Shown here piece after piece: positions 1-64,000 of a stretch of DNA of 64,000 nt (its first letter is position 1; every line of letters starts with the position of its first letter). The stretch lies in the NCBI GenBank assembly GCA_965229645.1, contig OZ245893.1, positions 448,323 to 512,322 on the forward strand. The letters run 5' to 3'. Position numbers and translations under genes: made by a program. Source of the stretch: Alphaproteobacteria bacterium. GTDB lineage: Bacteria > Pseudomonadota > Alphaproteobacteria > UBA7985. Under the pieces are notes generated by a model. It saw nothing but the letters and a program-made list of their open reading frames with translations, had not been told where the DNA came from and did no database searches.

Positions 1-1064
1 GGCCGATGGGTTCCTAAAATCACGGTGCCAAGGGTGCAGAACAGGGCGATCACTTGGATGAGGCCAGAGATGGAATCATCGCCCAGACCGCTGGCCTGCA
101 ACCAGCCTGCCCCGCCCTCCAGATACCCCAGCGCAAGGCCCGCCAGCAAGATGCCCAAGGGATGAAGCCGCCCCAGGAACGCCACGATGATGGCGGTGAA
201 ACCGTAGTTTTGCAGGAAATTGGATTGATCGACCAGATAGCCCGTATCGCCCGTCAAAAAAATCGCGCCCGCGAGGCCCGCCAGCCCGCCCGAACCCAAA
301 AAGGCGATCCAAATCGTCCCCTTGGGGGAGAATCCTGCAAACCGCTCGGCGCGCGCGCTATGGTTGGCCACCGCGAGGCGATAGCCGAGCAAAGTAAGAC
401 CCAAGACAAGCGCGACCAGGGCATAGGCCGCCCACCCCCAGAGCAGGCCCCAGTGCAATTTCGGCCCCTGGGCGAACATCGCGCTGAACTGGAGCGCCTC
501 GGGCAAGCTCTCGGTTTGGGTCGGGACGGGTTTCAGGGCCGCCGCCATCTCCCACGGGCCGTTGGACAAGTAAAACAGGAACTGCGCGCCGACGTAAACG
601 AGCATGAGGCTGACCAGCAGTTCATTGGTATTGGCCAAGGTCCTTAAAGCCGCGGGAATCGCGGCCCAGGCCATGCCGCCCGCCGCCCCCGCCAGCAAAA
701 TGATCGGCAGCGCCCAGGGCGATTGCGGCATGCCCATGCCCAACCACGCGCCAAAACCAACGATGGCGCCCAGGGCAAACTGACCTTCCGCCCCGATGTT
801 CCAGACGTTGGCGCGATACGCAATCGACAGGCCCAAGGCGATCAAGGAGAGGTAAAAGGCGGGGTTGAGCGCCTTGCCCCACTGGGTCAGCGCCCGTTCG
901 GCTTGCCACGGGAAGGTCAGCATTTGCCAAAAGGCCGCAAAAGGCTGCCCGGTCGTGAGCCAGAGGGCAAGGAAGGTCAGGACCAAGGTTAGCGCCAGGG
1001 CCAGCCCCATGGACAGAAGGCTGGCGTGCCATCCCAGGCGGCTGCGCCGTTCCCAGCGGATCAT
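1..1064 (-). CDS. ABC transporter permease (BMP/sugar-type). The start codon is at 1064 and the 3' end runs off the window.
   Basis: My translation of the minus strand from ATG 1064 is stop-free to position 1. It gives a multi-TM hydrophobic protein (…ANVWNIGAEGQFALGAIVGFGAWLG…). The start overlaps the upstream ATPase stop (ATGA). The ORF track omits it, apparently because it has no in-window stop. Confidence 0.7.
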   Translation of the reverse strand, partial: MIRWERRSRLGWHASLLSMGLALALTLVLTFLALWLTTGQPFAAFWQMLTFPWQAERALTQWGKALNPAFYLSLIALGLSIAYRANVWNIGAEGQFALGAIVGFGAWLGMGMPQSPWALPIILLAGAAGGMAWAAIPAALRTLANTNELLVSLMLVYVGAQFLFYLSNGPWEMAAALKPVPTQTESLPEALQFSAMFAQGPKLHWGLLWGWAAYALVALVLGLTLLGYRLAVANHSARAERFAGFSPKGTIWIAFLGSGGLAGLAGAIFLTGDTGYLVDQSNFLQNYGFTAIIVAFLGRLHPLGILLAGLALGYLEGGAGWLQASGLGDDSISGLIQVIALFCTLGTVILGTHR

Positions 1065-2551
1065 GCCGCCAACTCCCCCGCCATGGCCAGGCCCAAGTCG
1101 GCGACGGTCCAGGCCGCAGTGGGTCTGGCAAGGGTCAGGTCCCCGCCTGCGATCACGGCCAACCGGTCGCTCAAGGACAGCAATTCGTCCAAGTCTTGGG
1201 AGATCAGCAGGACCGCGGCCCCTTGATCGGCGCGCAGTTGGATTTCCTGGTGGATGCGGCTGGCCGCCCAGAGGTCAACGCCCCAGGTTGGTTGGTTGAT
1301 GATCAGCAAGTCCAGGCCGACATCCAACTCGCGCCCGACCACGAATTTCTGCAAGTTTCCCCCCGAAAAGCTGCGGGCGCGGGTGTGAGCATCCCCGCCG
1401 CGCACATCGAAGGCTTGGATGATCTTGTCGGCCTGATCGCGGATCCACGCGCGCCGACGCAGCAGCCGACCCACGCCCCTGTGCGGGCCTCGGGTCGCGT
1501 GCTTGGTCAGCAGGGTATTTTCGCTCAAGCGAAAATCGGGGATCGCGGCGTGTCCCAGCCGCTCCTCAGGGACAAAGCGCGCGCCGAGCGCGCGGCGTTT
1601 GCGGGTCGGCAACTTGGTCATGTCCCGATCGCGGAGCCGCAAACACCCGGCGGTGAGGGTGCCGCGCGCGGCTTCGCCCGATAAGAGAGCGAACAGGCGG
1701 TCCTGACCGTTGCCCGCGATGCCCGCCACGCCCAGAATTTCGCCCGCGTGAAGCGTCAAATCGGGGATCGAAAGACCATCGCGGGTCTGGATTCCGCGCG
1801 CTTCCAAGACCTTTGGCGCGCGATCAAAGGTGCGCACCGTTTTCTCATCGCGCGCCAATCGCTGGCCGATCATCATTTCTGCCAGCGCCTCGGTCGGGGT
1901 GTTGCGTGGGTCGCAAGTACCCACGACTTTGCCCGCGCGCAGCACGGTGGCTGCGTCGCACAGCGCCCGGACCTCGCGCATCTTGTGCGAGATAAAGATC
2001 AGGCCGCGCCCCTCATCGCGCAGGGCCTTGAGGGCGGTGAACAGCAGGTCCGCCTCCTGCGGGGTCAGGACCGACGTGGGTTCGTCGAGGACCAGCAGCT
2101 TGGGCTCGGCGAGCAAGGCGCGGACGATTTCAATGCGCTGCTTTTCTCCCGCCGATAGGGTTAGGACCAGGGCGTCGGGGTCGATGTCCAGGCCGTACGC
2201 CTGGCCCATATCCTGAATGCGCGCGCGCAGATCGGGCGGCGGCTTGGCAAGACCCAGACGAATATTCTCGAGCGCGGTCATGCCATCGAACAGGGCAAAG
2301 TGCTGCTGGACCATGCCGATGCCCAGGGCTTGCGCGTCCTGCGGGCTGGTGATCTTTACGGGCGCGCCGTCAAAGTCGATGCGGCCCTGGTCGGGCTGAA
2401 CCAGGCCGAACAGGATTTTCATCAGGGTCGATTTGCCCGCACCATTTTCGCCGAGCAAGGCATGAATTTGCCCCGCCTCCACGCGCAGATCGACCGCCTC
2501 ATTGGCCTGGACGGGTCCGTAGGCCTTGGAAATTCCCGTAAGGCGCAGCAT
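1061..2551 (-). CDS. ABC transporter ATP-binding protein with duplicated ATPase domains (sugar/nucleoside type)
   Basis: A 496-aa ORF with Walker A GENGAGKST, an LSGGQ-like LSAGEKQRI motif and a second NBD (FSGGNLQKF). Confidence 0.85.
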   Translation of the reverse strand: MLRLTGISKAYGPVQANEAVDLRVEAGQIHALLGENGAGKSTLMKILFGLVQPDQGRIDFDGAPVKITSPQDAQALGIGMVQQHFALFDGMTALENIRLGLAKPPPDLRARIQDMGQAYGLDIDPDALVLTLSAGEKQRIEIVRALLAEPKLLVLDEPTSVLTPQEADLLFTALKALRDEGRGLIFISHKMREVRALCDAATVLRAGKVVGTCDPRNTPTEALAEMMIGQRLARDEKTVRTFDRAPKVLEARGIQTRDGLSIPDLTLHAGEILGVAGIAGNGQDRLFALLSGEAARGTLTAGCLRLRDRDMTKLPTRKRRALGARFVPEERLGHAAIPDFRLSENTLLTKHATRGPHRGVGRLLRRRAWIRDQADKIIQAFDVRGGDAHTRARSFSGGNLQKFVVGRELDVGLDLLIINQPTWGVDLWAASRIHQEIQLRADQGAAVLLISQDLDELLSLSDRLAVIAGGDLTLARPTAAWTVADLGLAMAGELAA

Positions 2552-2702
2552 GGGCGGCGGCTAACAGGCTTGTTGGTGGTTGCCAAGCCACCGTCTGTGG
2601 GTAAGGGGGGGCTATGGTTCGGACACGTGCACACCCCAAGGTGCCGACAAGGCCAGGCAAGGCGCAGGGCGCAGAACTCTGCCTGACCTTGGGGCAGGCC
2701 CT

Positions 2703-4781
2703 ATGACCTATCGCCTGGGCGTCGATATAGGCGGGACCTTTACCGATGTGGTGTTGGAGGGCGCGGGTGCCTTGACGAGCGCTAAGGTTTTAACGACCCA
2801 TGGCGCCCCCGAAACGGCGATCTTGACGGGAATGGCCCAGGTCTGCGATCAGGCAGGTATTGCGCCAAGCCAGATCCGCCAGATGATCCACGGGACCACC
2901 CTGGCGACCAACGCCCTGATCGAGCGCAAGGGGGCCAAGACGGCGCTGGTGACGACCCAAGGGTTTCGCGACGTCATCGAGATGCGCACCGAATCGCGGT
3001 TTGAGCAGTACGACCTCAATCTTGAGTTGCCCGCGCCTTTGCTGGCGCGCAACCACCGATACGCGATAGAGGAGCGCATGGCGGCGACGGGGCAGGTCTT
3101 AAGGCCGCTGAACGTTGATCAGCTTGCGGGACTGGTACAGACGCTCAAAGCTGCGGCGTACGAGTCCATCGCCATCGGGTTCCTTCACGCCTACGCCAAC
3201 CCAGTGCACGAACGGCAGGTGGCGGCCGCTTTGGCCGAGGCCTTGCCTGGGGTGCATCTGTCCTTGTCCGCCGAGGTCAGCCCGCAAATGCGCGAGTACG
3301 AGCGGTTCACGACCACGGCGGCCAACGCCTATATCAAGCCGCTGATGAAGTCCTACCTCTCGCGCCTCGCCGCGCGGCTGGCGGCCGCAGGTATGGGCGG
3401 GGACATCTTCCTGATGCACTCGGGCGGCGGGTTGATGAGCCTCGACGACGCCGCAGAATTCCCCGTGCGGTTGGTCGAATCAGGGCCCGCTGGGGGCGCG
3501 GTGTTCGCGGCGCACTTGGCGCGTACCTATGGGCTCGACAAGGTCCTGTCCTTCGACATGGGCGGAACCACGGCCAAAATTTGCCTGATCCAGAACCAAA
3601 CCCCGAAAACGGCGCGGGTCTTTGAGGTCGCTCGGTCGAGCGGATTTAAGAAGGGGAGCGGCATGCCCATTTCCATTCCCGTCATTGACATGGTGGAAAT
3701 TGGTGCAGGCGGCGGGTCCCTAGGACACGTTGATCGCCTATCGCAAATTCGCGTCGGCCCCAAGTCGGCAGGCTCGGAGCCTGGTCCTGCCTGCTATGGC
3801 CGCGGCGGTCGCCAGCCTGGCGTCACCGACGCTGACCTGGTGCTGGGTAAATTGACCGCCGAGGGGTTCGCGGGCGGCAAAATCCCCCTGGATGTGGCGG
3901 CGGCGGAGGCGGCGCTGGTCGCGGAAATTGGCACGCCTTTGGACATGTCGCCCGTGCAAGCGGCCCACGGCATGGCCGAGGTCGTCGATGAGAATATGGC
4001 CAACGCTGCCCGCGTTCATGCCGTCGAAAATGGCGAAGACTTGTCGGGCTATACCATGATCGCGTTCGGCGGCGCGGCCCCTCTGCACGCTGGGCGCTTG
4101 TGCGAGAAACTGGGCATAGGAACCTGCCTGGTCCCCGCAGGCGCTGGGGTCGGGTCGGCCTTGGGGTTTTTGCACGCGCCCTTTAGTTTCGAGGCGACGC
4201 GCACCCGCTACATGCCCTTGCACGAGTTCGACGCAGCAGCGGTGATGGCCCTGCTTGCCGAAATGGCGGGCGAAGCCGAAGGGTTTGTGCGAACCTGCGC
4301 GCAGGACCAGCCCATCGACACCGCCTACCACGCCTTCATGCGCTACCAGGGGCAAGGCTGGGAAATTCCCGTCGCCATTGACGCCGCCATGGCCGCGGAC
4401 CCGACGGCGCAGAGGTTTCTGGCCGCGTTCGAGGCGGCCTATGCGGCCTTGTTTGCGCGTACTGTGGCGGGTTTAGCGGTCGAAATTGTCCTTTGGTCGG
4501 CCAAAGCCAGCACCCCGCCCAAGCTGCCCGAGACCCTTGCGCCGCTGGCCTTTGACTCCTCAGCGCCTGCCGAGGCCGCGCGCGCCATCTTTGATCCCGC
4601 GCTGGGCGCGTTCGTCGAGGGCCAAGAGGTCGGGCGTGCGGCCCTGGCCCCTGGGGCCGGTATCGTGGGGCCCGCCGCTATCACCGAAACCGAAACGACC
4701 CTGATCGTACCCGCCTCGCGGCACGTGGTCGGGCAAAGCGATGGCACCTTGCGCATGTCGGAACGGGAGATGAGCCTATGA
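2703..4781 (+). CDS. Hydantoinase/oxoprolinase A subunit (HyuA family)
   Basis: It starts MTYRLGVDIGGTFTDVV, the typical hydantoinase A N-terminus. The track ORF begins upstream at 2580, but the conserved start is the ATG at 2703. Confidence 0.85.
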   Translation: MTYRLGVDIGGTFTDVVLEGAGALTSAKVLTTHGAPETAILTGMAQVCDQAGIAPSQIRQMIHGTTLATNALIERKGAKTALVTTQGFRDVIEMRTESRFEQYDLNLELPAPLLARNHRYAIEERMAATGQVLRPLNVDQLAGLVQTLKAAAYESIAIGFLHAYANPVHERQVAAALAEALPGVHLSLSAEVSPQMREYERFTTTAANAYIKPLMKSYLSRLAARLAAAGMGGDIFLMHSGGGLMSLDDAAEFPVRLVESGPAGGAVFAAHLARTYGLDKVLSFDMGGTTAKICLIQNQTPKTARVFEVARSSGFKKGSGMPISIPVIDMVEIGAGGGSLGHVDRLSQIRVGPKSAGSEPGPACYGRGGRQPGVTDADLVLGKLTAEGFAGGKIPLDVAAAEAALVAEIGTPLDMSPVQAAHGMAEVVDENMANAARVHAVENGEDLSGYTMIAFGGAAPLHAGRLCEKLGIGTCLVPAGAGVGSALGFLHAPFSFEATRTRYMPLHEFDAAAVMALLAEMAGEAEGFVRTCAQDQPIDTAYHAFMRYQGQGWEIPVAIDAAMAADPTAQRFLAAFEAAYAALFARTVAGLAVEIVLWSAKASTPPKLPETLAPLAFDSSAPAEAARAIFDPALGAFVEGQEVGRAALAPGAGIVGPAAITETETTLIVPASRHVVGQSDGTLRMSEREMSL

Positions 4782-6460
4782 GCCGTGCGGTTTCCTACCA
4801 GATCATGTGGAATCGCCTCATCTCCCTCGTTGAGGAACAGGCCCAAGCCCTGATCCGCACCGCGTTTTCCACCTCGGTCCGCGAAGCCGGCGACCTGTCG
4901 GCGGGGGTCTACGACGTCCAAGGCCGCATGATCGCCCAGGCCGTGACGGGGACGCCTGGCCATGTCAACGCTATGGCTGCGGCGGTGGCGCACTTCATGT
5001 GGCGGATCGGTGTCGAGACCATGGCGCCAGGCGATGTTTATATCACGAATGACCCTTGGGAGGGGACGGGGCATTTGCACGACATTACCGTTGTCACCCC
5101 GACCTTTGTGGAGCAGCGCTTGATCGGCTTTTTTGCCGCCACGGCGCACATCGTCGATATAGGCGGACGCGGTTGGGGCCCCGATGCCAATTCGATCTAC
5201 GAGGAAGGGCTCTATATCCCCCAGATGCGGTTTCTAGATCGCGGGCAGGTGAACCAAACCTTGCTCCAGATCATTCGCGCCAACGTGCGCGAACCCGACC
5301 AGTTGGTCGGCGATGTCTATGCGCTGGCAACTTGCAACGACATCGGTCAGGCGCGGCTCAAGGCCATGATGGCGGAGTTTGCCTTGCAGGACTTGGAGGC
5401 CATTGCGGCCTATATTTTCGACCGCTCGCGCGAAGCAACGGTTGCGGCCCTTGCGGCCCTGCCCAAGGCGGACGCGGCCTACGCCGCGCAAATCGACGGC
5501 TACGCCGCGCCCGTGACCCTGGCCGTGAGGCTCGAGGCCCAGGGCGAGCGCCTGATCTGCGACTTCACGGGGACGAGCGGTCTCGACCCTAAAGGCATCA
5601 ATGTGCCGCTGGTCTATACTGAGGCCTATGCGTGTTACGCGCTGAAGTGCGCCCTTGCGCCCGACATTCCCAACAACTGGGCCTCGCTCGCGCCGTTCCA
5701 GGTCATCGCGCCCGAAAACTGCATCCTAAACGCGGTTCATCCCGCCCCTGTGGCGCTGCGTCATGTCATCGGTCACATGATCCCCGACGTGGTTTACGGC
5801 GCGCTCGACCAGCTGGTTCCTGGCATCGTCCCTGCCGAAGGGGCGGGAGCCTTGTGCAATTTTCAGGTGTCGCTTCGGCCCTTGGGCGCGGGGCAGCGGG
5901 CCGAGGTCTTGACCTTCAACTCGGGCGGGTCAGGCGCACGACCCGCGCGCGACGGCATGAATACGACCGCCTTCCCCTCGGGCGTTATGACCATGCCAGT
6001 GGAGGCGACCGAACAGGCGGGTCCCGTCCTGATCCACCGCAAAGAACTGCGGCCCGACAGCGGCGGCGCGGGGCAGCATCGCGGCGGCCTCGGCCAATAC
6101 ATGTCGGTGGGGGCCTTGGCGGGCTATGCGTTCGATTTCAGCGCCATGTTTGACCGGGTCGATCATCCCGCGGCGGGACGCCAAGGCGGCGGCCTGGGCG
6201 CGCCGACCTTTATTCGCCACCACGACGGCACCGCCATGCGCGGCAAGGGGCGGCAGCCCGTCCCGCCAGGAACGATTGTCGAAATGGGGTTTCCTGGCGG
6301 CGGCGGGTACGGCGACCCCGCGCACCGCGACCAGGCCGCGGTACGGCGCGATTTGGGGCTCGGCTACATCAGCGCGGCGGTGGCGCAACGCGACTACGGT
6401 CTGTCGGACGCGGACGTGGCGCAGGTTCGCGCGCGGGTCGCGGCGGGGGAGGATTTGTGA
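4778..6460 (+). CDS. Hydantoinase B/oxoprolinase subunit (HyuB family)
   Basis: A 560-aa ORF that overlaps hyuA by ATGA. Its N-terminus MSRAVSYQIMWNRLISLVEEQAQ is characteristic of hydantoinase B. Confidence 0.85.
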   Translation: MSRAVSYQIMWNRLISLVEEQAQALIRTAFSTSVREAGDLSAGVYDVQGRMIAQAVTGTPGHVNAMAAAVAHFMWRIGVETMAPGDVYITNDPWEGTGHLHDITVVTPTFVEQRLIGFFAATAHIVDIGGRGWGPDANSIYEEGLYIPQMRFLDRGQVNQTLLQIIRANVREPDQLVGDVYALATCNDIGQARLKAMMAEFALQDLEAIAAYIFDRSREATVAALAALPKADAAYAAQIDGYAAPVTLAVRLEAQGERLICDFTGTSGLDPKGINVPLVYTEAYACYALKCALAPDIPNNWASLAPFQVIAPENCILNAVHPAPVALRHVIGHMIPDVVYGALDQLVPGIVPAEGAGALCNFQVSLRPLGAGQRAEVLTFNSGGSGARPARDGMNTTAFPSGVMTMPVEATEQAGPVLIHRKELRPDSGGAGQHRGGLGQYMSVGALAGYAFDFSAMFDRVDHPAAGRQGGGLGAPTFIRHHDGTAMRGKGRQPVPPGTIVEMGFPGGGGYGDPAHRDQAAVRRDLGLGYISAAVAQRDYGLSDADVAQVRARVAAGEDL

Positions 6461-6612
6461 TACCAGCGGTGAATGGGAATGACTCGAATGATCCCTGGTA
6501 TAAGGGCCGCGACTGCGGCCCCCGCAGCGGCCCCGAGAATAGCGGACACGCGCCTCGGGGTATAAGCGAAGGCCCCGTCGGAGGCGAAACGCGGGCGTTT
6601 CTGCCGTGAGAC
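6461..6612 (+). repeat. Structured GC-rich interspersed element of about 150 bp, copy 1
   Basis: It is about 88% identical to the reverse complement of 19547-19700. It contains internal hairpins (GGGCCGC-gact-GCGGCCC and GAAACGC-ggg-CGTTTC) and a duplicated GGTATAAG motif. Confidence 0.6.
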
Positions 6613-7826
6613 ATAAAACAGCGTTTCACGCGCCCCTGAAGACCCGCTACGACGTCGTGATCGTGGGCGGGGCCATCTACGGGTCGGCGGTGGCCTGGTT
6701 CTTGGCGGACAATCCCGATTTCGACGGGTCGATTTTGGTCGTCGAAATGGACCCCAGTTACGAATTCTGCTCGACCAGCCACACCAACTCGTGCCTGCGT
6801 CAGCAGTTCAGCCAGCGCCTCAATGTGCAAATCTCGCAATTCGCGGCGGCCTATATCAAGGATTTTCCCGCCCGCATGGGCGGGGATGCGCGCGTTCCGC
6901 CAGTGACCCTAAATTCCTACGGTTACATGTACCTGGCGGACACACCCGCGTTTGCGGCGCAGTTGCGGGCCGCGCATAGCGTTCAGGCCGCCTGCGGCGC
7001 AGCGACCCGCCACATGACACCCGCGCAGATCGCGGCGGCCTATCCCTTTTACCATCTGGACGACATCGTGGCGGGCAACCACAATCGCGTCGATGAGGGC
7101 TATTTTGACGGGCCGACGCTCTTTACCTGGTGGCGACGCCTGTCCCAAGAACGCGGGGTCGAATACTGCTGCAACCGCGTCGTCGCCATGGAAACCAATG
7201 CCCAAGGGACGCAGGTGGAACGCCTGACCCTAGAAACGGGGGTGCAGATCGCCTGCGGGACGGTCGTCAACGCCTCGGGGCCGCGCGCGGCGGAGACCAG
7301 CGCCATGGCGGGCCTCGAAATCCCCGTCGAGCCGCGCAAGCGCTTTACCTTCATTTTTGACGCGCAAACCCCGCTCGACCAAGACTTGCCCCTGACCATC
7401 GACCCCTCGGGCGTGCATGTGCGCAGCGATGGGCGCGCTTATTTGGCTGGCTGCGCCCCCGACGACGATGGACCTGTGGCCCCAGATGACTTTGGTATGG
7501 ACAACGACATCTGGCAAGACAAAGCCTGGCCGATCTTAGCCCACCGCATCCCCGCGTTTGAGGCGATCAAGCTGACCCGATCTTGGGTCGGGCACTATGC
7601 TTTCAACCGGCTCGATCAAAACGCCATCGTCGGTCCCCATAGCGGCGTTTCTAACTTCCTATTCATCAATGGGTTTTCGGGCCATGGCTTGCAGCAGTCG
7701 CCAGCGCTCGGGCGCGGTCTTGCCGAATGGATCACCTACGGCGCCTACCGTAGCTTGGATTTGAGTCCCCTAGGCTACGCCCGCATCGAACGGGGCGCGC
7801 CCTTTGTGGAGGCTGCCGTCATATGA
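6606..7826 (+). CDS. FAD-dependent oxidoreductase (DadA/sarcosine-oxidase-beta-like)
   Basis: A 406-aa ORF whose N-terminus YDVVIVGGAIYGSAVAWFLA is a dinucleotide-binding fold. Its GTG start lies inside the repeat element. Confidence 0.75.
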   Translation: MRHKTAFHAPLKTRYDVVIVGGAIYGSAVAWFLADNPDFDGSILVVEMDPSYEFCSTSHTNSCLRQQFSQRLNVQISQFAAAYIKDFPARMGGDARVPPVTLNSYGYMYLADTPAFAAQLRAAHSVQAACGAATRHMTPAQIAAAYPFYHLDDIVAGNHNRVDEGYFDGPTLFTWWRRLSQERGVEYCCNRVVAMETNAQGTQVERLTLETGVQIACGTVVNASGPRAAETSAMAGLEIPVEPRKRFTFIFDAQTPLDQDLPLTIDPSGVHVRSDGRAYLAGCAPDDDGPVAPDDFGMDNDIWQDKAWPILAHRIPAFEAIKLTRSWVGHYAFNRLDQNAIVGPHSGVSNFLFINGFSGHGLQQSPALGRGLAEWITYGAYRSLDLSPLGYARIERGAPFVEAAVI

Positions 7827-8998
7827 TCGCCCTCTCTTCGCGCTTGGACGGCGTTGCTGCCTCCGCCTCCGCCGACATATCGCAGCGCGTCCGCGCCTTG
7901 CGGGCGACGGGGCGCGACCTGATCGACTTGGGCATCGGTCAGCCCGATTTTGATACCCCCGCGCACATCATTGAGGCCGCGCACCGCGCCGCACTCGACG
8001 GGCAAACCCGCTATCCGCCCACCAGCGGCACCGCGGCCTTGAAACAGGCGGTGGCGGAGAAGTTTCAGCGCGACAACGGCTTGAACTATGGCCCCGACCA
8101 AATCTTGATCTCGAACGGCGCCAAGCAAATCCTGTTCAACGGGCTTATGGCAACGCTGGAGGCAGGGGACGAGGTCCTGCTCTGCGCGCCTTACTTTGAT
8201 TCCTATGCCTCCATCGTGCGGGTCTTGGGCGGCGTTCCCGTGGCGCTGCCCGTGCGCGAGGCCGACGGGTTTGTGTTGCAACCGGCCGATCTCGCCGCCG
8301 CGATCACGCCGCGCACCCGCTGGCTGCTGCTCAATTCGCCTGGCAATCCGACGGGCGCTGTCTATGGCCAGGGCGACTATGCGGCGCTGGAACCCGTGCT
8401 GGCTAAGCACGAGCGGGTTGGGATCATGAGCGATGAGATTTACGAGCACATCGTTTTTGATGGCGTTCGACACATGAGCTTCGCCGCCGCCTGCCCGTCG
8501 CTGTTGGATCGAACCCTGACCGTCAACGGCGCGTCCAAGGCCTACGCCATGACGGGCTGGCGCATCGGCTACGGCGGCGGCCCTGCGGACTTGATCAAGG
8601 CCATGGGCGTTGTGCAATCGCAAATTTGCTCAGGCGCCTGTTCGATTGCGCAAGCGGCGGCGGTGGCGGCGCTGACGGGGCCGCAGGACTTCGTGCGCCA
8701 GGCCTGCGCGGCCTACCAGGCGCGGCGCGATCTGGTGGTCGCGGGGATTGCAGGGATTCCAGGCTTAAGTTTGCGCCCGCCAGGGGGGGCATTTTACGCG
8801 CTCATCAACGTTGCGGGGCTGCCCTTTGATACCGACCGTGCGGCGGCACGCTTCTTTTTAGAAACGGCAGGCGTTGCGGGGGTGCCTGGGCATGTCTACG
8901 GCTTGTCGCCGTTTTTCCGACTTTCCCTGGCCGCGTCGGAATCTGCCTTGACCGAAGGGATCGAACGCATGACACGAGCCATAAGGACAGAGCTATGA
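7823..8998 (+). CDS. Pyridoxal-phosphate aminotransferase class I/II (aspartate aminotransferase-like)
   Basis: NSPGNPTGAVY and SKAYAMTGWRIGY motifs, 391 aa, with an ATGA overlap to the upstream gene. Confidence 0.85.
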   Translation: MIALSSRLDGVAASASADISQRVRALRATGRDLIDLGIGQPDFDTPAHIIEAAHRAALDGQTRYPPTSGTAALKQAVAEKFQRDNGLNYGPDQILISNGAKQILFNGLMATLEAGDEVLLCAPYFDSYASIVRVLGGVPVALPVREADGFVLQPADLAAAITPRTRWLLLNSPGNPTGAVYGQGDYAALEPVLAKHERVGIMSDEIYEHIVFDGVRHMSFAAACPSLLDRTLTVNGASKAYAMTGWRIGYGGGPADLIKAMGVVQSQICSGACSIAQAAAVAALTGPQDFVRQACAAYQARRDLVVAGIAGIPGLSLRPPGGAFYALINVAGLPFDTDRAAARFFLETAGVAGVPGHVYGLSPFFRLSLAASESALTEGIERMTRAIRTEL

Positions 8999-9837
8999 GC
9001 AAACTCACAAAACTGGTTTTGACGGGTGCGGCGGGCGCGCTCGGCACCCAACTACGCGCACCCTTGGCCGCCCTCTGCGACACGCTGGTCTCGACCGACC
9101 AAGTAGAAAGCCTCGGCGACTTGTACGAACGCGAAACCTATGTTCAGGCCGACTTGGGCGATCTGGCCGCCATGCGGGCCGTGTGCGCGGGCGCGCATAT
9201 GGTCGTCCACTTTGGCGCCATCGGCAACGAAGCGCCTTTTGACCAAATCCTCCATTCCAATATCGTCGGCGCCTACAATGTGTGGGAGGCTGCCTACGCC
9301 GCCGGCGCGCGACGGGTGGTCTATGCCAGCTCGATCCACGCGGTGGGCATGTACCCCAAACAGACCCGCATCGGGACCGACGTACCCCATCGCCCCGATA
9401 CCTTCTACGGTCTGGCCAAGTGCTTCGCCGAAGACTTGGGGCGGCTCTATTGGGAAAAGCGCGGCTTAGAGTCGGTGCATCTGCGGATCCTCTCGTGCAG
9501 CGGCCCCGTCACCAACGCCCGCGCCTTGGGGTCCTGGTTGTCCTACGGGGACCTGATCCAGCTCGTGCAACGATCGCTCGAGGCCCCGACGGTCGGCTTT
9601 AGTCTCGTCTACGGGGTGTCCAACAACGACCGCACACCCGTTGACAACAGCGCCGCACAATTCTTGGGCTATCGTCCGCAGGACAACGCCGAGGTCTTTG
9701 CGAAGGAAATTCTGGCCAAAGAGCCCCTCCACGACCCCCAAGACCCTGGCCATATGTGCCAAGGCGGCCCCTTTGCCTCCGCCGCGCTGGGCAGCAGCGG
9801 GATCGTTACGGTCAATCGGGAAACGGAAGAGGCTTAG
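8995..9837 (+). CDS. NAD-dependent epimerase/dehydratase, uronate dehydrogenase-like
   Basis: LVLTGAAGALG Rossmann motif. FGAIGNEAPFDQILHSNIVGAYNVWEAA and YASSIHAVGMYP resemble Udh-family proteins. Confidence 0.7.
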   Translation: MSKLTKLVLTGAAGALGTQLRAPLAALCDTLVSTDQVESLGDLYERETYVQADLGDLAAMRAVCAGAHMVVHFGAIGNEAPFDQILHSNIVGAYNVWEAAYAAGARRVVYASSIHAVGMYPKQTRIGTDVPHRPDTFYGLAKCFAEDLGRLYWEKRGLESVHLRILSCSGPVTNARALGSWLSYGDLIQLVQRSLEAPTVGFSLVYGVSNNDRTPVDNSAAQFLGYRPQDNAEVFAKEILAKEPLHDPQDPGHMCQGGPFASAALGSSGIVTVNRETEEA

Positions 9838-10189
9838 GGCGCGCAAGCCAGCTGCGTTGAATCGCGAGATTGCGGAGTTTTTTCGCGATTTTTTTTGACT
9901 GATTCCGATCGAAACGATCAAAATCAATCACATGATGTGCTGGGTTGTCGGGTAGGGGATCGTCGCGTGTTGCCAGGCCCTGAGAAATGCATTCATCCTT
10001 GCTGACGCCCAAGACGCCTACGGTGCGCATTCCTCTACGAATCGCGGCACGCAAACATCCTTGGGCATCTATCCTGTCTTCCGTATCAACCGAAAGCTGT
10101 CCGTGATCTTTGGGCATGGGACAGAAGTTCTCGCTGCTGACACCTTGATTTTGCGGGTTATATTTTTTCGGATCAATCTGACGAAACAA
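9812..10189 (-). CDS. Hypothetical protein (low-GC islet). The start is uncertain and it overlaps the 3' end of the udh-like gene.
   Basis: A 125-aa ORF in lower-GC DNA with no recognisable motif. Confidence 0.3.
   Translation of the reverse strand: MFRQIDPKKYNPQNQGVSSENFCPMPKDHGQLSVDTEDRIDAQGCLRAAIRRGMRTVGVLGVSKDECISQGLATRDDPLPDNPAHHVIDFDRFDRNQSKKIAKKLRNLAIQRSWLARPKPLPFPD
9860..9897 (+). terminator. Possible rho-independent terminator after the udh-like gene
   Basis: AATCGCGA…TCGCGATT inverted repeat followed by a T run (TTTTTTTTGA). The loop is long at 14 nt, so this is a weak call. Confidence 0.3.
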
Positions 10190-10194
10190 AAGGG

Positions 10195-11388
10195 TTAAGA
10201 TCGTGAGCTCTTTGCCTGACCCATTAACTTGACGACGGCTGCGCTGACGTCACTTGGGCTCCCCGAGGCCACTTCAAAATCGCATTCTGCGTCAGATTCC
10301 AAATCGATACCAAAGGCATCTACACGACCATTTTCTTGAAAAATAAGTGAGAAATCCCACTTTTCATAGACAAACTCAAAGTGAATACCCCCTTCCGCTG
10401 TTGGTGCAACGACATGAAAGTTCGGCAGCGGCCTAGCCTTTGCCAGGTAATTGAGGACCTGTGCGATAAGGTGTTGCGAAATGGGCTGTCCGTGTCCTGC
10501 GTCCCAACCCGTCTTCAAGGTTGCGTAGCTTTTGATCGTGTCCGTGAACTCATGGGGCATGGGTTCTGGGGCTTTGCGCGCGCGATCTTTACCCAACCCA
10601 TGTAAAGGGTCTTGCTCCTGTGGGTAATCCATTCGATCAAATGCGTTGTTGAATGAGAGGACGGCAACATTAGGTTTTGAGTCATGCTCGTTGTGTGATC
10701 TTAAAACAGGGGGCGTCCTATCCCGGACAGCGGCAATAAATTCTGCGATTGCCCAATTTTTGGATCCTATTCGCACATCACTTAAAACAGAATCTCCATC
10801 CTCTGGTCTCTTGTACATTCGCGAGAATATTTCGTGCGACTGTCGCGACCATGTGGCGCATATGGGTTGTTCTTGATCAAGATGAGAGTTGAAGACCGAA
10901 AACTCGAGTGCTTCTTCGTTACTTAAGATTTGGGCAAATCTCTCCAAACCTTGCCTCACTGTCTTCTCGTTCCCAGCGTGTGCAAATTTGATGGGGGCTT
11001 CAAGATGAGTCATGATCTTAATGAGCAAGCGGCACCCATTTTCAACATAGTCCTGCGCAGAAACCTCAAGCCTTGCGGCCTGCGGCCTATTCTCCACCAT
11101 GTTGCATTCCAGCAAGGCCGCGGCTTTTTCCCCTCCATCCGAAGTCCAAGAAAAGTGGAATTCAGGCAGAGCGTTTCTCGCAATTCGAGACCGATTGGGG
11201 CGTTCGGCAAGCCAAGCCTCTTTCGCCAGCGCCAAGACCATATCGCGCAGACGCTTAAGGTTATTGCTAACTTGTATGGGACGATGCCCACCGTTGACGG
11301 GATGCCCATGGTTTGCAGTGGTTATGGTAAGGGTCACAGTCATCGCAGCAACTACTCTCCATTGTATCATCCCAGGACGCACTTTCAA
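10195..11388 (-). CDS. Hypothetical protein (low-GC islet)
   Basis: A 397-aa ORF in a roughly 50% GC segment (9840-11640), wedged between high-GC housekeeping genes. No recognisable motifs. Confidence 0.45.
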   Translation of the reverse strand: MKVRPGMIQWRVVAAMTVTLTITTANHGHPVNGGHRPIQVSNNLKRLRDMVLALAKEAWLAERPNRSRIARNALPEFHFSWTSDGGEKAAALLECNMVENRPQAARLEVSAQDYVENGCRLLIKIMTHLEAPIKFAHAGNEKTVRQGLERFAQILSNEEALEFSVFNSHLDQEQPICATWSRQSHEIFSRMYKRPEDGDSVLSDVRIGSKNWAIAEFIAAVRDRTPPVLRSHNEHDSKPNVAVLSFNNAFDRMDYPQEQDPLHGLGKDRARKAPEPMPHEFTDTIKSYATLKTGWDAGHGQPISQHLIAQVLNYLAKARPLPNFHVVAPTAEGGIHFEFVYEKWDFSLIFQENGRVDAFGIDLESDAECDFEVASGSPSDVSAAVVKLMGQAKSSRS

Positions 11389-11647
11389 GGGCGGTCAGCT
11401 TAAACACATTGGTCGAACCCAACCTGAAGAGGGCGGCAAAGTATCTGCGACTCTTGGACAAGGTCTCGCATGTGGCAGAACCCACGTCGGACCGATTTGA
11501 GGAACATCGGCACCAACCAAAGCCATGCAATCGATTCCACACGGGCACGAATAGCGCGTCGAGCACGCCCACAAGACCGAATCGCCCTTGCGTCCTGGGG
11601 GGAAACAGGGTTTAGGCCCTGTTCATATCTGAACATAAGGAAGTTTC

Positions 11648-13018
11648 ATGACAGACATGTCTTGGTCACCGCAGAGTTGGCGGCAGCGGCCTATTGTGCA
11701 AGTGCCTGCCTACGACGATGCGGCGGGCCTGGCGGCGGCGGAGGCGGAGCTGAAGCGCTTACCGCCGCTGGTGTTTGCGGGCGAGGTGCGCAAGCTCAAA
11801 GCGGCCCTGGCCAAGGCAGCTCAGGGCGAGGCCTTTTTGCTGCAGGGCGGCGACTGCGCCGAGGCCTTTTCAGAGTTCCATGCCGACCATATTCGCGACA
11901 CCTTCAAATCGCTGTTGCAAATGTCCGTGGCGCTGACCTTCGGTGCCCATAAGCCAATTATTAAGGTCGGGCGTATGGCGGGCCAGTTTGCCAAGCCGCG
12001 CTCGGCCCCGACCGAAGTGATCGATGGGGTTGAATACCCGTCCTATCGCGGCGACATCATCAACGATATCAGCGCGACGCAGGCGGCGCGGCGCCCCGAC
12101 CCCCAGCGCATGGTCGCCGCCTATCACCAGGCGACGGCCACCTTGAACTTGTTGCGGGCCTTCGCCCAGGGGGGCTTTGCGGACTTGCGCAAAATTCACC
12201 GCTGGACCCTTGATTCCATGGCGGGCAGCCCCGCGACCGCGCGCTACCGTGACATGGCCGAGCGCATCGAGGAAGCCCTTGAGTTTATGCGCGCCTGCGG
12301 TGTCGATTCCGCCAAGACCGCGGCCTTGCGCGAGACGTCCTTCTACACCTCGCACGAGGCCTTGCTGCTCTGGTACGAGGAGGCCCTGACCCGCACCGAC
12401 TCCCTGACGAACAAGGTTTACGATCTATCGGCCCATATGCTCTGGATCGGCGACCGCACCCGTCAACCCGACCATGCCCATGTCGAGTTTTTGTCGGGGG
12501 TTGAAAACCCCATCGGTGTCAAAATCGGCCCCACGACCGATCCTAAGGACCTGGTTGGCCTGTTGACCAGGCTGAACCCTGAAAATGAACCAGGGCGGAT
12601 CACCTTGATCGTCCGCATGGGCCACGACCACGTTCTGGATCGCATGCCCCCGCTGGTGCAAGGTGTGAAAGACAGCGGGCAAGTCGTCGTCTGGTCGTGC
12701 GATCCCATGCACGGCAATACCCATAAGGCCTCGACGGGGTACAAGACCCGCGCCTTCGACCGCATTTTGACCGAAGTCGAGGGTTTTTTCGCGGTTCATC
12801 GTGATCTGGGCACGGTCCCAGGCGGCATTCATATCGAAATGACGGGCAAGGACGTGACCGAGTGCATCGGCGGCGCCCTAAATGTCACCGATGAGGATTT
12901 ATCGAGCCGCTACCATACGCACTGCGACCCGCGGCTGAACGCCAATCAATCGCTGGAGTTAGCGTTTTTGGTCGCCGAACTCCTGGAAAAAGACCGCAAA
13001 GAAAACGCGCGCAACTAG
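11648..13018 (+). CDS. 3-deoxy-7-phosphoheptulonate (DAHP) synthase, class II
   Basis: 456 aa, with a typical class II AroA(II) N-terminus and length, and an LLQGGDCAE motif. Confidence 0.9.
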
Positions 13019-13029
13019 GGTAGACTCCC

Positions 13030-14361
13030 ATGGTCAAAGTTCGTTTTGCCCCTTCGCCGACGGGCAGCCTGCACTTGGGCAACGCCTATGTTGCCGCCCT
13101 CAACTGGTTGTTCGCGCGCGCGCAGGGTGGCGCCTTTCTGCTGCGCATGGACGACACGGATACGCAGCGGTCGCAGGCGGCCCTAGCCGAGCAGATCAAG
13201 GTCGATCTTCGTTGGTTGGGGCTGGATTGGGACGACTATGCCGTGCAGTCGGCGCGCTTGGATCGCTACGCGGCGGCGAAGGCGGCGCTGGCGGCGGCGG
13301 GGCGGCTCTACCCCTGCTACGAAACCCCTGAGGAGTTGGACCTAAAGCGCAAGGTGCAGCAAATGCAGGGCAAGCCCCCCGTCTACGACCGCGAGGCGCT
13401 GGCCCAGACCCCCGAACAGCGCACTGCTTTTGAGGCCGAGGGGCGCGTGCCCCATTGGCGGTTTCGGCTGGATCAGGATGCGGAAGTGACCTGGCAAGAT
13501 GCGGTGCGCGGGCCCCAAGCCATTCGCGCCGAAACCCAGTCAGACCCCGTGCTGATCCGCGCCGATGGCCGTGTCCTCTACACCTTATCCTCGTGCGTGG
13601 ACGACTTGGAGTTGGGGGTGACGCATATTTTACGCGGCGGCGACCATGTTTCTAATACGGTGGCGCAGATTCAGTTGTTCGATTGCCTCAAGGACTTGGG
13701 CTTTGGCGATCAGGTCCCGCAGTTCGGGCATTTGCCGCTGATCTACGATCAGGACGGCGGCAAGCTGTCCAAACGCTTGGATGCCCTGTCGCTGGCGGGC
13801 TTGCGCGACCAGGGGCGGATCGAACCTCAGGCCATCGTTGCCTATATGGCGGGCCTTGGCACCGCCGAAATGCGCGAACCCAGCGAGGACATCGGCGCCT
13901 TGGCGGCGGATTTTGACCTCGGCGCCTTCAATGCGGGCGCGCCGCGCATGGACGTGCGGGAAATCGAACTTTTGAGCGCCAAATTGGTGCGCAAACTGCC
14001 GTACAGCGCGGTTGCCGAGCGCGCGGGCGTGGCGGCCGATGTGTGGACCTTGGTCGCGCCCAATTTGTCCTCGGTCGCCGAGGCGCGCGCTTGGCTGCCG
14101 ATTTTGGACGGGCAGATCGACCCCGTGATTGAGGACCCGGCGTATGTGGCGACGGCGAAGGCGGCCTTTCCCGACGGCCCCGTCGATGCCGCGACGTGGG
14201 GCACCTGGACCGACACGCTGAAGCAGCAGACGGGTCGCAAGGGCAAAAACCTGTTCATGCCGCTGCGCCTCGCGCTGACGGGCCAGGCGCACGGCCCTGA
14301 TATGGCGGGCGTGCTGGCGCGCATGGGCCGCGCGCGCGCGCTTGAACGTTTGGCCAGCTAA
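13030..14361 (+). CDS. gltX: Glutamate--tRNA ligase
   Basis: HLGNAYVAALN HIGH-type motif and a KLSKR motif, 443 aa. Confidence 0.9.
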   Translation: MVKVRFAPSPTGSLHLGNAYVAALNWLFARAQGGAFLLRMDDTDTQRSQAALAEQIKVDLRWLGLDWDDYAVQSARLDRYAAAKAALAAAGRLYPCYETPEELDLKRKVQQMQGKPPVYDREALAQTPEQRTAFEAEGRVPHWRFRLDQDAEVTWQDAVRGPQAIRAETQSDPVLIRADGRVLYTLSSCVDDLELGVTHILRGGDHVSNTVAQIQLFDCLKDLGFGDQVPQFGHLPLIYDQDGGKLSKRLDALSLAGLRDQGRIEPQAIVAYMAGLGTAEMREPSEDIGALAADFDLGAFNAGAPRMDVREIELLSAKLVRKLPYSAVAERAGVAADVWTLVAPNLSSVAEARAWLPILDGQIDPVIEDPAYVATAKAAFPDGPVDAATWGTWTDTLKQQTGRKGKNLFMPLRLALTGQAHGPDMAGVLARMGRARALERLAS

Positions 14362-14372
14362 GGAGGGCGGAC

Positions 14373-15677
14373 GTGGGGTTGCGACTCTACAATAGCATGA
14401 GCCGCAGGCTGGAAGCGTTTCAGCCCATCGACGCCGATCATGTGCGAGTCTACGCCTGTGGCCCAACAGTCTATGACCGCGCCCATGTCGGCAACGCGCG
14501 CGCCAACGTGGTGTTCGATTTGATGCATCGGGTGTTGCGGCACCTCTACGGCGCTGATCACGTGACCTTCGTGCGCAATGTCACCGATGTCGATGACAAG
14601 ATCATCGAGCGCAGCCGCGACAGCGGCGAGACCATCGGCGAACTCACGGCACGGACCCTAGCGGCGTTCCATGAGGACATGGCGACAGTAGGCTGCTTGC
14701 CGCCGACTCTTGAGCCGCGCGCGACCGAGCACATGGCCCATATGATCGCCCTGATCCAGCGCCTCATGGACCAGGGGCAGGCCTACGCCGATGGGACGGG
14801 CAACGTCTTGTTTCGCACCGCGGCCATGCCAACCTACGGGGCCCTATCGCGCCTGTCGCAAGAGGACCTGATCGCGGGCGCGCGCGTCGAGGTCTCCAGT
14901 GCCAAGGAAGACCCGCGCGACTTCGTGCTGTGGAAACCCAAGAAAAACTGGGAACCTGACCATAGTGCCTTCGCTTCGCCCTGGGGCTTGGGGCGGCCTG
15001 GATGGCATATCGAATGCTCGGCCATGGCTTTGGAACACTTGGGCGCGACCTTTGACATCCATATGGGCGGGCTGGACCTGCGCTTTCCCCACCATGAGAA
15101 CGAAATTGCGCAGTCCTGCTGCGCCAATGGAACCGACCAGATGGCCCGTTACTGGGTTCACAATGGCTTTGTGACCGTGGCGGGGGACAAGATGTCTAAG
15201 TCCTTAGGCAATTTTTTCACCGTCCCCGACCTCTTGGCCAAGGGTTTCAAGGGCGAAGCGATCCGGCTTGCGCTCTTGGAAACCCACTACCGCGCGCCGC
15301 TGGATTTGACCGAGGCCAAGCTGCAAGCGGCGCAAAATCGTCTCGACGGCCTTTATCGCGATCGGGCCAAAGGCGTGACGTGGGGGGACCCAGACCTGAG
15401 CGGGCTGATGGAGGATTTGCAAACCTCGCAAGCGCTGACCAATCCAGCAAACTTTCCCGCCTTAGGGCTACTGCAGCAAGACCCCCATGCCTGGTTCCAG
15501 GGCGCGGACGCAGGCGACGCGGAACGGATCGAGCGCCTGATTGCGGAGCGCCGCGCCGCCAAGCAAGCCAAGGAGTTTGCCCGCGCCGATCAGATTCGCG
15601 ATCTCTTGGCTCGCGACGGGATCGTGCTGGAGGATGGTCCAGGGGGGACGACTTGGCGTCGGGCTCAAAGGTCCTGA
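14373..15677 (+). CDS. cysS: Cysteine--tRNA ligase
   Basis: VYACGPTVYDRAHVGNAR HIGH-type motif and a KMSKSLGN motif, 434 aa. Confidence 0.92.
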   Translation: MGLRLYNSMSRRLEAFQPIDADHVRVYACGPTVYDRAHVGNARANVVFDLMHRVLRHLYGADHVTFVRNVTDVDDKIIERSRDSGETIGELTARTLAAFHEDMATVGCLPPTLEPRATEHMAHMIALIQRLMDQGQAYADGTGNVLFRTAAMPTYGALSRLSQEDLIAGARVEVSSAKEDPRDFVLWKPKKNWEPDHSAFASPWGLGRPGWHIECSAMALEHLGATFDIHMGGLDLRFPHHENEIAQSCCANGTDQMARYWVHNGFVTVAGDKMSKSLGNFFTVPDLLAKGFKGEAIRLALLETHYRAPLDLTEAKLQAAQNRLDGLYRDRAKGVTWGDPDLSGLMEDLQTSQALTNPANFPALGLLQQDPHAWFQGADAGDAERIERLIAERRAAKQAKEFARADQIRDLLARDGIVLEDGPGGTTWRRAQRS

Positions 15678-15774
15678 TAAACTTGGTCGCGACAGAGCGC
15701 GCGCAATTCGGCGTTGCGCACTGGACCAGGGGCGCTTCATGCCCTAGTTTACCCTCCGTAAAACTTGGGAGGTT

Positions 15775-16974
15775 ATGAGAACCATGAGACATCTTATTCA
15801 ATCCGCTATGGCGGGCCTGTGCTTGGGCGCGGTCGCGTCGGCGCAGCAAGGCGTTACCGATACGCAAATTCTTCTCGGCTCGCATTCGGCCATGTCTGGG
15901 CCGCTCGCGCCCTGGGGTCAGGCGTCACTGGGCGCAGCGGAGGCGTATTTCGATGCCGTGAACGCCGCTGGCGGCGTCCATGGCCGCGACATAGAGTTGC
16001 AAATTGAGGATCATGCCTACGAGGTGGCAAAGGCCGCCGCAGCGGGCGAGAAACTGGTGATCGACGACGGAGTCTTCGCCATCTTCGCCGCACTCGGCAC
16101 GCCTATGAACAATGCCGTCTTGCCCTTGCAGGAAGAATTTGGCGTTCCCAACGTCTACCCCCTGTCCGCCGCGCGGTCTATGGAGGGCGAGTTGGCCTTC
16201 CAGGGTCTGTCGTCCTACTACGAGCAGATTCAAAAGGGCACGCAATACTTCATTGAGCAGATGGGCGTAACTGCCCCGTGCCTGATCTATTTGGAAACCG
16301 ACTTTGGGCGCGAATCGCTCGACGCCCTGAACGACATCACGGCATCGATGGGCTTGGAGGTGCGGGCGACGGCGGCGCACCAGCCCCGCGATACCGACTA
16401 TGTCGGCTCCTTACTGCGGCTGCAGCGCGAGGGATGCGACTTTATTGCCCTGGGCACCAATTTCCCCGAAGCCATCGCCGCCAAAGCAACGGCAACGCAG
16501 CTCGACTACCAAGTGCCCATGATGGGGTCGACGGCGGTGTTTGAAGACGCGGTCGTTCTGATCGCGCATCAGCAGGGCATTTTGCCCGCGCTTGAGGGCC
16601 TTTACGCGGCGGGTGCGTGGATTTCCGCAACCGATGCCGCGCGTCGATCCCCCGCCGCTGCGGCGTTCAAAAGTGCATGGGAAGAGCGCACGGGTGGCCC
16701 CGTTACGGGCGCAGCCATCATTGGCCGTCTCGGCGCCGAAGTCATGGTCGCAGCCTTGGAAGCCGCAGGGCCTGACCTGACCACCGAGAGCTTCGTGGCA
16801 GCGATGGAGACCATTTCGGTGGACAATATTTTCACCGGCGGCAAAGTCGAGTTCGGCGCAGGGGGGCGCAAAGGATCGTCGGACGTCTTCCTTTCCATGA
16901 TCACCGCCCTCCCGGAGGGCGCGCATCCTGTGTTCAGCCATGCTTGGTTGTTGGTGGAGGAGGAGTCGCTCTAG
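15775..16974 (+). CDS. ABC transporter substrate-binding protein (Leu/Ile/Val-binding LivK-like family)
   Basis: It has a signal peptide (LCLGAVASAQQ) and a periplasmic binding-protein fold typical of branched-chain amino-acid SBPs. Confidence 0.8.
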   Translation: MRTMRHLIQSAMAGLCLGAVASAQQGVTDTQILLGSHSAMSGPLAPWGQASLGAAEAYFDAVNAAGGVHGRDIELQIEDHAYEVAKAAAAGEKLVIDDGVFAIFAALGTPMNNAVLPLQEEFGVPNVYPLSAARSMEGELAFQGLSSYYEQIQKGTQYFIEQMGVTAPCLIYLETDFGRESLDALNDITASMGLEVRATAAHQPRDTDYVGSLLRLQREGCDFIALGTNFPEAIAAKATATQLDYQVPMMGSTAVFEDAVVLIAHQQGILPALEGLYAAGAWISATDAARRSPAAAAFKSAWEERTGGPVTGAAIIGRLGAEVMVAALEAAGPDLTTESFVAAMETISVDNIFTGGKVEFGAGGRKGSSDVFLSMITALPEGAHPVFSHAWLLVEEESL

Positions 16975-17276
16975 TCCCGTTCAGACTTGAAAAGTCTCGC
17001 ATTCAACCGCGTCCAATTCCCCTCCAAAGGAGGGGAATTGGAACATGCGGCCACGGAGTTTGCTGTTGAGATCGTGCGGCATTCGCCGCAACGAGGTGCC
17101 CATGACTCGTTCAGGGTATGGAGAAACCGCAAAAGTGTCATCACCTGCTGCGTCCATCCCTTGGCAGACATTGCGACGAAAGCCACTCGCACTTATCCTG
17201 AAGCGATGGAATGGGCGCCCCCTATAGGTACGAACGTTCAAAACGTTAGTTGGACTTAAAACCCACTGTAGAAAAC

Positions 17277-18530
17277 CTAGAGCTGAGGCGCTTGATGCCC
17301 ACCCTGCTTCTGTCGCTGCACGACGACGAAGAGGACCAGTATGAGGGCAGCGCATACCAGGAAGGGGGCACCGGGCAAGCGGAATGCTTCGGCGTCGGGC
17401 GGCGTCGCCCAGATGAAGGTTCCGACCATGATAAAGGGGGACAGGGTCGAGGCGATGGCGGCCAAGGAGGTGTTGATGCCTTGCAATTCGCCTTGAACGT
17501 CCTTGCCGACCGAATTGGACAGGAGCGACGTGATCATGGGGTTGACCATGACCGAAAGCGCAGAAAAAGGGACCGTCAGGTAGATATGGACGCCGTTTTG
17601 GGCAAAGCCCAACCCCAAAAAGCAGATCAATGCCGCTGCGAGGCCGAGCCTGAGGGTTCGCTCGGGGCCAAAGCGCGTCACCAGCGGCCCGAGCAGGACG
17701 GCCTGAACGAAGGCAAAGGCACCGCCGACCGCGGCCAAAGAGATGCCCACATCCTGTCGATCCCAGCCTGCAACGGCGCGGCCGTAGTAGGACCAGACCG
17801 CAGGATAGACCGTAAAGACCAGGCTGAACAGAAAGGCCGCGAGCAGCCAGCCCTGAATTTCTGGGCGGCGACGAATTTGCCCGAGCGCGCCGAGCGGATT
17901 GGCGCGCGACCACTCGAAGGGGCGACGGTCTTTTTGGTCGAGGGTTTCGGTGAAGAACAAGTAGCCGAAGGCGAAGTTTGCGAAGGCCAAGATGGCGGCG
18001 GCAAAGATGGGCGCGCGCGCATCCAGCCCCGCCAAAACCGCGCCGATGGCCGGGCCCAAAACGAAGCCGATGCCAAAGCCCGCGCCGACGAAACCAAAGT
18101 TGCGCGCCTTACTGGCCGCTGTCGAGATGTCGGCGACGGCCGCGTAGGCGGTGCCGTATGTCGCGCCCGCGATGCCCGCCAAGAGACGCCCGACAAATAG
18201 GACCCATACAGCGCCCGCAAAGCCCAGGATCAAGTAGTCGATGCCAAGGGCGAACAGGGACACCAGCAAGACCCGTCGCCGCCCAAACCGATCGGATAAG
18301 TTGCCGACCGTCGGCCCGAACAGGAACTGCATGCCCATATAGACCGCCATGAGCCACATGCCGACGCCCGCAATCTCGCCAATCGGGTTCGCCTCTTGCG
18401 TTTCTTGCAAGACCTGAGGGTCAAGGCCCCGCAACTCGGCCAGGATATCGGGCAAAACGGGCATGAGCAGGCCGATGCCCATGGCATCGACAATAACGAC
18501 CCCGACGGCGAAGAAGAGTGTTCGGTTCAT
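17277..18530 (-). CDS. MFS transporter (DHA1/Tet-like)
   Basis: 417 aa, with 12 predicted TM helices and a GRRRVLLVSL-type MFS motif. Confidence 0.8.
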   Translation of the reverse strand: MNRTLFFAVGVVIVDAMGIGLLMPVLPDILAELRGLDPQVLQETQEANPIGEIAGVGMWLMAVYMGMQFLFGPTVGNLSDRFGRRRVLLVSLFALGIDYLILGFAGAVWVLFVGRLLAGIAGATYGTAYAAVADISTAASKARNFGFVGAGFGIGFVLGPAIGAVLAGLDARAPIFAAAILAFANFAFGYLFFTETLDQKDRRPFEWSRANPLGALGQIRRRPEIQGWLLAAFLFSLVFTVYPAVWSYYGRAVAGWDRQDVGISLAAVGGAFAFVQAVLLGPLVTRFGPERTLRLGLAAALICFLGLGFAQNGVHIYLTVPFSALSVMVNPMITSLLSNSVGKDVQGELQGINTSLAAIASTLSPFIMVGTFIWATPPDAEAFRLPGAPFLVCAALILVLFVVVQRQKQGGHQAPQL

Positions 18531-18826
18531 AGGGCCCGCGCCTTAAAGCTGTTCGCGCGCTCCATAGAAGCCCGTAGGGTTCTAGGCAATGCGGAACCCA
18601 TACCAAAGGCGTGGCTCACTGAGCCTTTTTCGACGCAAGGTCGACCGCACGGTCCGCCCCTGAAAACATAGGCGCAGTTGAGTGAGAAAAGTCCTTGTTC
18701 GGCTTGTGGCGGTTATGCCATTTGCCTTTGTAAGGGCGCTCGACAGGAGGTTGCTTGCCTTTGGATGGAATACTGCGCCGCAGATTAAGGCGCGCGCTCA
18801 TGCGCAGCGCTGGCTTTTTGGCCCTA

Positions 18827-19201
18827 TCAGGTGGCGGTCGTATTATTCCGCAACCAGGTTACAAGATGGTCGTGCTGAAACGTGCCCTCTTGAAGATGTT
18901 TGATGATAAAATCATAGACGGTGTTCGCGTCGGCGGTCATGTCAAATCCATTGATCATCAGGAACGTGAACGTCACCGCCACGGCCACACGCTTGTTGCC
19001 ATCGACAAAGGGGTGGTTCATCGCCAGGCTTTCCCAAAGCGCTGCGGCCTCTTCGATTAGATCGCCGTAGTGGCCCGTTTGTGGCCGGAATAGGGCGGCG
19101 TCAAGCAAGCCTGCGTCCCGCACACCATCGGCGCCGCCATATCGTTCGATCTGGTCGGCATGAATGGCCAAAACTTCAATGACGGTAAGATAATCCGTCA
19201 C
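18827..19201 (-). CDS. doc: Fic/Doc family toxin (death-on-curing)
   Basis: HPFVDGNKR Fic motif, 124 aa, with a 4-bp overlap to the upstream small gene. Confidence 0.85.
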   Translation of the reverse strand: MTDYLTVIEVLAIHADQIERYGGADGVRDAGLLDAALFRPQTGHYGDLIEEAAALWESLAMNHPFVDGNKRVAVAVTFTFLMINGFDMTADANTVYDFIIKHLQEGTFQHDHLVTWLRNNTTAT

Positions 19202-19428
19202 TTAGCAAGCTTCCTATAGAGGTCGGCGTATTTGTCATGGCTGGACCCATAGGCCGCCAAGACGTGCGCGCGCGGGCGCGCGCGCCGTCTCTTTTCGATC
19301 AAATCTGCAAGCGCCTCGTCAACTAGGGCTTGCAGTTGGCGTCCCTCTGATTTTGCAAGGGCGCGCAATGTCACCAGTGTCTTAGCATTCACCTGCGTTG
19401 CGAATTTTTCGCGTCTCATGTCGTTCAT
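19198..19428 (-). CDS. Antitoxin (Phd/RHH-like) partner of Doc
   Basis: 76 aa, basic and helical, translationally coupled to doc. Confidence 0.6.
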   Translation of the reverse strand: MNDMRREKFATQVNAKTLVTLRALAKSEGRQLQALVDEALADLIEKRRRARPRAHVLAAYGSSHDKYADLYRKLAK

Positions 19429-19508
19429 AGGTCATGCTCCTTTTAGTTCATCAATATCATGAAACGTCATGATAAATCAAGAAACGCCCTTTTCATTCCA
19501 CTGATACC

Positions 19509-19542
19509 AACGGCGAAAAAAGTTGACACTTTTTTCGCCGTT
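19509..19542. terminator. Near-perfect 13-14 bp stem hairpin, a bidirectional terminator-like structure
   Basis: AACGGCGAAAAAAG-ttgacac-(C)TTTTTTCGCCGTT followed by TTTGTG. The loop contains a TTGACA-like hexamer. Confidence 0.45.
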
Positions 19543-19546
19543 TTGT

Positions 19547-19700
19547 GTCTAACGGCAGAAACGCTTCGCGTTTCGCCTCCGACGGGGCCTTCGCTTATAC
19601 CCCGAGGCGCTTTCTTAGCTCATCTCGGGGCCGCTACGGGGGCCGCAGTCGCGGCCCTTATACCAGCGATCTTTAGAGTCATTCTCATTCGCCGCTGGTA
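19547..19700 (-). repeat. Structured GC-rich interspersed element of about 150 bp, copy 2 (inverted relative to copy 1)
   Basis: The reverse complement aligns to 6461-6612 at about 88% identity, and the base changes preserve the hairpins. Confidence 0.6.
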
Positions 19701-19869
19701 TGACACATAAGACTGCCGACACCTGATAGGGGCTCGTCGTGCCGTTGGTGGACGCGGAAAATACTGAATTGAAAATTCAGTATTTTTGAAGGACTAGCGA
19801 CCAAGTGGGAGCGCAGCCTGCGTGGCGCAGACACGCAACTTCAAGGGTCGTTGCAAACGACCCTTGGTA

Positions 19870-20535
19870 TTAGAGGCCGAAGGCTGTTCGAATGCCGCTG
19901 ATCATAAACTGGACGCTGAGGGCCGCCAATATGACCCCCATGATGCGGGTTAGGACCAGATAGACCTGCCTGTTGACCCGATCCCCCAGGGCAATGGTGA
20001 TCATTAGTAAGGCCCCGAACAGTCCGATCACCAATACCAGCGCCAACAGGGCCATGGTGAAGGCGGGGGCGGTGAAACTGGCGCCAGCAGACACGACCAG
20101 CAGGCTGGTCATGGTACCCGCGCCTGCCAACAAGGGAATGGCCAAGGGGAAAATGGCAAGCGCCTGCCACGGCATAGGGTGCGCCTCTGTCGCGCCTTCC
20201 TCCGTCGCGCCCAAAGTCTGCGCAACCTCGTCCGCGCGTCGCTGGCGCTGGGCCGAACGACGCTCGAACACCATATCGATGGCGACGATCAGCAACAGCA
20301 GACCGCCTGTGATTTCTAGGGCCGCAAGAGAAATGCCCAAAAAACCGAGCAGGGAGTTACCAGCAAACGCGAAGGCCAGCAAAATGCCGAGAGCCATGAG
20401 GCAGGACCGCGCGGCGATGGCGCGCTGAACGCCGATGGGATAGGGAGCCATGAGCGCCATGAAGATCGGCACATTGCCGATGGGATCGAGGGTGACGAAC
20501 AGGGTCGCAAAGGCGGCGATGAAGGATTCGATCAT
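19870..20535 (-). CDS. MarC family (UPF0056) integral membrane protein
   Basis: The N-terminus MIESFIAAFATLFVTLDPIGNVPIFMAL is typical of MarC. Confidence 0.8.
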   Translation of the reverse strand: MIESFIAAFATLFVTLDPIGNVPIFMALMAPYPIGVQRAIAARSCLMALGILLAFAFAGNSLLGFLGISLAALEITGGLLLLIVAIDMVFERRSAQRQRRADEVAQTLGATEEGATEAHPMPWQALAIFPLAIPLLAGAGTMTSLLVVSAGASFTAPAFTMALLALVLVIGLFGALLMITIALGDRVNRQVYLVLTRIMGVILAALSVQFMISGIRTAFGL

Positions 20536-20544
20536 GGTCTTGGC

Positions 20545-22041
20545 CTAGCCGCTGAGCGTTCGGCGCACGGCGTCTTGCCAGCCCGCCAACTTGCGCGCGC
20601 GCGTTGGCGCGTCCATGGTGGGATCGAACCGTCGATCCCGCGCCCAGCGTTCGGGCATGGCCTCCGGCGGCGGCACCAGATCCAGGTGCAGGCCCGCGAG
20701 ATAGGCCGCGCCCAGGGCGGTGGTCTCCAGCAATTTAGGGCGCTCCACCGGCGCGTCCAAAACATCGGCCAAGAATTGCATGGTCCAGTCGGAGGCGACC
20801 ATGCCCCCATCGACGCGCAAGGTGGCGGGTTCGTGTCCGCGACCCGCAGCGGCCCAGTCGGCCTGCATGGCCACCCATAGGTCGTGGGTTTGGTAGCAGA
20901 CCGCCTCCAGCGCCGCGCGCGCCAACTCCTTAGGGCCTGTATCGCGCGTTAGCCCATAGAGGGCGCCGCGCGCCTGCGCATCCCAATGCGGCGCGCCCAG
21001 GCCCGTGAAGGCGGGAACTAGATAAACCGATGCCTCCGCCCGCGCGGCGGCGGCCATATCCCCTGTTTGATCGGCGCGCTTGATCAGGCCTAGGCCGTCG
21101 CGCAGCCATTGCACGGCGGCTCCCGCGATGAAAATCGACCCCTCAAGGGCGTACGTCGGCCGGCCGTCCAACTGGTAGGCAAGGGTCGTAAGCAGTTTGT
21201 TGCGCGAGGGGACGGGGCTCGCGCCCGTATTCAGCAAAGCAAAGCAGCCCGTGCCGTAGGTGGATTTGAGCATGCTGGGGCGAAAGCAGGCTTGCCCGAC
21301 GGTCGCGGCCTGTTGGTCCCCCGCGACGCCGCAGATAGGGATGGTGGCGCCGAGCGTCTCGGGGCTGGTGGTGCCAAAGGTCCCGCTGCAATCGCGGACC
21401 TCCGCTAGAGCGCCCATCGGCACCTCGAACAAATCGCACAAGTCTTGCGACCAGCGGCCTTGGTGGATGTCGTAGAGCGCGGTTCGGGCGGCGTTGGTCG
21501 CGTCGGTGACGAAGGCTTTGCCGCCGCTCAGGCGGTACATGAGGTACGTGTCGATGGTGCCGAGCAGCACGTCCCCCGCCGCCACGCGCGCCTTGAGGCC
21601 CTCAACGTGGGTCAGCATCCAGGTAACTTTACTGGCGCTGAAGTAGGGGTCGAGCAGCAGGCCCGTTGTCTGCTGCACGGCGGGTTCATGCCCCGCGTCT
21701 TTCAGTTTTTGGCAGAGGGGTGCGGTGCGGCGGTCTTGCCAGACCAGCGCCCGATGCACGGGCCTGCCAGTTTTGGCCTCAAAGGCGACCAGAGTCTCGC
21801 GCTGGTTGGTCAGGCCGATCCCCGCAATTTGATCGAGCGCCAAGCCGGCCTTGGCAAGGGCCCCGCGAATGACGCCGAGGACGCTTTGCCAGATTTCTTC
21901 GGCGTCGTGCTCGACCCAGCTGGGTCGCGGGAAGTACTGCGGGAATTCCTGCTGGTCGCTCGCCACAAGTCCCAAGGCGGTGTCGAAAATCAACGCGCGC
22001 GATGAGGTGGTGCCTTGGTCGATCGCAAGAATATAGGACAT
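20545..22041 (-). CDS. glpK: Glycerol kinase
   Basis: The conserved N-terminus [19 protein letters not shown] begins at 22041. The track ORF extends 44 codons further upstream. Confidence 0.9.
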
Positions 22042-22094
22042 GAGCAAGGGCCATAGGGCTTTTCTTTGCTGGGGCAAACACCTAGTCGGAGCCC

Positions 22095-23003
22095 ATGGCC
22101 GAAACTCAGATCCTTGACCCCCAACTCTGGCATCAGGTGCGCGACGCCATGGTGGCGGGCCACGGTCTGCCACGGGCGACCTTGGGCGACCAGTTCCTGC
22201 ATGCGGGTGCCAATACGCTGCTGTCGCGGTCGGCCTGGGTTCCTGGCCTGGGGATTGGGGTCAAGTCCTGTTCGGTCTATCCTGAAAATCCCGCGGACCA
22301 CAACCTGCCGACCATCCATGGATCCATGGTGGTGTTCGATGATCGCGACGGCACCGTGCGCGGCACCCTCGATTCCGACCGCGTCACCAACCTCAAGACG
22401 GCAGCAGACTCGGTGCTGGGCAGTTCCCTCTTGGCGCGGCCTGGGGCGCGGCGCTTGCTGATCCTGGGGGCGGGAAAGGTCGCGGCGCACTTGGTCCAAG
22501 CCTACGCCGCGCTCATGCCTCGCTTGGATGAGGTGGTGCTTTGGAACCGCACCCCAGCGCGCGGGGCGGCGCTGGTCCAGGATTTGAACGCAGCGGGGTT
22601 CGCGGTTCAGCAGGCGACCGATCTCGCCGCCGCGGTTCGCGGCGCCCATGTGGTGGCCAGCGCGCTTATGACAAAGGCGCCCGTCCTTCAGGGGACTTGG
22701 GTGCAACCCGGGACGCACTTGGACCTCATCGGTGCCTTCAATCGGTCCATGCGCGAGGGCGACGATGACCTGATCCAAATGGCGCGCCTGTTTTGCGACA
22801 GCCGCGACACAACCGTGGACCATATCGGGGAGTTCTACGACCCGATCCAACGCGGGATCATCGCCGAGGCGGACATCGTTGGCGACTACTACGATCTGAT
22901 CCCAGGCAAAATTGGCCGCTTAAGTGACGACGAGATCACGCTGTGCAAGAACGGCGGCGGCGCGCATCTGGACCTCATGACGGCGCAGGTTTTGCTGGAT
23001 TAG
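22095..23003 (+). CDS. Ornithine cyclodeaminase/mu-crystallin family protein
   Basis: [16 protein letters not shown] Rossmann motif, 302 aa. Confidence 0.75.
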
Positions 23004-23089
23004 GACGCCATCACGAAGGCCTTTGCACGCATTCAGATTTGCTCTAAGCCATGGGGGCACCGACGCCAACGAACCCCAGAGATCGATCT

Positions 23090-24397
23090 ATGGCCATAAC
23101 TTACCTAAAGCGGGCGGCGAAAACCGCCGCGCAAGACCAGGGCGACGTTCGCCATGTCGTGCAAGACATTTTGGATCGGATCGAGGCGGGCGGCGAGGCG
23201 GTCGCCCTTGAGTATGCGGCCAAGTTCGACAAGTACGAGGGCAACCTCATGCTAACCCGCGAAGAGATCGACGCAGCCCAGGCACAAGTTCCGCAAAAGC
23301 TCAAAGACGACATCGCCTTTGCCCACGACAATGTGCGCCGCTTTGCCGAGTTGCAGAAATCGACCTTGGGCGACGTGGAAACCGAAATTCTGCCAGGCTT
23401 GCGCGCAGGGCAGCGGATTATTCCCGTCGATGCGGTCGGCTGTTACATCCCAGGCGGGCGCTATTCGCACATCGCCAGCGCCATTATGACCGTGACAACG
23501 GCCAAGGTGGCGGGGGTGGACCGCATCACCGCCTGTTCGCCGCCGCGCCCAGGGGTGGGGATCGCGCCCGCGATTGTCTACGCTGCGGACCTGTGCGGCG
23601 CCGATCAGATCCTCGCCATGGGCGGGGTCCAGGGCATCGCCGCCATGACTTTTGGGCTGTTTGGTTTGCCCAGGGCCGACATGTTGGTCGGCCCAGGAAA
23701 CCAGTTTGTCGCCGAGGCCAAGCGCATCCTGTTTGGCCGGGTCGGCATCGACATGTTCGCAGGGCCGACCGATAGCTTGATTTTGGCCGATGAGACGGCT
23801 GACCCCCTGATCGTGGCGACCGATTTGGTCAGTCAGGCCGAACACGGCTACAACTCGCCCGTTTGGTTGGTGACCGATGCGCCCGATCTGGCGCACAAGG
23901 TCGCCGAGTTGGTGCCTGGATTAATTGAGGATTTGCCCGCGACCAACGCTGACAACGCCCGCGCAGCCTGGGCGGACTATGCCGAGATTATCGTCTGCGA
24001 CACGCGCGAGGAGATGGCGGCAACCTCTGACCGCACCGCGCCCGAGCATTTGACGGTCCAGGCCAAGGATTTAGATTGGTGGCGGGCGCGCTTACGCTGT
24101 TACGGTTCCTTGTTTTTGGGCGAAGAAACCACGGTGTCCTACGGCGACAAAGCTTCGGGGCCCAACCACGTCTTGCCGACCTCGGGCGCGGCCAAATATA
24201 CGGGCGGCCTCTCGGTCCATAAATACATGAAGATCGTTACCTGGCAGCAAGCGACCCAGGCGGGGTCCAAAGACGTGGGCATCGCGACGGCGCGCATATC
24301 GCGGCTCGAGGGGATGGAGGGGCATGCCCGCGCCGCCGACGTGCGTCTGGCCAAGTATTTTCCTGGCGAGAATTTTGACCTGAGCGCCGCCGAATGA
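23090..24397 (+). CDS. Histidinol dehydrogenase family protein (HisD paralogue, possibly sulfopropanediol 3-dehydrogenase-like)
   Basis: It is HisD-family over its full length, starting MAITYLKRAAKT. The neighbouring genes suggest an organosulfonate role. Confidence 0.8.
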   Translation: MAITYLKRAAKTAAQDQGDVRHVVQDILDRIEAGGEAVALEYAAKFDKYEGNLMLTREEIDAAQAQVPQKLKDDIAFAHDNVRRFAELQKSTLGDVETEILPGLRAGQRIIPVDAVGCYIPGGRYSHIASAIMTVTTAKVAGVDRITACSPPRPGVGIAPAIVYAADLCGADQILAMGGVQGIAAMTFGLFGLPRADMLVGPGNQFVAEAKRILFGRVGIDMFAGPTDSLILADETADPLIVATDLVSQAEHGYNSPVWLVTDAPDLAHKVAELVPGLIEDLPATNADNARAAWADYAEIIVCDTREEMAATSDRTAPEHLTVQAKDLDWWRARLRCYGSLFLGEETTVSYGDKASGPNHVLPTSGAAKYTGGLSVHKYMKIVTWQQATQAGSKDVGIATARISRLEGMEGHARAADVRLAKYFPGENFDLSAAE

Positions 24398-25383
24398 GGG
24401 CGCTGGTCTACGAGGGCGTTGAAACCCTGGCTCTGCGCGAGGTGCCCGACCCTGTGCCCGCCGACGGGGAGGTGTTGGTGCGCGTCGCGGCGTCGGGCAT
24501 TTGCGGGTCGGACATGCATGCCTACTTCGGTCATGATGCGCGGCGGCCCGCGCCGCTGATCCTGGGCCACGAGGCGGCGGGCACCGTCGCCTCGGGCCCC
24601 AAGGCAGGCCAGCGGGTGACGGTCAATCCGCTGGTCAGCTACGGGCAAGGTGCGGCCCGCGTCGGCGGACGGACCAATTTGTGCAGCGCCCGCCAAATTC
24701 TCTCCATGGCCCCGCGTCAAGGCGCCTTTGCCGATCTGATTTCCGTCCCTCCCGACAACCTGATCGCCGTGCCCGACCATGTGCCGCTGACCGCAGCGGC
24801 GCTGGCCGAGCCCTTGGCCTGCGGTTGGCACGCGGTGCGCTTGGGCTTTGAGAAATCCGTGGTTCCCCCCGATCAGGCCCGCTGCCTGGTCTTGGGCGGC
24901 GGGGCCATTGGCTTCGGTGCGGCCTTGGCGCTTCGGGCCTTTGGCGCGGCGCACGTGACCCTGGTGGAACCGCAGGCGGCGCGGCGGCACAATCTCGCCA
25001 ACTATTGCGATTTCGCGCTGCTCGCCGACGCGAGCGAGGCCGAGGCGGGCAGTCAAGACCTGCTGATTGACGCCGTTGGCATCGCCGCGACGCGCGCGGC
25101 GGCCTGCGCCCTCGTCACGCCTGGCGGCGTCATCGCCCACATCGGTTTGGGATCAGCTGAGGGGGGGATCGACGCGCGCTGCTTGACCTTGCAGGAAATC
25201 ACCTTCTTCGGCACCTATACCTATACGCAGGCAGACTTTGCCGCCACAGCCGAGGCCATGTTCGCGGGGCGACTGGGCGACCTGACGTGGCCGCAGCAGC
25301 GCTCCTTGGATCAAGGGATCCAGGCCTTCGCCGACTTGGCAGCGGGGCAAGTGACCGCGCCCAAAATCCTCCTCCAACTCTAA
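24394..25383 (+). CDS. Zn-dependent alcohol dehydrogenase (MDR family)
   Basis: GICGSDMHAY zinc motif, 329 aa, with an ATGA overlap. Confidence 0.8.
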   Translation: MRALVYEGVETLALREVPDPVPADGEVLVRVAASGICGSDMHAYFGHDARRPAPLILGHEAAGTVASGPKAGQRVTVNPLVSYGQGAARVGGRTNLCSARQILSMAPRQGAFADLISVPPDNLIAVPDHVPLTAAALAEPLACGWHAVRLGFEKSVVPPDQARCLVLGGGAIGFGAALALRAFGAAHVTLVEPQAARRHNLANYCDFALLADASEAEAGSQDLLIDAVGIAATRAAACALVTPGGVIAHIGLGSAEGGIDARCLTLQEITFFGTYTYTQADFAATAEAMFAGRLGDLTWPQQRSLDQGIQAFADLAAGQVTAPKILLQL

Positions 25384-25400
25384 CCGATCGGACCCCACCC

Positions 25401-25898
25401 ATGAACCTCTCGCAAACCATGGTCGATACGCTGGTTGCCAACCAGATCGGCTTCGTCACCACCGTCCCCTGCAAGCAGTTGGCGGGCGTGATCGCCGAGT
25501 TGGAACAGCGCCAAGACGTGCAGCATATGCCGTGCAATAAGGAAGACGAGGGCATGGGCCTGTGCGCGGGTGCCTTCATGGGCGGCACGCGCGCAGCGAT
25601 CATCATGCAGAACACGGCCCTCGGCGTTACCGTCAACACGCTGGTGACCCTAACGCAGTTCTATCGCTTGCCGCTGCCCATGCTGATTTCCTATCGCGGC
25701 GAATTGGGCGAACCCGTGGCGTGCCAGGTGGAAATGGCGGTCCATACCAAGGCTTTGCTCGACCAACTCCATATCCCCACCTACCACTTCCATCGGCCCG
25801 AGGACGTGCAGGAATTCGACGCGATTTTGAAGTATGGCTTTATGGCCAGCAAACCCGTTGCCATCTTGACCGACGCCACGTTCTGGGGAGGGTACTAG
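25401..25898 (+). CDS. comD: Sulfopyruvate decarboxylase alpha subunit-like protein (TPP enzyme, N-terminal half)
   Basis: About 165 aa, a split TPP-dependent decarboxylase of ComD type. The start is set at MNLSQ. Confidence 0.7.
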   Translation: MNLSQTMVDTLVANQIGFVTTVPCKQLAGVIAELEQRQDVQHMPCNKEDEGMGLCAGAFMGGTRAAIIMQNTALGVTVNTLVTLTQFYRLPLPMLISYRGELGEPVACQVEMAVHTKALLDQLHIPTYHFHRPEDVQEFDAILKYGFMASKPVAILTDATFWGGY

Positions 25899-25900
25899 CC

Positions 25901-26455
25901 ATGATTAGATCCGAAATTTTGACCGAACTGGCGCCCCTTATCCGCGATCACTTGGTGGTCTGCAACATCGGCTTGCCCAGCCAAGAAATGCACCAGATCG
26001 ACGACCAGCCGACCAATTTTTACATGCTCGGCACCATGGGCTTGGCTTCGTCCATCGGCTTCGGCTTGGCCCAAACCACGGACAAGAAGGTGCTGGTGAT
26101 CGACGGCGATGGCTCGGTTTTGACCAACCTGGGTACCCTGCCGACCATCGCCAACAACCCGACCAACAACTTCATTTTGCTGATTATCGACAACGGGTCC
26201 TACGGGTCCACGGGCGACCAGCCGACCTATGCAGGGGCCAAGACCAACTTGGCCGCGGTCGCGCGCGCGTGCGGATGCGACCAAGTCGTCGAGGTGCAGG
26301 ACGTCGAGACGCCCGCCGCCGTCGCCGCGGCTCTGGCGGGGGATGACATGACGATCATCGTCAGCAAGTGCGACAGCGGCAATGTCAAGGTGCCCGTCAT
26401 CCCCCTCGACCCCGTCGTCATTCGCCATCGCTTTATGGAGGCGGTCAAGGCCTAA
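25901..26455 (+). CDS. comE: Sulfopyruvate decarboxylase beta subunit-like protein (TPP-binding)
   Basis: GDGS…N TPP-binding motif (LVIDGDGSVLTNLG). It starts 3 nt after comD. Confidence 0.7.
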   Translation: MIRSEILTELAPLIRDHLVVCNIGLPSQEMHQIDDQPTNFYMLGTMGLASSIGFGLAQTTDKKVLVIDGDGSVLTNLGTLPTIANNPTNNFILLIIDNGSYGSTGDQPTYAGAKTNLAAVARACGCDQVVEVQDVETPAAVAAALAGDDMTIIVSKCDSGNVKVPVIPLDPVVIRHRFMEAVKA

Positions 26456-26461
26456 GGCCTC

Positions 26462-27571
26462 GTGTTTCGGCCACAGCTTTACGACTACCACAGCCTAAGG
26501 GCGCGGGCCAAGGCGCGCCTGCCCTGGATGGTGTTCGACTATATTGACGGCGCGGCGGGACAGGGCGGCGGCGTCGCGGCCAATCGCGCCGCCTTTGCCG
26601 CTATCCCGCTGCGCCCAAGGGTCCTGGTGGACGTGCGGCACCGCGACCTCAGCTGCCAGGTACTGGGCCAACCTTGCAGCGTTCCCTTTGGCATCAGCCC
26701 CATGGGTCTGTGCAACTTGGCCCATCCGCAGGCCGACCGCGCCTTCGCTGCCTTTGCCGTGCGCACGGGCGCGCCCGTCGGGCTTTCCACGTTCGGCTCG
26801 ACCGACCTCGAAACCATGGCCCAGTGGTCCGAGGGCAAGGCCTGGTTTCAACTCTACTTCAGCGGCGACGGCAGCGCGTCCCTGGCGCTGGCCGCGCGCG
26901 CGCAGGCGGCGGGGTATCAGACGCTGGTCCTGACCTTGGACGTGCCCGAGGTCGGCTACCGCCCGCGTGAGTTGCGCCACGGTTTCAAAATGCCGTTTCG
27001 GATCGGTCTCTCGCAAGCCTTCGACTTCGCGTGCCATCCGCGCTGGTCCGTGCGTGCGCTCTTAAGCGGCCCGCCGCGTTTGGCCAACTTCGACACGCTA
27101 GGCTACGATCTGGACCGCACCGAAAGCCGCGCAGGGGCCGACTGGACCTTCGTGCAAAAACTGCGCGAGCTCTGGACCGGCAAGCTGGTAGCCAAGGGTA
27201 TAACGCACGCAGGCGATGCCAAAGCCCTGGTGCAGGCTGGGGTCGATGCCATCCAAGTTTCCAGCCACGGCAGTCGACAAGTTGAAGGCGCAGTGCCGCC
27301 AATTTCAGCGTTGCAAGAGGTTCGCCAAGCACTGGGGCCGACTTTCCCCCTGTTCTACGATAGCGGCCTGCAATCAGGGGAGGACGTGGTCCGCGCCTAC
27401 TTGGCGGGCGCGGACTTCGTCTTCCTAGGCCGCTACGCCCAATTCGCCGCCGCCGCAGGCGGGGCTAGGGCGGTTCGTAACGCAACGGACTTCTTATGCG
27501 AACAGATCAGCAATACCCTGGCGCAACTCGGCAAAACATCAGTCTGCGAGTTGAGCGGGGTCAAGGCATGA
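26462..27571 (+). CDS. FMN-dependent alpha-hydroxy-acid dehydrogenase (L-lactate dehydrogenase LldD-like, candidate sulfolactate dehydrogenase)
   Basis: 369 aa, LldD/glycolate-oxidase family (…SSHGSRQVEG…). Confidence 0.8.
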   Translation: MFRPQLYDYHSLRARAKARLPWMVFDYIDGAAGQGGGVAANRAAFAAIPLRPRVLVDVRHRDLSCQVLGQPCSVPFGISPMGLCNLAHPQADRAFAAFAVRTGAPVGLSTFGSTDLETMAQWSEGKAWFQLYFSGDGSASLALAARAQAAGYQTLVLTLDVPEVGYRPRELRHGFKMPFRIGLSQAFDFACHPRWSVRALLSGPPRLANFDTLGYDLDRTESRAGADWTFVQKLRELWTGKLVAKGITHAGDAKALVQAGVDAIQVSSHGSRQVEGAVPPISALQEVRQALGPTFPLFYDSGLQSGEDVVRAYLAGADFVFLGRYAQFAAAAGGARAVRNATDFLCEQISNTLAQLGKTSVCELSGVKA

Positions 27572-27871
27572 GCGCCAGCGGCCATTCTTGTCAAACTCAG
27601 ATGGGTGGCGTTGCACCCATTTGGCGATCCGTGAGAACAAGCGTGCCTGATCGAGAGGTTTTTTGCGACCAAGCAAGACCTACGGGAAACCGAGCGACAT
27701 CTTATCATTCGATTTGGCGGCATGATGGTGGCGGGGACTGTTGTTGCGGTGCCTTGGTTGAACTTCTCTAGTCTAAGAGCGTACCTTGTTTCAGGGCTTA
27801 TATCACGGAAGGATGACCGAACCCACCTACCGACGAGCGTCCAAGCGCCAAACCCGAGCCTAGACGTCCGC

Positions 27872-27974
27872 ACCCGACGTCATCCAGCGCGGAGCGGAGC
27901 GAAGTCGCAGGATCCAGCACCGATCGTTTCGGGAAGTCCAGACGAAACGACCTTTGTGCGGTGCCAAACGACGG
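27872..27974. repeat. Interspersed repeat of about 100 bp, copy A
   Basis: It shares a CGTCATCCAGCGCGGAGCGGAGCGAAGTCGCAGGATCCAGCAC core and flanking similarity with 48965-49064. Confidence 0.4.
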
Positions 27975-28212
27975 CGGCATGATAGTGACGGGAATTATTC
28001 GTGTGGGGGCCTTATTTAGGCTTCTGTATCCCAAGGCCTCATCTTGTTTTAGGGCTATGACTAGCAACTCAACTTTACACAAAGTCCTTCAGAATAAGGA
28101 CCCGCAAGGACTTTGACGCACGAATCCCCGCGTCATACCAGCGGCAAGAATGAGCGACTCTTAATTTTAGGTATTCCCAAGGTGGTCCAATTCTGATTCG
28201 ATGCAGGGATCA

Positions 28213-28343
28213 TTGAATGAGACCTCAGCATAAATCAAAGAACCAAAAACTGACCGCAATATGTAGTATCCATTCGCCTCAATTAGCCCAATATATTTTA
28301 GCTGTGAGATTTGAAATCGAATTATGCTGAGGTCTCTGAATAG
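28213..28343. repeat. MITE-like 131-bp element with terminal inverted repeats
   Basis: TGAATGAGACCTCAGCATAA … TTATGCTGAGGTCTCTGAATA gives a perfect 15-bp inverted repeat, about 20 bp if two mismatches are allowed, bracketing 90 bp of AT-rich DNA directly upstream of IS630 orfA. Confidence 0.5.
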
Positions 28344-28352
28344 GAGTATGAT

Positions 28353-28865
28353 ATGAGTGCAGCGGTTCCCATTACTCGTCTTGACAAGAGTGCCGATGAT
28401 TTGCGGGCGCTGGCACGCAAGGCGAAGAACGGTCGAGTTGGCGGGCGATTGCTTTCCATAGCACTTGTTTTGGAAGGTGTGTCTCGTAAGTACGCAGCAG
28501 AAAGTAACGGCATGGACCGACAGTCGCTACGTGATTGGATCCATCGCTATAATGACGAAGGCGTTGGGGGTTTGGAAGATCGCAAAGGCGCAGGAGCCAA
28601 GCCCCGCATCAAAGGATCTGAGATGGACCAACTTGCAGCTTGGGTAAAGGCTGGTCCTGACGTTGAGCGCGATGGCGTTGTACGTTGGCGACGCAAAGAC
28701 TTAGCAGATCGGGTCAAACAAGAAATGAAGATCGAGGTGAGTGAGCGCACGGTGGGGAACTACTTGGACAAGCTGGGTTTTCGGCGTATGACAGTGCGGC
28801 CCGAACACCCCAAAACCGACAAAGAGGCCCAGGAGGCGCTAAAAAAAACTTCTCAAAGATCATAA
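28353..28865 (+). CDS. IS630-family transposase orfA (HTH/winged-helix part)
   Basis: 170 aa, and LSIALVLEGVSRKYAAESNGMDRQSLRDWIHRYNDEG is a helix-turn-helix. Confidence 0.8.
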   Translation: MSAAVPITRLDKSADDLRALARKAKNGRVGGRLLSIALVLEGVSRKYAAESNGMDRQSLRDWIHRYNDEGVGGLEDRKGAGAKPRIKGSEMDQLAAWVKAGPDVERDGVVRWRRKDLADRVKQEMKIEVSERTVGNYLDKLGFRRMTVRPEHPKTDKEAQEALKKTSQRS

Positions 28866-28873
28866 GGGATATT

Positions 28874-29416
28874 TTGCCTGACTACGCCCGCGAAAAAACC
28901 CTTGAGGTTTGGTTTCAGGATGAGGCGCGCGTAGGTCAGAAGGGCACAGTGACGCGTATTTGGGCGCCTCAGGGCACTCGCCCGCGTGCGCCGCGTGATA
29001 CACGTTATCAATGGAGCTATATCTTCGGGGCTGCCTGTCCCGAACGGGGTGTCGCCGCGGGGCTGGTCTTGCCTTATGTGAACACCGAGGCGATGAACTT
29101 GCACTTAGCGGAAATCTCCAAAACGGTTGCTACTGGTGCGCATGCGATCCTTGTGCTTGATTGCGCAGGTTGGCATCTGGCTAACAAACTAGAGATACCC
29201 CAGAATATCACGCTCCTAAAATTGCCGCCCTACTCGCCAGAGCTCAACCCTATGGAAAACGTCTGGCAATATCTGCGAGCAAACAAACTCGCACTATCGG
29301 TATTCGACACATACGAGGAAATTCTTCAAAAGTGCGCTGAGGCATGGAACTTCTTTGCCAATGACCCAAGGCGCATAATGTCGGTGACTAAACGCGATTG
29401 GGCAACGGTCATTTAA
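28874..29416 (+). CDS. IS630-family transposase orfB (DDE domain)
   Basis: WFQDEARVGQKGT…LVLDCAGWH…YSPELNPMENVW is an IS630/Tc1-like DDE region. Confidence 0.8.
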   Translation: MPDYAREKTLEVWFQDEARVGQKGTVTRIWAPQGTRPRAPRDTRYQWSYIFGAACPERGVAAGLVLPYVNTEAMNLHLAEISKTVATGAHAILVLDCAGWHLANKLEIPQNITLLKLPPYSPELNPMENVWQYLRANKLALSVFDTYEEILQKCAEAWNFFANDPRRIMSVTKRDWATVI

Positions 29417-29698
29417 TTTTTCCGTTGGTATGAGTGGATCACTGGGATCAAGGGTCACCTCGAAGGGTAGTTTTCGCGTTCGCACTATTTGGCGATAGAG
29501 CATGGAGATGACTTGCGACGGCTTAAGGCCCAACTCGGCTATCACCGCATCGCCTTGTTCCTTGAGATCGGCATCGATGCGCGAACTAACGCGCGCTTCT
29601 TGGGGCACGGCAGTAGTCTTTATGGGTTAGAGGCAATATCAATCGTTTGTACGCCAAACGTCACCCAAATCAAGACATCTTTTCAGGGCAATCGCACT

Positions 29699-30799
29699 TC
29701 AAAATCCTTGAATGAGTGTCTTTAAGAACTCGTTGCTCCATCCCGCGCGTTTGAACTTGACGCGATTTGAGGACTTGTCGTTGTTAGCCTTTATGATGTT
29801 CAAAGCAATGCGCCGTAAGGCAGCAAAGTTTGCAGGTGCGTTGCCCTTTCTCGCACGATGGAAGTCCTCGTTCATCACGACATCTAGGGACCAATGTAAA
29901 CTATTTTCAATCTGCCAATGACCACGGATTAGATTGGCAGCCTCCTGAGCGGTGCTCTGCTTTGACATAAGATAAGTCCGCTCTTCTTGGCTAACTTTCC
30001 CATCAACTTCACGCTTATACAACACATGGACGAAAGCAGAAAGGTGGGGCCAATCATGGGTTTGTGTCACATAATCTGGGACCTCATAAACTCTATAGCG
30101 GCGCTCCTCAATACGGCCATGGTCAGCATCCGTGGAACTGTACTCATTCGCCCAAATCGTTTGTGGGTCTGCAATAAAGGTCTGAATATCGTTCATCAAC
30201 CCCTTCTGGTTGGCCTTGAGTTGTATGCAATACTCTGCACCTTGAGCGGCGATCAGTTCACAGGTCTCGCGTTGGCAGTGCAGGGCGTCGGCGGTAAGAG
30301 TGATACCACGAATATCAAGCATCTGGATCAACTCACGCAGCGCTAAAATCTCACTGCCTGCCTTAGCGCTTTGAGTAATACCAAGACTTAACCGCGCCCC
30401 ATGGGCAAACGCTGTGACCAGGTTAAGGTTTGACTTCTTGGCAGCTTTATCAAAGCTCCCACGCAACTCCTTACCATCAATAGCAATGGCCTTTTGCTTT
30501 TCATCAGTGTTTGCAAAATCAGCTTGAAACTTTTCAAAAAACGCCTGAAAACTGTCTGGCTTCATCAACTGAAACAGGCGTGAAAATGCGTCGTGACTGG
30601 GTAAACCCAGAGGAAGTTCCAGAAACTCGCGCAAAAAATCCTCCTTGCTGCGAGCAAAATGTTCCATGTCCACTGCCGTTTCACCCCCACATAGGGCGCA
30701 CAAAAGGCTTATCGTCATCAAGTCGCAGAACTTGTGACGTGGGGCATTGCTCGTGCGAGGATCATCTAACTCGTTGAAATAATTGACTAGTAAGGGCAT
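29699..30799 (-). CDS. ISAs1-family transposase (H-repeat-associated type)
   Basis: The N-terminal FNELDDPR motif and 366-aa length are typical of ISAs1. Confidence 0.8.
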   Translation of the reverse strand: MPLLVNYFNELDDPRTSNAPRHKFCDLMTISLLCALCGGETAVDMEHFARSKEDFLREFLELPLGLPSHDAFSRLFQLMKPDSFQAFFEKFQADFANTDEKQKAIAIDGKELRGSFDKAAKKSNLNLVTAFAHGARLSLGITQSAKAGSEILALRELIQMLDIRGITLTADALHCQRETCELIAAQGAEYCIQLKANQKGLMNDIQTFIADPQTIWANEYSSTDADHGRIEERRYRVYEVPDYVTQTHDWPHLSAFVHVLYKREVDGKVSQEERTYLMSKQSTAQEAANLIRGHWQIENSLHWSLDVVMNEDFHRARKGNAPANFAALRRIALNIIKANNDKSSNRVKFKRAGWSNEFLKTLIQGF

Positions 30800-30885
30800 G
30801 TGTCGGCTCCATCTCGTGATGGAGACCGCCGAGTCCCTTTAGAACAAATTGTCAACTCTCAAGTGCGATTCCCCTGGACATCTTT

Positions 30886-31020
30886 TTCACCCGTGGAGAA
30901 GTGAATTTCAGCGCCGACCTCATTGATTGCTCTGCGATCTGTGCCCGCAAAAGCGTCGCGCACGAGCAGGTCGCCGAGGGCGCAGTAAGTGTGTTCGTTG
31001 GCCAGTTTGGCGCGGGTGTC
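30886..31020 (-). pseudogene. Diverged fragment of a glycerate kinase 3' end (last 45 or so codons), copy C
   Basis: The minus-strand translation MTLKADTRAKLANEHTYCALGDLLVRDAFAGT aligns to the C-terminus of the intact kinase at 40134 (MTLNAETRAQLANNDAYPALQTLGGLIVRGATGT). Confidence 0.55.
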
Positions 31021-31107
31021 GGCCTTGAGGGTCATCTTCTTGAAGGCGGAACGTAAAGCGCCAACGCGGCTTTGCTCAGAATCTATTTGGCGAGGCGCTG
31101 ATCTCAG

Positions 31108-31389
31108 CTAACTGACAGCCTGATGGATGATTGATTTTATCAGCGTTTGGTAGGGCACGCCGTCGCGAAACGCCTGCGCCTTCACACGTGCAAGGTCGCT
31201 ATGGGCGATGCGGATCGAAATTTTCTCGCTTCCTTCATTGAGCCTGTTGCGCGCCGCTTCCTGCATTTGGGCTTTGAGTTCAGGGGTGAGAAGGCTCTCC
31301 CTGGGCACATGGGCGTCGGATTCAAGGGCCTCTACCAACTCTCGCTCCTCCTCATCGAGGGTGTTCTCTACATAGGGGTCTTTTTTCAT
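31108..31389 (-). CDS. brnA: BrnA antitoxin (RHH-type)
   Basis: 93 aa. It overlaps brnT by 4 bp (ATGA) and has a typical BrnA C-terminal ribbon-helix-helix. Confidence 0.75.
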   Translation of the reverse strand: MKKDPYVENTLDEEERELVEALESDAHVPRESLLTPELKAQMQEAARNRLNEGSEKISIRIAHSDLARVKAQAFRDGVPYQTLIKSIIHQAVS

Positions 31390-31679
31390 GAGGCGTCCTT
31401 CTTCAAGTAAAAGGCCGTTTCGTTACGGCTGGGAAATACGGTTTTGAGAAACCAGGTACCGTCATCCTCCATCACGAAAGGAACGACGTAGGCGTAGTTT
31501 TCGATGTTGAGGATAGCGAGGCGCTGATGGGCACTTGTTGGGTGAGGTCGCACGTCAAGGATTCGACCATCAGCAATCGCGACGACGCAGTCGGCAAAAG
31601 TCACGCCATTACGAGAGGTTTCCGCTTGAAGTTTCTTCTCCTTTTCACTGCTCCAGCGGAACTTTTGCATGTCTTCCAT
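31386..31679 (-). CDS. brnT: BrnT toxin (DUF497 ribonuclease)
   Basis: 97 aa, with DUF497-like motifs (WSSEKEKKLQAE and TFADCV). Confidence 0.8.
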   Translation of the reverse strand: MEDMQKFRWSSEKEKKLQAETSRNGVTFADCVVAIADGRILDVRPHPTSAHQRLAILNIENYAYVVPFVMEDDGTWFLKTVFPSRNETAFYLKKDAS

Positions 31680-31745
31680 TGTATGGACAAACGAGTCGTT
31701 GTCAAAGGAATTTCAAGAAATGGGTTCAGATTGAGGCGGGTCACT

Positions 31746-32115
31746 CAACCTCACCCCCGCACGAAAATCTGTAGGTCCGCCACGTTGGTTCCCGTTGCGC
31801 CGCGCACGATGAGGCCGCCGAGGGCTTTTCGGGCAGGGTAGGCGTTGTTGTTGGTCAGTTGGGCACGGGTGTCAGCAGTGAGGTCATGGTATGATCGACT
31901 AGGTCGCCCGCAGCGTCGTTGGGGCCGTCGATGCCAGCGGTGCTGCCGCTCAAGAAGGCTCAGGGGTCTGGCAGATCCTCTAGGCAGGTCAGGACATGGG
32001 GGGCGAGATCCTGACTAAGGCCGTCCATGCCCGTGCCGCGCAAGATAAGGGTGGTTTCGCCGCCTCAGACCAGCGTGGGCGGGTCGGTGCTGCGGATATG
32101 ATCGGCGATTTGGCC
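31746..32115 (-). pseudogene. Decayed copy of the glycerate kinase 3' end (about 120 codons), copy B
   Basis: It is about 80% identical to 40134-40500 and contains frameshifts and an in-frame stop. Confidence 0.75.
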
Positions 32116-32213
32116 GTTGGTAGTACTTGCGCGCAACTCCCTTTGTGAGCAAGCGGGCAACGGCTCGTCGTCCTCTGGACTCTGCGGGGCCATTCCCTTG
32201 GCGTGAATAGATT

Positions 32214-34001
32214 GTGGATTTTGTTCCAGTTACTCCCTATTCGGAATCTATGCACCTGAAGGATCATAGATGGTATGGCTTTTGGACCATGGGCTCAATC
32301 CCGCACGCGCATGATTTGGGTGCGCTAAGGTTCGCCGATCTTTGCAAGCCTGCCGCCGATTGGCCCCATGGCGACGAGGCTGCAGAGGATCCAAGACGCC
32401 AAGAACGACCGAGTTTTAGACAGGTCGCCCCGTGGCTGCCTGGTCAAATGGACAAAACCCTTCTTGCCGATCCCCAGCTCGCGGCCACGCCCCTATTTGG
32501 TACCTTAAAACCTCAATCGGTTGCGGGAGATATGTTGCCAGAAATGAGGGCGATTTTGGGGGGGAACAAGCCAGATACCTGCAAAGTCTATGAACTCAGC
32601 AGCAAGACCATTGCTTTGCTCAACAGGGGCAGAATTTACCGTCCAACTGTGGGGGAAGACGATCGAGTTACCTATGCCTTGGGCTTCAAGCTTTCTAGGG
32701 CCGCTCACTACAGGCTGTTTGGCGACGCCTCTTCGCCCAACCCTTGGCAAGTTTTGAGTAAGAGGAACTGGCAAATCGTCCAAGAACGCCAACGGCTTGA
32801 CGAGGTGCGGGTTCAAAATCACGAAAATTTGCCAAGGCCTTCCACGGTTATTCCTTTGCAAATCCATCGGCTCGTCGTCTGGCACTTTGCTGAGGGCCGC
32901 CTCATTGCCGTCCCCGAGATCGGCATCGCGGACGATGGAGACGAGGGCCACGCATACCCGTTCGACCTTGCGTGGGAATTGGCAGATGGACTGTCGCGCT
33001 TAGGCGAACTTGTGTGGCTTGGGTATGGCGCAGAACAAAGCGGCGTCGCCTATGCTGAGGGCCAAGATCTTGTTCCAATGTGGATTGAGACTGGCGAGCT
33101 AAGTCTCGGCAAAATTCTGTCCCGCCTTTTGCTAGGTGAGTATGCAGTCTATCAACGTGATCGCCGCACATTTGGCTATAGCTATGCCCGTCTTAAAGAT
33201 ACGAATACAAAGGGGCAGCAAAGCGAACTAAGGCTTGCCGCAGTCCGTGCAGCCCTAAGCCTCACATCCGACTACGATGTGGCCGACCCTGTGCCGTTTG
33301 CTGGGATTGCGCAACCGTTTCAAAACATGGTTCATGCCGCTGGGTTGGAAGGGGCCTGTACGCTGGTTGCCGATCACTCGGACGGACGCAACTTGAGCTT
33401 TCTCGACGACTTTCGCACCAATAGGATCGAACAGGAGTATCGTCTTTTGTTGGTTCTGGCAATTTATCAACGTTATGAAGGGCTTCGTTTGTTGCGGAAA
33501 ATCAGTAAGGGGGTTGAGGGGGAAAAGCGTGATATCCACCAGCGCTTGGCCGAGTTGGACGCGCTCTATAACCAGGTTGCAAACTTGCAAGCCCGCTATC
33601 GCGATCATCAACTGAGCGCGGTGGGTACGCAGTTACTGTTCAACCGTCTTGTCCGAACCCAGTTGGGCCTGGACGAGATCGAGGTCCAACTCAACCAAGA
33701 CATGAGGCTGGTCTTTGAGCGGGAACAAGCCGCCGCTGCCGCCGAAAATGCCCGCGAAGACGCGAAAATGATGCGTGCGCAAGGCAAAATGCAAGCCTGG
33801 GCCAAATGGTTCGGCGCTTTGAGCGCAGGCTTTCTTGCCTTTGTTACAACGCTGCAGATTGGGACTTTGACCGATCAACTCCCCTGGTTGCCCAGGGATG
33901 AGTGGCTTATCCTCCTTGCGGTCGGGGTAGCTCTGTTCGCGGCCTTTGCAGCTTATGTAGCGGGACATGGACTCACGAAACGTGCCCCTGACGTTTCTTA
34001 G
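32214..34001 (+). CDS. Hypothetical 595-aa protein with a central coiled-coil region and two C-terminal TM helices. It is the only unassigned cargo gene of the Cas13a island.
   Basis: The ORF has a GTG start at 32214 (an alternative ATG is at 32250). It is lower in GC than the genome. The C-terminus WAKWFGALSAGFLAFVTTLQIG…WLILLAVGVALFAAFAAYVAG forms two TM helices. It ends 70 bp before the terminal repeat of array 1. Confidence 0.6.
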   Translation: MDFVPVTPYSESMHLKDHRWYGFWTMGSIPHAHDLGALRFADLCKPAADWPHGDEAAEDPRRQERPSFRQVAPWLPGQMDKTLLADPQLAATPLFGTLKPQSVAGDMLPEMRAILGGNKPDTCKVYELSSKTIALLNRGRIYRPTVGEDDRVTYALGFKLSRAAHYRLFGDASSPNPWQVLSKRNWQIVQERQRLDEVRVQNHENLPRPSTVIPLQIHRLVVWHFAEGRLIAVPEIGIADDGDEGHAYPFDLAWELADGLSRLGELVWLGYGAEQSGVAYAEGQDLVPMWIETGELSLGKILSRLLLGEYAVYQRDRRTFGYSYARLKDTNTKGQQSELRLAAVRAALSLTSDYDVADPVPFAGIAQPFQNMVHAAGLEGACTLVADHSDGRNLSFLDDFRTNRIEQEYRLLLVLAIYQRYEGLRLLRKISKGVEGEKRDIHQRLAELDALYNQVANLQARYRDHQLSAVGTQLLFNRLVRTQLGLDEIEVQLNQDMRLVFEREQAAAAAENAREDAKMMRAQGKMQAWAKWFGALSAGFLAFVTTLQIGTLTDQLPWLPRDEWLILLAVGVALFAAFAAYVAGHGLTKRAPDVS

Positions 34002-34071
34002 GCCTGCAATAAACCAGTTCATCAAAACGCGGTGAGGACTTCCAAAACCGCACCCCCACGCCAGGCGGCGC

Positions 34072-35427
34072 GAAGGGGACGGTTTTCAAATCGCCAGGGT
34101 TGGGACCGTCGCCTGGGGTGAATCACTGCTCGAGGAGGGTGCAGGCGGCTTTCAAATAGCCGTGGTTGGGACCGGCTGTTGCTTCCATGACACCGTGGCA
34201 CTGGGTGCAGGCGGCTTTCAAATAGCCGTGGTTGGGACCGTCTGCGGGCACGGGCTCCCAGATCATCGAGGTGCAGGCGGCTTTCAAATAGCCGTGGTTG
34301 GGACCCGCAGACGGTTCGCTGTACGACGTCTACCGGGTGCAGGCGGCTTTCAAATAGCCGTGGTTGGGACCACAAGCACTTTCGATCCGAAATACAAACC
34401 AGGTGCAGGCGGCTTTCAAATAGCCGTGGTTGGGACCTATCCCAACGGGGATTATACGGGCGACTTTGGTGCAGGCGGCTTTCAAATAGCCGTGGTTGGG
34501 ACCGGTGGACCGTGAGGACAAGGGTAAGCAGACGGTGCAGGCGGCTTTCAAATAGCCGTGGTTGGGACCGAAATCCCAGGCGGTGATACAAATTCCGAAG
34601 GTGCAGGCGGCTTTCAAATAGCCGTGGTTGGGACCGCGGATCCTGTACGTTCACGATGTTGCCCCGGTGCAGGCGGCTTTCAAATAGCCGTGGTTGGGAC
34701 CGATCAACGGGCAAAACGTTTTTACGGTTGGGGTGCAGGCGGCTTTCAAATAGCCGTGGTTGGGACTGGCATCTTTCCTTGCTCATCTAGCTTCCTGGGT
34801 GCAGGCGGCTTTCAAATAGCCGTGGTTGGGACCTCAACTTCAAGCAATACTCTGGATTTGCAGGGTGCAGGCGGCTTTCAAATAGCCGTGGTTGGGACCC
34901 GGCTTCTGGTGTAATAGGAATTTTGCTCGGGTGCAGGCGGCTTTCAAATAGCCGTGGTTGGGACCCGATGCTGTAGGCGCCCTTCTGGTCGAGTAGGTGC
35001 AGGCGGCTTTCAAATAGCCGTGGTTGGGACCCCAAGGCTGCGTCGGCGTTCATGCCGAACAGGTGCAGGCGGCTTTCAAATAGCCGTGGTTGGGACCTTG
35101 AACGCGATCCAGATCAAACGCCGATGGGGTGCAGGCGGCTTTCAAATAGCCGTGGTTGGGACCGGGTCGCTCGGTCATGGCCAAGCAGCGCCAGGTGCAG
35201 GCGGCTTTCAAATAGCCGTGGTTGGGACCGCCCGAAGGCTCGCCGAGACGGGCAGGGTTGGTGCAGGCGGCTTTCAAATAGCCGTGGTTGGGACCCATTG
35301 TACCACATGCGGTACACGCCTGGGAGGTGCAGGCGGCTTTCAAATAGCCGTGGTTGGGACCGACTGTGACGGGCGACGTTGCAACCGACTTGGTGCAGGC
35401 GGCTTTCAAATAGCCGTGGTTGGGACC
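34072..35427 (-). CRISPR. CRISPR array 1 with 21 repeats of 36 nt (one degenerate at 34072-34107) and 20 spacers of uniform 30 nt
   Basis: The plus-strand repeat is GGTGCAGGCGGCTTTCAAATAGCCGTGGTTGGGACC, with an exact 66-bp period from 34138 to 35427. Repeat 10 ends in T. The degenerate repeat is at the cas13a-distal end. Confidence 0.95.
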
Positions 35428-35515
35428 AGGATTGTTGCAAGTCATTAAAAATGCTTCGGAATCCTGGGTGAGTCGGATTAGGAATTACCTTGATTGGCAC
35501 TTTGTCAAGACTGGA
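35428..35515 (-). promoter_or_regulatory. Putative leader/promoter of array 1 (AT-richer, between the cas13a stop and the first repeat)
   Basis: Inferred from the array polarity and AT content. Confidence 0.4.
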
Positions 35516-38500
35516 TCAGTCATTTTTTCCTTGTCCATAAGCAAGTTTCTCTAGGGTTTTCAAGAACGTAGTGGAAACGCGGTCCACCTCGAACTTTGCC
35601 TCCGTAAAGGAAGCAAGATGCCAGACGGGAACTGCGCTCAGCCCACCTTCTTGAGGTTTATGGAGGCGGTGCTCATCGCAAGTTTCCCATCTGACTTCAA
35701 TACCTTCATCGAGCATGAGATCCTTGATTGCCTTTGATACGGCGTTGCGCAATTTGCGATCATAGGTCATGAGCCTGCGGACGTCGTTGATAAGGCTGGT
35801 GAGATTGAGCCCCGGCTTCAAGATTGTAAAGTGCGCGAAGGCGTTGCGAATTTTGGCCTGTTCCTCGCCAAAATACTTGTTGTAAAGAGATTGATTGTCT
35901 TGCGTGAGGTTTTCCAACACAAGTGGGCCGCGTTTGAAGCTGGGTCGGTCGCTCAATTTCTTGGCGAATTCATACAGATCCTGGTTTCCATGGCCCTGTT
36001 GACGTTGATAGAGCGCTAAGGCGACGAAAAGCGCATCCCGCTCCCACGTTGCGCTAAAATCGATGAGGCGAGAGACCAGTCGCATGAGCAAAATATGAAG
36101 GCGTGTCATGTCGCTGAGCCGCACCCGTTCCGCTAAGAACTTAAATTTGTTTAGCGCCTCCGTGATCTTTTGATACTCGGCGGTTTCTTCTGCATCCAGG
36201 TGATTTTTCTTCGACTTAACGATTTTATTGTGAAGATCGTGCTTCTTCTTCTCAAAACCCGCAACACGAGGTAAGTCACGCAAGTAGCTGGACACCTCAG
36301 CTTCGGAAATTTTGCTGGTCGCGTGCAGGTTTTGTAGGAGGGGCAAGGTGCCAAAGCGCAAAATTTGTCGTAAGCCAGTTTTGAGACCTTCAACGCGTCG
36401 TTCCTCTGCGGCCTTCGCACCAACGGACAAATCTTGCTGCGGGGCAAAGACCCGCTGGAAATGGCCCCGATCTTCAAAAAGGTCCGCCACGTCGGCCAAA
36501 CCGCCCGACGTTTCAAGGATGTTGACCATGTGCGCGCCAGCCATTTTTCCGTAGAGCAGACAAAGATCGCGCAGTTTGCGAGCGTAGTCGCTGTGCTCAT
36601 CGGGACGCGTCTCTTTGGTTTCCAGAACGCGGGCCTTGACGAACTGAGTCATGAGTCGGCTGGTATCCTGCACTGGCACCAAGTAGAGAAACACGTAAAA
36701 CAAGGCCTCCCAATCTTCGAGATCTCGATCTAGACCAGCGTCTTCAAAGGCGGGGGGATGCGCGACATATGTTCGTTTCTCCAGTCGGCCGCGCGCGAGC
36801 CATTGGAAGGGTTTGCCTTGCGGCGACTCTAGGAATTGGGCGAAGAGCAGGGCGAAGAAATCACATTTCAAGTCCTCGATCGCGTGAGAGTTCTTTCGTG
36901 CTTTCTTTCTGTCGGCCACGTAGGTTCGATTCTGCCGCGTTTCGGCGGCGACAACTTGGGTCAGTTGATCGAACCATTCTTGGAGATTCTTGCCAGGATG
37001 CAGTTGCGGGACTTGGGTCAAGCGCGACTCAACTAGGTCCGCGAAGGGCCCCGTGTTGTTCATGGCCTTGGCACGCGCGGTCGCCTCTCTAATTACTTGG
37101 TCGGCCGCATCGGCGAACTTTGACGTGCCGTTGTTTTCTATCAGCCAAACCCGAAAGGCAGAATTGTAGATCAGTTGCAAAGCACCGAAATGACAGGTCG
37201 CCGCTTCGTCATTTTTTGTTACCGTACTTATCTTATCGGGGAACTGCGATCGGGTGTCGTCTTTTGGGAAATGGCCTTTAAGGTTGTGATTGCGATGCAG
37301 GATCCGCCCAAATCGAGGGATCAGCAAATCGCGATCGGGCTCGAGCAGTGAGGCCTTGAACAGGTCCTCAACCTCTCTATGGCCAGGAACAAACCACGGC
37401 ACCTTTAGGGCCATGATCACATCCTTAGATCGCTGCTTCAGGCCCCGCATGTCGGTTTCTAGCCGTGCGCGCGCGAAGGCGAGCAAGTCAGAAAAGCCCT
37501 CGACGTCGTTCCAATTCCCCGCAACTTCAAGTTTGTGAAGGCTGGCCTTGAGCTTCGCGGCGTCGCCAAAATGAAAGACTTGAGTGCGCAATCGCGCCGC
37601 CACCCTCAGTAGTGCGAACAACCGTTGCTTTGCCAGTTGCTCATCTTCGGTCGCAAAGACCGAGTCATCCCCGTGGGAGTCACCGCCAGCCTCGTTCAAA
37701 GGATCGCCAAAGACAAGTTTGGCCATGCGGTTATAGTGCGGCAAACCCACGAAACACTTCGTGGTCGCCTTTATTCCGACCTCATTCGAAAGAATGTCGT
37801 CGTCCACATAAGCCGTTTCAGGGCCGAAAATTTCACCTTTTGGATCGGCCCAGTATTTTAAGGTGCGGCTAGCTTGCGAAATGGCGGTGCGCCAGAATCG
37901 TTCGAAGGCTTCGGAGTGCTTAAGCGCCGTGAGCGCAGACGACGTTTTTAGGGCCTGCATGCAGGCGGGCATCTGCTCTGCCGAGTGCGCGCGTCGGGCC
38001 GCGTGGTAGATATTACGGCCTTCGCGGATCAAGGCGGTCATGGTGGCGTTGCCTTGCTTGCGGTTTAGGGCACGCACCAGCGACGCCATGTCGGCGGGCA
38101 AGCGATAGGAAAGCGGTGTGCGCGTGTTTTGGAGGTGCCGAGTGGACTTGCGTACCTTGTTGGCGTAGAATTTTTTGACCTGGTTGTGCAGGTCAAGCAA
38201 GTCGCGATCGGACGAAGTGAACTTTTGGCCTGGCTTTTTTAAGGGCGCAAAGTGGTCCGATAAGATCTTCCCAAAAAGTGTCGTGCCAACAGGCTCGTTC
38301 TGACTTTCGCGCCTGCGCACCTCTGAAAAAATATGGGCGGCTACGTTGGCGTACGTCCCTTGCTGATAGGCCTTAAGGCGCGGCTCGGACAGCTCCAAGC
38401 TCGGGCGCTCTGTGTTTTGGGCCGCGGTCCAAAGGTTGGAGGTCCTAATGCTATTGGCCCGGTGCCAAATCAATCCGTGACCAGATTTTTTTTGACCCGA

Positions 38501-39016
38501 GGCCGAGACTTTCGCGGTGAACAGGTGGGCGTCGATGTTTTGGGCAATCTGCTTGTAGTTGGGGTTTCCTTGCGCGTCTTGCGCCCAGAGGGCTGTCTTG
38601 AGGCGTCCATAAATTCGATCAGGCTGAGCGCCCGCAGGGGCCCTGTCCCTTAAGGCCCTCAAGTCCTCCTCGGCCGTTGGAAAGTCCGCGTAGGGATGCA
38701 GCTTCGCCCGCCAAAATTCGAACTTGGCGCCGACGTTCTTACGGCTGATAAGTTCCCACACGGCCTGGCCCAACTGCTCGCGCCGTTCGTAGCGCTCAAC
38801 AGACATGAGGCGCAGGTTCTTTTCTTTGGTGAGGACCTTGTCCAGAATTCCGATATATTGCCGCATCAGAATTTTGGCCTCTTTCGATATGAGGGTATGG
38901 AGGTCAGCGTCTCGGTTCTGCTCAGACACAGTGGGCCGCGTTACCTCGACGCGACGCTCCAATTTTGAACCGTCCCAATGCGTTTTACTGTTGCCGATTG
39001 ATGAGATGATTTTCAT
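35516..39016 (-). CDS. cas13a: Cas13a (C2c2), the type VI-A CRISPR RNA-guided RNase
   Basis: 1166 aa, flanked on both sides by CRISPR arrays. It has two R-x4-H HEPN motifs, RTQVFH at aa 476-481 and RNAFAH at aa 1057-1062, a placement that matches Cas13a. It is lower in GC than the flanking DNA. Confidence 0.85.
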   Translation of the reverse strand: MKIISSIGNSKTHWDGSKLERRVEVTRPTVSEQNRDADLHTLISKEAKILMRQYIGILDKVLTKEKNLRLMSVERYERREQLGQAVWELISRKNVGAKFEFWRAKLHPYADFPTAEEDLRALRDRAPAGAQPDRIYGRLKTALWAQDAQGNPNYKQIAQNIDAHLFTAKVSASGQKKSGHGLIWHRANSIRTSNLWTAAQNTERPSLELSEPRLKAYQQGTYANVAAHIFSEVRRRESQNEPVGTTLFGKILSDHFAPLKKPGQKFTSSDRDLLDLHNQVKKFYANKVRKSTRHLQNTRTPLSYRLPADMASLVRALNRKQGNATMTALIREGRNIYHAARRAHSAEQMPACMQALKTSSALTALKHSEAFERFWRTAISQASRTLKYWADPKGEIFGPETAYVDDDILSNEVGIKATTKCFVGLPHYNRMAKLVFGDPLNEAGGDSHGDDSVFATEDEQLAKQRLFALLRVAARLRTQVFHFGDAAKLKASLHKLEVAGNWNDVEGFSDLLAFARARLETDMRGLKQRSKDVIMALKVPWFVPGHREVEDLFKASLLEPDRDLLIPRFGRILHRNHNLKGHFPKDDTRSQFPDKISTVTKNDEAATCHFGALQLIYNSAFRVWLIENNGTSKFADAADQVIREATARAKAMNNTGPFADLVESRLTQVPQLHPGKNLQEWFDQLTQVVAAETRQNRTYVADRKKARKNSHAIEDLKCDFFALLFAQFLESPQGKPFQWLARGRLEKRTYVAHPPAFEDAGLDRDLEDWEALFYVFLYLVPVQDTSRLMTQFVKARVLETKETRPDEHSDYARKLRDLCLLYGKMAGAHMVNILETSGGLADVADLFEDRGHFQRVFAPQQDLSVGAKAAEERRVEGLKTGLRQILRFGTLPLLQNLHATSKISEAEVSSYLRDLPRVAGFEKKKHDLHNKIVKSKKNHLDAEETAEYQKITEALNKFKFLAERVRLSDMTRLHILLMRLVSRLIDFSATWERDALFVALALYQRQQGHGNQDLYEFAKKLSDRPSFKRGPLVLENLTQDNQSLYNKYFGEEQAKIRNAFAHFTILKPGLNLTSLINDVRRLMTYDRKLRNAVSKAIKDLMLDEGIEVRWETCDEHRLHKPQEGGLSAVPVWHLASFTEAKFEVDRVSTTFLKTLEKLAYGQGKND

Positions 39017-39166
39017 GCCGAACCTCAGCCAAAGTACCTAAGTGCCAATTCACGGACGTTGCCTCGTGAACCTCAGGTCTTTGGGGTTAGAGAACCGCTG
39101 TTACAAAAACAAGGGCTTCGATAGAGTCTCAACGCACGAGTACGAGGGCCGTCGCAACGGGCTGCT

Positions 39167-39894
39167 GGGTGTTACTGTAGCCGATGTTTGAACCGAGGTC
39201 GTCCTCGAGTCATCCCAAAGTTGGGGGTGTTGGCGGCTGTCACTGTAGCCGATGTTTTAACCCACGGACAGCTGAAAGAAGGAGGTACCTATCAAGGGTT
39301 TTGGCGGCTGTCACTGTAGCCGATGTTTTAACCCACGGACAGCTGAAAGAAGGAGGTACCTATCAAGGGTTTTGGCGGCTGTCACTGTAGCCGATGTTTT
39401 AACCCAGACCCCGAAAACGTCAATGTAGTTGAAGTCGGTGTTGGCGGCTGTCACTGTAGCCGATGTTTTAACCTCCTACAAAATTCCGGGGGGGAGTCTA
39501 ACTCTCACGGTGTTGGCGGCTGTCACTGTAGCCGATGTTTTAACCCAGTTCGATGGACTGGTGGGCGGATCCGCCAGGGTGTTGGCGGCTGTCACTGTAG
39601 CCGATGTTTTAACCGAAGGTTTTGTAGCCAGCTTTACCCCGTATAGTGGGTGTTGGCGGCTGTCACTGTAGCCGATGTTTTAACCGACGAGGAATACATC
39701 CTCGTCATGACACCCTGGTGTTGGCGGCTGTCACTGTAGCCGATGTTTTAACCAAAATAAGAAGGCTGACGTAAAAGTCAGACTTCGGTGTTGGCGGCTG
39801 TCACTGTAGCCGATGTTTTAACCTGGGCTACGGCTTGTTTGTGCCGCACAACGACGCGGTGTTGGCGGCTGTCACTGTAGCCGATGTTTTAACC
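39167..39894 (-). CRISPR. CRISPR array 2 with 11 repeats of 37 nt (one truncated terminal repeat and two G-to-T variants) and 10 spacers of 31-35 nt
   Basis: The plus-strand repeat is GGTGTTGGCGGCTGTCACTGTAGCCGATGTTTTAACC. Repeats 2 and 3 read GGTTTTGG…. Spacers 1 and 2 are identical. The truncated repeat (39167-39194) lies next to cas13a. Confidence 0.95.
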
Positions 39895-40133
39895 TCACGT
39901 CTTCTAGCCCCGCTCTGGGCTTGAAGAAAGTACTTTTTTTCTGAACCAAACCCGAAACGGTGACCCAAACGCCATCTCATACGAAGAGAAAGTGGCTGTA
40001 GGACGTGGCAAAATCCTTGTCCAGCTTAGCCTTTGCAGAAAATCTGAACCAAAATCGTCGATTTCCCACGCCAACAGGGTCAATATGTCCAGTATTCTGG
40101 GGTCAGGGATACGAGAACGCAGAGCCGCCATTT
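39895..40133 (-). promoter_or_regulatory. Putative leader of array 2
   Basis: It lies at the non-degenerate end of the array and contains an A/T run (GTACTTTTTTTCTG). Confidence 0.4.
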
Positions 40134-41366
40134 TCACCCCCGCACAAAAATCTGCAGGTCCGCCACGTTGGTTCCCGTTGCGCCGCGTACGATGAGGCCG
40201 CCGAGGGTTTGGAGGGCGGGGTAGGCGTCGTTGTTGGCCAGTTGGGCGCGGGTTTCGGCGTTCAGGGTCATGGTATGATCGACCAAGCCGCCAGCGGCGT
40301 CGGTGGGGCCGTCGATGCCGTCGGTGCCGCCGCTTAGGAAGGCCCAGGGGCCTGGCAGGTTTTCTAGGTGGGTTATGACATGGAGCGCGAGCTCCTGATT
40401 GCGGCCGCCTTTGCCTGTGCCCTGCACGGTGACGGTGGTTTCGCCGCCCCAGAGCAGCGTGGGGGCAGGGGTGTTGCGGATGTCTTGGGCGATTTGGGCG
40501 GCGGCGGCTTGGACGTCGCCCGTAAGGGCCGCGTTCATGATCTTGGCCTGGCCTGCGCTGGCCATGGCGCGCAGGCTTTGGGCGTTGGAGCCGATCAAGG
40601 CGTTGTCGGCGGGCGGGAGTTCGGTTCGGTTCTTGGGCAGGCGCGGCGTCGCGGCGGTAAGCGCGTCTTGGACGGCGCGCGGCAGGCGCGGCCAGATCTG
40701 CGCCTTGTGTAAAGCGGTCACGGCGTCTTGAGCCGTGCCTAAGGGCGGCGTGGTGGGGCCGCTGGCGACGGCGCGCAGATCATCGCCGATGACGTCGGAG
40801 AGGATCAGCGCGCGCACCTGGGCGGGGGCGGCGAGGGCGCTGAGGCCGCCGCCCTTCAGCTGCGAGAGGTTTTGCCGAACCAAGTTGATGGCCTCAATCG
40901 GCATCCCAGCGGCCAGCATAAGATCGTTGGTGGCTTGCTTGTCGTCCAGGGTCAGGCCAGGGAGCGGGCAGGGCAGGAGCGCGGAGCCCCCACCCGAGAG
41001 CAGCAGCACGATCTCTTCGTCCGCGCCCGCGCGCTGGGCAAGGTCCTTGACCTGCTGCGCCGCCGCTAGGCCCGCCGCGTCGGGGCGGGGATGGCCCGCG
41101 CCCAGGACCTGCGCGCCCGCGACGGGCTGGACGTTTCCGTAGGAGGTCACGGCCAGGGCCGATCTTGGGGTTACAAACTCAAGGGCCGCGCGCATCATGG
41201 CGCAGGCGGCCTTGCCGACGGCGATCAGGTGCGGGTGGGCGGCGGGTGGGTTGGCCTTAAGCGCGCGGCGAACGGCAGCGGCGGGGTCGGCGGCGTCGAT
41301 GCCGACCTGGAACAGGTCTAAGACGCAGGATCTTAAATCCTTCATTTCGCTAGGGAGGTCAGGCAC
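40134..41366 (-). CDS. Glycerate kinase (MOFRL/GckA-TtuD family)
   Basis: 410 aa, with MOFRL-family motifs (GKAACAMM…LLSGGGSALL). The start may instead be the MKDL methionine at 41345. Confidence 0.85.
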   Translation of the reverse strand: MPDLPSEMKDLRSCVLDLFQVGIDAADPAAAVRRALKANPPAAHPHLIAVGKAACAMMRAALEFVTPRSALAVTSYGNVQPVAGAQVLGAGHPRPDAAGLAAAQQVKDLAQRAGADEEIVLLLSGGGSALLPCPLPGLTLDDKQATNDLMLAAGMPIEAINLVRQNLSQLKGGGLSALAAPAQVRALILSDVIGDDLRAVASGPTTPPLGTAQDAVTALHKAQIWPRLPRAVQDALTAATPRLPKNRTELPPADNALIGSNAQSLRAMASAGQAKIMNAALTGDVQAAAAQIAQDIRNTPAPTLLWGGETTVTVQGTGKGGRNQELALHVITHLENLPGPWAFLSGGTDGIDGPTDAAGGLVDHTMTLNAETRAQLANNDAYPALQTLGGLIVRGATGTNVADLQIFVRG

Positions 41367-42380
41367 CGTCCTTCAGCGTCGAACAGATGAATGTGCTGCG
41401 GATCGAAGGTCAGCTTGACGGCATCGCCCTCGCGCAGCCCATCGCTCAAATGGCCGCGCGCGACCAGGCTGTCGCCGCCCTCGGTTTCGACATGGTAAAA
41501 GCTATCTGCGCCCAAGTGTTCGGTGACCGAAATGGTGCCCGCCAGGCCTTTGCCGCGCTTGCTGATCTTCATATGCTCGGGCCGGATGCCCAGGTGCTTC
41601 GGCGTGCCGTCCTTGACCTCGCGTTCAGTCGTGCCGCCAGCGTCGGTCATGGGCAAGATGTTCATTTTCGGCGAACCGATGAAGGTGGCGACGAACAGGT
41701 TGCCTGGATTGGTATAGAGCGCGAGCGGCGTGCCGATCTGCTCGATTTTGCCCGCTGAAAACACCACGATGCGGTTGGCGAGCGTCATGGCTTCGACCTG
41801 GTCGTGGGTCACGTAGATCATGGTCGCTTGCAGTTGACGGTGCAGCTTGGCGATTTGCACGCGCATTTCCACCCGTAGCGCCGCGTCCAAATTCGACAAG
41901 GGCTCGTCGAACAGGAACGCCTTGGGGTTGCGGACGATGCAGCGGCCAATGGCGACCCTTTGCCGTTGCCCGCCGCTCAGTTCCTTGGGCTTGCGGTCCA
42001 AGAGCGCGGTGAGTTGCAGGACCTCCGCCGCCCGATCCACCTCCGCATTTGCCGCCGCCTTGCCCATGCCCGCGACGCGCAAGGGAAAGGCCATGTTGTC
42101 GCGCACCGACTTGTGCGGATAGAGCGCATAAGACTGGAACACCATGGCAAGGCCGCGCTCAGCCGCCGTCAGGCTCGTAACATCTTCCCCGTCGAGGGCG
42201 ATGGTGCCCGCGCTGCTTTCCTCCAGCCCCGCGATCAGGCGCAGCATGGTGGACTTGCCGCAGCCCGACGGGCCGACGAAGACCACGAACTCCTTGTCGT
42301 CGATGTCCAGATCAACGCCCTTGATCACGCTGAGGTTGCCGAAGGCTTTTTTGAGGTTTGAGATTTGGATGCGCGCCATG
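41342..42380 (-). CDS. Sugar ABC transporter ATP-binding protein (MalK/UgpC-like)
   Basis: The conserved start MARIQISNLKKAFG…GPSGCGKST is at 42380, with LSGGQRQRVAIGR, and the ORF is 346 aa. The track ORF extends 130 codons further upstream. Confidence 0.85.
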
Positions 42381-42381
42381 C

Positions 42382-43632
42382 TTAGGCCTCCTGTGCCCAC
42401 GCCAGATAGACCGCTGCGGTCCAGGTGAAGGATGTCCCGCCCAGGCCCGCGCCGTCGAGCGGATTGAAGTATTCGTAGAAGCCTGCGCGGCGGGCCAGCG
42501 CCGCCGTATCGCGGCGTAGGCGTTGCGCGCGGGTCGTCTCGCCCACGCGTGCTAACCCCAGGCCGATCCGGTTGTTCAGCACAAACCAAACCGGCCCGCG
42601 CCAGTAGCGCGCGGGGTCGAAGCCCCGATGATCGGGATCGAAACTGGGCATGAGGAAGCGCACCTTGCCCGCGATGCGGTCGAAATGATCCAAGGTTGCG
42701 CCCAAATGGTCGTCCATGCCCGCGTAGGGCCCCAAAAAACTGGCCGAGGTGATGGCGTCCGACTGCCACCCCGTTTCCAGATCGCGGCTGACGAACGCCT
42801 GCGCCTTAGGGTTCCAAAGCGAGCGCCAGCCCGTCTCCAAGGTAGCAATGCGCCGCTGCGTCGCGGCGGTCGGCATGTTCAGGCGCGTGAGGAGGGCCTG
42901 GAGGTCGCGTTCGGCGGCGAGCAGGATCGCGGTCATGCCCGCGCACGCCATGCGAAACGGGCTGGTACGGCCCAGCGCCTGCTGATCCCACTTCAGCTTA
43001 CGACCCTGATGGACCAGGGTCAGATAACGGTCGTACTCTGCCTTGGTCGGGCGTTGGTCGGCGGCCACATGCTCCAGATCGCGGCGGCGGTAGGCCCCGA
43101 GGCCCGTGTCGGGCACAATGCGCGCCATGGCGCCGTCCCAGTCGCTCAGATTATCGCGGCCCGATTCCCAAGGGTGGACGACGAAAATCGCGCCCTGATC
43201 GTCCTGGCGGGCCTGCGTGAACCAGACGTGCCACGCCTCCAGCCGGCGAACGACGTCGCGCAAACCAGCCAGGGCGACGCCGTTCTCGCAAATCTGTCGC
43301 AAGATCGAGGCGGCGACGGGCGGCTGCGTAATGCCGCTGGTGGGCACGTCTTGGCCCGTTTGCCAGACCTCGGGACCTGGGAAGTAGCCCGCATGATCGC
43401 CGCGAAAGACGATGTGCGGGACCATGCCGTCGGCCCATTGCGCCGACAGCAGCAGGGCGATTTCGCCGAAGGCGCGCTCGGGATCGTGCAGCGCATAGCC
43501 GAGGGCGGCGAAGGCAGAATCCCAGTTGAACTGCACGGGGTAAAGCCCGTGGGTCGGGACCGAATACGTGCCCCGATCGTTGGCGGCCAGGATCGCTCGA
43601 GCCTGATCGGGCAGGTTCCAGGCTTGTTCCAT
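42382..43632 (-). CDS. GH63-like glycoside hydrolase (mannosyl-/glucosyl-glycerate hydrolase-like)
   Basis: About 416 aa from MEQAWNL. It has an (alpha/alpha)6-type hydrolase signature (YPVQFNWDSAF…HPWESGRDN). Its position between transporter and glycerate kinase genes supports the call. Confidence 0.6.
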   Translation of the reverse strand: MEQAWNLPDQARAILAANDRGTYSVPTHGLYPVQFNWDSAFAALGYALHDPERAFGEIALLLSAQWADGMVPHIVFRGDHAGYFPGPEVWQTGQDVPTSGITQPPVAASILRQICENGVALAGLRDVVRRLEAWHVWFTQARQDDQGAIFVVHPWESGRDNLSDWDGAMARIVPDTGLGAYRRRDLEHVAADQRPTKAEYDRYLTLVHQGRKLKWDQQALGRTSPFRMACAGMTAILLAAERDLQALLTRLNMPTAATQRRIATLETGWRSLWNPKAQAFVSRDLETGWQSDAITSASFLGPYAGMDDHLGATLDHFDRIAGKVRFLMPSFDPDHRGFDPARYWRGPVWFVLNNRIGLGLARVGETTRAQRLRRDTAALARRAGFYEYFNPLDGAGLGGTSFTWTAAVYLAWAQEA

Positions 43633-44870
43633 CAACCCTTGACCCCGCCCGAGGTCAGACCCTGCACCATGAAGCGTTCGGCCCACAAGAACAGCACCAC
43701 GATGGGCACGGTGGCGACGACGGCGGCGGCCATCAGGTCTTGTTCGGCAACCTCCGAGGAGTTCATGGAGTTGATCCCGATGGGCAAGGTAAAGCTGGCT
43801 TGATCGGACAGCAGCATGAAGGCGATCAGGAATTCATTCCAAGCGATCATGAACACATAGAGCGCCACCGAAGCGATGGCGGGCAGGGCCAGCGGGATGG
43901 TGATCGACCAAATGACCCGCAGGCGCGAACACCCGTCCATGAGCCCCGCTTCCTCCAACTCGGCGGGCAGGCCGCGGAAGTAGCCTTGCAACATATAGAG
44001 CGCCACGGGCAAAGTGGTGGCGGGATAGACCAGCAGCAGGCCCCAGGCATTGCGCAGCCCCAGGTTGGTCAGCATCACAAACAGGGGAATGACCAGGACA
44101 ATGACGGGCACCAAATAGATCATCAGGACCGAGCGGGACAGGAGGCGCTGGCCAGGAAAGGTCAGGCGCGAGATGGCGTAGGCCCCAGGGACCGCCAGCG
44201 CCAGCGTCAAGACCACGGTAAGCAAGCTAACCCAGACCGAATTGAGAAAGTAGCGCCCAAAGAAATTTGACGCGATGGCGCCCGCGTCCGCCGCGAACAA
44301 GTTGTAGTAGGCGCGGAACGGGTCCAGCGTCGCTTTGGCACCGCCGCCCAGCGCGGCAAAGTCGTGCCTCGCGCCCGAGGGCGTAGTGTACAGGCTGCCC
44401 GAGATCATGAGGAACAGGGGCACCGTCACAATAAGGCCGAAGAACAGCAGGCCCAGCCCGCGCACGGCGCGCGCCAGGCTGGCCTCGACCCGATAGCGAT
44501 TGAGCGCGCTGCCCGCTAAGGGTGACAGAGTGTGGGAACTGACCCCGACGGTGAGAAGGGCCGCCGCGATCAGCGCGCCGAGCGAGACCAGCGGCGTGGC
44601 GAGGAGCGACTGCCCGAAGGGGTGGCCAAGAGTCAGGGCAGTCACCAGCAGGGCCAAAGCCAGGCCCAAGAGCGGCAGTTTGACGCTCACCTGTTCGCCC
44701 GTCAGCGCGGCCCCCGCGCCGACTCCGACGCCCGCCAGCAACCACAAGAGATACCAGGGACGATAGCCCTCGCCCGTGATCAGCGAGGCGAGCAGCCCGA
44801 CCGTGAGCGCGATCACCAGCGCCCATATCCCCGTCACGGCCCCATGCAGGGCGAGGCGGCGGGCGTTCAT
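43632..44870 (-). CDS. Sugar ABC transporter permease (UgpE/MalG-like)
   Basis: Its start MNARR is coupled (ATGA) to the upstream permease stop. It is a multi-TM protein with an EAA-like loop. Confidence 0.8.
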   Translation of the reverse strand: MNARRLALHGAVTGIWALVIALTVGLLASLITGEGYRPWYLLWLLAGVGVGAGAALTGEQVSVKLPLLGLALALLVTALTLGHPFGQSLLATPLVSLGALIAAALLTVGVSSHTLSPLAGSALNRYRVEASLARAVRGLGLLFFGLIVTVPLFLMISGSLYTTPSGARHDFAALGGGAKATLDPFRAYYNLFAADAGAIASNFFGRYFLNSVWVSLLTVVLTLALAVPGAYAISRLTFPGQRLLSRSVLMIYLVPVIVLVIPLFVMLTNLGLRNAWGLLLVYPATTLPVALYMLQGYFRGLPAELEEAGLMDGCSRLRVIWSITIPLALPAIASVALYVFMIAWNEFLIAFMLLSDQASFTLPIGINSMNSSEVAEQDLMAAAVVATVPIVVLFLWAERFMVQGLTSGGVKG

Positions 44871-46189
44871 AGCCCTTCCTCGCGCGGTGATACCCAAAAA
44901 TACAGGGCCGCGAAGCCGCACAAGATGGCGAAGATCAGGACCGCCACGGCGGAGGCCGCGCCGAAGTTGTCGATGGAAAACCAGCGATAGACTTCGATGG
45001 TGAGGGTCTGGGTCCCCGACCCGCCGCCGGTCAGCAAGAAGATGTCCTCGAACTTGTTGAAGGTCCAAATAAAGCGCAGCAAGAACAGCACCGACATGAT
45101 GCCGATCAGCATGGGCATGGACAGGGCGAAGAACTGCTGGAACGGCGAGGCGCCGTCCATGGTCGCCGCCTCGTACATATCTTGGGGGATCGACTGTATG
45201 CGCGCCAAGATGAACAAGAAGGCCAGCGGGAAGTAGCGCCAAGCCTCAAAGACGATGACCGAGGTGAGGGCGACGGGAAAGGTCATTTCCAGGCCCAAGA
45301 AGGTGAAGGTCTGCGAAGTTTTTCCGAAGAAATTAAATGGGCGATCCAGCGCGCCCATCTGCACGAACAGATCGTTCAAGGACCCGTTGGTTGGGTTCAA
45401 CAAGGCGACCCAGGTCAACGCCACGGCGATCACGGGCGCGACGTAGGGAAACAGCAGCAGGCCGCGAAACACCGACCGGCCCCGAAACGGTTGATTGAGC
45501 AACAGGGCGGCAAACAGCCCGATCAGGATCGCGCCGAAGGTGGAGAAGAAGGTGTAGGCGAAGGTGGTGCCCAAAATGCCCCAGAAATTGCGCGTATTGA
45601 CCGCCTTGGTGAAATTCTCGCCCGTTAGCGGCTGGGCAATCAAAGGGTTGGGAACCGTACCCAAGACCTGAAAGTTGGGGTCGTGGGCGTCGAGGCGGGC
45701 GGCGTCAAAGCCCGGGGCCGCGGTCACGCTGAGGTTGAGACGCTGCGAAAATCGCTCGTCCAAGTTCACATCGCCAAAGCGGCAGGTCAGGCGGCCCGCG
45801 CGCAAAGCACAACGCGGGTCGAGTTCCGCCGCTACCAGGTCTTGCGGCCAGTCGGCCTCAAAGCCAAAGCTGCTATAAACGAGACCCGCGTTAGCGGGAA
45901 TTCGGGCGGTGAAGCGGTAGATCGCCGCGTCCCCCGCAGCGTCCACATCACCGCGCAGCCGCTCGGAAAGTTGCGCGCGCGGCGGGCTCAAATCCTCCAG
46001 CTCGATATTCTTGCCCGCGATCCAAAAGGTGGTCAGCAACGGCAACAGCACGACGCCGAGGACCACCAAAATTCCAGGCAAGGTCAGGGCCAAGGCCAGG
46101 CGGCTGGTCCGCCGCGACATGCGCCCAGGTTTGTGGACCAAAGGCGCGTCAGCGACTGACTCGGCGGGTTGAGGAAGCGATGCGGACAC
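44867..46189 (-). CDS. Sugar ABC transporter permease (UgpA/MalF-like)
   Basis: A multi-TM protein with a large periplasmic loop. The start may be the MSRRTSR methionine at 46120. Confidence 0.8.
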   Translation of the reverse strand: MSASLPQPAESVADAPLVHKPGRMSRRTSRLALALTLPGILVVLGVVLLPLLTTFWIAGKNIELEDLSPPRAQLSERLRGDVDAAGDAAIYRFTARIPANAGLVYSSFGFEADWPQDLVAAELDPRCALRAGRLTCRFGDVNLDERFSQRLNLSVTAAPGFDAARLDAHDPNFQVLGTVPNPLIAQPLTGENFTKAVNTRNFWGILGTTFAYTFFSTFGAILIGLFAALLLNQPFRGRSVFRGLLLFPYVAPVIAVALTWVALLNPTNGSLNDLFVQMGALDRPFNFFGKTSQTFTFLGLEMTFPVALTSVIVFEAWRYFPLAFLFILARIQSIPQDMYEAATMDGASPFQQFFALSMPMLIGIMSVLFLLRFIWTFNKFEDIFLLTGGGSGTQTLTIEVYRWFSIDNFGAASAVAVLIFAILCGFAALYFWVSPREEGL

Positions 46190-46259
46190 GGGAGGCTTTT
46201 AACCGAAAAAGAAAAAGACGAGGGGGCCAAAAGCGGCCCCCTCGCATCGAACCAAGGGC

Positions 46260-47612
46260 TTAATCGATCTTCGCCAGCTCTTCGTTCATGAGGGCGATGG
46301 TCGCCTCTGCGTCGCGCGCGCCGTCGACAAACTCGCGGACCAAGGTGTTGAGCACGCGCGAGTTGTTGATCTTAGACGCAAGCGCCAGTTGCCCCTCGGT
46401 CACGCCCCAACGGCTCGGTGTTTCCAGGCCCGACGCGATGGCGGCGATCACGTCCGCTGGATAGAGATCTGCCAGGGGCGCTTTGCGATCGACGCCGACG
46501 GGCAAGGTGGACCAAAGGTCAACGTACTCGGTTGAGCCCGCCTCGGGGCCCAGACGCACGGGGAACTTGCCTTCGGGCGCGATCGACAAGGTGCTTGCGT
46601 AGCCGTCGGAGAGCGAATACTCGATGAAGGCCGTCGCGGCCTCTTCTTCCTCAGAATCGGCCATGACCGAGAGGAAGCGCACATCGGCCCAGCCCGCGCC
46701 CGCTGGGTTCGACGGTCCAGCAAGGGAGGAAACGATGCCCGTCATGGCCGCCAGTTCGGTCGTGGTCGGGTCATCGTTGATGGCGGGGGCCGCCGAATCG
46801 CGCAAGCCTGCCAATTCATCCAAGATGAATGGCGACCAAATGATCATGGCCGCTTCGCCCGCGAAGTACATGGACCGGGCTTGCTTCCAGTAAAGTTCGC
46901 CATCGGGGGAGGCATCGACCAGGGTTTTGTAGAACTCCAGCACTTCGGTAGTTGCCGCGGCATCCAGTTTCATCAGGCCGTTCGCATCGACCGGGGAGAC
47001 GCCGTTGGCCAGGAACACATGTTCCAGCACCTGCGACATGAAGCCTTCGTCGACCTTGGTCGGGGCGACGAAACCGTACATGCTCGGGGGATTGTGCAGG
47101 GCGGCGATGGCAGCCTCAATATCGGCGTAGGAATCGGGCGCTTCGAGGCCCATTTCCGCAAATAGATCGGCGCGATAGACCACCAACTGCGTCCAGCCAT
47201 CGACGGGCGCGCCCGCGTAGTCGCCGTCGAACGCGGCCATGTTCAGCGCGCCGCTGCGGAAGGTATCGACGCCGAGGTTTTCAACCGCTTCGGTGGTGGC
47301 ATCGATATTGATCAGGCCCGCCTCCGCCCAGGGCAGGGCGTACTGCAGGGGGTAGTAGACCACGTCGGGCAGGTCGCCCGCAGCGAAAGCGGCCGCGGCG
47401 CGGGTGCCCATTTCGGATTCCGTGACGGGAATCACTTGTACGATGATGCCCGTTTCTTCGCCAAAATCGGCGGCGAGCGCCACCTGCTTGGCCAGACGGT
47501 CGGGCTGTTCTTCGGTGGTCCAGAACTTGATGGCCTGGGCCTGGGCCACATTGACGGCGCCAAGGGCGACGGTGGCGGCAAGAATCGCTTTTCTCATGAG
47601 AAACTCCTTCAA
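46260..47612 (-). CDS. Extracellular solute-binding protein (family 1), sugar ABC transporter
   Basis: It has a signal peptide (AILAATVALGAVNVAQAQA) and is 450 aa. Confidence 0.8.
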   Translation of the reverse strand: MKEFLMRKAILAATVALGAVNVAQAQAIKFWTTEEQPDRLAKQVALAADFGEETGIIVQVIPVTESEMGTRAAAAFAAGDLPDVVYYPLQYALPWAEAGLINIDATTEAVENLGVDTFRSGALNMAAFDGDYAGAPVDGWTQLVVYRADLFAEMGLEAPDSYADIEAAIAALHNPPSMYGFVAPTKVDEGFMSQVLEHVFLANGVSPVDANGLMKLDAAATTEVLEFYKTLVDASPDGELYWKQARSMYFAGEAAMIIWSPFILDELAGLRDSAAPAINDDPTTTELAAMTGIVSSLAGPSNPAGAGWADVRFLSVMADSEEEEAATAFIEYSLSDGYASTLSIAPEGKFPVRLGPEAGSTEYVDLWSTLPVGVDRKAPLADLYPADVIAAIASGLETPSRWGVTEGQLALASKINNSRVLNTLVREFVDGARDAEATIALMNEELAKID

Positions 47613-48680
47613 CTATAAAGCGGGTGAGGTCGATCCACGCAGGATCAAGGTAGGCTGAATCAGCCGTTGCAAGTCTCGGGGCGCTTGGCCCTGGATGAGA
47701 CCGACAATCATGGTCGCCATAGCTGCGCCGCAGTCGGCCGCAGAATGGGAAAGGGTGGTAATCGGGGGGTTGAAGACTTCGGCAAGGCGTACGCCGTCGT
47801 AGCCTGTGATGGACAGGTCGTCGGGAATACGAACGCCGAGGGCGCCCGCGGCGGAAACCGCGCCCATGGCCATGGCGTCGTTGGCGCAAATGAGGGCGGT
47901 AAAGTCGCGCGTGTTGGCCACGGCGTGGGTCAGCGCGCGCCGTCCAGCCTCGGCGGAAAAATCCCCGTCGAAACGATCGGCCAGTGCGAGGCCCGCGTCG
48001 GCCAGCGCACGCGCAACCCCCGCTTCACGGTACTGGCTGCTGTACACCTTTGGATCGCCCGCCAGATAAGCGATGCGCCGATGGCCTTGTTCGATCAAAT
48101 GCTGGGCGACGCGGAAAAATCCCTGCTCGGCGTCGATATCGAGCCAGGCCTGATCGTCTTGACCCTCAAACCGCCCCTGGGCCACAAACGGAAGGCCGTG
48201 GGCCGTCAGATAGGCAAGGCGGGGGTCCTGGTGGCGGGTACCCATTAGAATAAACCCATCGACCTTCCCCTCCTGGGCCAAACGCGCGTAAGCCGCGACC
48301 TCTTGACTGGGGTCGGCAACAGCGTGGAGCAGCAAATCGTGCCCCCGCTCGGCCAAGGCCAGCGCCAGGGCGTTGGTGAATTCGGATTGATAGGCGGACC
48401 GCAGGCCCGAGGCGCTGATGGCGGTCACAAAGCCAATGGCCTCAGCTTTGCCGCGCGAAAGCTGCCGCGCGCGGCTGGACGCCTGATACCCCAATTCCGC
48501 CGCGGCCAGCCGCACACGCCGCTTGGTCGCCTCGGCGATGTCGGGATAGTCATTGAGCGCGCGGGACAGGGTCGGTTTGGTCAAGCCTGTCCGCTGCGCC
48601 AACTCGGCCAAAGTCGCCCGCTTCGGTCCCTCGGGCACGATTGGCGGCGCAACGGCAGGCATGGCGGCAGGTTCTGGCAT
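47613..48680 (-). CDS. LacI-family transcriptional regulator
   Basis: N-terminal HTH ATLAELAQRTGLTKPTLSRALN plus a periplasmic-binding-like domain. The track ORF is 355 aa, but the functional start probably lies downstream of its first M. Confidence 0.85.
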   Translation of the reverse strand: MPEPAAMPAVAPPIVPEGPKRATLAELAQRTGLTKPTLSRALNDYPDIAEATKRRVRLAAAELGYQASSRARQLSRGKAEAIGFVTAISASGLRSAYQSEFTNALALALAERGHDLLLHAVADPSQEVAAYARLAQEGKVDGFILMGTRHQDPRLAYLTAHGLPFVAQGRFEGQDDQAWLDIDAEQGFFRVAQHLIEQGHRRIAYLAGDPKVYSSQYREAGVARALADAGLALADRFDGDFSAEAGRRALTHAVANTRDFTALICANDAMAMGAVSAAGALGVRIPDDLSITGYDGVRLAEVFNPPITTLSHSAADCGAAMATMIVGLIQGQAPRDLQRLIQPTLILRGSTSPAL

Positions 48681-48964
48681 GGTAAGGCAAGTCTCTTGAT
48701 CGCGCCTCTACCGAAATCGGTTTCGGAGTCAATCAGAATTTTGAACCCTAAGCCAGTCTCGGGCGATTCAAGACCAGGTCATCGGCGTGGGCGACGCGAA
48801 GTCGTAGGATCTGGGCACCTGCTGTTTCCGCTCGAACGGAAAGCGGGCACAAGGAGGAAGCAGGCAACCCAAAGTCGGCACCCATCGTTTTCACGGCTGG
48901 AGTTCAGTGATGGATGCTGCGACTGCGCGCTGCATGACATCGCGAGAGGATCTCGGGACACTCG

Positions 48965-49064
48965 ACCCCCGTCATCCAGCGCGGAGCAAAGCGAAGTCGC
49001 AGGATCCAGCACTGGTCGGCGGCAGGCAGTCCAGATGGCACGAACTTCGCGTTGCGCCAAACGA
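48965..49064. repeat. Interspersed repeat of about 100 bp, copy B
   Basis: It shares a core of about 45 bp (43 of 45 or so identical) with 27872-27974. Confidence 0.4.
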
Positions 49065-49203
49065 TCCCCGACAGGCAGACCCATGCCCAATTCCCCTTCC
49101 TGGAAAAGGGGGCAGGCGCAGCCCGACGGGCACTCGTCGATGACGCCCGCCGCCTAGGCGGGTCGCGATGGCCCGCCTAGATAAGAACCCTGGATGCGCG
49201 GCC

Positions 49204-51693
49204 CTAAGCGCGCATCTTGCCGCCGTTCGGGTCGTAGGCGGCGGCCCCCAGAACTTTGGCGGGATAGCGGGTGCCGAGGATTTCGACCTCTAGGGCCGTG
49301 TCTGCCACCGCCAGGGCCGTGGGGACGTAGCCTAGGGCCATGGATTGGCCCGTATGGTGGGCAAAGCCGCCCGAGGAGACGTAGCCGACCGCCTCGTCGC
49401 CGTGCAAGATGGCTTCGTCGTTGGATACGTCGGTGTCGGGGGAATCGATGGTTAGGGTGACCAAGCGCCGCGCCGGGCCGCGCTCGCGTTCGGCCAGGGC
49501 GGCGGCTTTGCCGACAAAATCCTTATCCCACTTGATGAACAGGTCGAGGCCCGATTCCGCGGCGGTGAAGTCTGGTCGGAAGTCGAGGCCCCAGGCGCCC
49601 CAGCCCTTTTCCAAGCGTAGGGACATGAGCGCCCGCGCGCCGTACCACTTCAGGCCGTCCGCGCCGAAAAGGTCCTCGGCGGCGCGTTCCAAGGCCTCGG
49701 CCAAGCGAATTTGGAAGTGCGGCGCGCAGTAAATTTCGTAGCCCAGTTCGCCCGAAAACGACACGCGGTTCAGGATGCAGGGGACCCCGCCGACGAAGGT
49801 TTGGCGGGTATCGCGGAACTTCAACCCCTCCGCCGAGCAATCGTCACGGCATACCTGTTGCAACACGGCGCGCGACTGCGGCCCCGAAAGTGCGATGCCG
49901 TGATAAGCGTCGGAGGCGTTTTGATACGCGACTCCCGTTTCGGGCAAATACTTCAAGAACCAGCGCCGATGCGCCTCCTGCATCACCCCCGATCCAAACA
50001 GCATGAAGTGATCGTCGGCCAAGCACGCGACGGTCAAATCGCCGTAGAGTTTGCCCTTTTCGGTCAGCATGGGCGTCAACGCCAGGCGACCTGGGCGGGG
50101 AATGCGGCCTGCCAGCATGTGGTTCAAGAACGCGCGCGCGCCAGGGCCCTTGAGCTCATGCTTGGCAAAGTTGGCGACCTCAATGGCGCCGACCCCGGTG
50201 CGCACCGCCGCGCACTCGGCGGCGACGTAGGCATGGGCGCGGGAGCGATGGAACGTCGGCTCCTCGTGGGCATCCTCGGGACCATGGGAGAACCATTGAG
50301 CATTTTCGAGGCCAAAGCTCGCGTCCATGACCGCGCCCTTGGCCAGCAAGCGATCGTAGAGCGCCGTGGTTTTCTGCTTGCGACCCTTGGGCAAGGTTTC
50401 GTTGGGGAAGGTCATGACGAAGCGCCGTTCGTAGTTCTCGGTCGATTTGATCGTGCCCCAATCGGGGGACGTCCAGTCGCCGAAGCGGGCCGCGTCCATG
50501 GCCCAAACGTCGATGGAGGGTTCGCCGTCGATCATCCATTCGGCCAAGGTCAGGCCGACGCCGCCGCCTTGGCAGAACCCCGCCATGACGCCGACGGCGA
50601 CCCAGGTGTTGCGCATCCCTGGCACGGGGCCGATCATGGGGTTGCCGTCGGGGCCAAAGGTAAAGGGGCCGTTGATGGTGGTGCGGATGCCCGCCTCGCC
50701 CAGGGCAGGGACGCGCTCAAAGGCCAGTTCCAGCCGGTCGGCGATGGCCTCCAGATTCGGTTCCAGCAGTTCGTGGCCAAAGTCCATCGGCGTCCCGTCC
50801 ACCTTCCACGGGGTCGCTGCGGGTTCGTAGGTGCCGAGCAGCATGCCGTCGCGTTCCTGGCGGAAGTAGATATTGGCTTCGTAGTCGATGCCGCAGGGCA
50901 GGCGATGGTCCGCTTGCGCGATGGCGTCGATTTTCTCGGTCAGCAGATAGTGGTGTTCCATGGGTTGCACGGGGATATGGAGGCCCTGCATGCGCCCGAC
51001 TTCGCGCGCCCAGAGGCCGCCGCAATTGACGATATGTTCGCCATGGACGCTGCCCTTGGGCGTTGTCACGTCCCAGGTGCCGTCGGCGCGTTGCTTTAGG
51101 CCCGTGACCGGGGTGTGGGTGAAGTACTGCGCGCCGTGGACGCGCGCGGACTTGGCGAAGGCATAGGTGGCACCCGAAGGGTCGAGGTCGCCGTCCTGAT
51201 CGTCCCACAGCGCCGCCAGATAGTGTTCGGGGTTGATCAGCGGATGGCGGTCGGCGACTTCCTTGGGCGAAATGAACTCCTGCGAAAGGCCCATATAGCG
51301 CGCTTTGGACCGTTCCCGCTTTAGGTAGTCGTACCAGGCTTGGGTCGAGGCGAGGTAGAAACCGCCCGTCATGTGCAGGCCGACCGAGTGGCCCGAGGTT
51401 TCCTCGATCTCCTTGTAGAGATCGATGGTATAGCCCTGCAGGCGTGAGATATTGGGGTCGGACGACAAGGTATGGATTTGGCCCGCCGCGTGCCACGATG
51501 AGCCCGAGGTCAATTCATCGCGTTCCAGCAAGATCACATCCTTCCAGCCAAACTTGGCGAGGTGGAACAGGATGGAGCAGCCGACGACGCCGCCGCCGAT
51601 GACGACAACCTTGGCGTGGCTCGGCGGGGTTTTGCCTTTGCTGGTCTCGTCAGTTTGCTTGTTGAGGGTCGATTGGGCAAGGGATGCGGTCAT
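49204..51693 (-). CDS. Dimethylglycine/sarcosine dehydrogenase family protein (FAD oxidoreductase plus folate-binding aminomethyltransferase domains)
   Basis: 829 aa, with N-terminal VVVIGGGVVGCS and a C-terminal GcvT-like domain. Confidence 0.85.
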   Translation of the reverse strand: MTASLAQSTLNKQTDETSKGKTPPSHAKVVVIGGGVVGCSILFHLAKFGWKDVILLERDELTSGSSWHAAGQIHTLSSDPNISRLQGYTIDLYKEIEETSGHSVGLHMTGGFYLASTQAWYDYLKRERSKARYMGLSQEFISPKEVADRHPLINPEHYLAALWDDQDGDLDPSGATYAFAKSARVHGAQYFTHTPVTGLKQRADGTWDVTTPKGSVHGEHIVNCGGLWAREVGRMQGLHIPVQPMEHHYLLTEKIDAIAQADHRLPCGIDYEANIYFRQERDGMLLGTYEPAATPWKVDGTPMDFGHELLEPNLEAIADRLELAFERVPALGEAGIRTTINGPFTFGPDGNPMIGPVPGMRNTWVAVGVMAGFCQGGGVGLTLAEWMIDGEPSIDVWAMDAARFGDWTSPDWGTIKSTENYERRFVMTFPNETLPKGRKQKTTALYDRLLAKGAVMDASFGLENAQWFSHGPEDAHEEPTFHRSRAHAYVAAECAAVRTGVGAIEVANFAKHELKGPGARAFLNHMLAGRIPRPGRLALTPMLTEKGKLYGDLTVACLADDHFMLFGSGVMQEAHRRWFLKYLPETGVAYQNASDAYHGIALSGPQSRAVLQQVCRDDCSAEGLKFRDTRQTFVGGVPCILNRVSFSGELGYEIYCAPHFQIRLAEALERAAEDLFGADGLKWYGARALMSLRLEKGWGAWGLDFRPDFTAAESGLDLFIKWDKDFVGKAAALAERERGPARRLVTLTIDSPDTDVSNDEAILHGDEAVGYVSSGGFAHHTGQSMALGYVPTALAVADTALEVEILGTRYPAKVLGAAAYDPNGGKMRA

Positions 51694-52517
51694 GGGTTTG
51701 GGTCCTCCATCATTTGGTCTATGTGATCGCCGTTGGCGTTGTCGAGCATGTCGGCGAAGTTCCCGTCCCCCAGCATGCGTTGACCCACGCAGAGCAGGGT
51801 CGCTTGTAGGCGGCGCAACAGGCCCGTTCCCAGGGAAATGCGGGCAACGCCCAAGGCGGCAAAGTCGGCGCGCCGCTGGGTGGCGAAGGCCCCCACCGCC
51901 AGGGCATTAAACGGGACGTCCGTGCAACGCACCAGACGCTGCAAATCCGCCAAGGTTTCGGGCATGGGCGCATAGACGCAATCAGCGCCCGCAGCGGCGA
52001 AGGCGAGCAACCGCTGCTCGGCCTCGTTCACGTCGTAGGTCCCATTCATGAGACCGTCGGCGCGGGCAACCAGGACAAAATCTTGCGGCAAGGCCCGTGC
52101 CGCAGCGCTGGCGGCGCGGATCCGCTCCACCGCCAAATCAAAGGCGTAGGGCCGGGCGTCGGGCAAATGGGTGTCTTCGATACTGCACCCCGCCAGGCCG
52201 ACCTCTGCGGCGAGAGTGATGGTGGTCGCCACCGTTTCGGGTGCGTGGCCGTAGCCGTTTTCAAAGTCGCCAGAAACGGGCACCTTGACCGCGCTGACCA
52301 GCTCTTGGGCATGGGCCAAAGCCTCGTCGCGCGTGACCTGGCCCATATCGACGCGCCCCAGGGTGAAGGCGTGGCCGCCCGATGTGGTGGCGATGGCCTG
52401 GGCGCCCAAGGCTTCCAAGACCTTGGCCGACCCGCGATCCCAGGCGTTCATTAGGAGGAACGGGTCGCCTGGCGCGTGAAGGGCGCGGAAGTCAGTTTTG
52501 GCGCTAGTACCAGGCAT
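51690..52517 (-). CDS. Isocitrate lyase/PEP mutase family protein
   Basis: LLMNAWDRGSA is the family motif. The start is set at MPGTSAK. Confidence 0.75.
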   Translation of the reverse strand: MPGTSAKTDFRALHAPGDPFLLMNAWDRGSAKVLEALGAQAIATTSGGHAFTLGRVDMGQVTRDEALAHAQELVSAVKVPVSGDFENGYGHAPETVATTITLAAEVGLAGCSIEDTHLPDARPYAFDLAVERIRAASAAARALPQDFVLVARADGLMNGTYDVNEAEQRLLAFAAAGADCVYAPMPETLADLQRLVRCTDVPFNALAVGAFATQRRADFAALGVARISLGTGLLRRLQATLLCVGQRMLGDGNFADMLDNANGDHIDQMMEDPNP

Positions 52518-54012
52518 CGGGCAACTCGGACTTGCGCCGTTCGACGAACGCCCGCAACTCTTCATCGACGGCGGCGTCGATGGCAGGCGCCTCGTAGTCG
52601 TTCAGCAGTTGGTTCCAGCGCTCGAAGGCGCGCTGATACGTATCCTTGGCGCCGCGTTCTTCCCAGCTTTCGACATTCTCGGAATCCGACAGGGCGGGTT
52701 CGTAGAAGGCGGTCGTATAGTTGGCCATGGTGTGGCCCGAGCCCAAGAAGTGGCCCGCAGGTTCGACGTCGTCGTAGGCGGTCTTGCCCAGCCCATTGTC
52801 GGAAACGTCCAACCCGCCGAGCAGTTTTTGGTAGCCGCCCAGACGGTCGGCATCGATCACGAGCTTTTCATAGCCCGTACACAGCCCCCCTTCGAGCCAT
52901 CCGGCCGAGTGCAGCACAAAATTCGCGCCCGCCAGCGCCGTTGAGTGCATGGAATCGGCGCTCTCCGCCGCGGCCTGCGCGTCGGGAATTTTTGACGCGG
53001 TGAGGGACCCGCCGCAGCGTAACGGCAAGTTCAACCGACGCGCCAACTGCCCGATCACGTAGTTCGACAGCGTCGGTTCGGGCATGCCGAAGGTCGGCGC
53101 GCCCGACTTGAGCGACATGGACGACAGGAAGTTGCCCATGATGAAGGGCGCGCCGGGGCGCACGAGCTGCGAATAGGCGCCGCACACCATGGCCTCGGCC
53201 ACCGCTTGCGCGATGGAGGCCGCTGTGGTGACGGGCCCCATGGCACCCGACAGGATAAAGGGCACGACCACAATGCCTTGCCCGTTGCCGCAGTAGGTCT
53301 GGATCGCCTGGGTCACGACGCGGTCGACCAACAAGGGCGAGTTGGTATTGACATTGCCCATGATCACGCAGTTGTTCTCAAAGGTCTCGTTGCCGTGCAA
53401 AATGCGGGCCATATCGACGCTGTCCTGGGCGCGCGACTGCTCGGTAATGGCGCCCAAACCAGGCTTGTCGCTGTAGCGCATATGCAGGTACAACATGTCC
53501 AAGTGTCGCTTGGAAACGGGAACATCGCAGGGTTCGACGATCACCAGGCCCGTATGGTGCAAGCTGTCGAGCGACTGGGCGATCTTCACCAGTTTCTCAT
53601 GGTCCTCCATGGTGCCGTAGCGCCGCCCCTTTTCCAAGTCTCGGCAAAAGGGCGGGCCGTAGATGGGGGCGAAGACCTGGTTGGTGCCACCGATGGTCAC
53701 GGTCTTGGCGGGATTGCGCGCCACTTGTTGGAATTGCGACGGCGCGGTTTTTAGGAGTTCGCGGATATGGGCCGCGTCGGCAACGACACGCGTGTCCTTG
53801 ACCTGCGCCCCCGCCGCGCGCCAGTGGTCCAATGATCGGGGATCATCGCGAAATTCTAGGCCAACATTTTCGATCAGCCAGTCGGCCTGTTGCTCAATTT
53901 TGACCAAACTCTCTTCGTCCAAGGCGTCGAAATAGGGCAAGCGCCGCTGGATGAAGGCAGGCGCGGCTTGCGCGGCGGGGCGGGCGGCGGAAGCGCGGGA
54001 GCGTCGTGCCAT
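52504..54012 (-). CDS. Trimethylamine methyltransferase (MttB) superfamily protein, non-pyrrolysine, glycine-betaine methyltransferase-like
   Basis: 502 aa with no internal stop, MttB-like throughout. Confidence 0.85.
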   Translation of the reverse strand: MARRSRASAARPAAQAAPAFIQRRLPYFDALDEESLVKIEQQADWLIENVGLEFRDDPRSLDHWRAAGAQVKDTRVVADAAHIRELLKTAPSQFQQVARNPAKTVTIGGTNQVFAPIYGPPFCRDLEKGRRYGTMEDHEKLVKIAQSLDSLHHTGLVIVEPCDVPVSKRHLDMLYLHMRYSDKPGLGAITEQSRAQDSVDMARILHGNETFENNCVIMGNVNTNSPLLVDRVVTQAIQTYCGNGQGIVVVPFILSGAMGPVTTAASIAQAVAEAMVCGAYSQLVRPGAPFIMGNFLSSMSLKSGAPTFGMPEPTLSNYVIGQLARRLNLPLRCGGSLTASKIPDAQAAAESADSMHSTALAGANFVLHSAGWLEGGLCTGYEKLVIDADRLGGYQKLLGGLDVSDNGLGKTAYDDVEPAGHFLGSGHTMANYTTAFYEPALSDSENVESWEERGAKDTYQRAFERWNQLLNDYEAPAIDAAVDEELRAFVERRKSELPDAWY

Positions 54013-54111
54013 GGCGGATCCTTGAGGGTTGTCTGGGCTCGGTCCCTTTTAGTCGCTCGACAAAGTCGGGGAAACCTTGAAAATTTCTTGGGGTTTGCAT
54101 AAGCCAAATTT

Positions 54112-54990
54112 ATGCAAAATCGCCGCAAACTGTTTAGGTGCATGAACCAGTTGCAGTCGTTTGAGGCCGCAGCCCGCCACAGTTCCTTCACCTTGGCGGC
54201 GCAAGACCTGGGCGTCACGCAACCTGCGATCAGCGCGGCGGTGCGACAACTGGAAGCCCAGCTCGGGATCTCCCTGTTTCACCGCACCCATCGGCGCATT
54301 CGCCTAACCCCCGAGGGCAAGGACCTTTACTTGGAGGCGCGGGCGGCCTTCGACGATCTGGAGCGGTGCGTGCAGCAGCTGGACCAGCACGGCCAAGGCC
54401 ACCATGTCACCCTGTCCTGTTCCACGGCCTTTGCCAATCACTGGTTTGTGCCGCGGCTAGGGGCGTTTCAGCAGGCGCACCCCCATATCGACCTGCGGGT
54501 GCAGACCACGGACCGCGATTTGGACCTGCGCGACGACAAGGCCGATCTGTGCGTGCGGCGGGGCCAAGGCCTTTGGCCTGGGTATGGCGTGGCGCGACTG
54601 GCTGAGGATCTCTTATTTCCCGTCGCCGCGCCAGGGTACGCGCGGCAGCAGGAGGCGTGGATGCACCAGCGCTTGATCCATTTGGAGGAACCCTATCGAC
54701 CGCGCCCTGGCTGGGGCGATTTCTTTCGCGCCGTTGGGCTGCCCGTGCCCACGGCCTTGGGCTTGCGCCTCAACGACTATGCGCTCGTGATCCAAACCGC
54801 CATGGCAGGGCAGGGGATCGCGCTGGGGTGGTCGCACATCGTCGCCGCCCCCATGGCCCAAGGTTTATTGGTGCAGGTGGGCGATAAGAAGTGGCGCACG
54901 GGCCTCAGCCACGACCTGATCTGGCCGCTCAGCGCGCCAGACCGCCCGCACGTTCATGAGGTGCGGGAATGGATGTTGCAGCAAGGCTGA
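54112..54990 (+). CDS. LysR-family transcriptional regulator
   Basis: N-terminal HTH LQSFEAAARHSSFTLAAQDLGVTQPAISAAVRQLE. Confidence 0.85.
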   Translation: MQNRRKLFRCMNQLQSFEAAARHSSFTLAAQDLGVTQPAISAAVRQLEAQLGISLFHRTHRRIRLTPEGKDLYLEARAAFDDLERCVQQLDQHGQGHHVTLSCSTAFANHWFVPRLGAFQQAHPHIDLRVQTTDRDLDLRDDKADLCVRRGQGLWPGYGVARLAEDLLFPVAAPGYARQQEAWMHQRLIHLEEPYRPRPGWGDFFRAVGLPVPTALGLRLNDYALVIQTAMAGQGIALGWSHIVAAPMAQGLLVQVGDKKWRTGLSHDLIWPLSAPDRPHVHEVREWMLQQG

Positions 54991-55080
54991 GGTGACGGTG
55001 TTCCAGGGTCTCGACATCCCCTAGCGATGCCATGCAGCCTTTCGTCACGGCGTTCCGCTTCAAGCGGCGCGCAAGGTCCC

Positions 55081-55491
55081 TTAGCCGCCGCTCGCAGCCG
55101 TGCCCGCGCTGACCAAATCGCCGTCGCCGACGACGAAGAGGCGGTAGTAACTGCCGAAGGGTCCCCATTGATAAACCTCGCCGGTTCGTCGATCGCGTCG
55201 GAAGTCCCAGCAGAACCAGCTTCCCGCATCTTCACCTTCATAGGTATAGCAAACATGACCGTTTTTTATGTGGTAGAGGCCCCTGTTTAGGAGGTCTCCT
55301 TCGTGCCAAATCGCCGCTCCTTCGGCGCTATGGTATTCGTAACTTTCGGCAATTTCCCAGTCGTGGGCACCGATGGTTTTTCCTGCTAAAAAGGCCGCAA
55401 TTTCCTTGTCCGTCATGGGGTCCTGGTTCAACTGCGCCGTCGCTGCACCGCCCCATAGGATCAGGACAAGACCGAGACGCAAGACAGGCAT
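55081..55491 (-). CDS. Secreted hypothetical protein
   Basis: Signal peptide MPVLRLGLVLILWGGAATAQ, about 136 aa. Confidence 0.5.
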   Translation of the reverse strand: MPVLRLGLVLILWGGAATAQLNQDPMTDKEIAAFLAGKTIGAHDWEIAESYEYHSAEGAAIWHEGDLLNRGLYHIKNGHVCYTYEGEDAGSWFCWDFRRDRRTGEVYQWGPFGSYYRLFVVGDGDLVSAGTAASGG

Positions 55492-55574
55492 GCCCGTCCC
55501 TTGCCGCAATTTTTGGGAACGATCAAGATTTGCACCATCTCGACAGGCAGGCTTTAGAAAGATAAGCGCCCCTC

Positions 55575-56789
55575 ATGAGTTCTGCCTTGCCCCCGCACAG
55601 CAAACCCGACTTGGCTGACTTCGATTGGGCCGATCCGCTGAAGTTGACGGCGAGTTTGAGCGCGGAGGAACAGGCCCTCCAAGAGGCGACGGCGGCCTTT
55701 GCGGCGGAAAAGTTGGCGCCGCGCGTGACCGCGGCCTTCGCGAACGAAACGGTGGACCCTGACATTTTTGCGGAGATGGGGGCCATGGGACTGCTCGGCA
55801 CCACCATCCCCGAAGCCTACGGCGGGCTCGGCGGGTCCTACGTCTCCTACGGGTTGGTCGCACGGGAGATTGAGCGCGTCGATAGCGGCTATCGTTCGAT
55901 GATGTCGGTGCAATCCTCACTCGTCATGTACCCAATCTTTGCCTATGGGTCGCAGGCGCAACGGCAGAAGTACCTGCCCAAGCTCGCGCGTGGGGAATGG
56001 ATCGGATGCTTTGGTTTGACCGAACCTGGGGCTGGGTCGGACCCTGCGGGGATGGCCACCCGCGCGGAGAAAACAGATTCGGGCTATCGCTTGCACGGGT
56101 CAAAGATGTGGATTTCCAATTCCCCTATCGCCGATGTGTTCGTGGTTTGGGCCAAATCCGACGCCCATGGCGGCAGCATCAAGGGCTTCGTCCTCGACAA
56201 GGGGTTGGCGGGGCTCAGCGCGCCGAAGATCGCGGGCAAGCTATCCTTGCGCGCCTCGGTAACGGGCGAGATCGTGCTCGACGGCGTTGAGGTGGGGGAG
56301 GACGCCTTGCTCGCCAACGTAGCTGGCCTCAAAGGACCGTTTGGGTGCTTGAACCGCGCGCGCTACGGCATCGCTTGGGGCGTCATGGGCGCGGCCGAGG
56401 CGTGCTGGCATACGGCGCGGCAATACACCCTGGACCGTCATCAATTCGGGAAACCTTTAGCGCAGACCCAGCTCGTGCAGCGCAAGTTGGCCGACATGCA
56501 AACCCAGATCGCCTACGGCCTGCAAGCAGCCTTACGCGTTGGGCGCTTGATGGACGAGGCGCAGGCGGCTCCGGAGATGATTTCCCTGATCAAGCGCCAG
56601 AACTGCGGCCAGGCCTTGGCCGTGGCGCGGGAAGCACGCGACATGCTCGGCGGCAATGGCATCAGCCAGGACTTCCCGATTTTCCGCCACATGGTCAACC
56701 TCGAGACGGTCAATACTTACGAGGGCACGCACGATGTCCATGCCCTGATCCTAGGGCGGGCGCAGACGGGTTTGCAGGCCTTCTTCTAA
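55575..56789 (+). CDS. Glutaryl-CoA dehydrogenase-like acyl-CoA dehydrogenase
   Basis: 404 aa with an acyl-CoA dehydrogenase fold and a GcdH-like N-terminus. Confidence 0.85.
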
Positions 56790-56799
56790 GTTCTGACGG

Positions 56800-58032
56800 A
56801 TGTTTCATCTGGACCGCGTTGTTGCCGAGGGGCTTTGTACGGGCTGCGGCCTGTGCGCGGGCATCAGCGATCAGATCGACATGCACGTGGCCAACAGCGG
56901 CTATGAGCGCCCAGTTGCCAGCGATCAGCCGCTTCCGACCGCGCTGCAAACCGTGCTGGCCGATGCGTGCCCTGGGGTTCATGTGCGCGGGCTGGATACC
57001 GACACCATTGCCGCTGCACCCCACCACGATGCGGTCTGGGGACCCTACGAGCGTCTGGTCAAGGCCCATGCTAGCGATCCCGAGGTGCGCCATCGCGCCT
57101 CGACGGGCGGGGTTCTGACCGCCTTGGCGCAGTACCTGCTCGCGAGTGGGCGGGCGGCGTTCATTTTGCACGTTCGCGCTGGGGGGCGCGATCCTAGTTT
57201 TGGTCAAATGCACCTATCAACCGACCCCAAGCAGGTCCTCGACGGCGCAGGGTCGCGCTATGGCCCCGCGGCCCCCTTGGAGCGCATCGATCAAGTCCTC
57301 GACCGTGGTCAACCCTTCGCGTTCGTCGGCAAGCCCTGCGATATTTCGGCTCTGCGCGCCCTGGGCGACCACGACGCCCGCGTCGGGGAGTTGGTTGTGG
57401 CCTATCTGACCATGGTCTGCGGCGGGTACGGCCCGCCCCAATCGACCCATGCCTTCTTCGAACGCCTCGGAACCCATCGCGATCAGGTCGCCCAGGTACG
57501 CTACCGTGGCTACGGCTGCCCTGGGGCAACGCGGGTGCAAACCCACGAAGGCGAGGTTTTTGAGGCCAGCTATGAGGATTTTTGGGGAACCGATTCCAGC
57601 ATGTGGCAACTGCCCTGGCGCTGCAAAATTTGCCCCGACGGCATCGGCGACGGGGCAGACGTGGCCGCGGCGGACGACTGGCCTGGTGCAACGCCAGATA
57701 GGGAGGCGGCGCAGTCCGACCCTGGAACCAACGCCGTCATCGTCCGCACCCAGGTGGGCGCGGCGCTGATGCAGGCGGCGGAGGCGGCGGGATTTCTGAC
57801 GCTCGGTGCCGAGGTGACGCCTGCCTACATGACCTCGATCCAGCCGCATCAGATGCGCAAGAAATTCTCGGCCCTATCCCGTTGGCGGGGCTTGACCGAG
57901 GTTGGACGTCTGCAACCGCGGTCAACCAATTTGCGACTGGAAGACCTGACGGCACAGCTAAGCCGCGAACAAGCCGCCGAACAGATCGACGGCGTGAAGG
58001 TCCGCGTCGCGGCGGGTAGAGCGGTGGATTAG
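56800..58032 (+). CDS. FrhB-family (coenzyme F420 hydrogenase/dehydrogenase beta subunit-like) Fe-S flavoprotein
   Basis: N-terminal cysteine cluster [11 protein letters not shown], and FrhB-like length and motifs. Confidence 0.6.
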
Positions 58033-58296
58033 GGCCCAAGTCATGACTGGTGCCCAATCATGAACGCTATGTTGTCTTAGGAATCTCAGCATAAATCGCG
58101 CCCATACAACAGGGAAGTGAGGGGGTGGCAGATCAGGGACGAAAAGGATGTGCCCTTTATGGCTGGTATACGGGAGGTGTAGACGGCGTGTTGTGCAAGC
58201 GCCCTGGCTAGAACGCGCAGGGGCGGGATTTACCTTTGTCGGCAAGGGCGCTACTTAAGCGGGACCAGGTTCTATGAACGAAAGGGAGCCCTCCCC

Positions 58297-60114
58297 ATGC
58301 CCCACCATCCCAACCCTCTTCCTTACACTGCGCCGCTTCGCGATATGAAGTTTGCCTTGCGCGAGCTTTGGGACGGCGATTCGCTGCATTTGTTGCCAGG
58401 CCTGGAGGAGGCGACGCCCGACGTGATCGACGCGGTGTTGGAGGAAGGCGCGAAGTTTTGCGTTCAGGAGCTGCTGCCGATCAATCGCGATGGCGACGAA
58501 CTCGGCTGCACTTGGGACAACGGCGTGGTACGCACGCCGCCAGGGTTTAAAGCCGCCTACGACAAATTTTGCGACGGCGGCTGGCAGGGCCTGTCGGTAC
58601 CGCAGGCCCAGGGTGGGCAAGGCTTGCCCCATACGCTCGACCTGTTGTTCAACGAAATGGTGGTGTCCACCAATATGGCCTTTGGCATGTACCCTGGCCT
58701 GACCGCGGGCGCCATCAACGCGCTCATGGCCCATGCGCGCGAGGACTTGCGGCAGACCTACCTGCCAAAGATGGTGCAAGGGACTTGGTCGGGGACCATG
58801 TGCTTGACCGAACCGCACTGCGGCACGGACCTGGGCCTGATCCGCACCAAGGCCGAACCGCAGCCCGACGGCACCTACGCGGTGACGGGGCAGAAAATCT
58901 TCATTTCCGCAGGAGAGCATGACCTGAGCGAGAATATCGTCCACCTCGTGCTCGCCAAGCTGCCCGACGCGCCCCCAGGGGTCAAAGGCATTTCCCTGTT
59001 CCTGGTTCCGAAGTTCCTGCCCGATTCCGACGGCAGCCCTGGTGCTCGTAACGCCGTCCAGTGTCCCCGAATTGAGGAAAAGATGGGGATTCACGGCAAT
59101 GCTACGGCTGTTTTGGACTTCGATAAGGCCGTAGGCTTCCAGGTCGGGCAACCGCATAAGGGCCTTGAGGCCATGTTCGTCATGATGAACAGCGCGCGCT
59201 TGGGCGTTGGCATTCAAGGGCTCGGTATCGGGGAAGCAGCCTATCAGGCCGCCGTGGCTTACGCCAAAGACCGGCTGCAGATGCGCGCCCTCGGCGGCGC
59301 TAAGGCCCCCGAGAAGGCCGCCGACCCGATCCTGGTGCATCCCGATGTTCGGCGCATGCTCATGAAAATGAAAGCCCATGTGGAGGGCAATCGTGCGCTC
59401 TCGACCTGGGTCTGCCTGGCCCTAGACAAGTCGTTTCATGCCCCAACCGCTGAAGAACGACGCGCTAATGACGATCTGGTCCAACTCATGACCCCGATTG
59501 TGAAGGCCTACTTTACCGATACCGCGCTGGCCTCGGCTTCAGATTCCGTCCAGGTCTTGGGCGGCCATGGCTACATACGCGAATGGGGGCGGGAGCAGTT
59601 GTTGCGCGATGCCAAAATCGCCCAGATTTACGAGGGCACCAACGGCATTCAGGCGCTCGATCTGGTCGGCAGGAAGCTCAGCGCGCACTTTGGCCGCTAC
59701 CTTAGGGCCTTCTTTCATCCCGTCGCCGAGTTTATCGAGGCAGAGCAGCAGACTCCTGAACTTAAGGCCTACGTTCCCGAACTCGCCAAGGCCTTTGCCA
59801 TGCTCCAAGAAACAACGCAGTTTATCCTTATGAACGGCGCGCGCGACCCCGAAGAGGCAGGCGCGGCCGCGAGCGACTACTTGCGCTTGTTCGCGCTCAC
59901 CGCGCTCGCGTACCTTTGGGCCAAGACCGTCAAAGTCGCCGCCGCCGAGCCAGACGGCCCCGATGCGGCCTTTTACAAGGGCAAAATCATGACGGCGCAG
60001 TTCTTTTATCGGCGCATCCTCCCCGAAGTTTCAGCTTTGAGGAAGATGGTGCTGGCGGGCAAAGAAACGCTCATGCAGATGCCCGAGGATTGGTTTGACC
60101 TTGAAGCGGCTTAA
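58297..60114 (+). CDS. Long-chain acyl-CoA dehydrogenase (FadE-like, with a C-terminal extension)
   Basis: 605 aa, with acyl-CoA dehydrogenase motifs and a long C-terminal domain. Confidence 0.85.
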   Translation: MPHHPNPLPYTAPLRDMKFALRELWDGDSLHLLPGLEEATPDVIDAVLEEGAKFCVQELLPINRDGDELGCTWDNGVVRTPPGFKAAYDKFCDGGWQGLSVPQAQGGQGLPHTLDLLFNEMVVSTNMAFGMYPGLTAGAINALMAHAREDLRQTYLPKMVQGTWSGTMCLTEPHCGTDLGLIRTKAEPQPDGTYAVTGQKIFISAGEHDLSENIVHLVLAKLPDAPPGVKGISLFLVPKFLPDSDGSPGARNAVQCPRIEEKMGIHGNATAVLDFDKAVGFQVGQPHKGLEAMFVMMNSARLGVGIQGLGIGEAAYQAAVAYAKDRLQMRALGGAKAPEKAADPILVHPDVRRMLMKMKAHVEGNRALSTWVCLALDKSFHAPTAEERRANDDLVQLMTPIVKAYFTDTALASASDSVQVLGGHGYIREWGREQLLRDAKIAQIYEGTNGIQALDLVGRKLSAHFGRYLRAFFHPVAEFIEAEQQTPELKAYVPELAKAFAMLQETTQFILMNGARDPEEAGAAASDYLRLFALTALAYLWAKTVKVAAAEPDGPDAAFYKGKIMTAQFFYRRILPEVSALRKMVLAGKETLMQMPEDWFDLEAA

Positions 60115-60217
60115 AGCGGAGTCCATGTCGATTGCAACAATCGACGCTGGGAACATCTGCGCCAGCAGGTCAGTCATCGTTTCCGCTGGTATATGGATGG
60201 AGTTCTGCGCAGGGACG

Positions 60218-60301
60218 TGGTGGAGGGGACTGGATTCGAACCAGTGTACCCGAAGGACCGGATTTACAGTCCGGCGCATTTAACCGCTCTGCCACCCCTC
60301 C
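60218..60301 (-). tRNA. tRNA-Tyr (GTA)
   Basis: The reverse complement GGAGGGGTGGCAGAGCGGTTAAATGCGCCGGACTGTAAATCCGG…GTTCGAATCC…CCACCA folds as a cloverleaf with a long variable arm and a GTA anticodon. Confidence 0.85.
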
Positions 60302-60397
60302 ACGTGCTTTTGCATGGCTTTACCCCTGCTAGAGCGCCCTAAACGCAAAGACCCCAGCGAAGTCAAGGCTTGCCGTGGGCCATCGCGAAAATAGGTT

Positions 60398-61180
60398 GTG
60401 CGGGTGAGCCCGCGCAAAAACCCTGACCCGCGTCTTTATCTTTACGGACTTCACGCCGTTCGGGCGGCCCTCGCGAATCCGCACAGAAAGATCCTGAACC
60501 TTTTGGTGGCTTTGCCGCCCGATCACGCCAATCGAAAAATTCTAGAACAAGATCTGGCACAACATCCCAACCCGCCCCACGTCAGCGAAACTGCGCGCGG
60601 GCATTTGGACAAGCTGGTCGGCAAAGAGGCGGTGCACCAGGGTCTGGCGGCGTTCGTCAAACCCCTGGCCAATCTGGATCCGCGCGCGTTTTTGCGGGCG
60701 CGGACAGAGGCTTTGCCCGCCGTCGCGATCCTCGATCAAGTGACCGACCCGCACAATATCGGCGCCGTGCTTCGTTCCGCCGCCGCCTTCGGGATCGGCG
60801 CCCTTATGACGCCCGCGCGCCATACCCCGAGCGAATCTGGTCTGATCGCGCGGATCGCCAGTGGCGGCCTCGAGGTTGTGCCTTGGCTGCGCGTGCGCAA
60901 CTTGGCCGACGCGTGTTTGGTCTTGCAAGAGTTTGGCTACCGCCTTTCTGGCTTGGCAAGCGATGGGCCGGGCTTGGTCCAGGCGTCCGCCTTCGCCGAT
61001 CCTGCGCCCCAAGCTCTGATCTTCGGGGCCGAAGGGGAGGGGATGCGCCAGCGGACCCGCAGTCTGTGCGACCAAGTGCTGCGCCTGCCGACCCGCTCGC
61101 CCGTTTCGGACCTGAACGTTTCCAACGCTGCCGCCGTGACGTTTTTTGCGCTGCAGCAGGCCTGGGTCGCCGCGGAATGA
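60398..61180 (+). CDS. TrmH/SpoU-family rRNA 2'-O-methyltransferase (RlmB-like)
   Basis: LYGLHAVRAAL and the SPOUT motif DQVTDPHNIGAVLRSAAAFG. Confidence 0.85.
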   Translation: MRVSPRKNPDPRLYLYGLHAVRAALANPHRKILNLLVALPPDHANRKILEQDLAQHPNPPHVSETARGHLDKLVGKEAVHQGLAAFVKPLANLDPRAFLRARTEALPAVAILDQVTDPHNIGAVLRSAAAFGIGALMTPARHTPSESGLIARIASGGLEVVPWLRVRNLADACLVLQEFGYRLSGLASDGPGLVQASAFADPAPQALIFGAEGEGMRQRTRSLCDQVLRLPTRSPVSDLNVSNAAAVTFFALQQAWVAAE

Positions 61181-61220
61181 GCCTTGCTTTGACCACCGAG
61201 AGTGCCTAGGGCAGCCCCGC

Positions 61221-61311
61221 TGGTGAGATGGCCGAGTGGCTTAAGGCGCACGCCTGGAACGCGTGTATAGGGGAAACTCTATCGTGGGTTCGAATCCCAC
61301 TCTCACCGCCA
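61221..61311 (+). tRNA. tRNA-Ser (GGA)
   Basis: GGTGAGA acceptor stem pairing with TCTCACC-G-CCA, a long variable arm, a TΨC arm GGTTCGAATCC and the anticodon loop CTGGAAC. Confidence 0.85.
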
Positions 61312-61422
61312 TCGAGGTAAAGCGCCCATTCAAGCGCGAAGTACCCTTTATGGGGGTGACGGGTCAGAGACGTGAGGACACCCAGTTCGGTGCAAATCAG
61401 GAGGGGAACCAAGAACGATAGT

Positions 61423-61647
61423 ATGAGTCTTGGCGCTGACCTATTTGTGGGTACCGCGTGGACTTTTGCCAGTCTGAATTTTGATGGCCAGCTCGATTCT
61501 CCTTTCATTAAGGAATCTGCTTCCAAAGTTTTGGAAATCCCATTCGGCAGTGTGGGGCAGATAAAGTTGGTCAACATATTCTGCTGGCTGAATGAGTATG
61601 CAGTATCTGGCGACGGAACAGAAAACCAACTAAAAACAACGCCTTAG
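61423..61647 (+). CDS. Small hypothetical protein at the start of the tRNA-Ser island
   Basis: A 74-aa ORF ending 11 bp before the GmrSD start. It has no motif, so confidence is low. Confidence 0.3.
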   Translation: MSLGADLFVGTAWTFASLNFDGQLDSPFIKESASKVLEIPFGSVGQIKLVNIFCWLNEYAVSGDGTENQLKTTP

Positions 61648-61658
61648 GAGAAATAGTT

Positions 61659-64000
61659 ATGGACGAACCAAAATCATTAGATAGCCTATTTAGAGAAAAG
61701 ATATTCAGGATTCCTGATTATCAAAGGGGTTATGCTTGGCAAAAAAGCCAGCTCAAGGATTTTTGGGAAGACCTCATCAACCTGTCTGGTGACCGCTCGC
61801 ATTATACTGGCGTTCTTACCCTGAAAGAAGTCGGCTCAAAAGAAGTCGCGGAAGCGGATAATGAATTTTGGCTGATAGATGATCATTCATACAGGATATA
61901 TCATGTCGTTGATGGCCAGCAACGCCTTACAACATTCGTGGTGTTCTTGCAGGCATTTATTGGCTTTGTGAAGAATCTAGACGGTAATGCAGATAAATCT
62001 GATCATGAAATATATATCACTGATAGCCTCAACTTAGAGGCCATTGTCAATAAATATTTATTCAAAACCAAACCTACTGGTGACCAGTATCGGACATATA
62101 AGTTTGGTTACACTGTCGACAATCCAAGTTACGAGTATCTTCGACACAAAATTTTCAACGAAGGCGGAACACCATCCATTGAAGAGACCTTTTACACCCT
62201 GAACTTGCGCAACGCGAGGCACTATTTTTGTGAACAGTTGAGAGAACTCCATGCCCACGCCCGAATGACTGGCCTTCAAGAAATATACAAAAAATTGACC
62301 AAGCGCTTTCTGTTTAATGAGTATGTCATCAAGGACGAATTTGATGTATTTGTTGCTTTTGAAACAATGAACAATCGAGGAAAGCGTCTTTCTGACTTGG
62401 AACTTCTTAAAAATCGCCTCATTTATCTGACAACACTATATACCGATGAAGAACTTGACGCCGCTGAACGCAAAAGCCTTAGAGGCGCAATAAACGGGGC
62501 TTGGAAAGAAGTATATTATCAATTGGGTAGAAATGACAAGCGCCCACTAAATGATGATGACTTTCTAAGAGCTCATTGGATTATGTATTTTCAATACTCT
62601 CGAAAAAAGGGAAATGATTACATAAGATTCCTGCTTGATGAACAGTTCTCCCCGCAGAAGATTCATGAAAAAATTGAACGTGAAGTAATGCTTGAAATGC
62701 CCGAGGAGCAACTTACCGATTCCGAGATAGATAATGCGAGTAGAGATGATGTCACTCCAGTTTATGTCACGAATTCAGAGGATGATTTCATAGATTTTGT
62801 GAACGCCAATACCAAGGTTGGCGCAGCAGGTAAGGGTTACATGCAGGCTATTCGAGGTCTAGAAGAAATGATCGGGGAGCCGATTTTTAACTTGCGCTCT
62901 TTGGATCAACTGAAGGTGTTAAAAATGCGACTCGCTAACAATGGCGATCTTCACGATTTTAATGTGAGGACGAATAATAGGGCGACCGGTGCAGCGATTG
63001 GCAAGCTAATCGAATTTTGCAGCAGGGAATTAAAAAGCACTGATGTGAAAGAAGTGGCTCATTTACAGCCAGTTGAGATCAGACAATACGTAGACGATTT
63101 AAAGGAATCAGCCGTTCATTGGTTCAATTCCTACTACCCCAATTTGGCTACTGGGCTATCAGATACAGAGAAAAACGCTATTGATCGATTAAACAGAATT
63201 GGTATGGGATATTTTCGTCCTCTCGTAATGTCGGTTTTTAAGAACGAGAGAAATTCTGAAGATAGAACAGATATTCTTGATCAAATTGAACGCTTTATCT
63301 TTATTGTTTTTCGGTTGTGTCAAACTCGTAGCAATTTCAAGGATAGCGAATTTTACAATGCATCACGCGAGCTCAATCGGGGTGAATTGACTCTTGATGA
63401 CATAAAGAAAAAGCTAGATGTGGCTGCATCATCATACTTCCATGATGACAACACGCTCAATTCAGATTACTTCTACAACTATCTTTACAAGAGATTCAAC
63501 AGCGAAGGTAAAAGCGGATACTATGGTTGGCATGGCCTGCGTTACTTCCTGTATGAATATGAGCTCAATCTGCTCTCCCAAAGCAGACAGAGAAAAGTGG
63601 CATGGGAAGATCTGCTCAAAACGCCAAGGGATAAGGTTTCCATTGAGCATGTGTTTCCGCAAGCTCCTACCAAAGATTGGAGAGAGGTGTTCGCTGGGGT
63701 GGATGAAGACGACTACCCGCTATATAGTGGATCCATAGGAAACTTATTGGTTTTGTCAATGTCTATAAATAGCTCACTTCAGAATGATGATTTTGATGAT
63801 AAGAAAAGACCGAAATTCAACGAATCAGGCGAGAAAATAAGAAATGGCTATTCAGACGGTTCTCACTCTGAGATTGAAGTTGCCCAGCATGATAAATGGA
63901 CACCTGCGCACTTAGAGGAGCGCGGCCTGCGCCTGTTGAACTTCATGGAAGATAGGTGGCGCATGAAGTTTAAGAGTGAGGAAGTTAAAAAGTCGCTGCT
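61659..64000 (+). CDS. GmrSD-like type IV restriction endonuclease (DUF262 ParB-like N-terminal plus DUF1524 His-Me finger), 3'-partial at the window edge
   Basis: A good RBS (AGGAG) precedes the ATG at 61659. The N-terminus has IPDYQRGYAW and DGQQRLTT (DUF262), and the C-terminal region has SIEHVFPQ (DUF1524). It lies in AT-rich DNA that looks about 40% G+C by eye. No in-frame stop occurs before the window end, and the ORF track omits it for that reason. Confidence 0.8.
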   Translation, partial: MDEPKSLDSLFREKIFRIPDYQRGYAWQKSQLKDFWEDLINLSGDRSHYTGVLTLKEVGSKEVAEADNEFWLIDDHSYRIYHVVDGQQRLTTFVVFLQAFIGFVKNLDGNADKSDHEIYITDSLNLEAIVNKYLFKTKPTGDQYRTYKFGYTVDNPSYEYLRHKIFNEGGTPSIEETFYTLNLRNARHYFCEQLRELHAHARMTGLQEIYKKLTKRFLFNEYVIKDEFDVFVAFETMNNRGKRLSDLELLKNRLIYLTTLYTDEELDAAERKSLRGAINGAWKEVYYQLGRNDKRPLNDDDFLRAHWIMYFQYSRKKGNDYIRFLLDEQFSPQKIHEKIEREVMLEMPEEQLTDSEIDNASRDDVTPVYVTNSEDDFIDFVNANTKVGAAGKGYMQAIRGLEEMIGEPIFNLRSLDQLKVLKMRLANNGDLHDFNVRTNNRATGAAIGKLIEFCSRELKSTDVKEVAHLQPVEIRQYVDDLKESAVHWFNSYYPNLATGLSDTEKNAIDRLNRIGMGYFRPLVMSVFKNERNSEDRTDILDQIERFIFIVFRLCQTRSNFKDSEFYNASRELNRGELTLDDIKKKLDVAASSYFHDDNTLNSDYFYNYLYKRFNSEGKSGYYGWHGLRYFLYEYELNLLSQSRQRKVAWEDLLKTPRDKVSIEHVFPQAPTKDWREVFAGVDEDDYPLYSGSIGNLLVLSMSINSSLQNDDFDDKKRPKFNESGEKIRNGYSDGSHSEIEVAQHDKWTPAHLEERGLRLLNFMEDRWRMKFKSEEVKKSL

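Follow-up and report, generated by a model that had tools for sequence, protein, structure and literature searches.

An islet of low G+C content at a serine tRNA gene of an uncultured alphaproteobacterium probably carries an intact single-gene defence system of the GmrSD superfamily, most likely directed against phage DNA with modified bases (probability roughly 0.6). The gene lies at the right edge of the window, by which we mean the whole 64,000-nucleotide stretch that was analysed. Although real, it is a rather unremarkable case of a known type of bacterial defence gene, and the main value of the analysis is a correct annotation: a confident candidate for single-gene defence by the GmrSD superfamily, in a large uncharacterised subfamily.

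The islet and its docking site

The features from the tRNA gene to the window end are as follows.
61222-61311, plus strand: tRNA-Ser(GGA), docking site of the islet (ARAGORN)
61312-61520, no strand assigned: region A, 209 bp directly 3' of the tRNA, G+C 0.52
61523-61647, plus strand: decayed 3'-terminal part of a helicase gene (SF1, AAA_12-type), left conserved "handle" of the cassette described below (tblastn)
61646-61650, plus strand: Shine-Dalgarno-like AGGAG, 8 nt 5' of the ATG (read from the sequence)
61659-64000, plus strand: GmrSD-superfamily gene, first 780 of 792 codons (translation, Pfam and PADLOC matches)

The preliminary description of this DNA had proposed a foreign segment inserted at the 3' end of tRNA-Ser, and strain comparison bears it out. 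Relative L082 has 140 bp where L001, a near-identical strain (99.4 to 99.6% identical DNA), has 4,480 bp. The difference begins 5 nt 3' of the tRNA, and homology with L082 stops at 61316, inside region A. Because L082 has the empty site, the segment is an insertion, and the low-G+C islet is horizontally acquired. The tRNA itself is 100% identical to that of L082, and its L001 copy matches the Rfam tRNA model with 60 bits; the start first given for it, 61221, was one base off. G+C content is 0.611 over window positions 1 to 61221 and 0.634 over 40001 to 61221, and the islet has 0.41 to 0.50 against 0.63 for the host. The fall in G+C to about 40% had been placed immediately after the tRNA. The level was right, but the fall is stepwise across about 200 bp, because successive segments have values of 0.517 (61312-61520), 0.434 (61523-61658) and 0.413 (the GmrSD-like gene). 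GC3 of the gene is 0.424 against 0.749 for a neighbouring host gene.

All islet data past 64000 come from L001 and not from the window's own genome. Extrapolated from that strain, the islet would be about 4.5 kb long, from window position 61317 to roughly 65796. The expectation that only the start of an island lies in the window, with further defence genes likely downstream, did not hold: in L001, the gene ends 37 nt and the islet about 1.8 kb past the window end, and the one other ORF encodes 193 amino acids (orf193) and has no defence-family match of note. Pfam DUF6155 was below cutoff for orf193. PADLOC, which had been suggested for the full island, gave a best match of HEC-06 for the GmrSD-like protein (E=1.6e-49) but only PDC-M63A at E=0.003 for orf193. 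We considered orf193 as a partner gene and rejected it, as its relatives are rare (13 matches), one of them, from Piscirickettsia, has no defence context, and it is absent beside the GmrSD-like gene in loci L084 and L085. No methylase was called in the L001 islet.

An integrase and a directly repeated copy of the tRNA 3' end had also been proposed as marks of an island. No integrase was found among called genes or ORFs of at least 40 amino acids in L001 9654-14138. The island boundary is present in L001, but a significant repeat is found in sister strain L167 and not here: in the window strain the best direct match scored 17 to 19 against a shuffle mean of 19, and the tail end reads CACTGCCA against CACCGCCA in the tRNA. 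Judged from these alignments, the att repeat appears to be degenerate or deleted in the window strain. An inverted match of 17 nt to the T-arm of the tRNA was no more than chance would give. T-loop-like GGATTCGAA(C/T)C motifs raised the idea that the tail is a decayed tRNA or structured RNA, and it was dropped after ARAGORN and Rfam (E<=1) returned nothing; the strand of GGATTCGAATCC, the form of the motif in the L167 tail, is not assignable because the motif is its own reverse complement. We take the islet to resemble tRNA-associated genomic islets and integrase-less, att-flanked elements ("CIME"-like remnants). Like them, it is docked 3' of a tRNA, its G+C is foreign and a relative has the site empty; in the sister strain, direct repeats also start in the tRNA 3' end. 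It differs in having no integrase anywhere, and in that the L167 repeat extends over 216 nt, tRNA end and flank together, where a short core would be usual. Among the matches listed in a scan of genome contigs for RlmB-like proteins, the only relatives were at 40 to 47% identity, and these are uninformative on the empty site because they have tRNA-Tyr and rlmB in common with the window but not tRNA-Ser, ftsB and pdhA. The methyltransferase and acyl-CoA dehydrogenase of the flanks gave no match when looked up as exact proteins, reflecting start-codon or strain differences.

The GmrSD-like protein

Within the gene, the following elements were mapped.
61686-62420, plus strand: N-terminal DUF262/ParB-like NTPase domain, aa 10-254 (Pfam PF03235, GmrSD_N, E=5.7e-32)
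61911-61925, plus strand: DGQQR motif, aa 85-89, within the DUF262 domain, which also has DYQR at aa 20-23
62772-63053, plus strand: helical insert of about 94 aa in the linker, aa 372-465 (alignment, AF2 model)
63501-63938, plus strand: C-terminal DUF1524 His-Me-finger nuclease domain, aa 615-760 (Pfam PF07510, GmrSD_C, E=8.9e-16)
63645-63659, plus strand: EHVFP motif, aa 663-667 (E663-H664), in the DUF1524 domain, with N695 and N704

From the ATG at 61659, the reading frame stays open for 780 codons, up to the window end. In L001 the protein continues for 12 amino acids past the window to a stop at window-equivalent position 64037, and the full-length version (P0001) has 792 residues. The preliminary description had assigned DUF262 with DGQQR and DUF1524 with EHVFP to one protein of GmrSD architecture; Pfam confirms both domains in an intact ORF, with scores far over the gathering scores, and the PADLOC match, the AF2 model and the Foldseek matches agree with the Pfam domains. 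We conclude that the window protein is a single-chain DUF262 plus DUF1524 member of the GmrSD superfamily. Its DUF262 motif reads HVVDGQQRLTTFVVFL, where the family consensus is (I/V)(I/V)DGQQRLTT. Residues P19, Q22, R23 and D85 to R89, as well as E663, H664, P667, G694, N695 and N704, are invariant in an alignment of 115 family members. Loss of catalytic residues had been raised as a concern, and every family-invariant one is present. An E/D-H-N-N motif defines the nuclease domain of the GmrSD family (PMC4619093), and the window residues agree with it.

The AF2 model, made with the 115-sequence alignment, has a pLDDT of 88.4 overall, mostly above 90 in the DUF262 domain, and contains a beta-beta-alpha element at residues 660 to 707; an alignment of 33 close homologues gave a pLDDT of 60 and was set aside. 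Linker residues from about 255 to 615 are nearly all helical in the model, and an alpha-helical linker of 200 to 400 residues is a feature of the superfamily (PMC4619093). The linker insert is modelled as four to five helices with a pLDDT of 61 to 80. By alignment, it is present in forms of about 790 amino acids, missing from forms of about 700 and multiplied in one form of 906.

The gene is under purifying selection, with dN/dS of 0.04 to 0.14 against homologues from other hosts. A promoter scan found no consensus upstream of it. NCBIfam has no model or family for the protein, its PHROGs matches are unknown-function families only, and public records name members of its subfamily (683 clusters at 50% identity, E<1e-30) just "DUF262 domain-containing protein." Plasmids and phage and prophage contigs carry members of the family as well, viral-contig homologues being 53 to 71% identical. 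Metagenomic homologues commonly lie between hsdS and hsdR. For homologues that are 66 to 75% identical, the gene next upstream encodes HsdS in 8 of 30 cases and an N6_N4 methylase in 6, and the gene next downstream encodes HsdR in 6 of 28 cases and a UvrD-type helicase in 5. A 48% identical homologue in a Streptococcus suis prophage record is annotated RloF. The "rlo" gene name comes from Campylobacter. RloF-type genes sit inside type I restriction-modification loci, unlike the window copy, which is outside any hsd locus; a literature search on RloF found nothing relevant and no functional data.

In sequence and fold, the window protein is closer to HEC-06 and to DndI, which senses phosphorothioate, than to the glucosyl-hmC enzyme GmrSD. 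HEC-06, the best PADLOC match, is an experimentally validated GmrSD-like defence system that no longer protects when DGQQR or EH is mutated (bioRxiv 10.1101/2024.01.29.577857). Both are single-gene systems with the DUF262-linker-DUF1524 layout, DGQQR and, in the nuclease, an EHxxP motif that reads EHICP in HEC-06 and EHVFP here. The match falls in two stretches, however, the best covering profile positions 17 to 291 of 569 (the N-terminal 300 or so residues), and the HEC-06 models are about 560 to 570 residues long, some 220 fewer than the 792 of the window protein. HEC-06 stands for "Hma-embedded candidate," and relatives of the window protein are also embedded in other defence operons. Unlike HEC-06, the window gene stands alone, outside any Hma (helicase-methylase-ATPase) or restriction-modification operon. 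The PADLOC mREase_IV model matched at only E=1.3e-7. GmrSD and BrxU (Eco94GmrSD, EcoCT GmrSD; BrxU, PDB 7P9K) have the same Pfam families as the window protein, the (I/V)(I/V)DGQQRLTT and E/D-H-N-N motifs and a helical linker in the 200-to-400-residue range of PMC4619093. Foldseek found BrxU (7p9k, E=5.6e-4, probability 0.95); a phmmer/profile search of the PDB gave no BrxU match, sequence similarity being too low. Both sequence profile and fold rank DndI first among PDB entries, then a second DUF262 protein (20yv), then SspE. DndI (9jfl) matched at E=5.4e-10 by profile and at E=2.9e-13 by Foldseek (probability 1.0, TM 0.47 on the target), and SspE matched at E=1.6e-6 by profile. DndI (9JFL) and SspE (6JIV/7DRS) are phosphorothioate-sensing DUF262-DUF1524 nickases, each combining an HNH nickase with an NTPase that has DGQQR (PMC11662687), but at the level of the fold they are just 14 to 15% identical to the window protein.

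A cassette frame at tRNA-Ser

The gene belongs to a cassette of about 2.7 kb that consists of the helicase-gene remnant, the GmrSD-like gene and a non-coding tail of about 210 bp, which in relatives has the 3' core of tRNA-Ser, CACCGCCA, at its end. The remnant is the end of a spurious ORF (61372-61647) and amounts to about 45 codons (about 135 bp). It is 68 to 70% identical by tblastn to the C-terminal ends of an 86-amino-acid ORF in L084 and to L098 and L085, and a longer version in L167 (162 amino acids) carries Pfam AAA_12. Nucleotide homology with L084 and L085 begins at the remnant (L001 9865). The cassette lies 0.35 to 1.6 kb 3' of tRNA-Ser in L001, L084, L085 and L098, including unrelated hosts, and the gene has a G+C content of 0.41 in hosts of 0.63, 0.46 and 0.32. 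Frame and tRNA-Ser adjacency occur together in all five loci (host G+C 0.32 to 0.63) and are missing from about 90 other homologue loci; neither the frame nor an adjoining tRNA-Ser was found on viral contigs with homologues. An IS fragment is present in the surroundings of relatives.

What occupies the frame differs between sister strains. The flanking core genes of L167 are 98% identical to those of the window strain, and region A is 90.6% identical to L167 1-308. The L167 slot holds a different GmrSD-family gene, encoding 611 amino acids with 24% identity, plus a SoFic-like gene. The 611-residue protein is a much better full-length match to HEC-06/"Orf5" (E=1e-68 to 1.6e-90). After the cassette tail, L167 has a 216-nt direct repeat of the last 8 tRNA nucleotides and region A, starting CACCGCCA, with a Smith-Waterman score of 160 against a shuffle maximum of 26; L098 has a 186-nt repeat that runs to the contig end. 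The comparison of strains shows turnover of defence genes, and the tRNA-Ser site acts as a small defence hotspot. The window/L001 and L167 alleles, without and with SoFic at one tRNA-Ser site that is empty in a third relative, amount to a natural experiment. In all, three GmrSD-family forms occur in the frame (792, about 700 and 611 amino acids). The same cassette beside tRNA-Ser in hosts of very different G+C hints at targeted spread without a resident integrase. Perhaps the frame is an integrase-less, tRNA-Ser-targeting defence cassette that moves between phyla and offers a slot for exchanged GmrSD-family genes, but we consider this quite improbable. A frame of that kind would be loosely comparable to an integron cassette with a single gene or to a satellite hotspot.

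Mode of action and the neighbouring Cas13a locus

How the protein might act is suggested by its family. The DUF262/ParB-like domain would bind and hydrolyse NTP through DGQQR and thereby license or drive the enzyme, and the DUF1524 His-Me finger (E663-H664, N695, N704) would nick or cleave invading DNA. The two are joined by the helical linker of about 360 residues, through which the protein probably dimerises. As with GmrSD and BrxU, the likeliest target would be phage DNA in which bases are modified (non-canonical), in which case the protein would be a type IV restriction enzyme needing no cognate methylase. NTPase, nuclease and anti-phage function are thus inferred by analogy, and the label "type IV, modification-dependent" would follow from family membership.

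The protein may instead be a GmrSD-fold defence nuclease that does not depend on modification and responds to a phage protein, a DNA structure or replication intermediates. We regard this as somewhat unlikely. HEC-06, the closest PADLOC family, is without a known substrate and has a phage range that differs from that of BrxU, but the relatives with defined substrates either cleave modified DNA (GmrSD, BrxU) or sense modification (SspE, DndI). A variant of the same idea is that the protein acts with restriction-modification or helicase partners, as operon-embedded relatives may. The 66 to 75% identical homologues suggest functional coupling, since they are embedded in operons of the type I restriction-modification or the methylase-helicase kind, and a helicase-gene remnant does lie directly 5' of the gene. 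In the window, L084, L085 and L098, however, the gene stands alone beside a decayed helicase fragment and yet is under purifying selection, and thus it evidently works by itself.

The fold similarity to DndI raises a further alternative, that the protein is an SspE/DndI-like effector for which phosphorothioate marks on the host mean "self" and an unmarked invader is nicked. Such an effector would need dnd or ssp modification genes elsewhere in the genome. DndI is the best PDB match by both profile and fold, and its phosphorothioate-sensing Y25 aligns with Y21 of DYQR, but that tyrosine is nearly invariant across the family alignment and therefore does not discriminate. Moreover, SspE models match just the first 100 or so residues (about aa 13 to 127 with the PADLOC HMMs), no Dnd or Ssp match was found by PADLOC in the 44 other window ORFs or among families in the flanks of L001, L084, L085 and L167, and the spread of a single-gene cassette into unrelated hosts is hard to square with a multi-gene modification module. 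We find phosphorothioate sensing very improbable. Least probable is that the gene is not working defence at all. It would then be either decaying cargo left in a degraded island or the gene of a ParB/HNH protein that does something else, for example a nuclease of the selfish or homing kind. The helicase remnant, the lack of an integrase, the degenerate att core, the IS fragment in relatives and the promoter scan without a consensus match would fit decay. All 792 codons are intact, however, with every family-invariant catalytic residue, a good ribosome-binding site, low dN/dS (0.04 to 0.14) and a validated defence relative in HEC-06. Restriction of modified phage DNA is thus the reading we prefer.

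In a stretch that is otherwise made up of housekeeping genes, the region documents two anti-phage loci that were acquired independently. A second anti-phage locus within 25 kb, a Cas13a island, had been described earlier, and PADLOC confirms it: the ORF at 35516-39016 on the minus strand matches the Cas13a model at E=2.8e-135. It lies 22.6 kb upstream of the GmrSD-like gene and is flanked by two CRISPR-like arrays.

A small islet at a tRNA-Ser gene

The low-G+C gene with DUF262 and DUF1524 domains that the preliminary description placed at tRNA-Ser is confirmed on all material points, as follows from the tRNA position, the G+C steps, the reading frame, the motifs and the Pfam domains. G+C is 0.611 over positions 1-61221 and 0.634 over 40001-61221, and it declines stepwise after the tRNA to 0.517 (61312-61520), 0.434 (61523-61658) and 0.413 in the GmrSD-like coding sequence. 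Moreover, GC3 is 0.424 in that coding sequence versus 0.749 in the adjoining acyl-CoA dehydrogenase gene. The protein carries the motifs DYQR (aa 20), DGQQR (aa 85-89) and EHVFP (aa 663-667), and Pfam assigns GmrSD_N/DUF262 to aa 10-254 (E=5.7e-32) and GmrSD_C/DUF1524 to aa 615-760 (E=8.9e-16).

Features of the tRNA-Ser locus, in window coordinates
60218-60301, minus strand: tRNA-Tyr(GTA), by ARAGORN
61222-61311, plus strand: tRNA-Ser(GGA), by ARAGORN
61646-61650, plus strand: AGGAG upstream of the GmrSD-like ATG, by sequence
61659-64000, plus strand: GmrSD-like ORF from its ATG, open at base 64000 (780 codons), by translation
62772-63053, plus strand: helical module in the acidic linker, aa ~372-465 (~94 aa), moderate model confidence
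~64542-65123 equivalent (L001 12884-13465): orf193, 193 aa, of a rare conserved family

The rest of the locus was read from a near-identical strain. A protein search recovered a full-length 792-aa counterpart, P0001, reported as 100 % identical to the window protein; the two genes differ by 3 nucleotides. The strain's locus, L001, is a 139-kb metagenome-assembled contig that is 99.4-99.6 % identical to window 53955-64000. Coordinates were converted as window = L001 + 51658, and everything past 64000 is extrapolated from L001. Only 12 codons of the GmrSD-like gene lie outside the window, and its stop falls at 64037. In L001 the gene is followed by about 500 bp of noncoding DNA, then orf193, a native FtsB/DivIC-like gene, pdhA and pdhB, and G+C recovers to at least 0.6 by L001 14650. 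L001 departs from the window on a large scale only at window 60170, where it has 2.3 kb of IS/transposase fragments (DDE_Tnp_1, DDE_3; L001 6219-8510) that the window lacks; the site is flanked by the acyl-CoA dehydrogenase gene and tRNA-Tyr.

A relative, L082 (a 1.44-Mb contig whose RlmB-like protein is 89 % identical), has an empty site, with the order rlmB, tRNA-Ser(GGA), ftsB-like gene and pdhA and only 140 bp between the tRNA and the conserved sequence 5' of ftsB. The tRNA-Ser genes of L001 and L082 are 100 % identical, and homology breaks 5 nt past the tRNA 3' end (L001 9658) and restarts at L001 14139. Thus, 4,480 bp in L001 (window equivalent 61317 to ~65796) replace the 140 bp of L082. 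We conclude that the segment is a small islet inserted at the tRNA rather than the beginning of a large island. The window had been thought to hold only the start of an island, with further defense genes likely downstream; instead, the islet is tiny and nearly complete in the window, ending at ~65796 by extrapolation from L001, and the L001 islet contains no additional recognized defense gene. Nor did the suggested search beyond the window find an integrase among the called genes or ORFs of at least 40 aa in the L001 islet. Three hallmarks of an island are present: docking at a tRNA, atypical base composition and the empty site of L082. An integrase is absent, and the att repeat of this strain is degenerate.

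The other ORF of the islet, orf193, has only sub-threshold best matches (Pfam DUF6155 at 23.6 bits, the cutoff being 27; PADLOC PDC-M63A, E=0.003), and its family yielded 13 database matches. It is kept at this site both in L001 and in a sister strain, L167, where the homolog is 85 % identical, and an identical copy occurs on a 3.25-Mb NCBI contig. A relative in Piscirickettsia litoralis has a nondefense context, among metabolic genes.

A shared cassette and a gene swap

A nucleotide unit of ~2.7 kb (L001 9865-12591) is common to L001 and three unrelated genomes.

Other hosts of the cassette
L084: protein identity 84 %, host G+C 0.46
L085: protein identity 80 %, host G+C 0.32
L098: protein identity 82 %, host G+C 0.46

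The unit consists of ~135 bp 5' of the ATG, the gene and a ~210-bp noncoding tail. The left piece comes from an SF1 helicase gene, whose decayed 3' end still amounts to 86 codons in L084 and to 162, with a Pfam AAA_12 match, in L167. Gene G+C is 0.41-0.42 irrespective of host, and dN/dS among the copies is 0.04-0.14. Each of the four cassettes has a tRNA-Ser gene (GGA or GCT) on its 5' side, in the same orientation and 0.35-1.6 kb away. Among the other 76 metagenomic homolog loci, tRNA-Ser was within 4 kb at L109 only, and downstream there; neither tRNA-Ser nor the cassette frame was found at 15 viral-contig loci. The recurrence of an integrase-less cassette frame at tRNA-Ser genes of distant hosts is mildly unusual.

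In L098, a 186-nt direct repeat (7315-7500 and 10316-10501, 98.9 % identical) brackets the cassette, starting within the final 4 nt of tRNA-Ser(GCT). The repeat could be an att-type duplication; because its second copy meets the contig end, a tandem arrangement, a circularized element or an assembly artifact could explain it as well.

The sister strain carries a different gene in the same slot. Its locus, L167 (1-7712 of ENA ERZ25074195 ctg51238), occupies the chromosomal site that corresponds to window 61222 onward, and across ftsB-pdhAB it shares 98 % identity with L001. The order is tRNA-Ser(GGA), region A (the stretch directly after the tRNA; 90.6 % identical to L001 9554-9861), a longer helicase remnant, a 611-aa GmrSD-family gene, the same cassette tail as in L001, a 216-nt repeat, an IS fragment, a SoFic-like Fic gene (E=1.6e-45), the orf193 homolog and ftsB. 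The 611-aa protein is just 24.5 % identical to P0001 and matches PADLOC "Orf5" (E=1.6e-90) and HEC-06 (E=1e-68) over its full length. A swap of 24 %-identical GmrSD-family genes between sister strains is mildly unusual.

The proposed direct repeat of the tRNA 3' end fared differently in the two strains. In this strain no repeat rose above chance (Smith-Waterman 17-24 versus a shuffle mean of 19 and maximum of 26-29), but in L167 the 216-nt direct repeat, which begins at the tail end and joins the tRNA's final 8 nt (CACCGCCA) to region A, is 76 % identical and scores 160, the highest shuffle score being 26. In L084 and L085, too, the tail ends ...ACACCGCCA. That of L001 reads ...ACACTGCCA, and L001 lacks the repeat that follows the tail in L167. 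The simplest reading is that related elements docked successively at tRNA-Ser and that deletion followed, in which case the window strain would retain one cassette and the stump of an older element that included orf193. No recombinase was identified. A separate dispersed repeat of ~77-86 nt (93-94 % identical) lies beside the IS insertion in L001 (8430-8515), between ftsB and pdhA in L082 (11469-11545) and within the islet in L167 (3216-3301), and resembles a short element of the MITE or REP type.

Protein family and proposed function

All sequence and structure tests place the protein in the GmrSD superfamily, to which it adds a new member without being new in kind. The best PADLOC families are HEC-06 (E=1.6e-49) and "Orf5"; SspE models match the first ~100 residues only, mREase_IV matches weakly (E=1.3e-7), and NCBIfam has no model for the protein. 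A cluster-representative search returned 6,858 clusters at E<1e-3, of which 683 reached E<1e-30, and each of the full-length matches listed aligned as two separate segments (about aa 1-360 and aa 466-785). Invariant in a 115-sequence alignment are P19, Q22, R23, D85, G86, Q87, Q88 and R89; F234, E235, N238, R240 and G241; and E663, H664, P667, G694, N695 and N704. Among these are the residues of the two motifs by which the GmrSD family is defined (PMC4619093): the NTPase motif and the His-Me motif E/D-H-N-N. An AlphaFold2 model from the same alignment (pLDDT 88.4, pTM 0.81) matched DndI (9jfl, E=2.9e-13, probability 1.0) and BrxU (7p9k, E=5.6e-4, probability 0.95), and nothing else significantly, in a Foldseek search of the PDB. 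A PDB sequence-profile search agreed, returning DndI, then a second DUF262 protein, then SspE. The helical linker of ~360 aa is inside the family's usual 200-400 aa. Its module is present once in ~790-aa forms, is missing from ~700-aa forms and occurs two to three times in the 906-aa P0023; such a copy-number-variable helical insert is mildly unusual.

The nearest known system is HEC-06, an experimentally validated GmrSD-like single-gene defense whose protection is lost on mutation of DGQQR or of E-H (bioRxiv 10.1101/2024.01.29.577857); the window protein, however, is longer and not embedded. Homologs at 66-75 % identity are usually operon packed (for example L114, L119, L121, L123, L136, L139 and L147). 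Upstream neighbors include HsdS (8 of 30) and N6_N4 DNA methylase (6/30), and downstream neighbors include HsdR (HSDR_N/SWI2_SNF2/ResIII; 6 of 28), UvrD-type helicase (5/28) and one MmeI/Eco57I-type enzyme. Copies are also found on 33 plasmids, chiefly of Acinetobacter (~44 % identity), where the annotation is "DUF262 domain-containing protein"; six prophages of Streptococcus suis carry the gene too, in one case under the name "RloF", as do 15 IMG/VR contigs. These operon, plasmid, prophage and viral occurrences are a typical defense-gene footprint.

We propose, with a probability of about 0.6, that the gene encodes a stand-alone GmrSD-superfamily NTPase-nuclease that would attack foreign DNA entering the cell; its likeliest target would be DNA carrying modified bases, which would make it a type IV restriction enzyme. 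The folds, motifs, selection, insertion and genomic contexts are observed here, and the protein's enzymatic activities and its dependence on modification are what we infer. An enzyme of the same class might instead have a modification-independent trigger or be coupled to restriction-modification or helicase partners like those counted in the operons, a tentative alternative to which we assign clearly less weight. A phosphorothioate-sensing effector like SspE or DndI is improbable because linkage failed: the other 44 ORFs of the window and all the flanks lacked Dnd and Ssp genes. Moreover, the cassette spread as a single gene. Slightly less probable still is a nonfunctional or nondefense passenger, against which stand the intact ORF, the presence of the invariant residues and the low dN/dS.

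The Cas13a locus and other window ORFs

The claim of two antiphage loci within 25 kb is correct, as the Cas13a match and its flanking CRISPR-like arrays indicate; the Cas13a and GmrSD-like genes are 22.6 kb apart.

Features of the Cas13a locus
34137-35427: CRISPR-like array 1, period 66, about 20 copies
35516-39016, minus strand: ORF of 1166 aa, PADLOC Cas13a match (E=2.8e-135)
39225-39894: CRISPR-like array 2, period about 71

The repeats of the two arrays differ, and Pfam gave no family for the effector or the adjoining 595-aa and 254-aa ORFs. The block lies within a second lower-G+C region (~28-40 kb) that also holds an IS transposase (29699-30799, minus strand). Among the 44 other window ORFs, PADLOC matched mad3 (2 ORFs, best E=8e-30), mad8 (2 ORFs), PDC-M32A (1) and AriA (1, E=1.9e-8), which may be generic ATPase or kinase-type domains. 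Two more local G+C dips occur at 10001-11000 (0.49), overlapping an ORF at 10198-11388 (minus strand), and at 19001-20000 (0.545).
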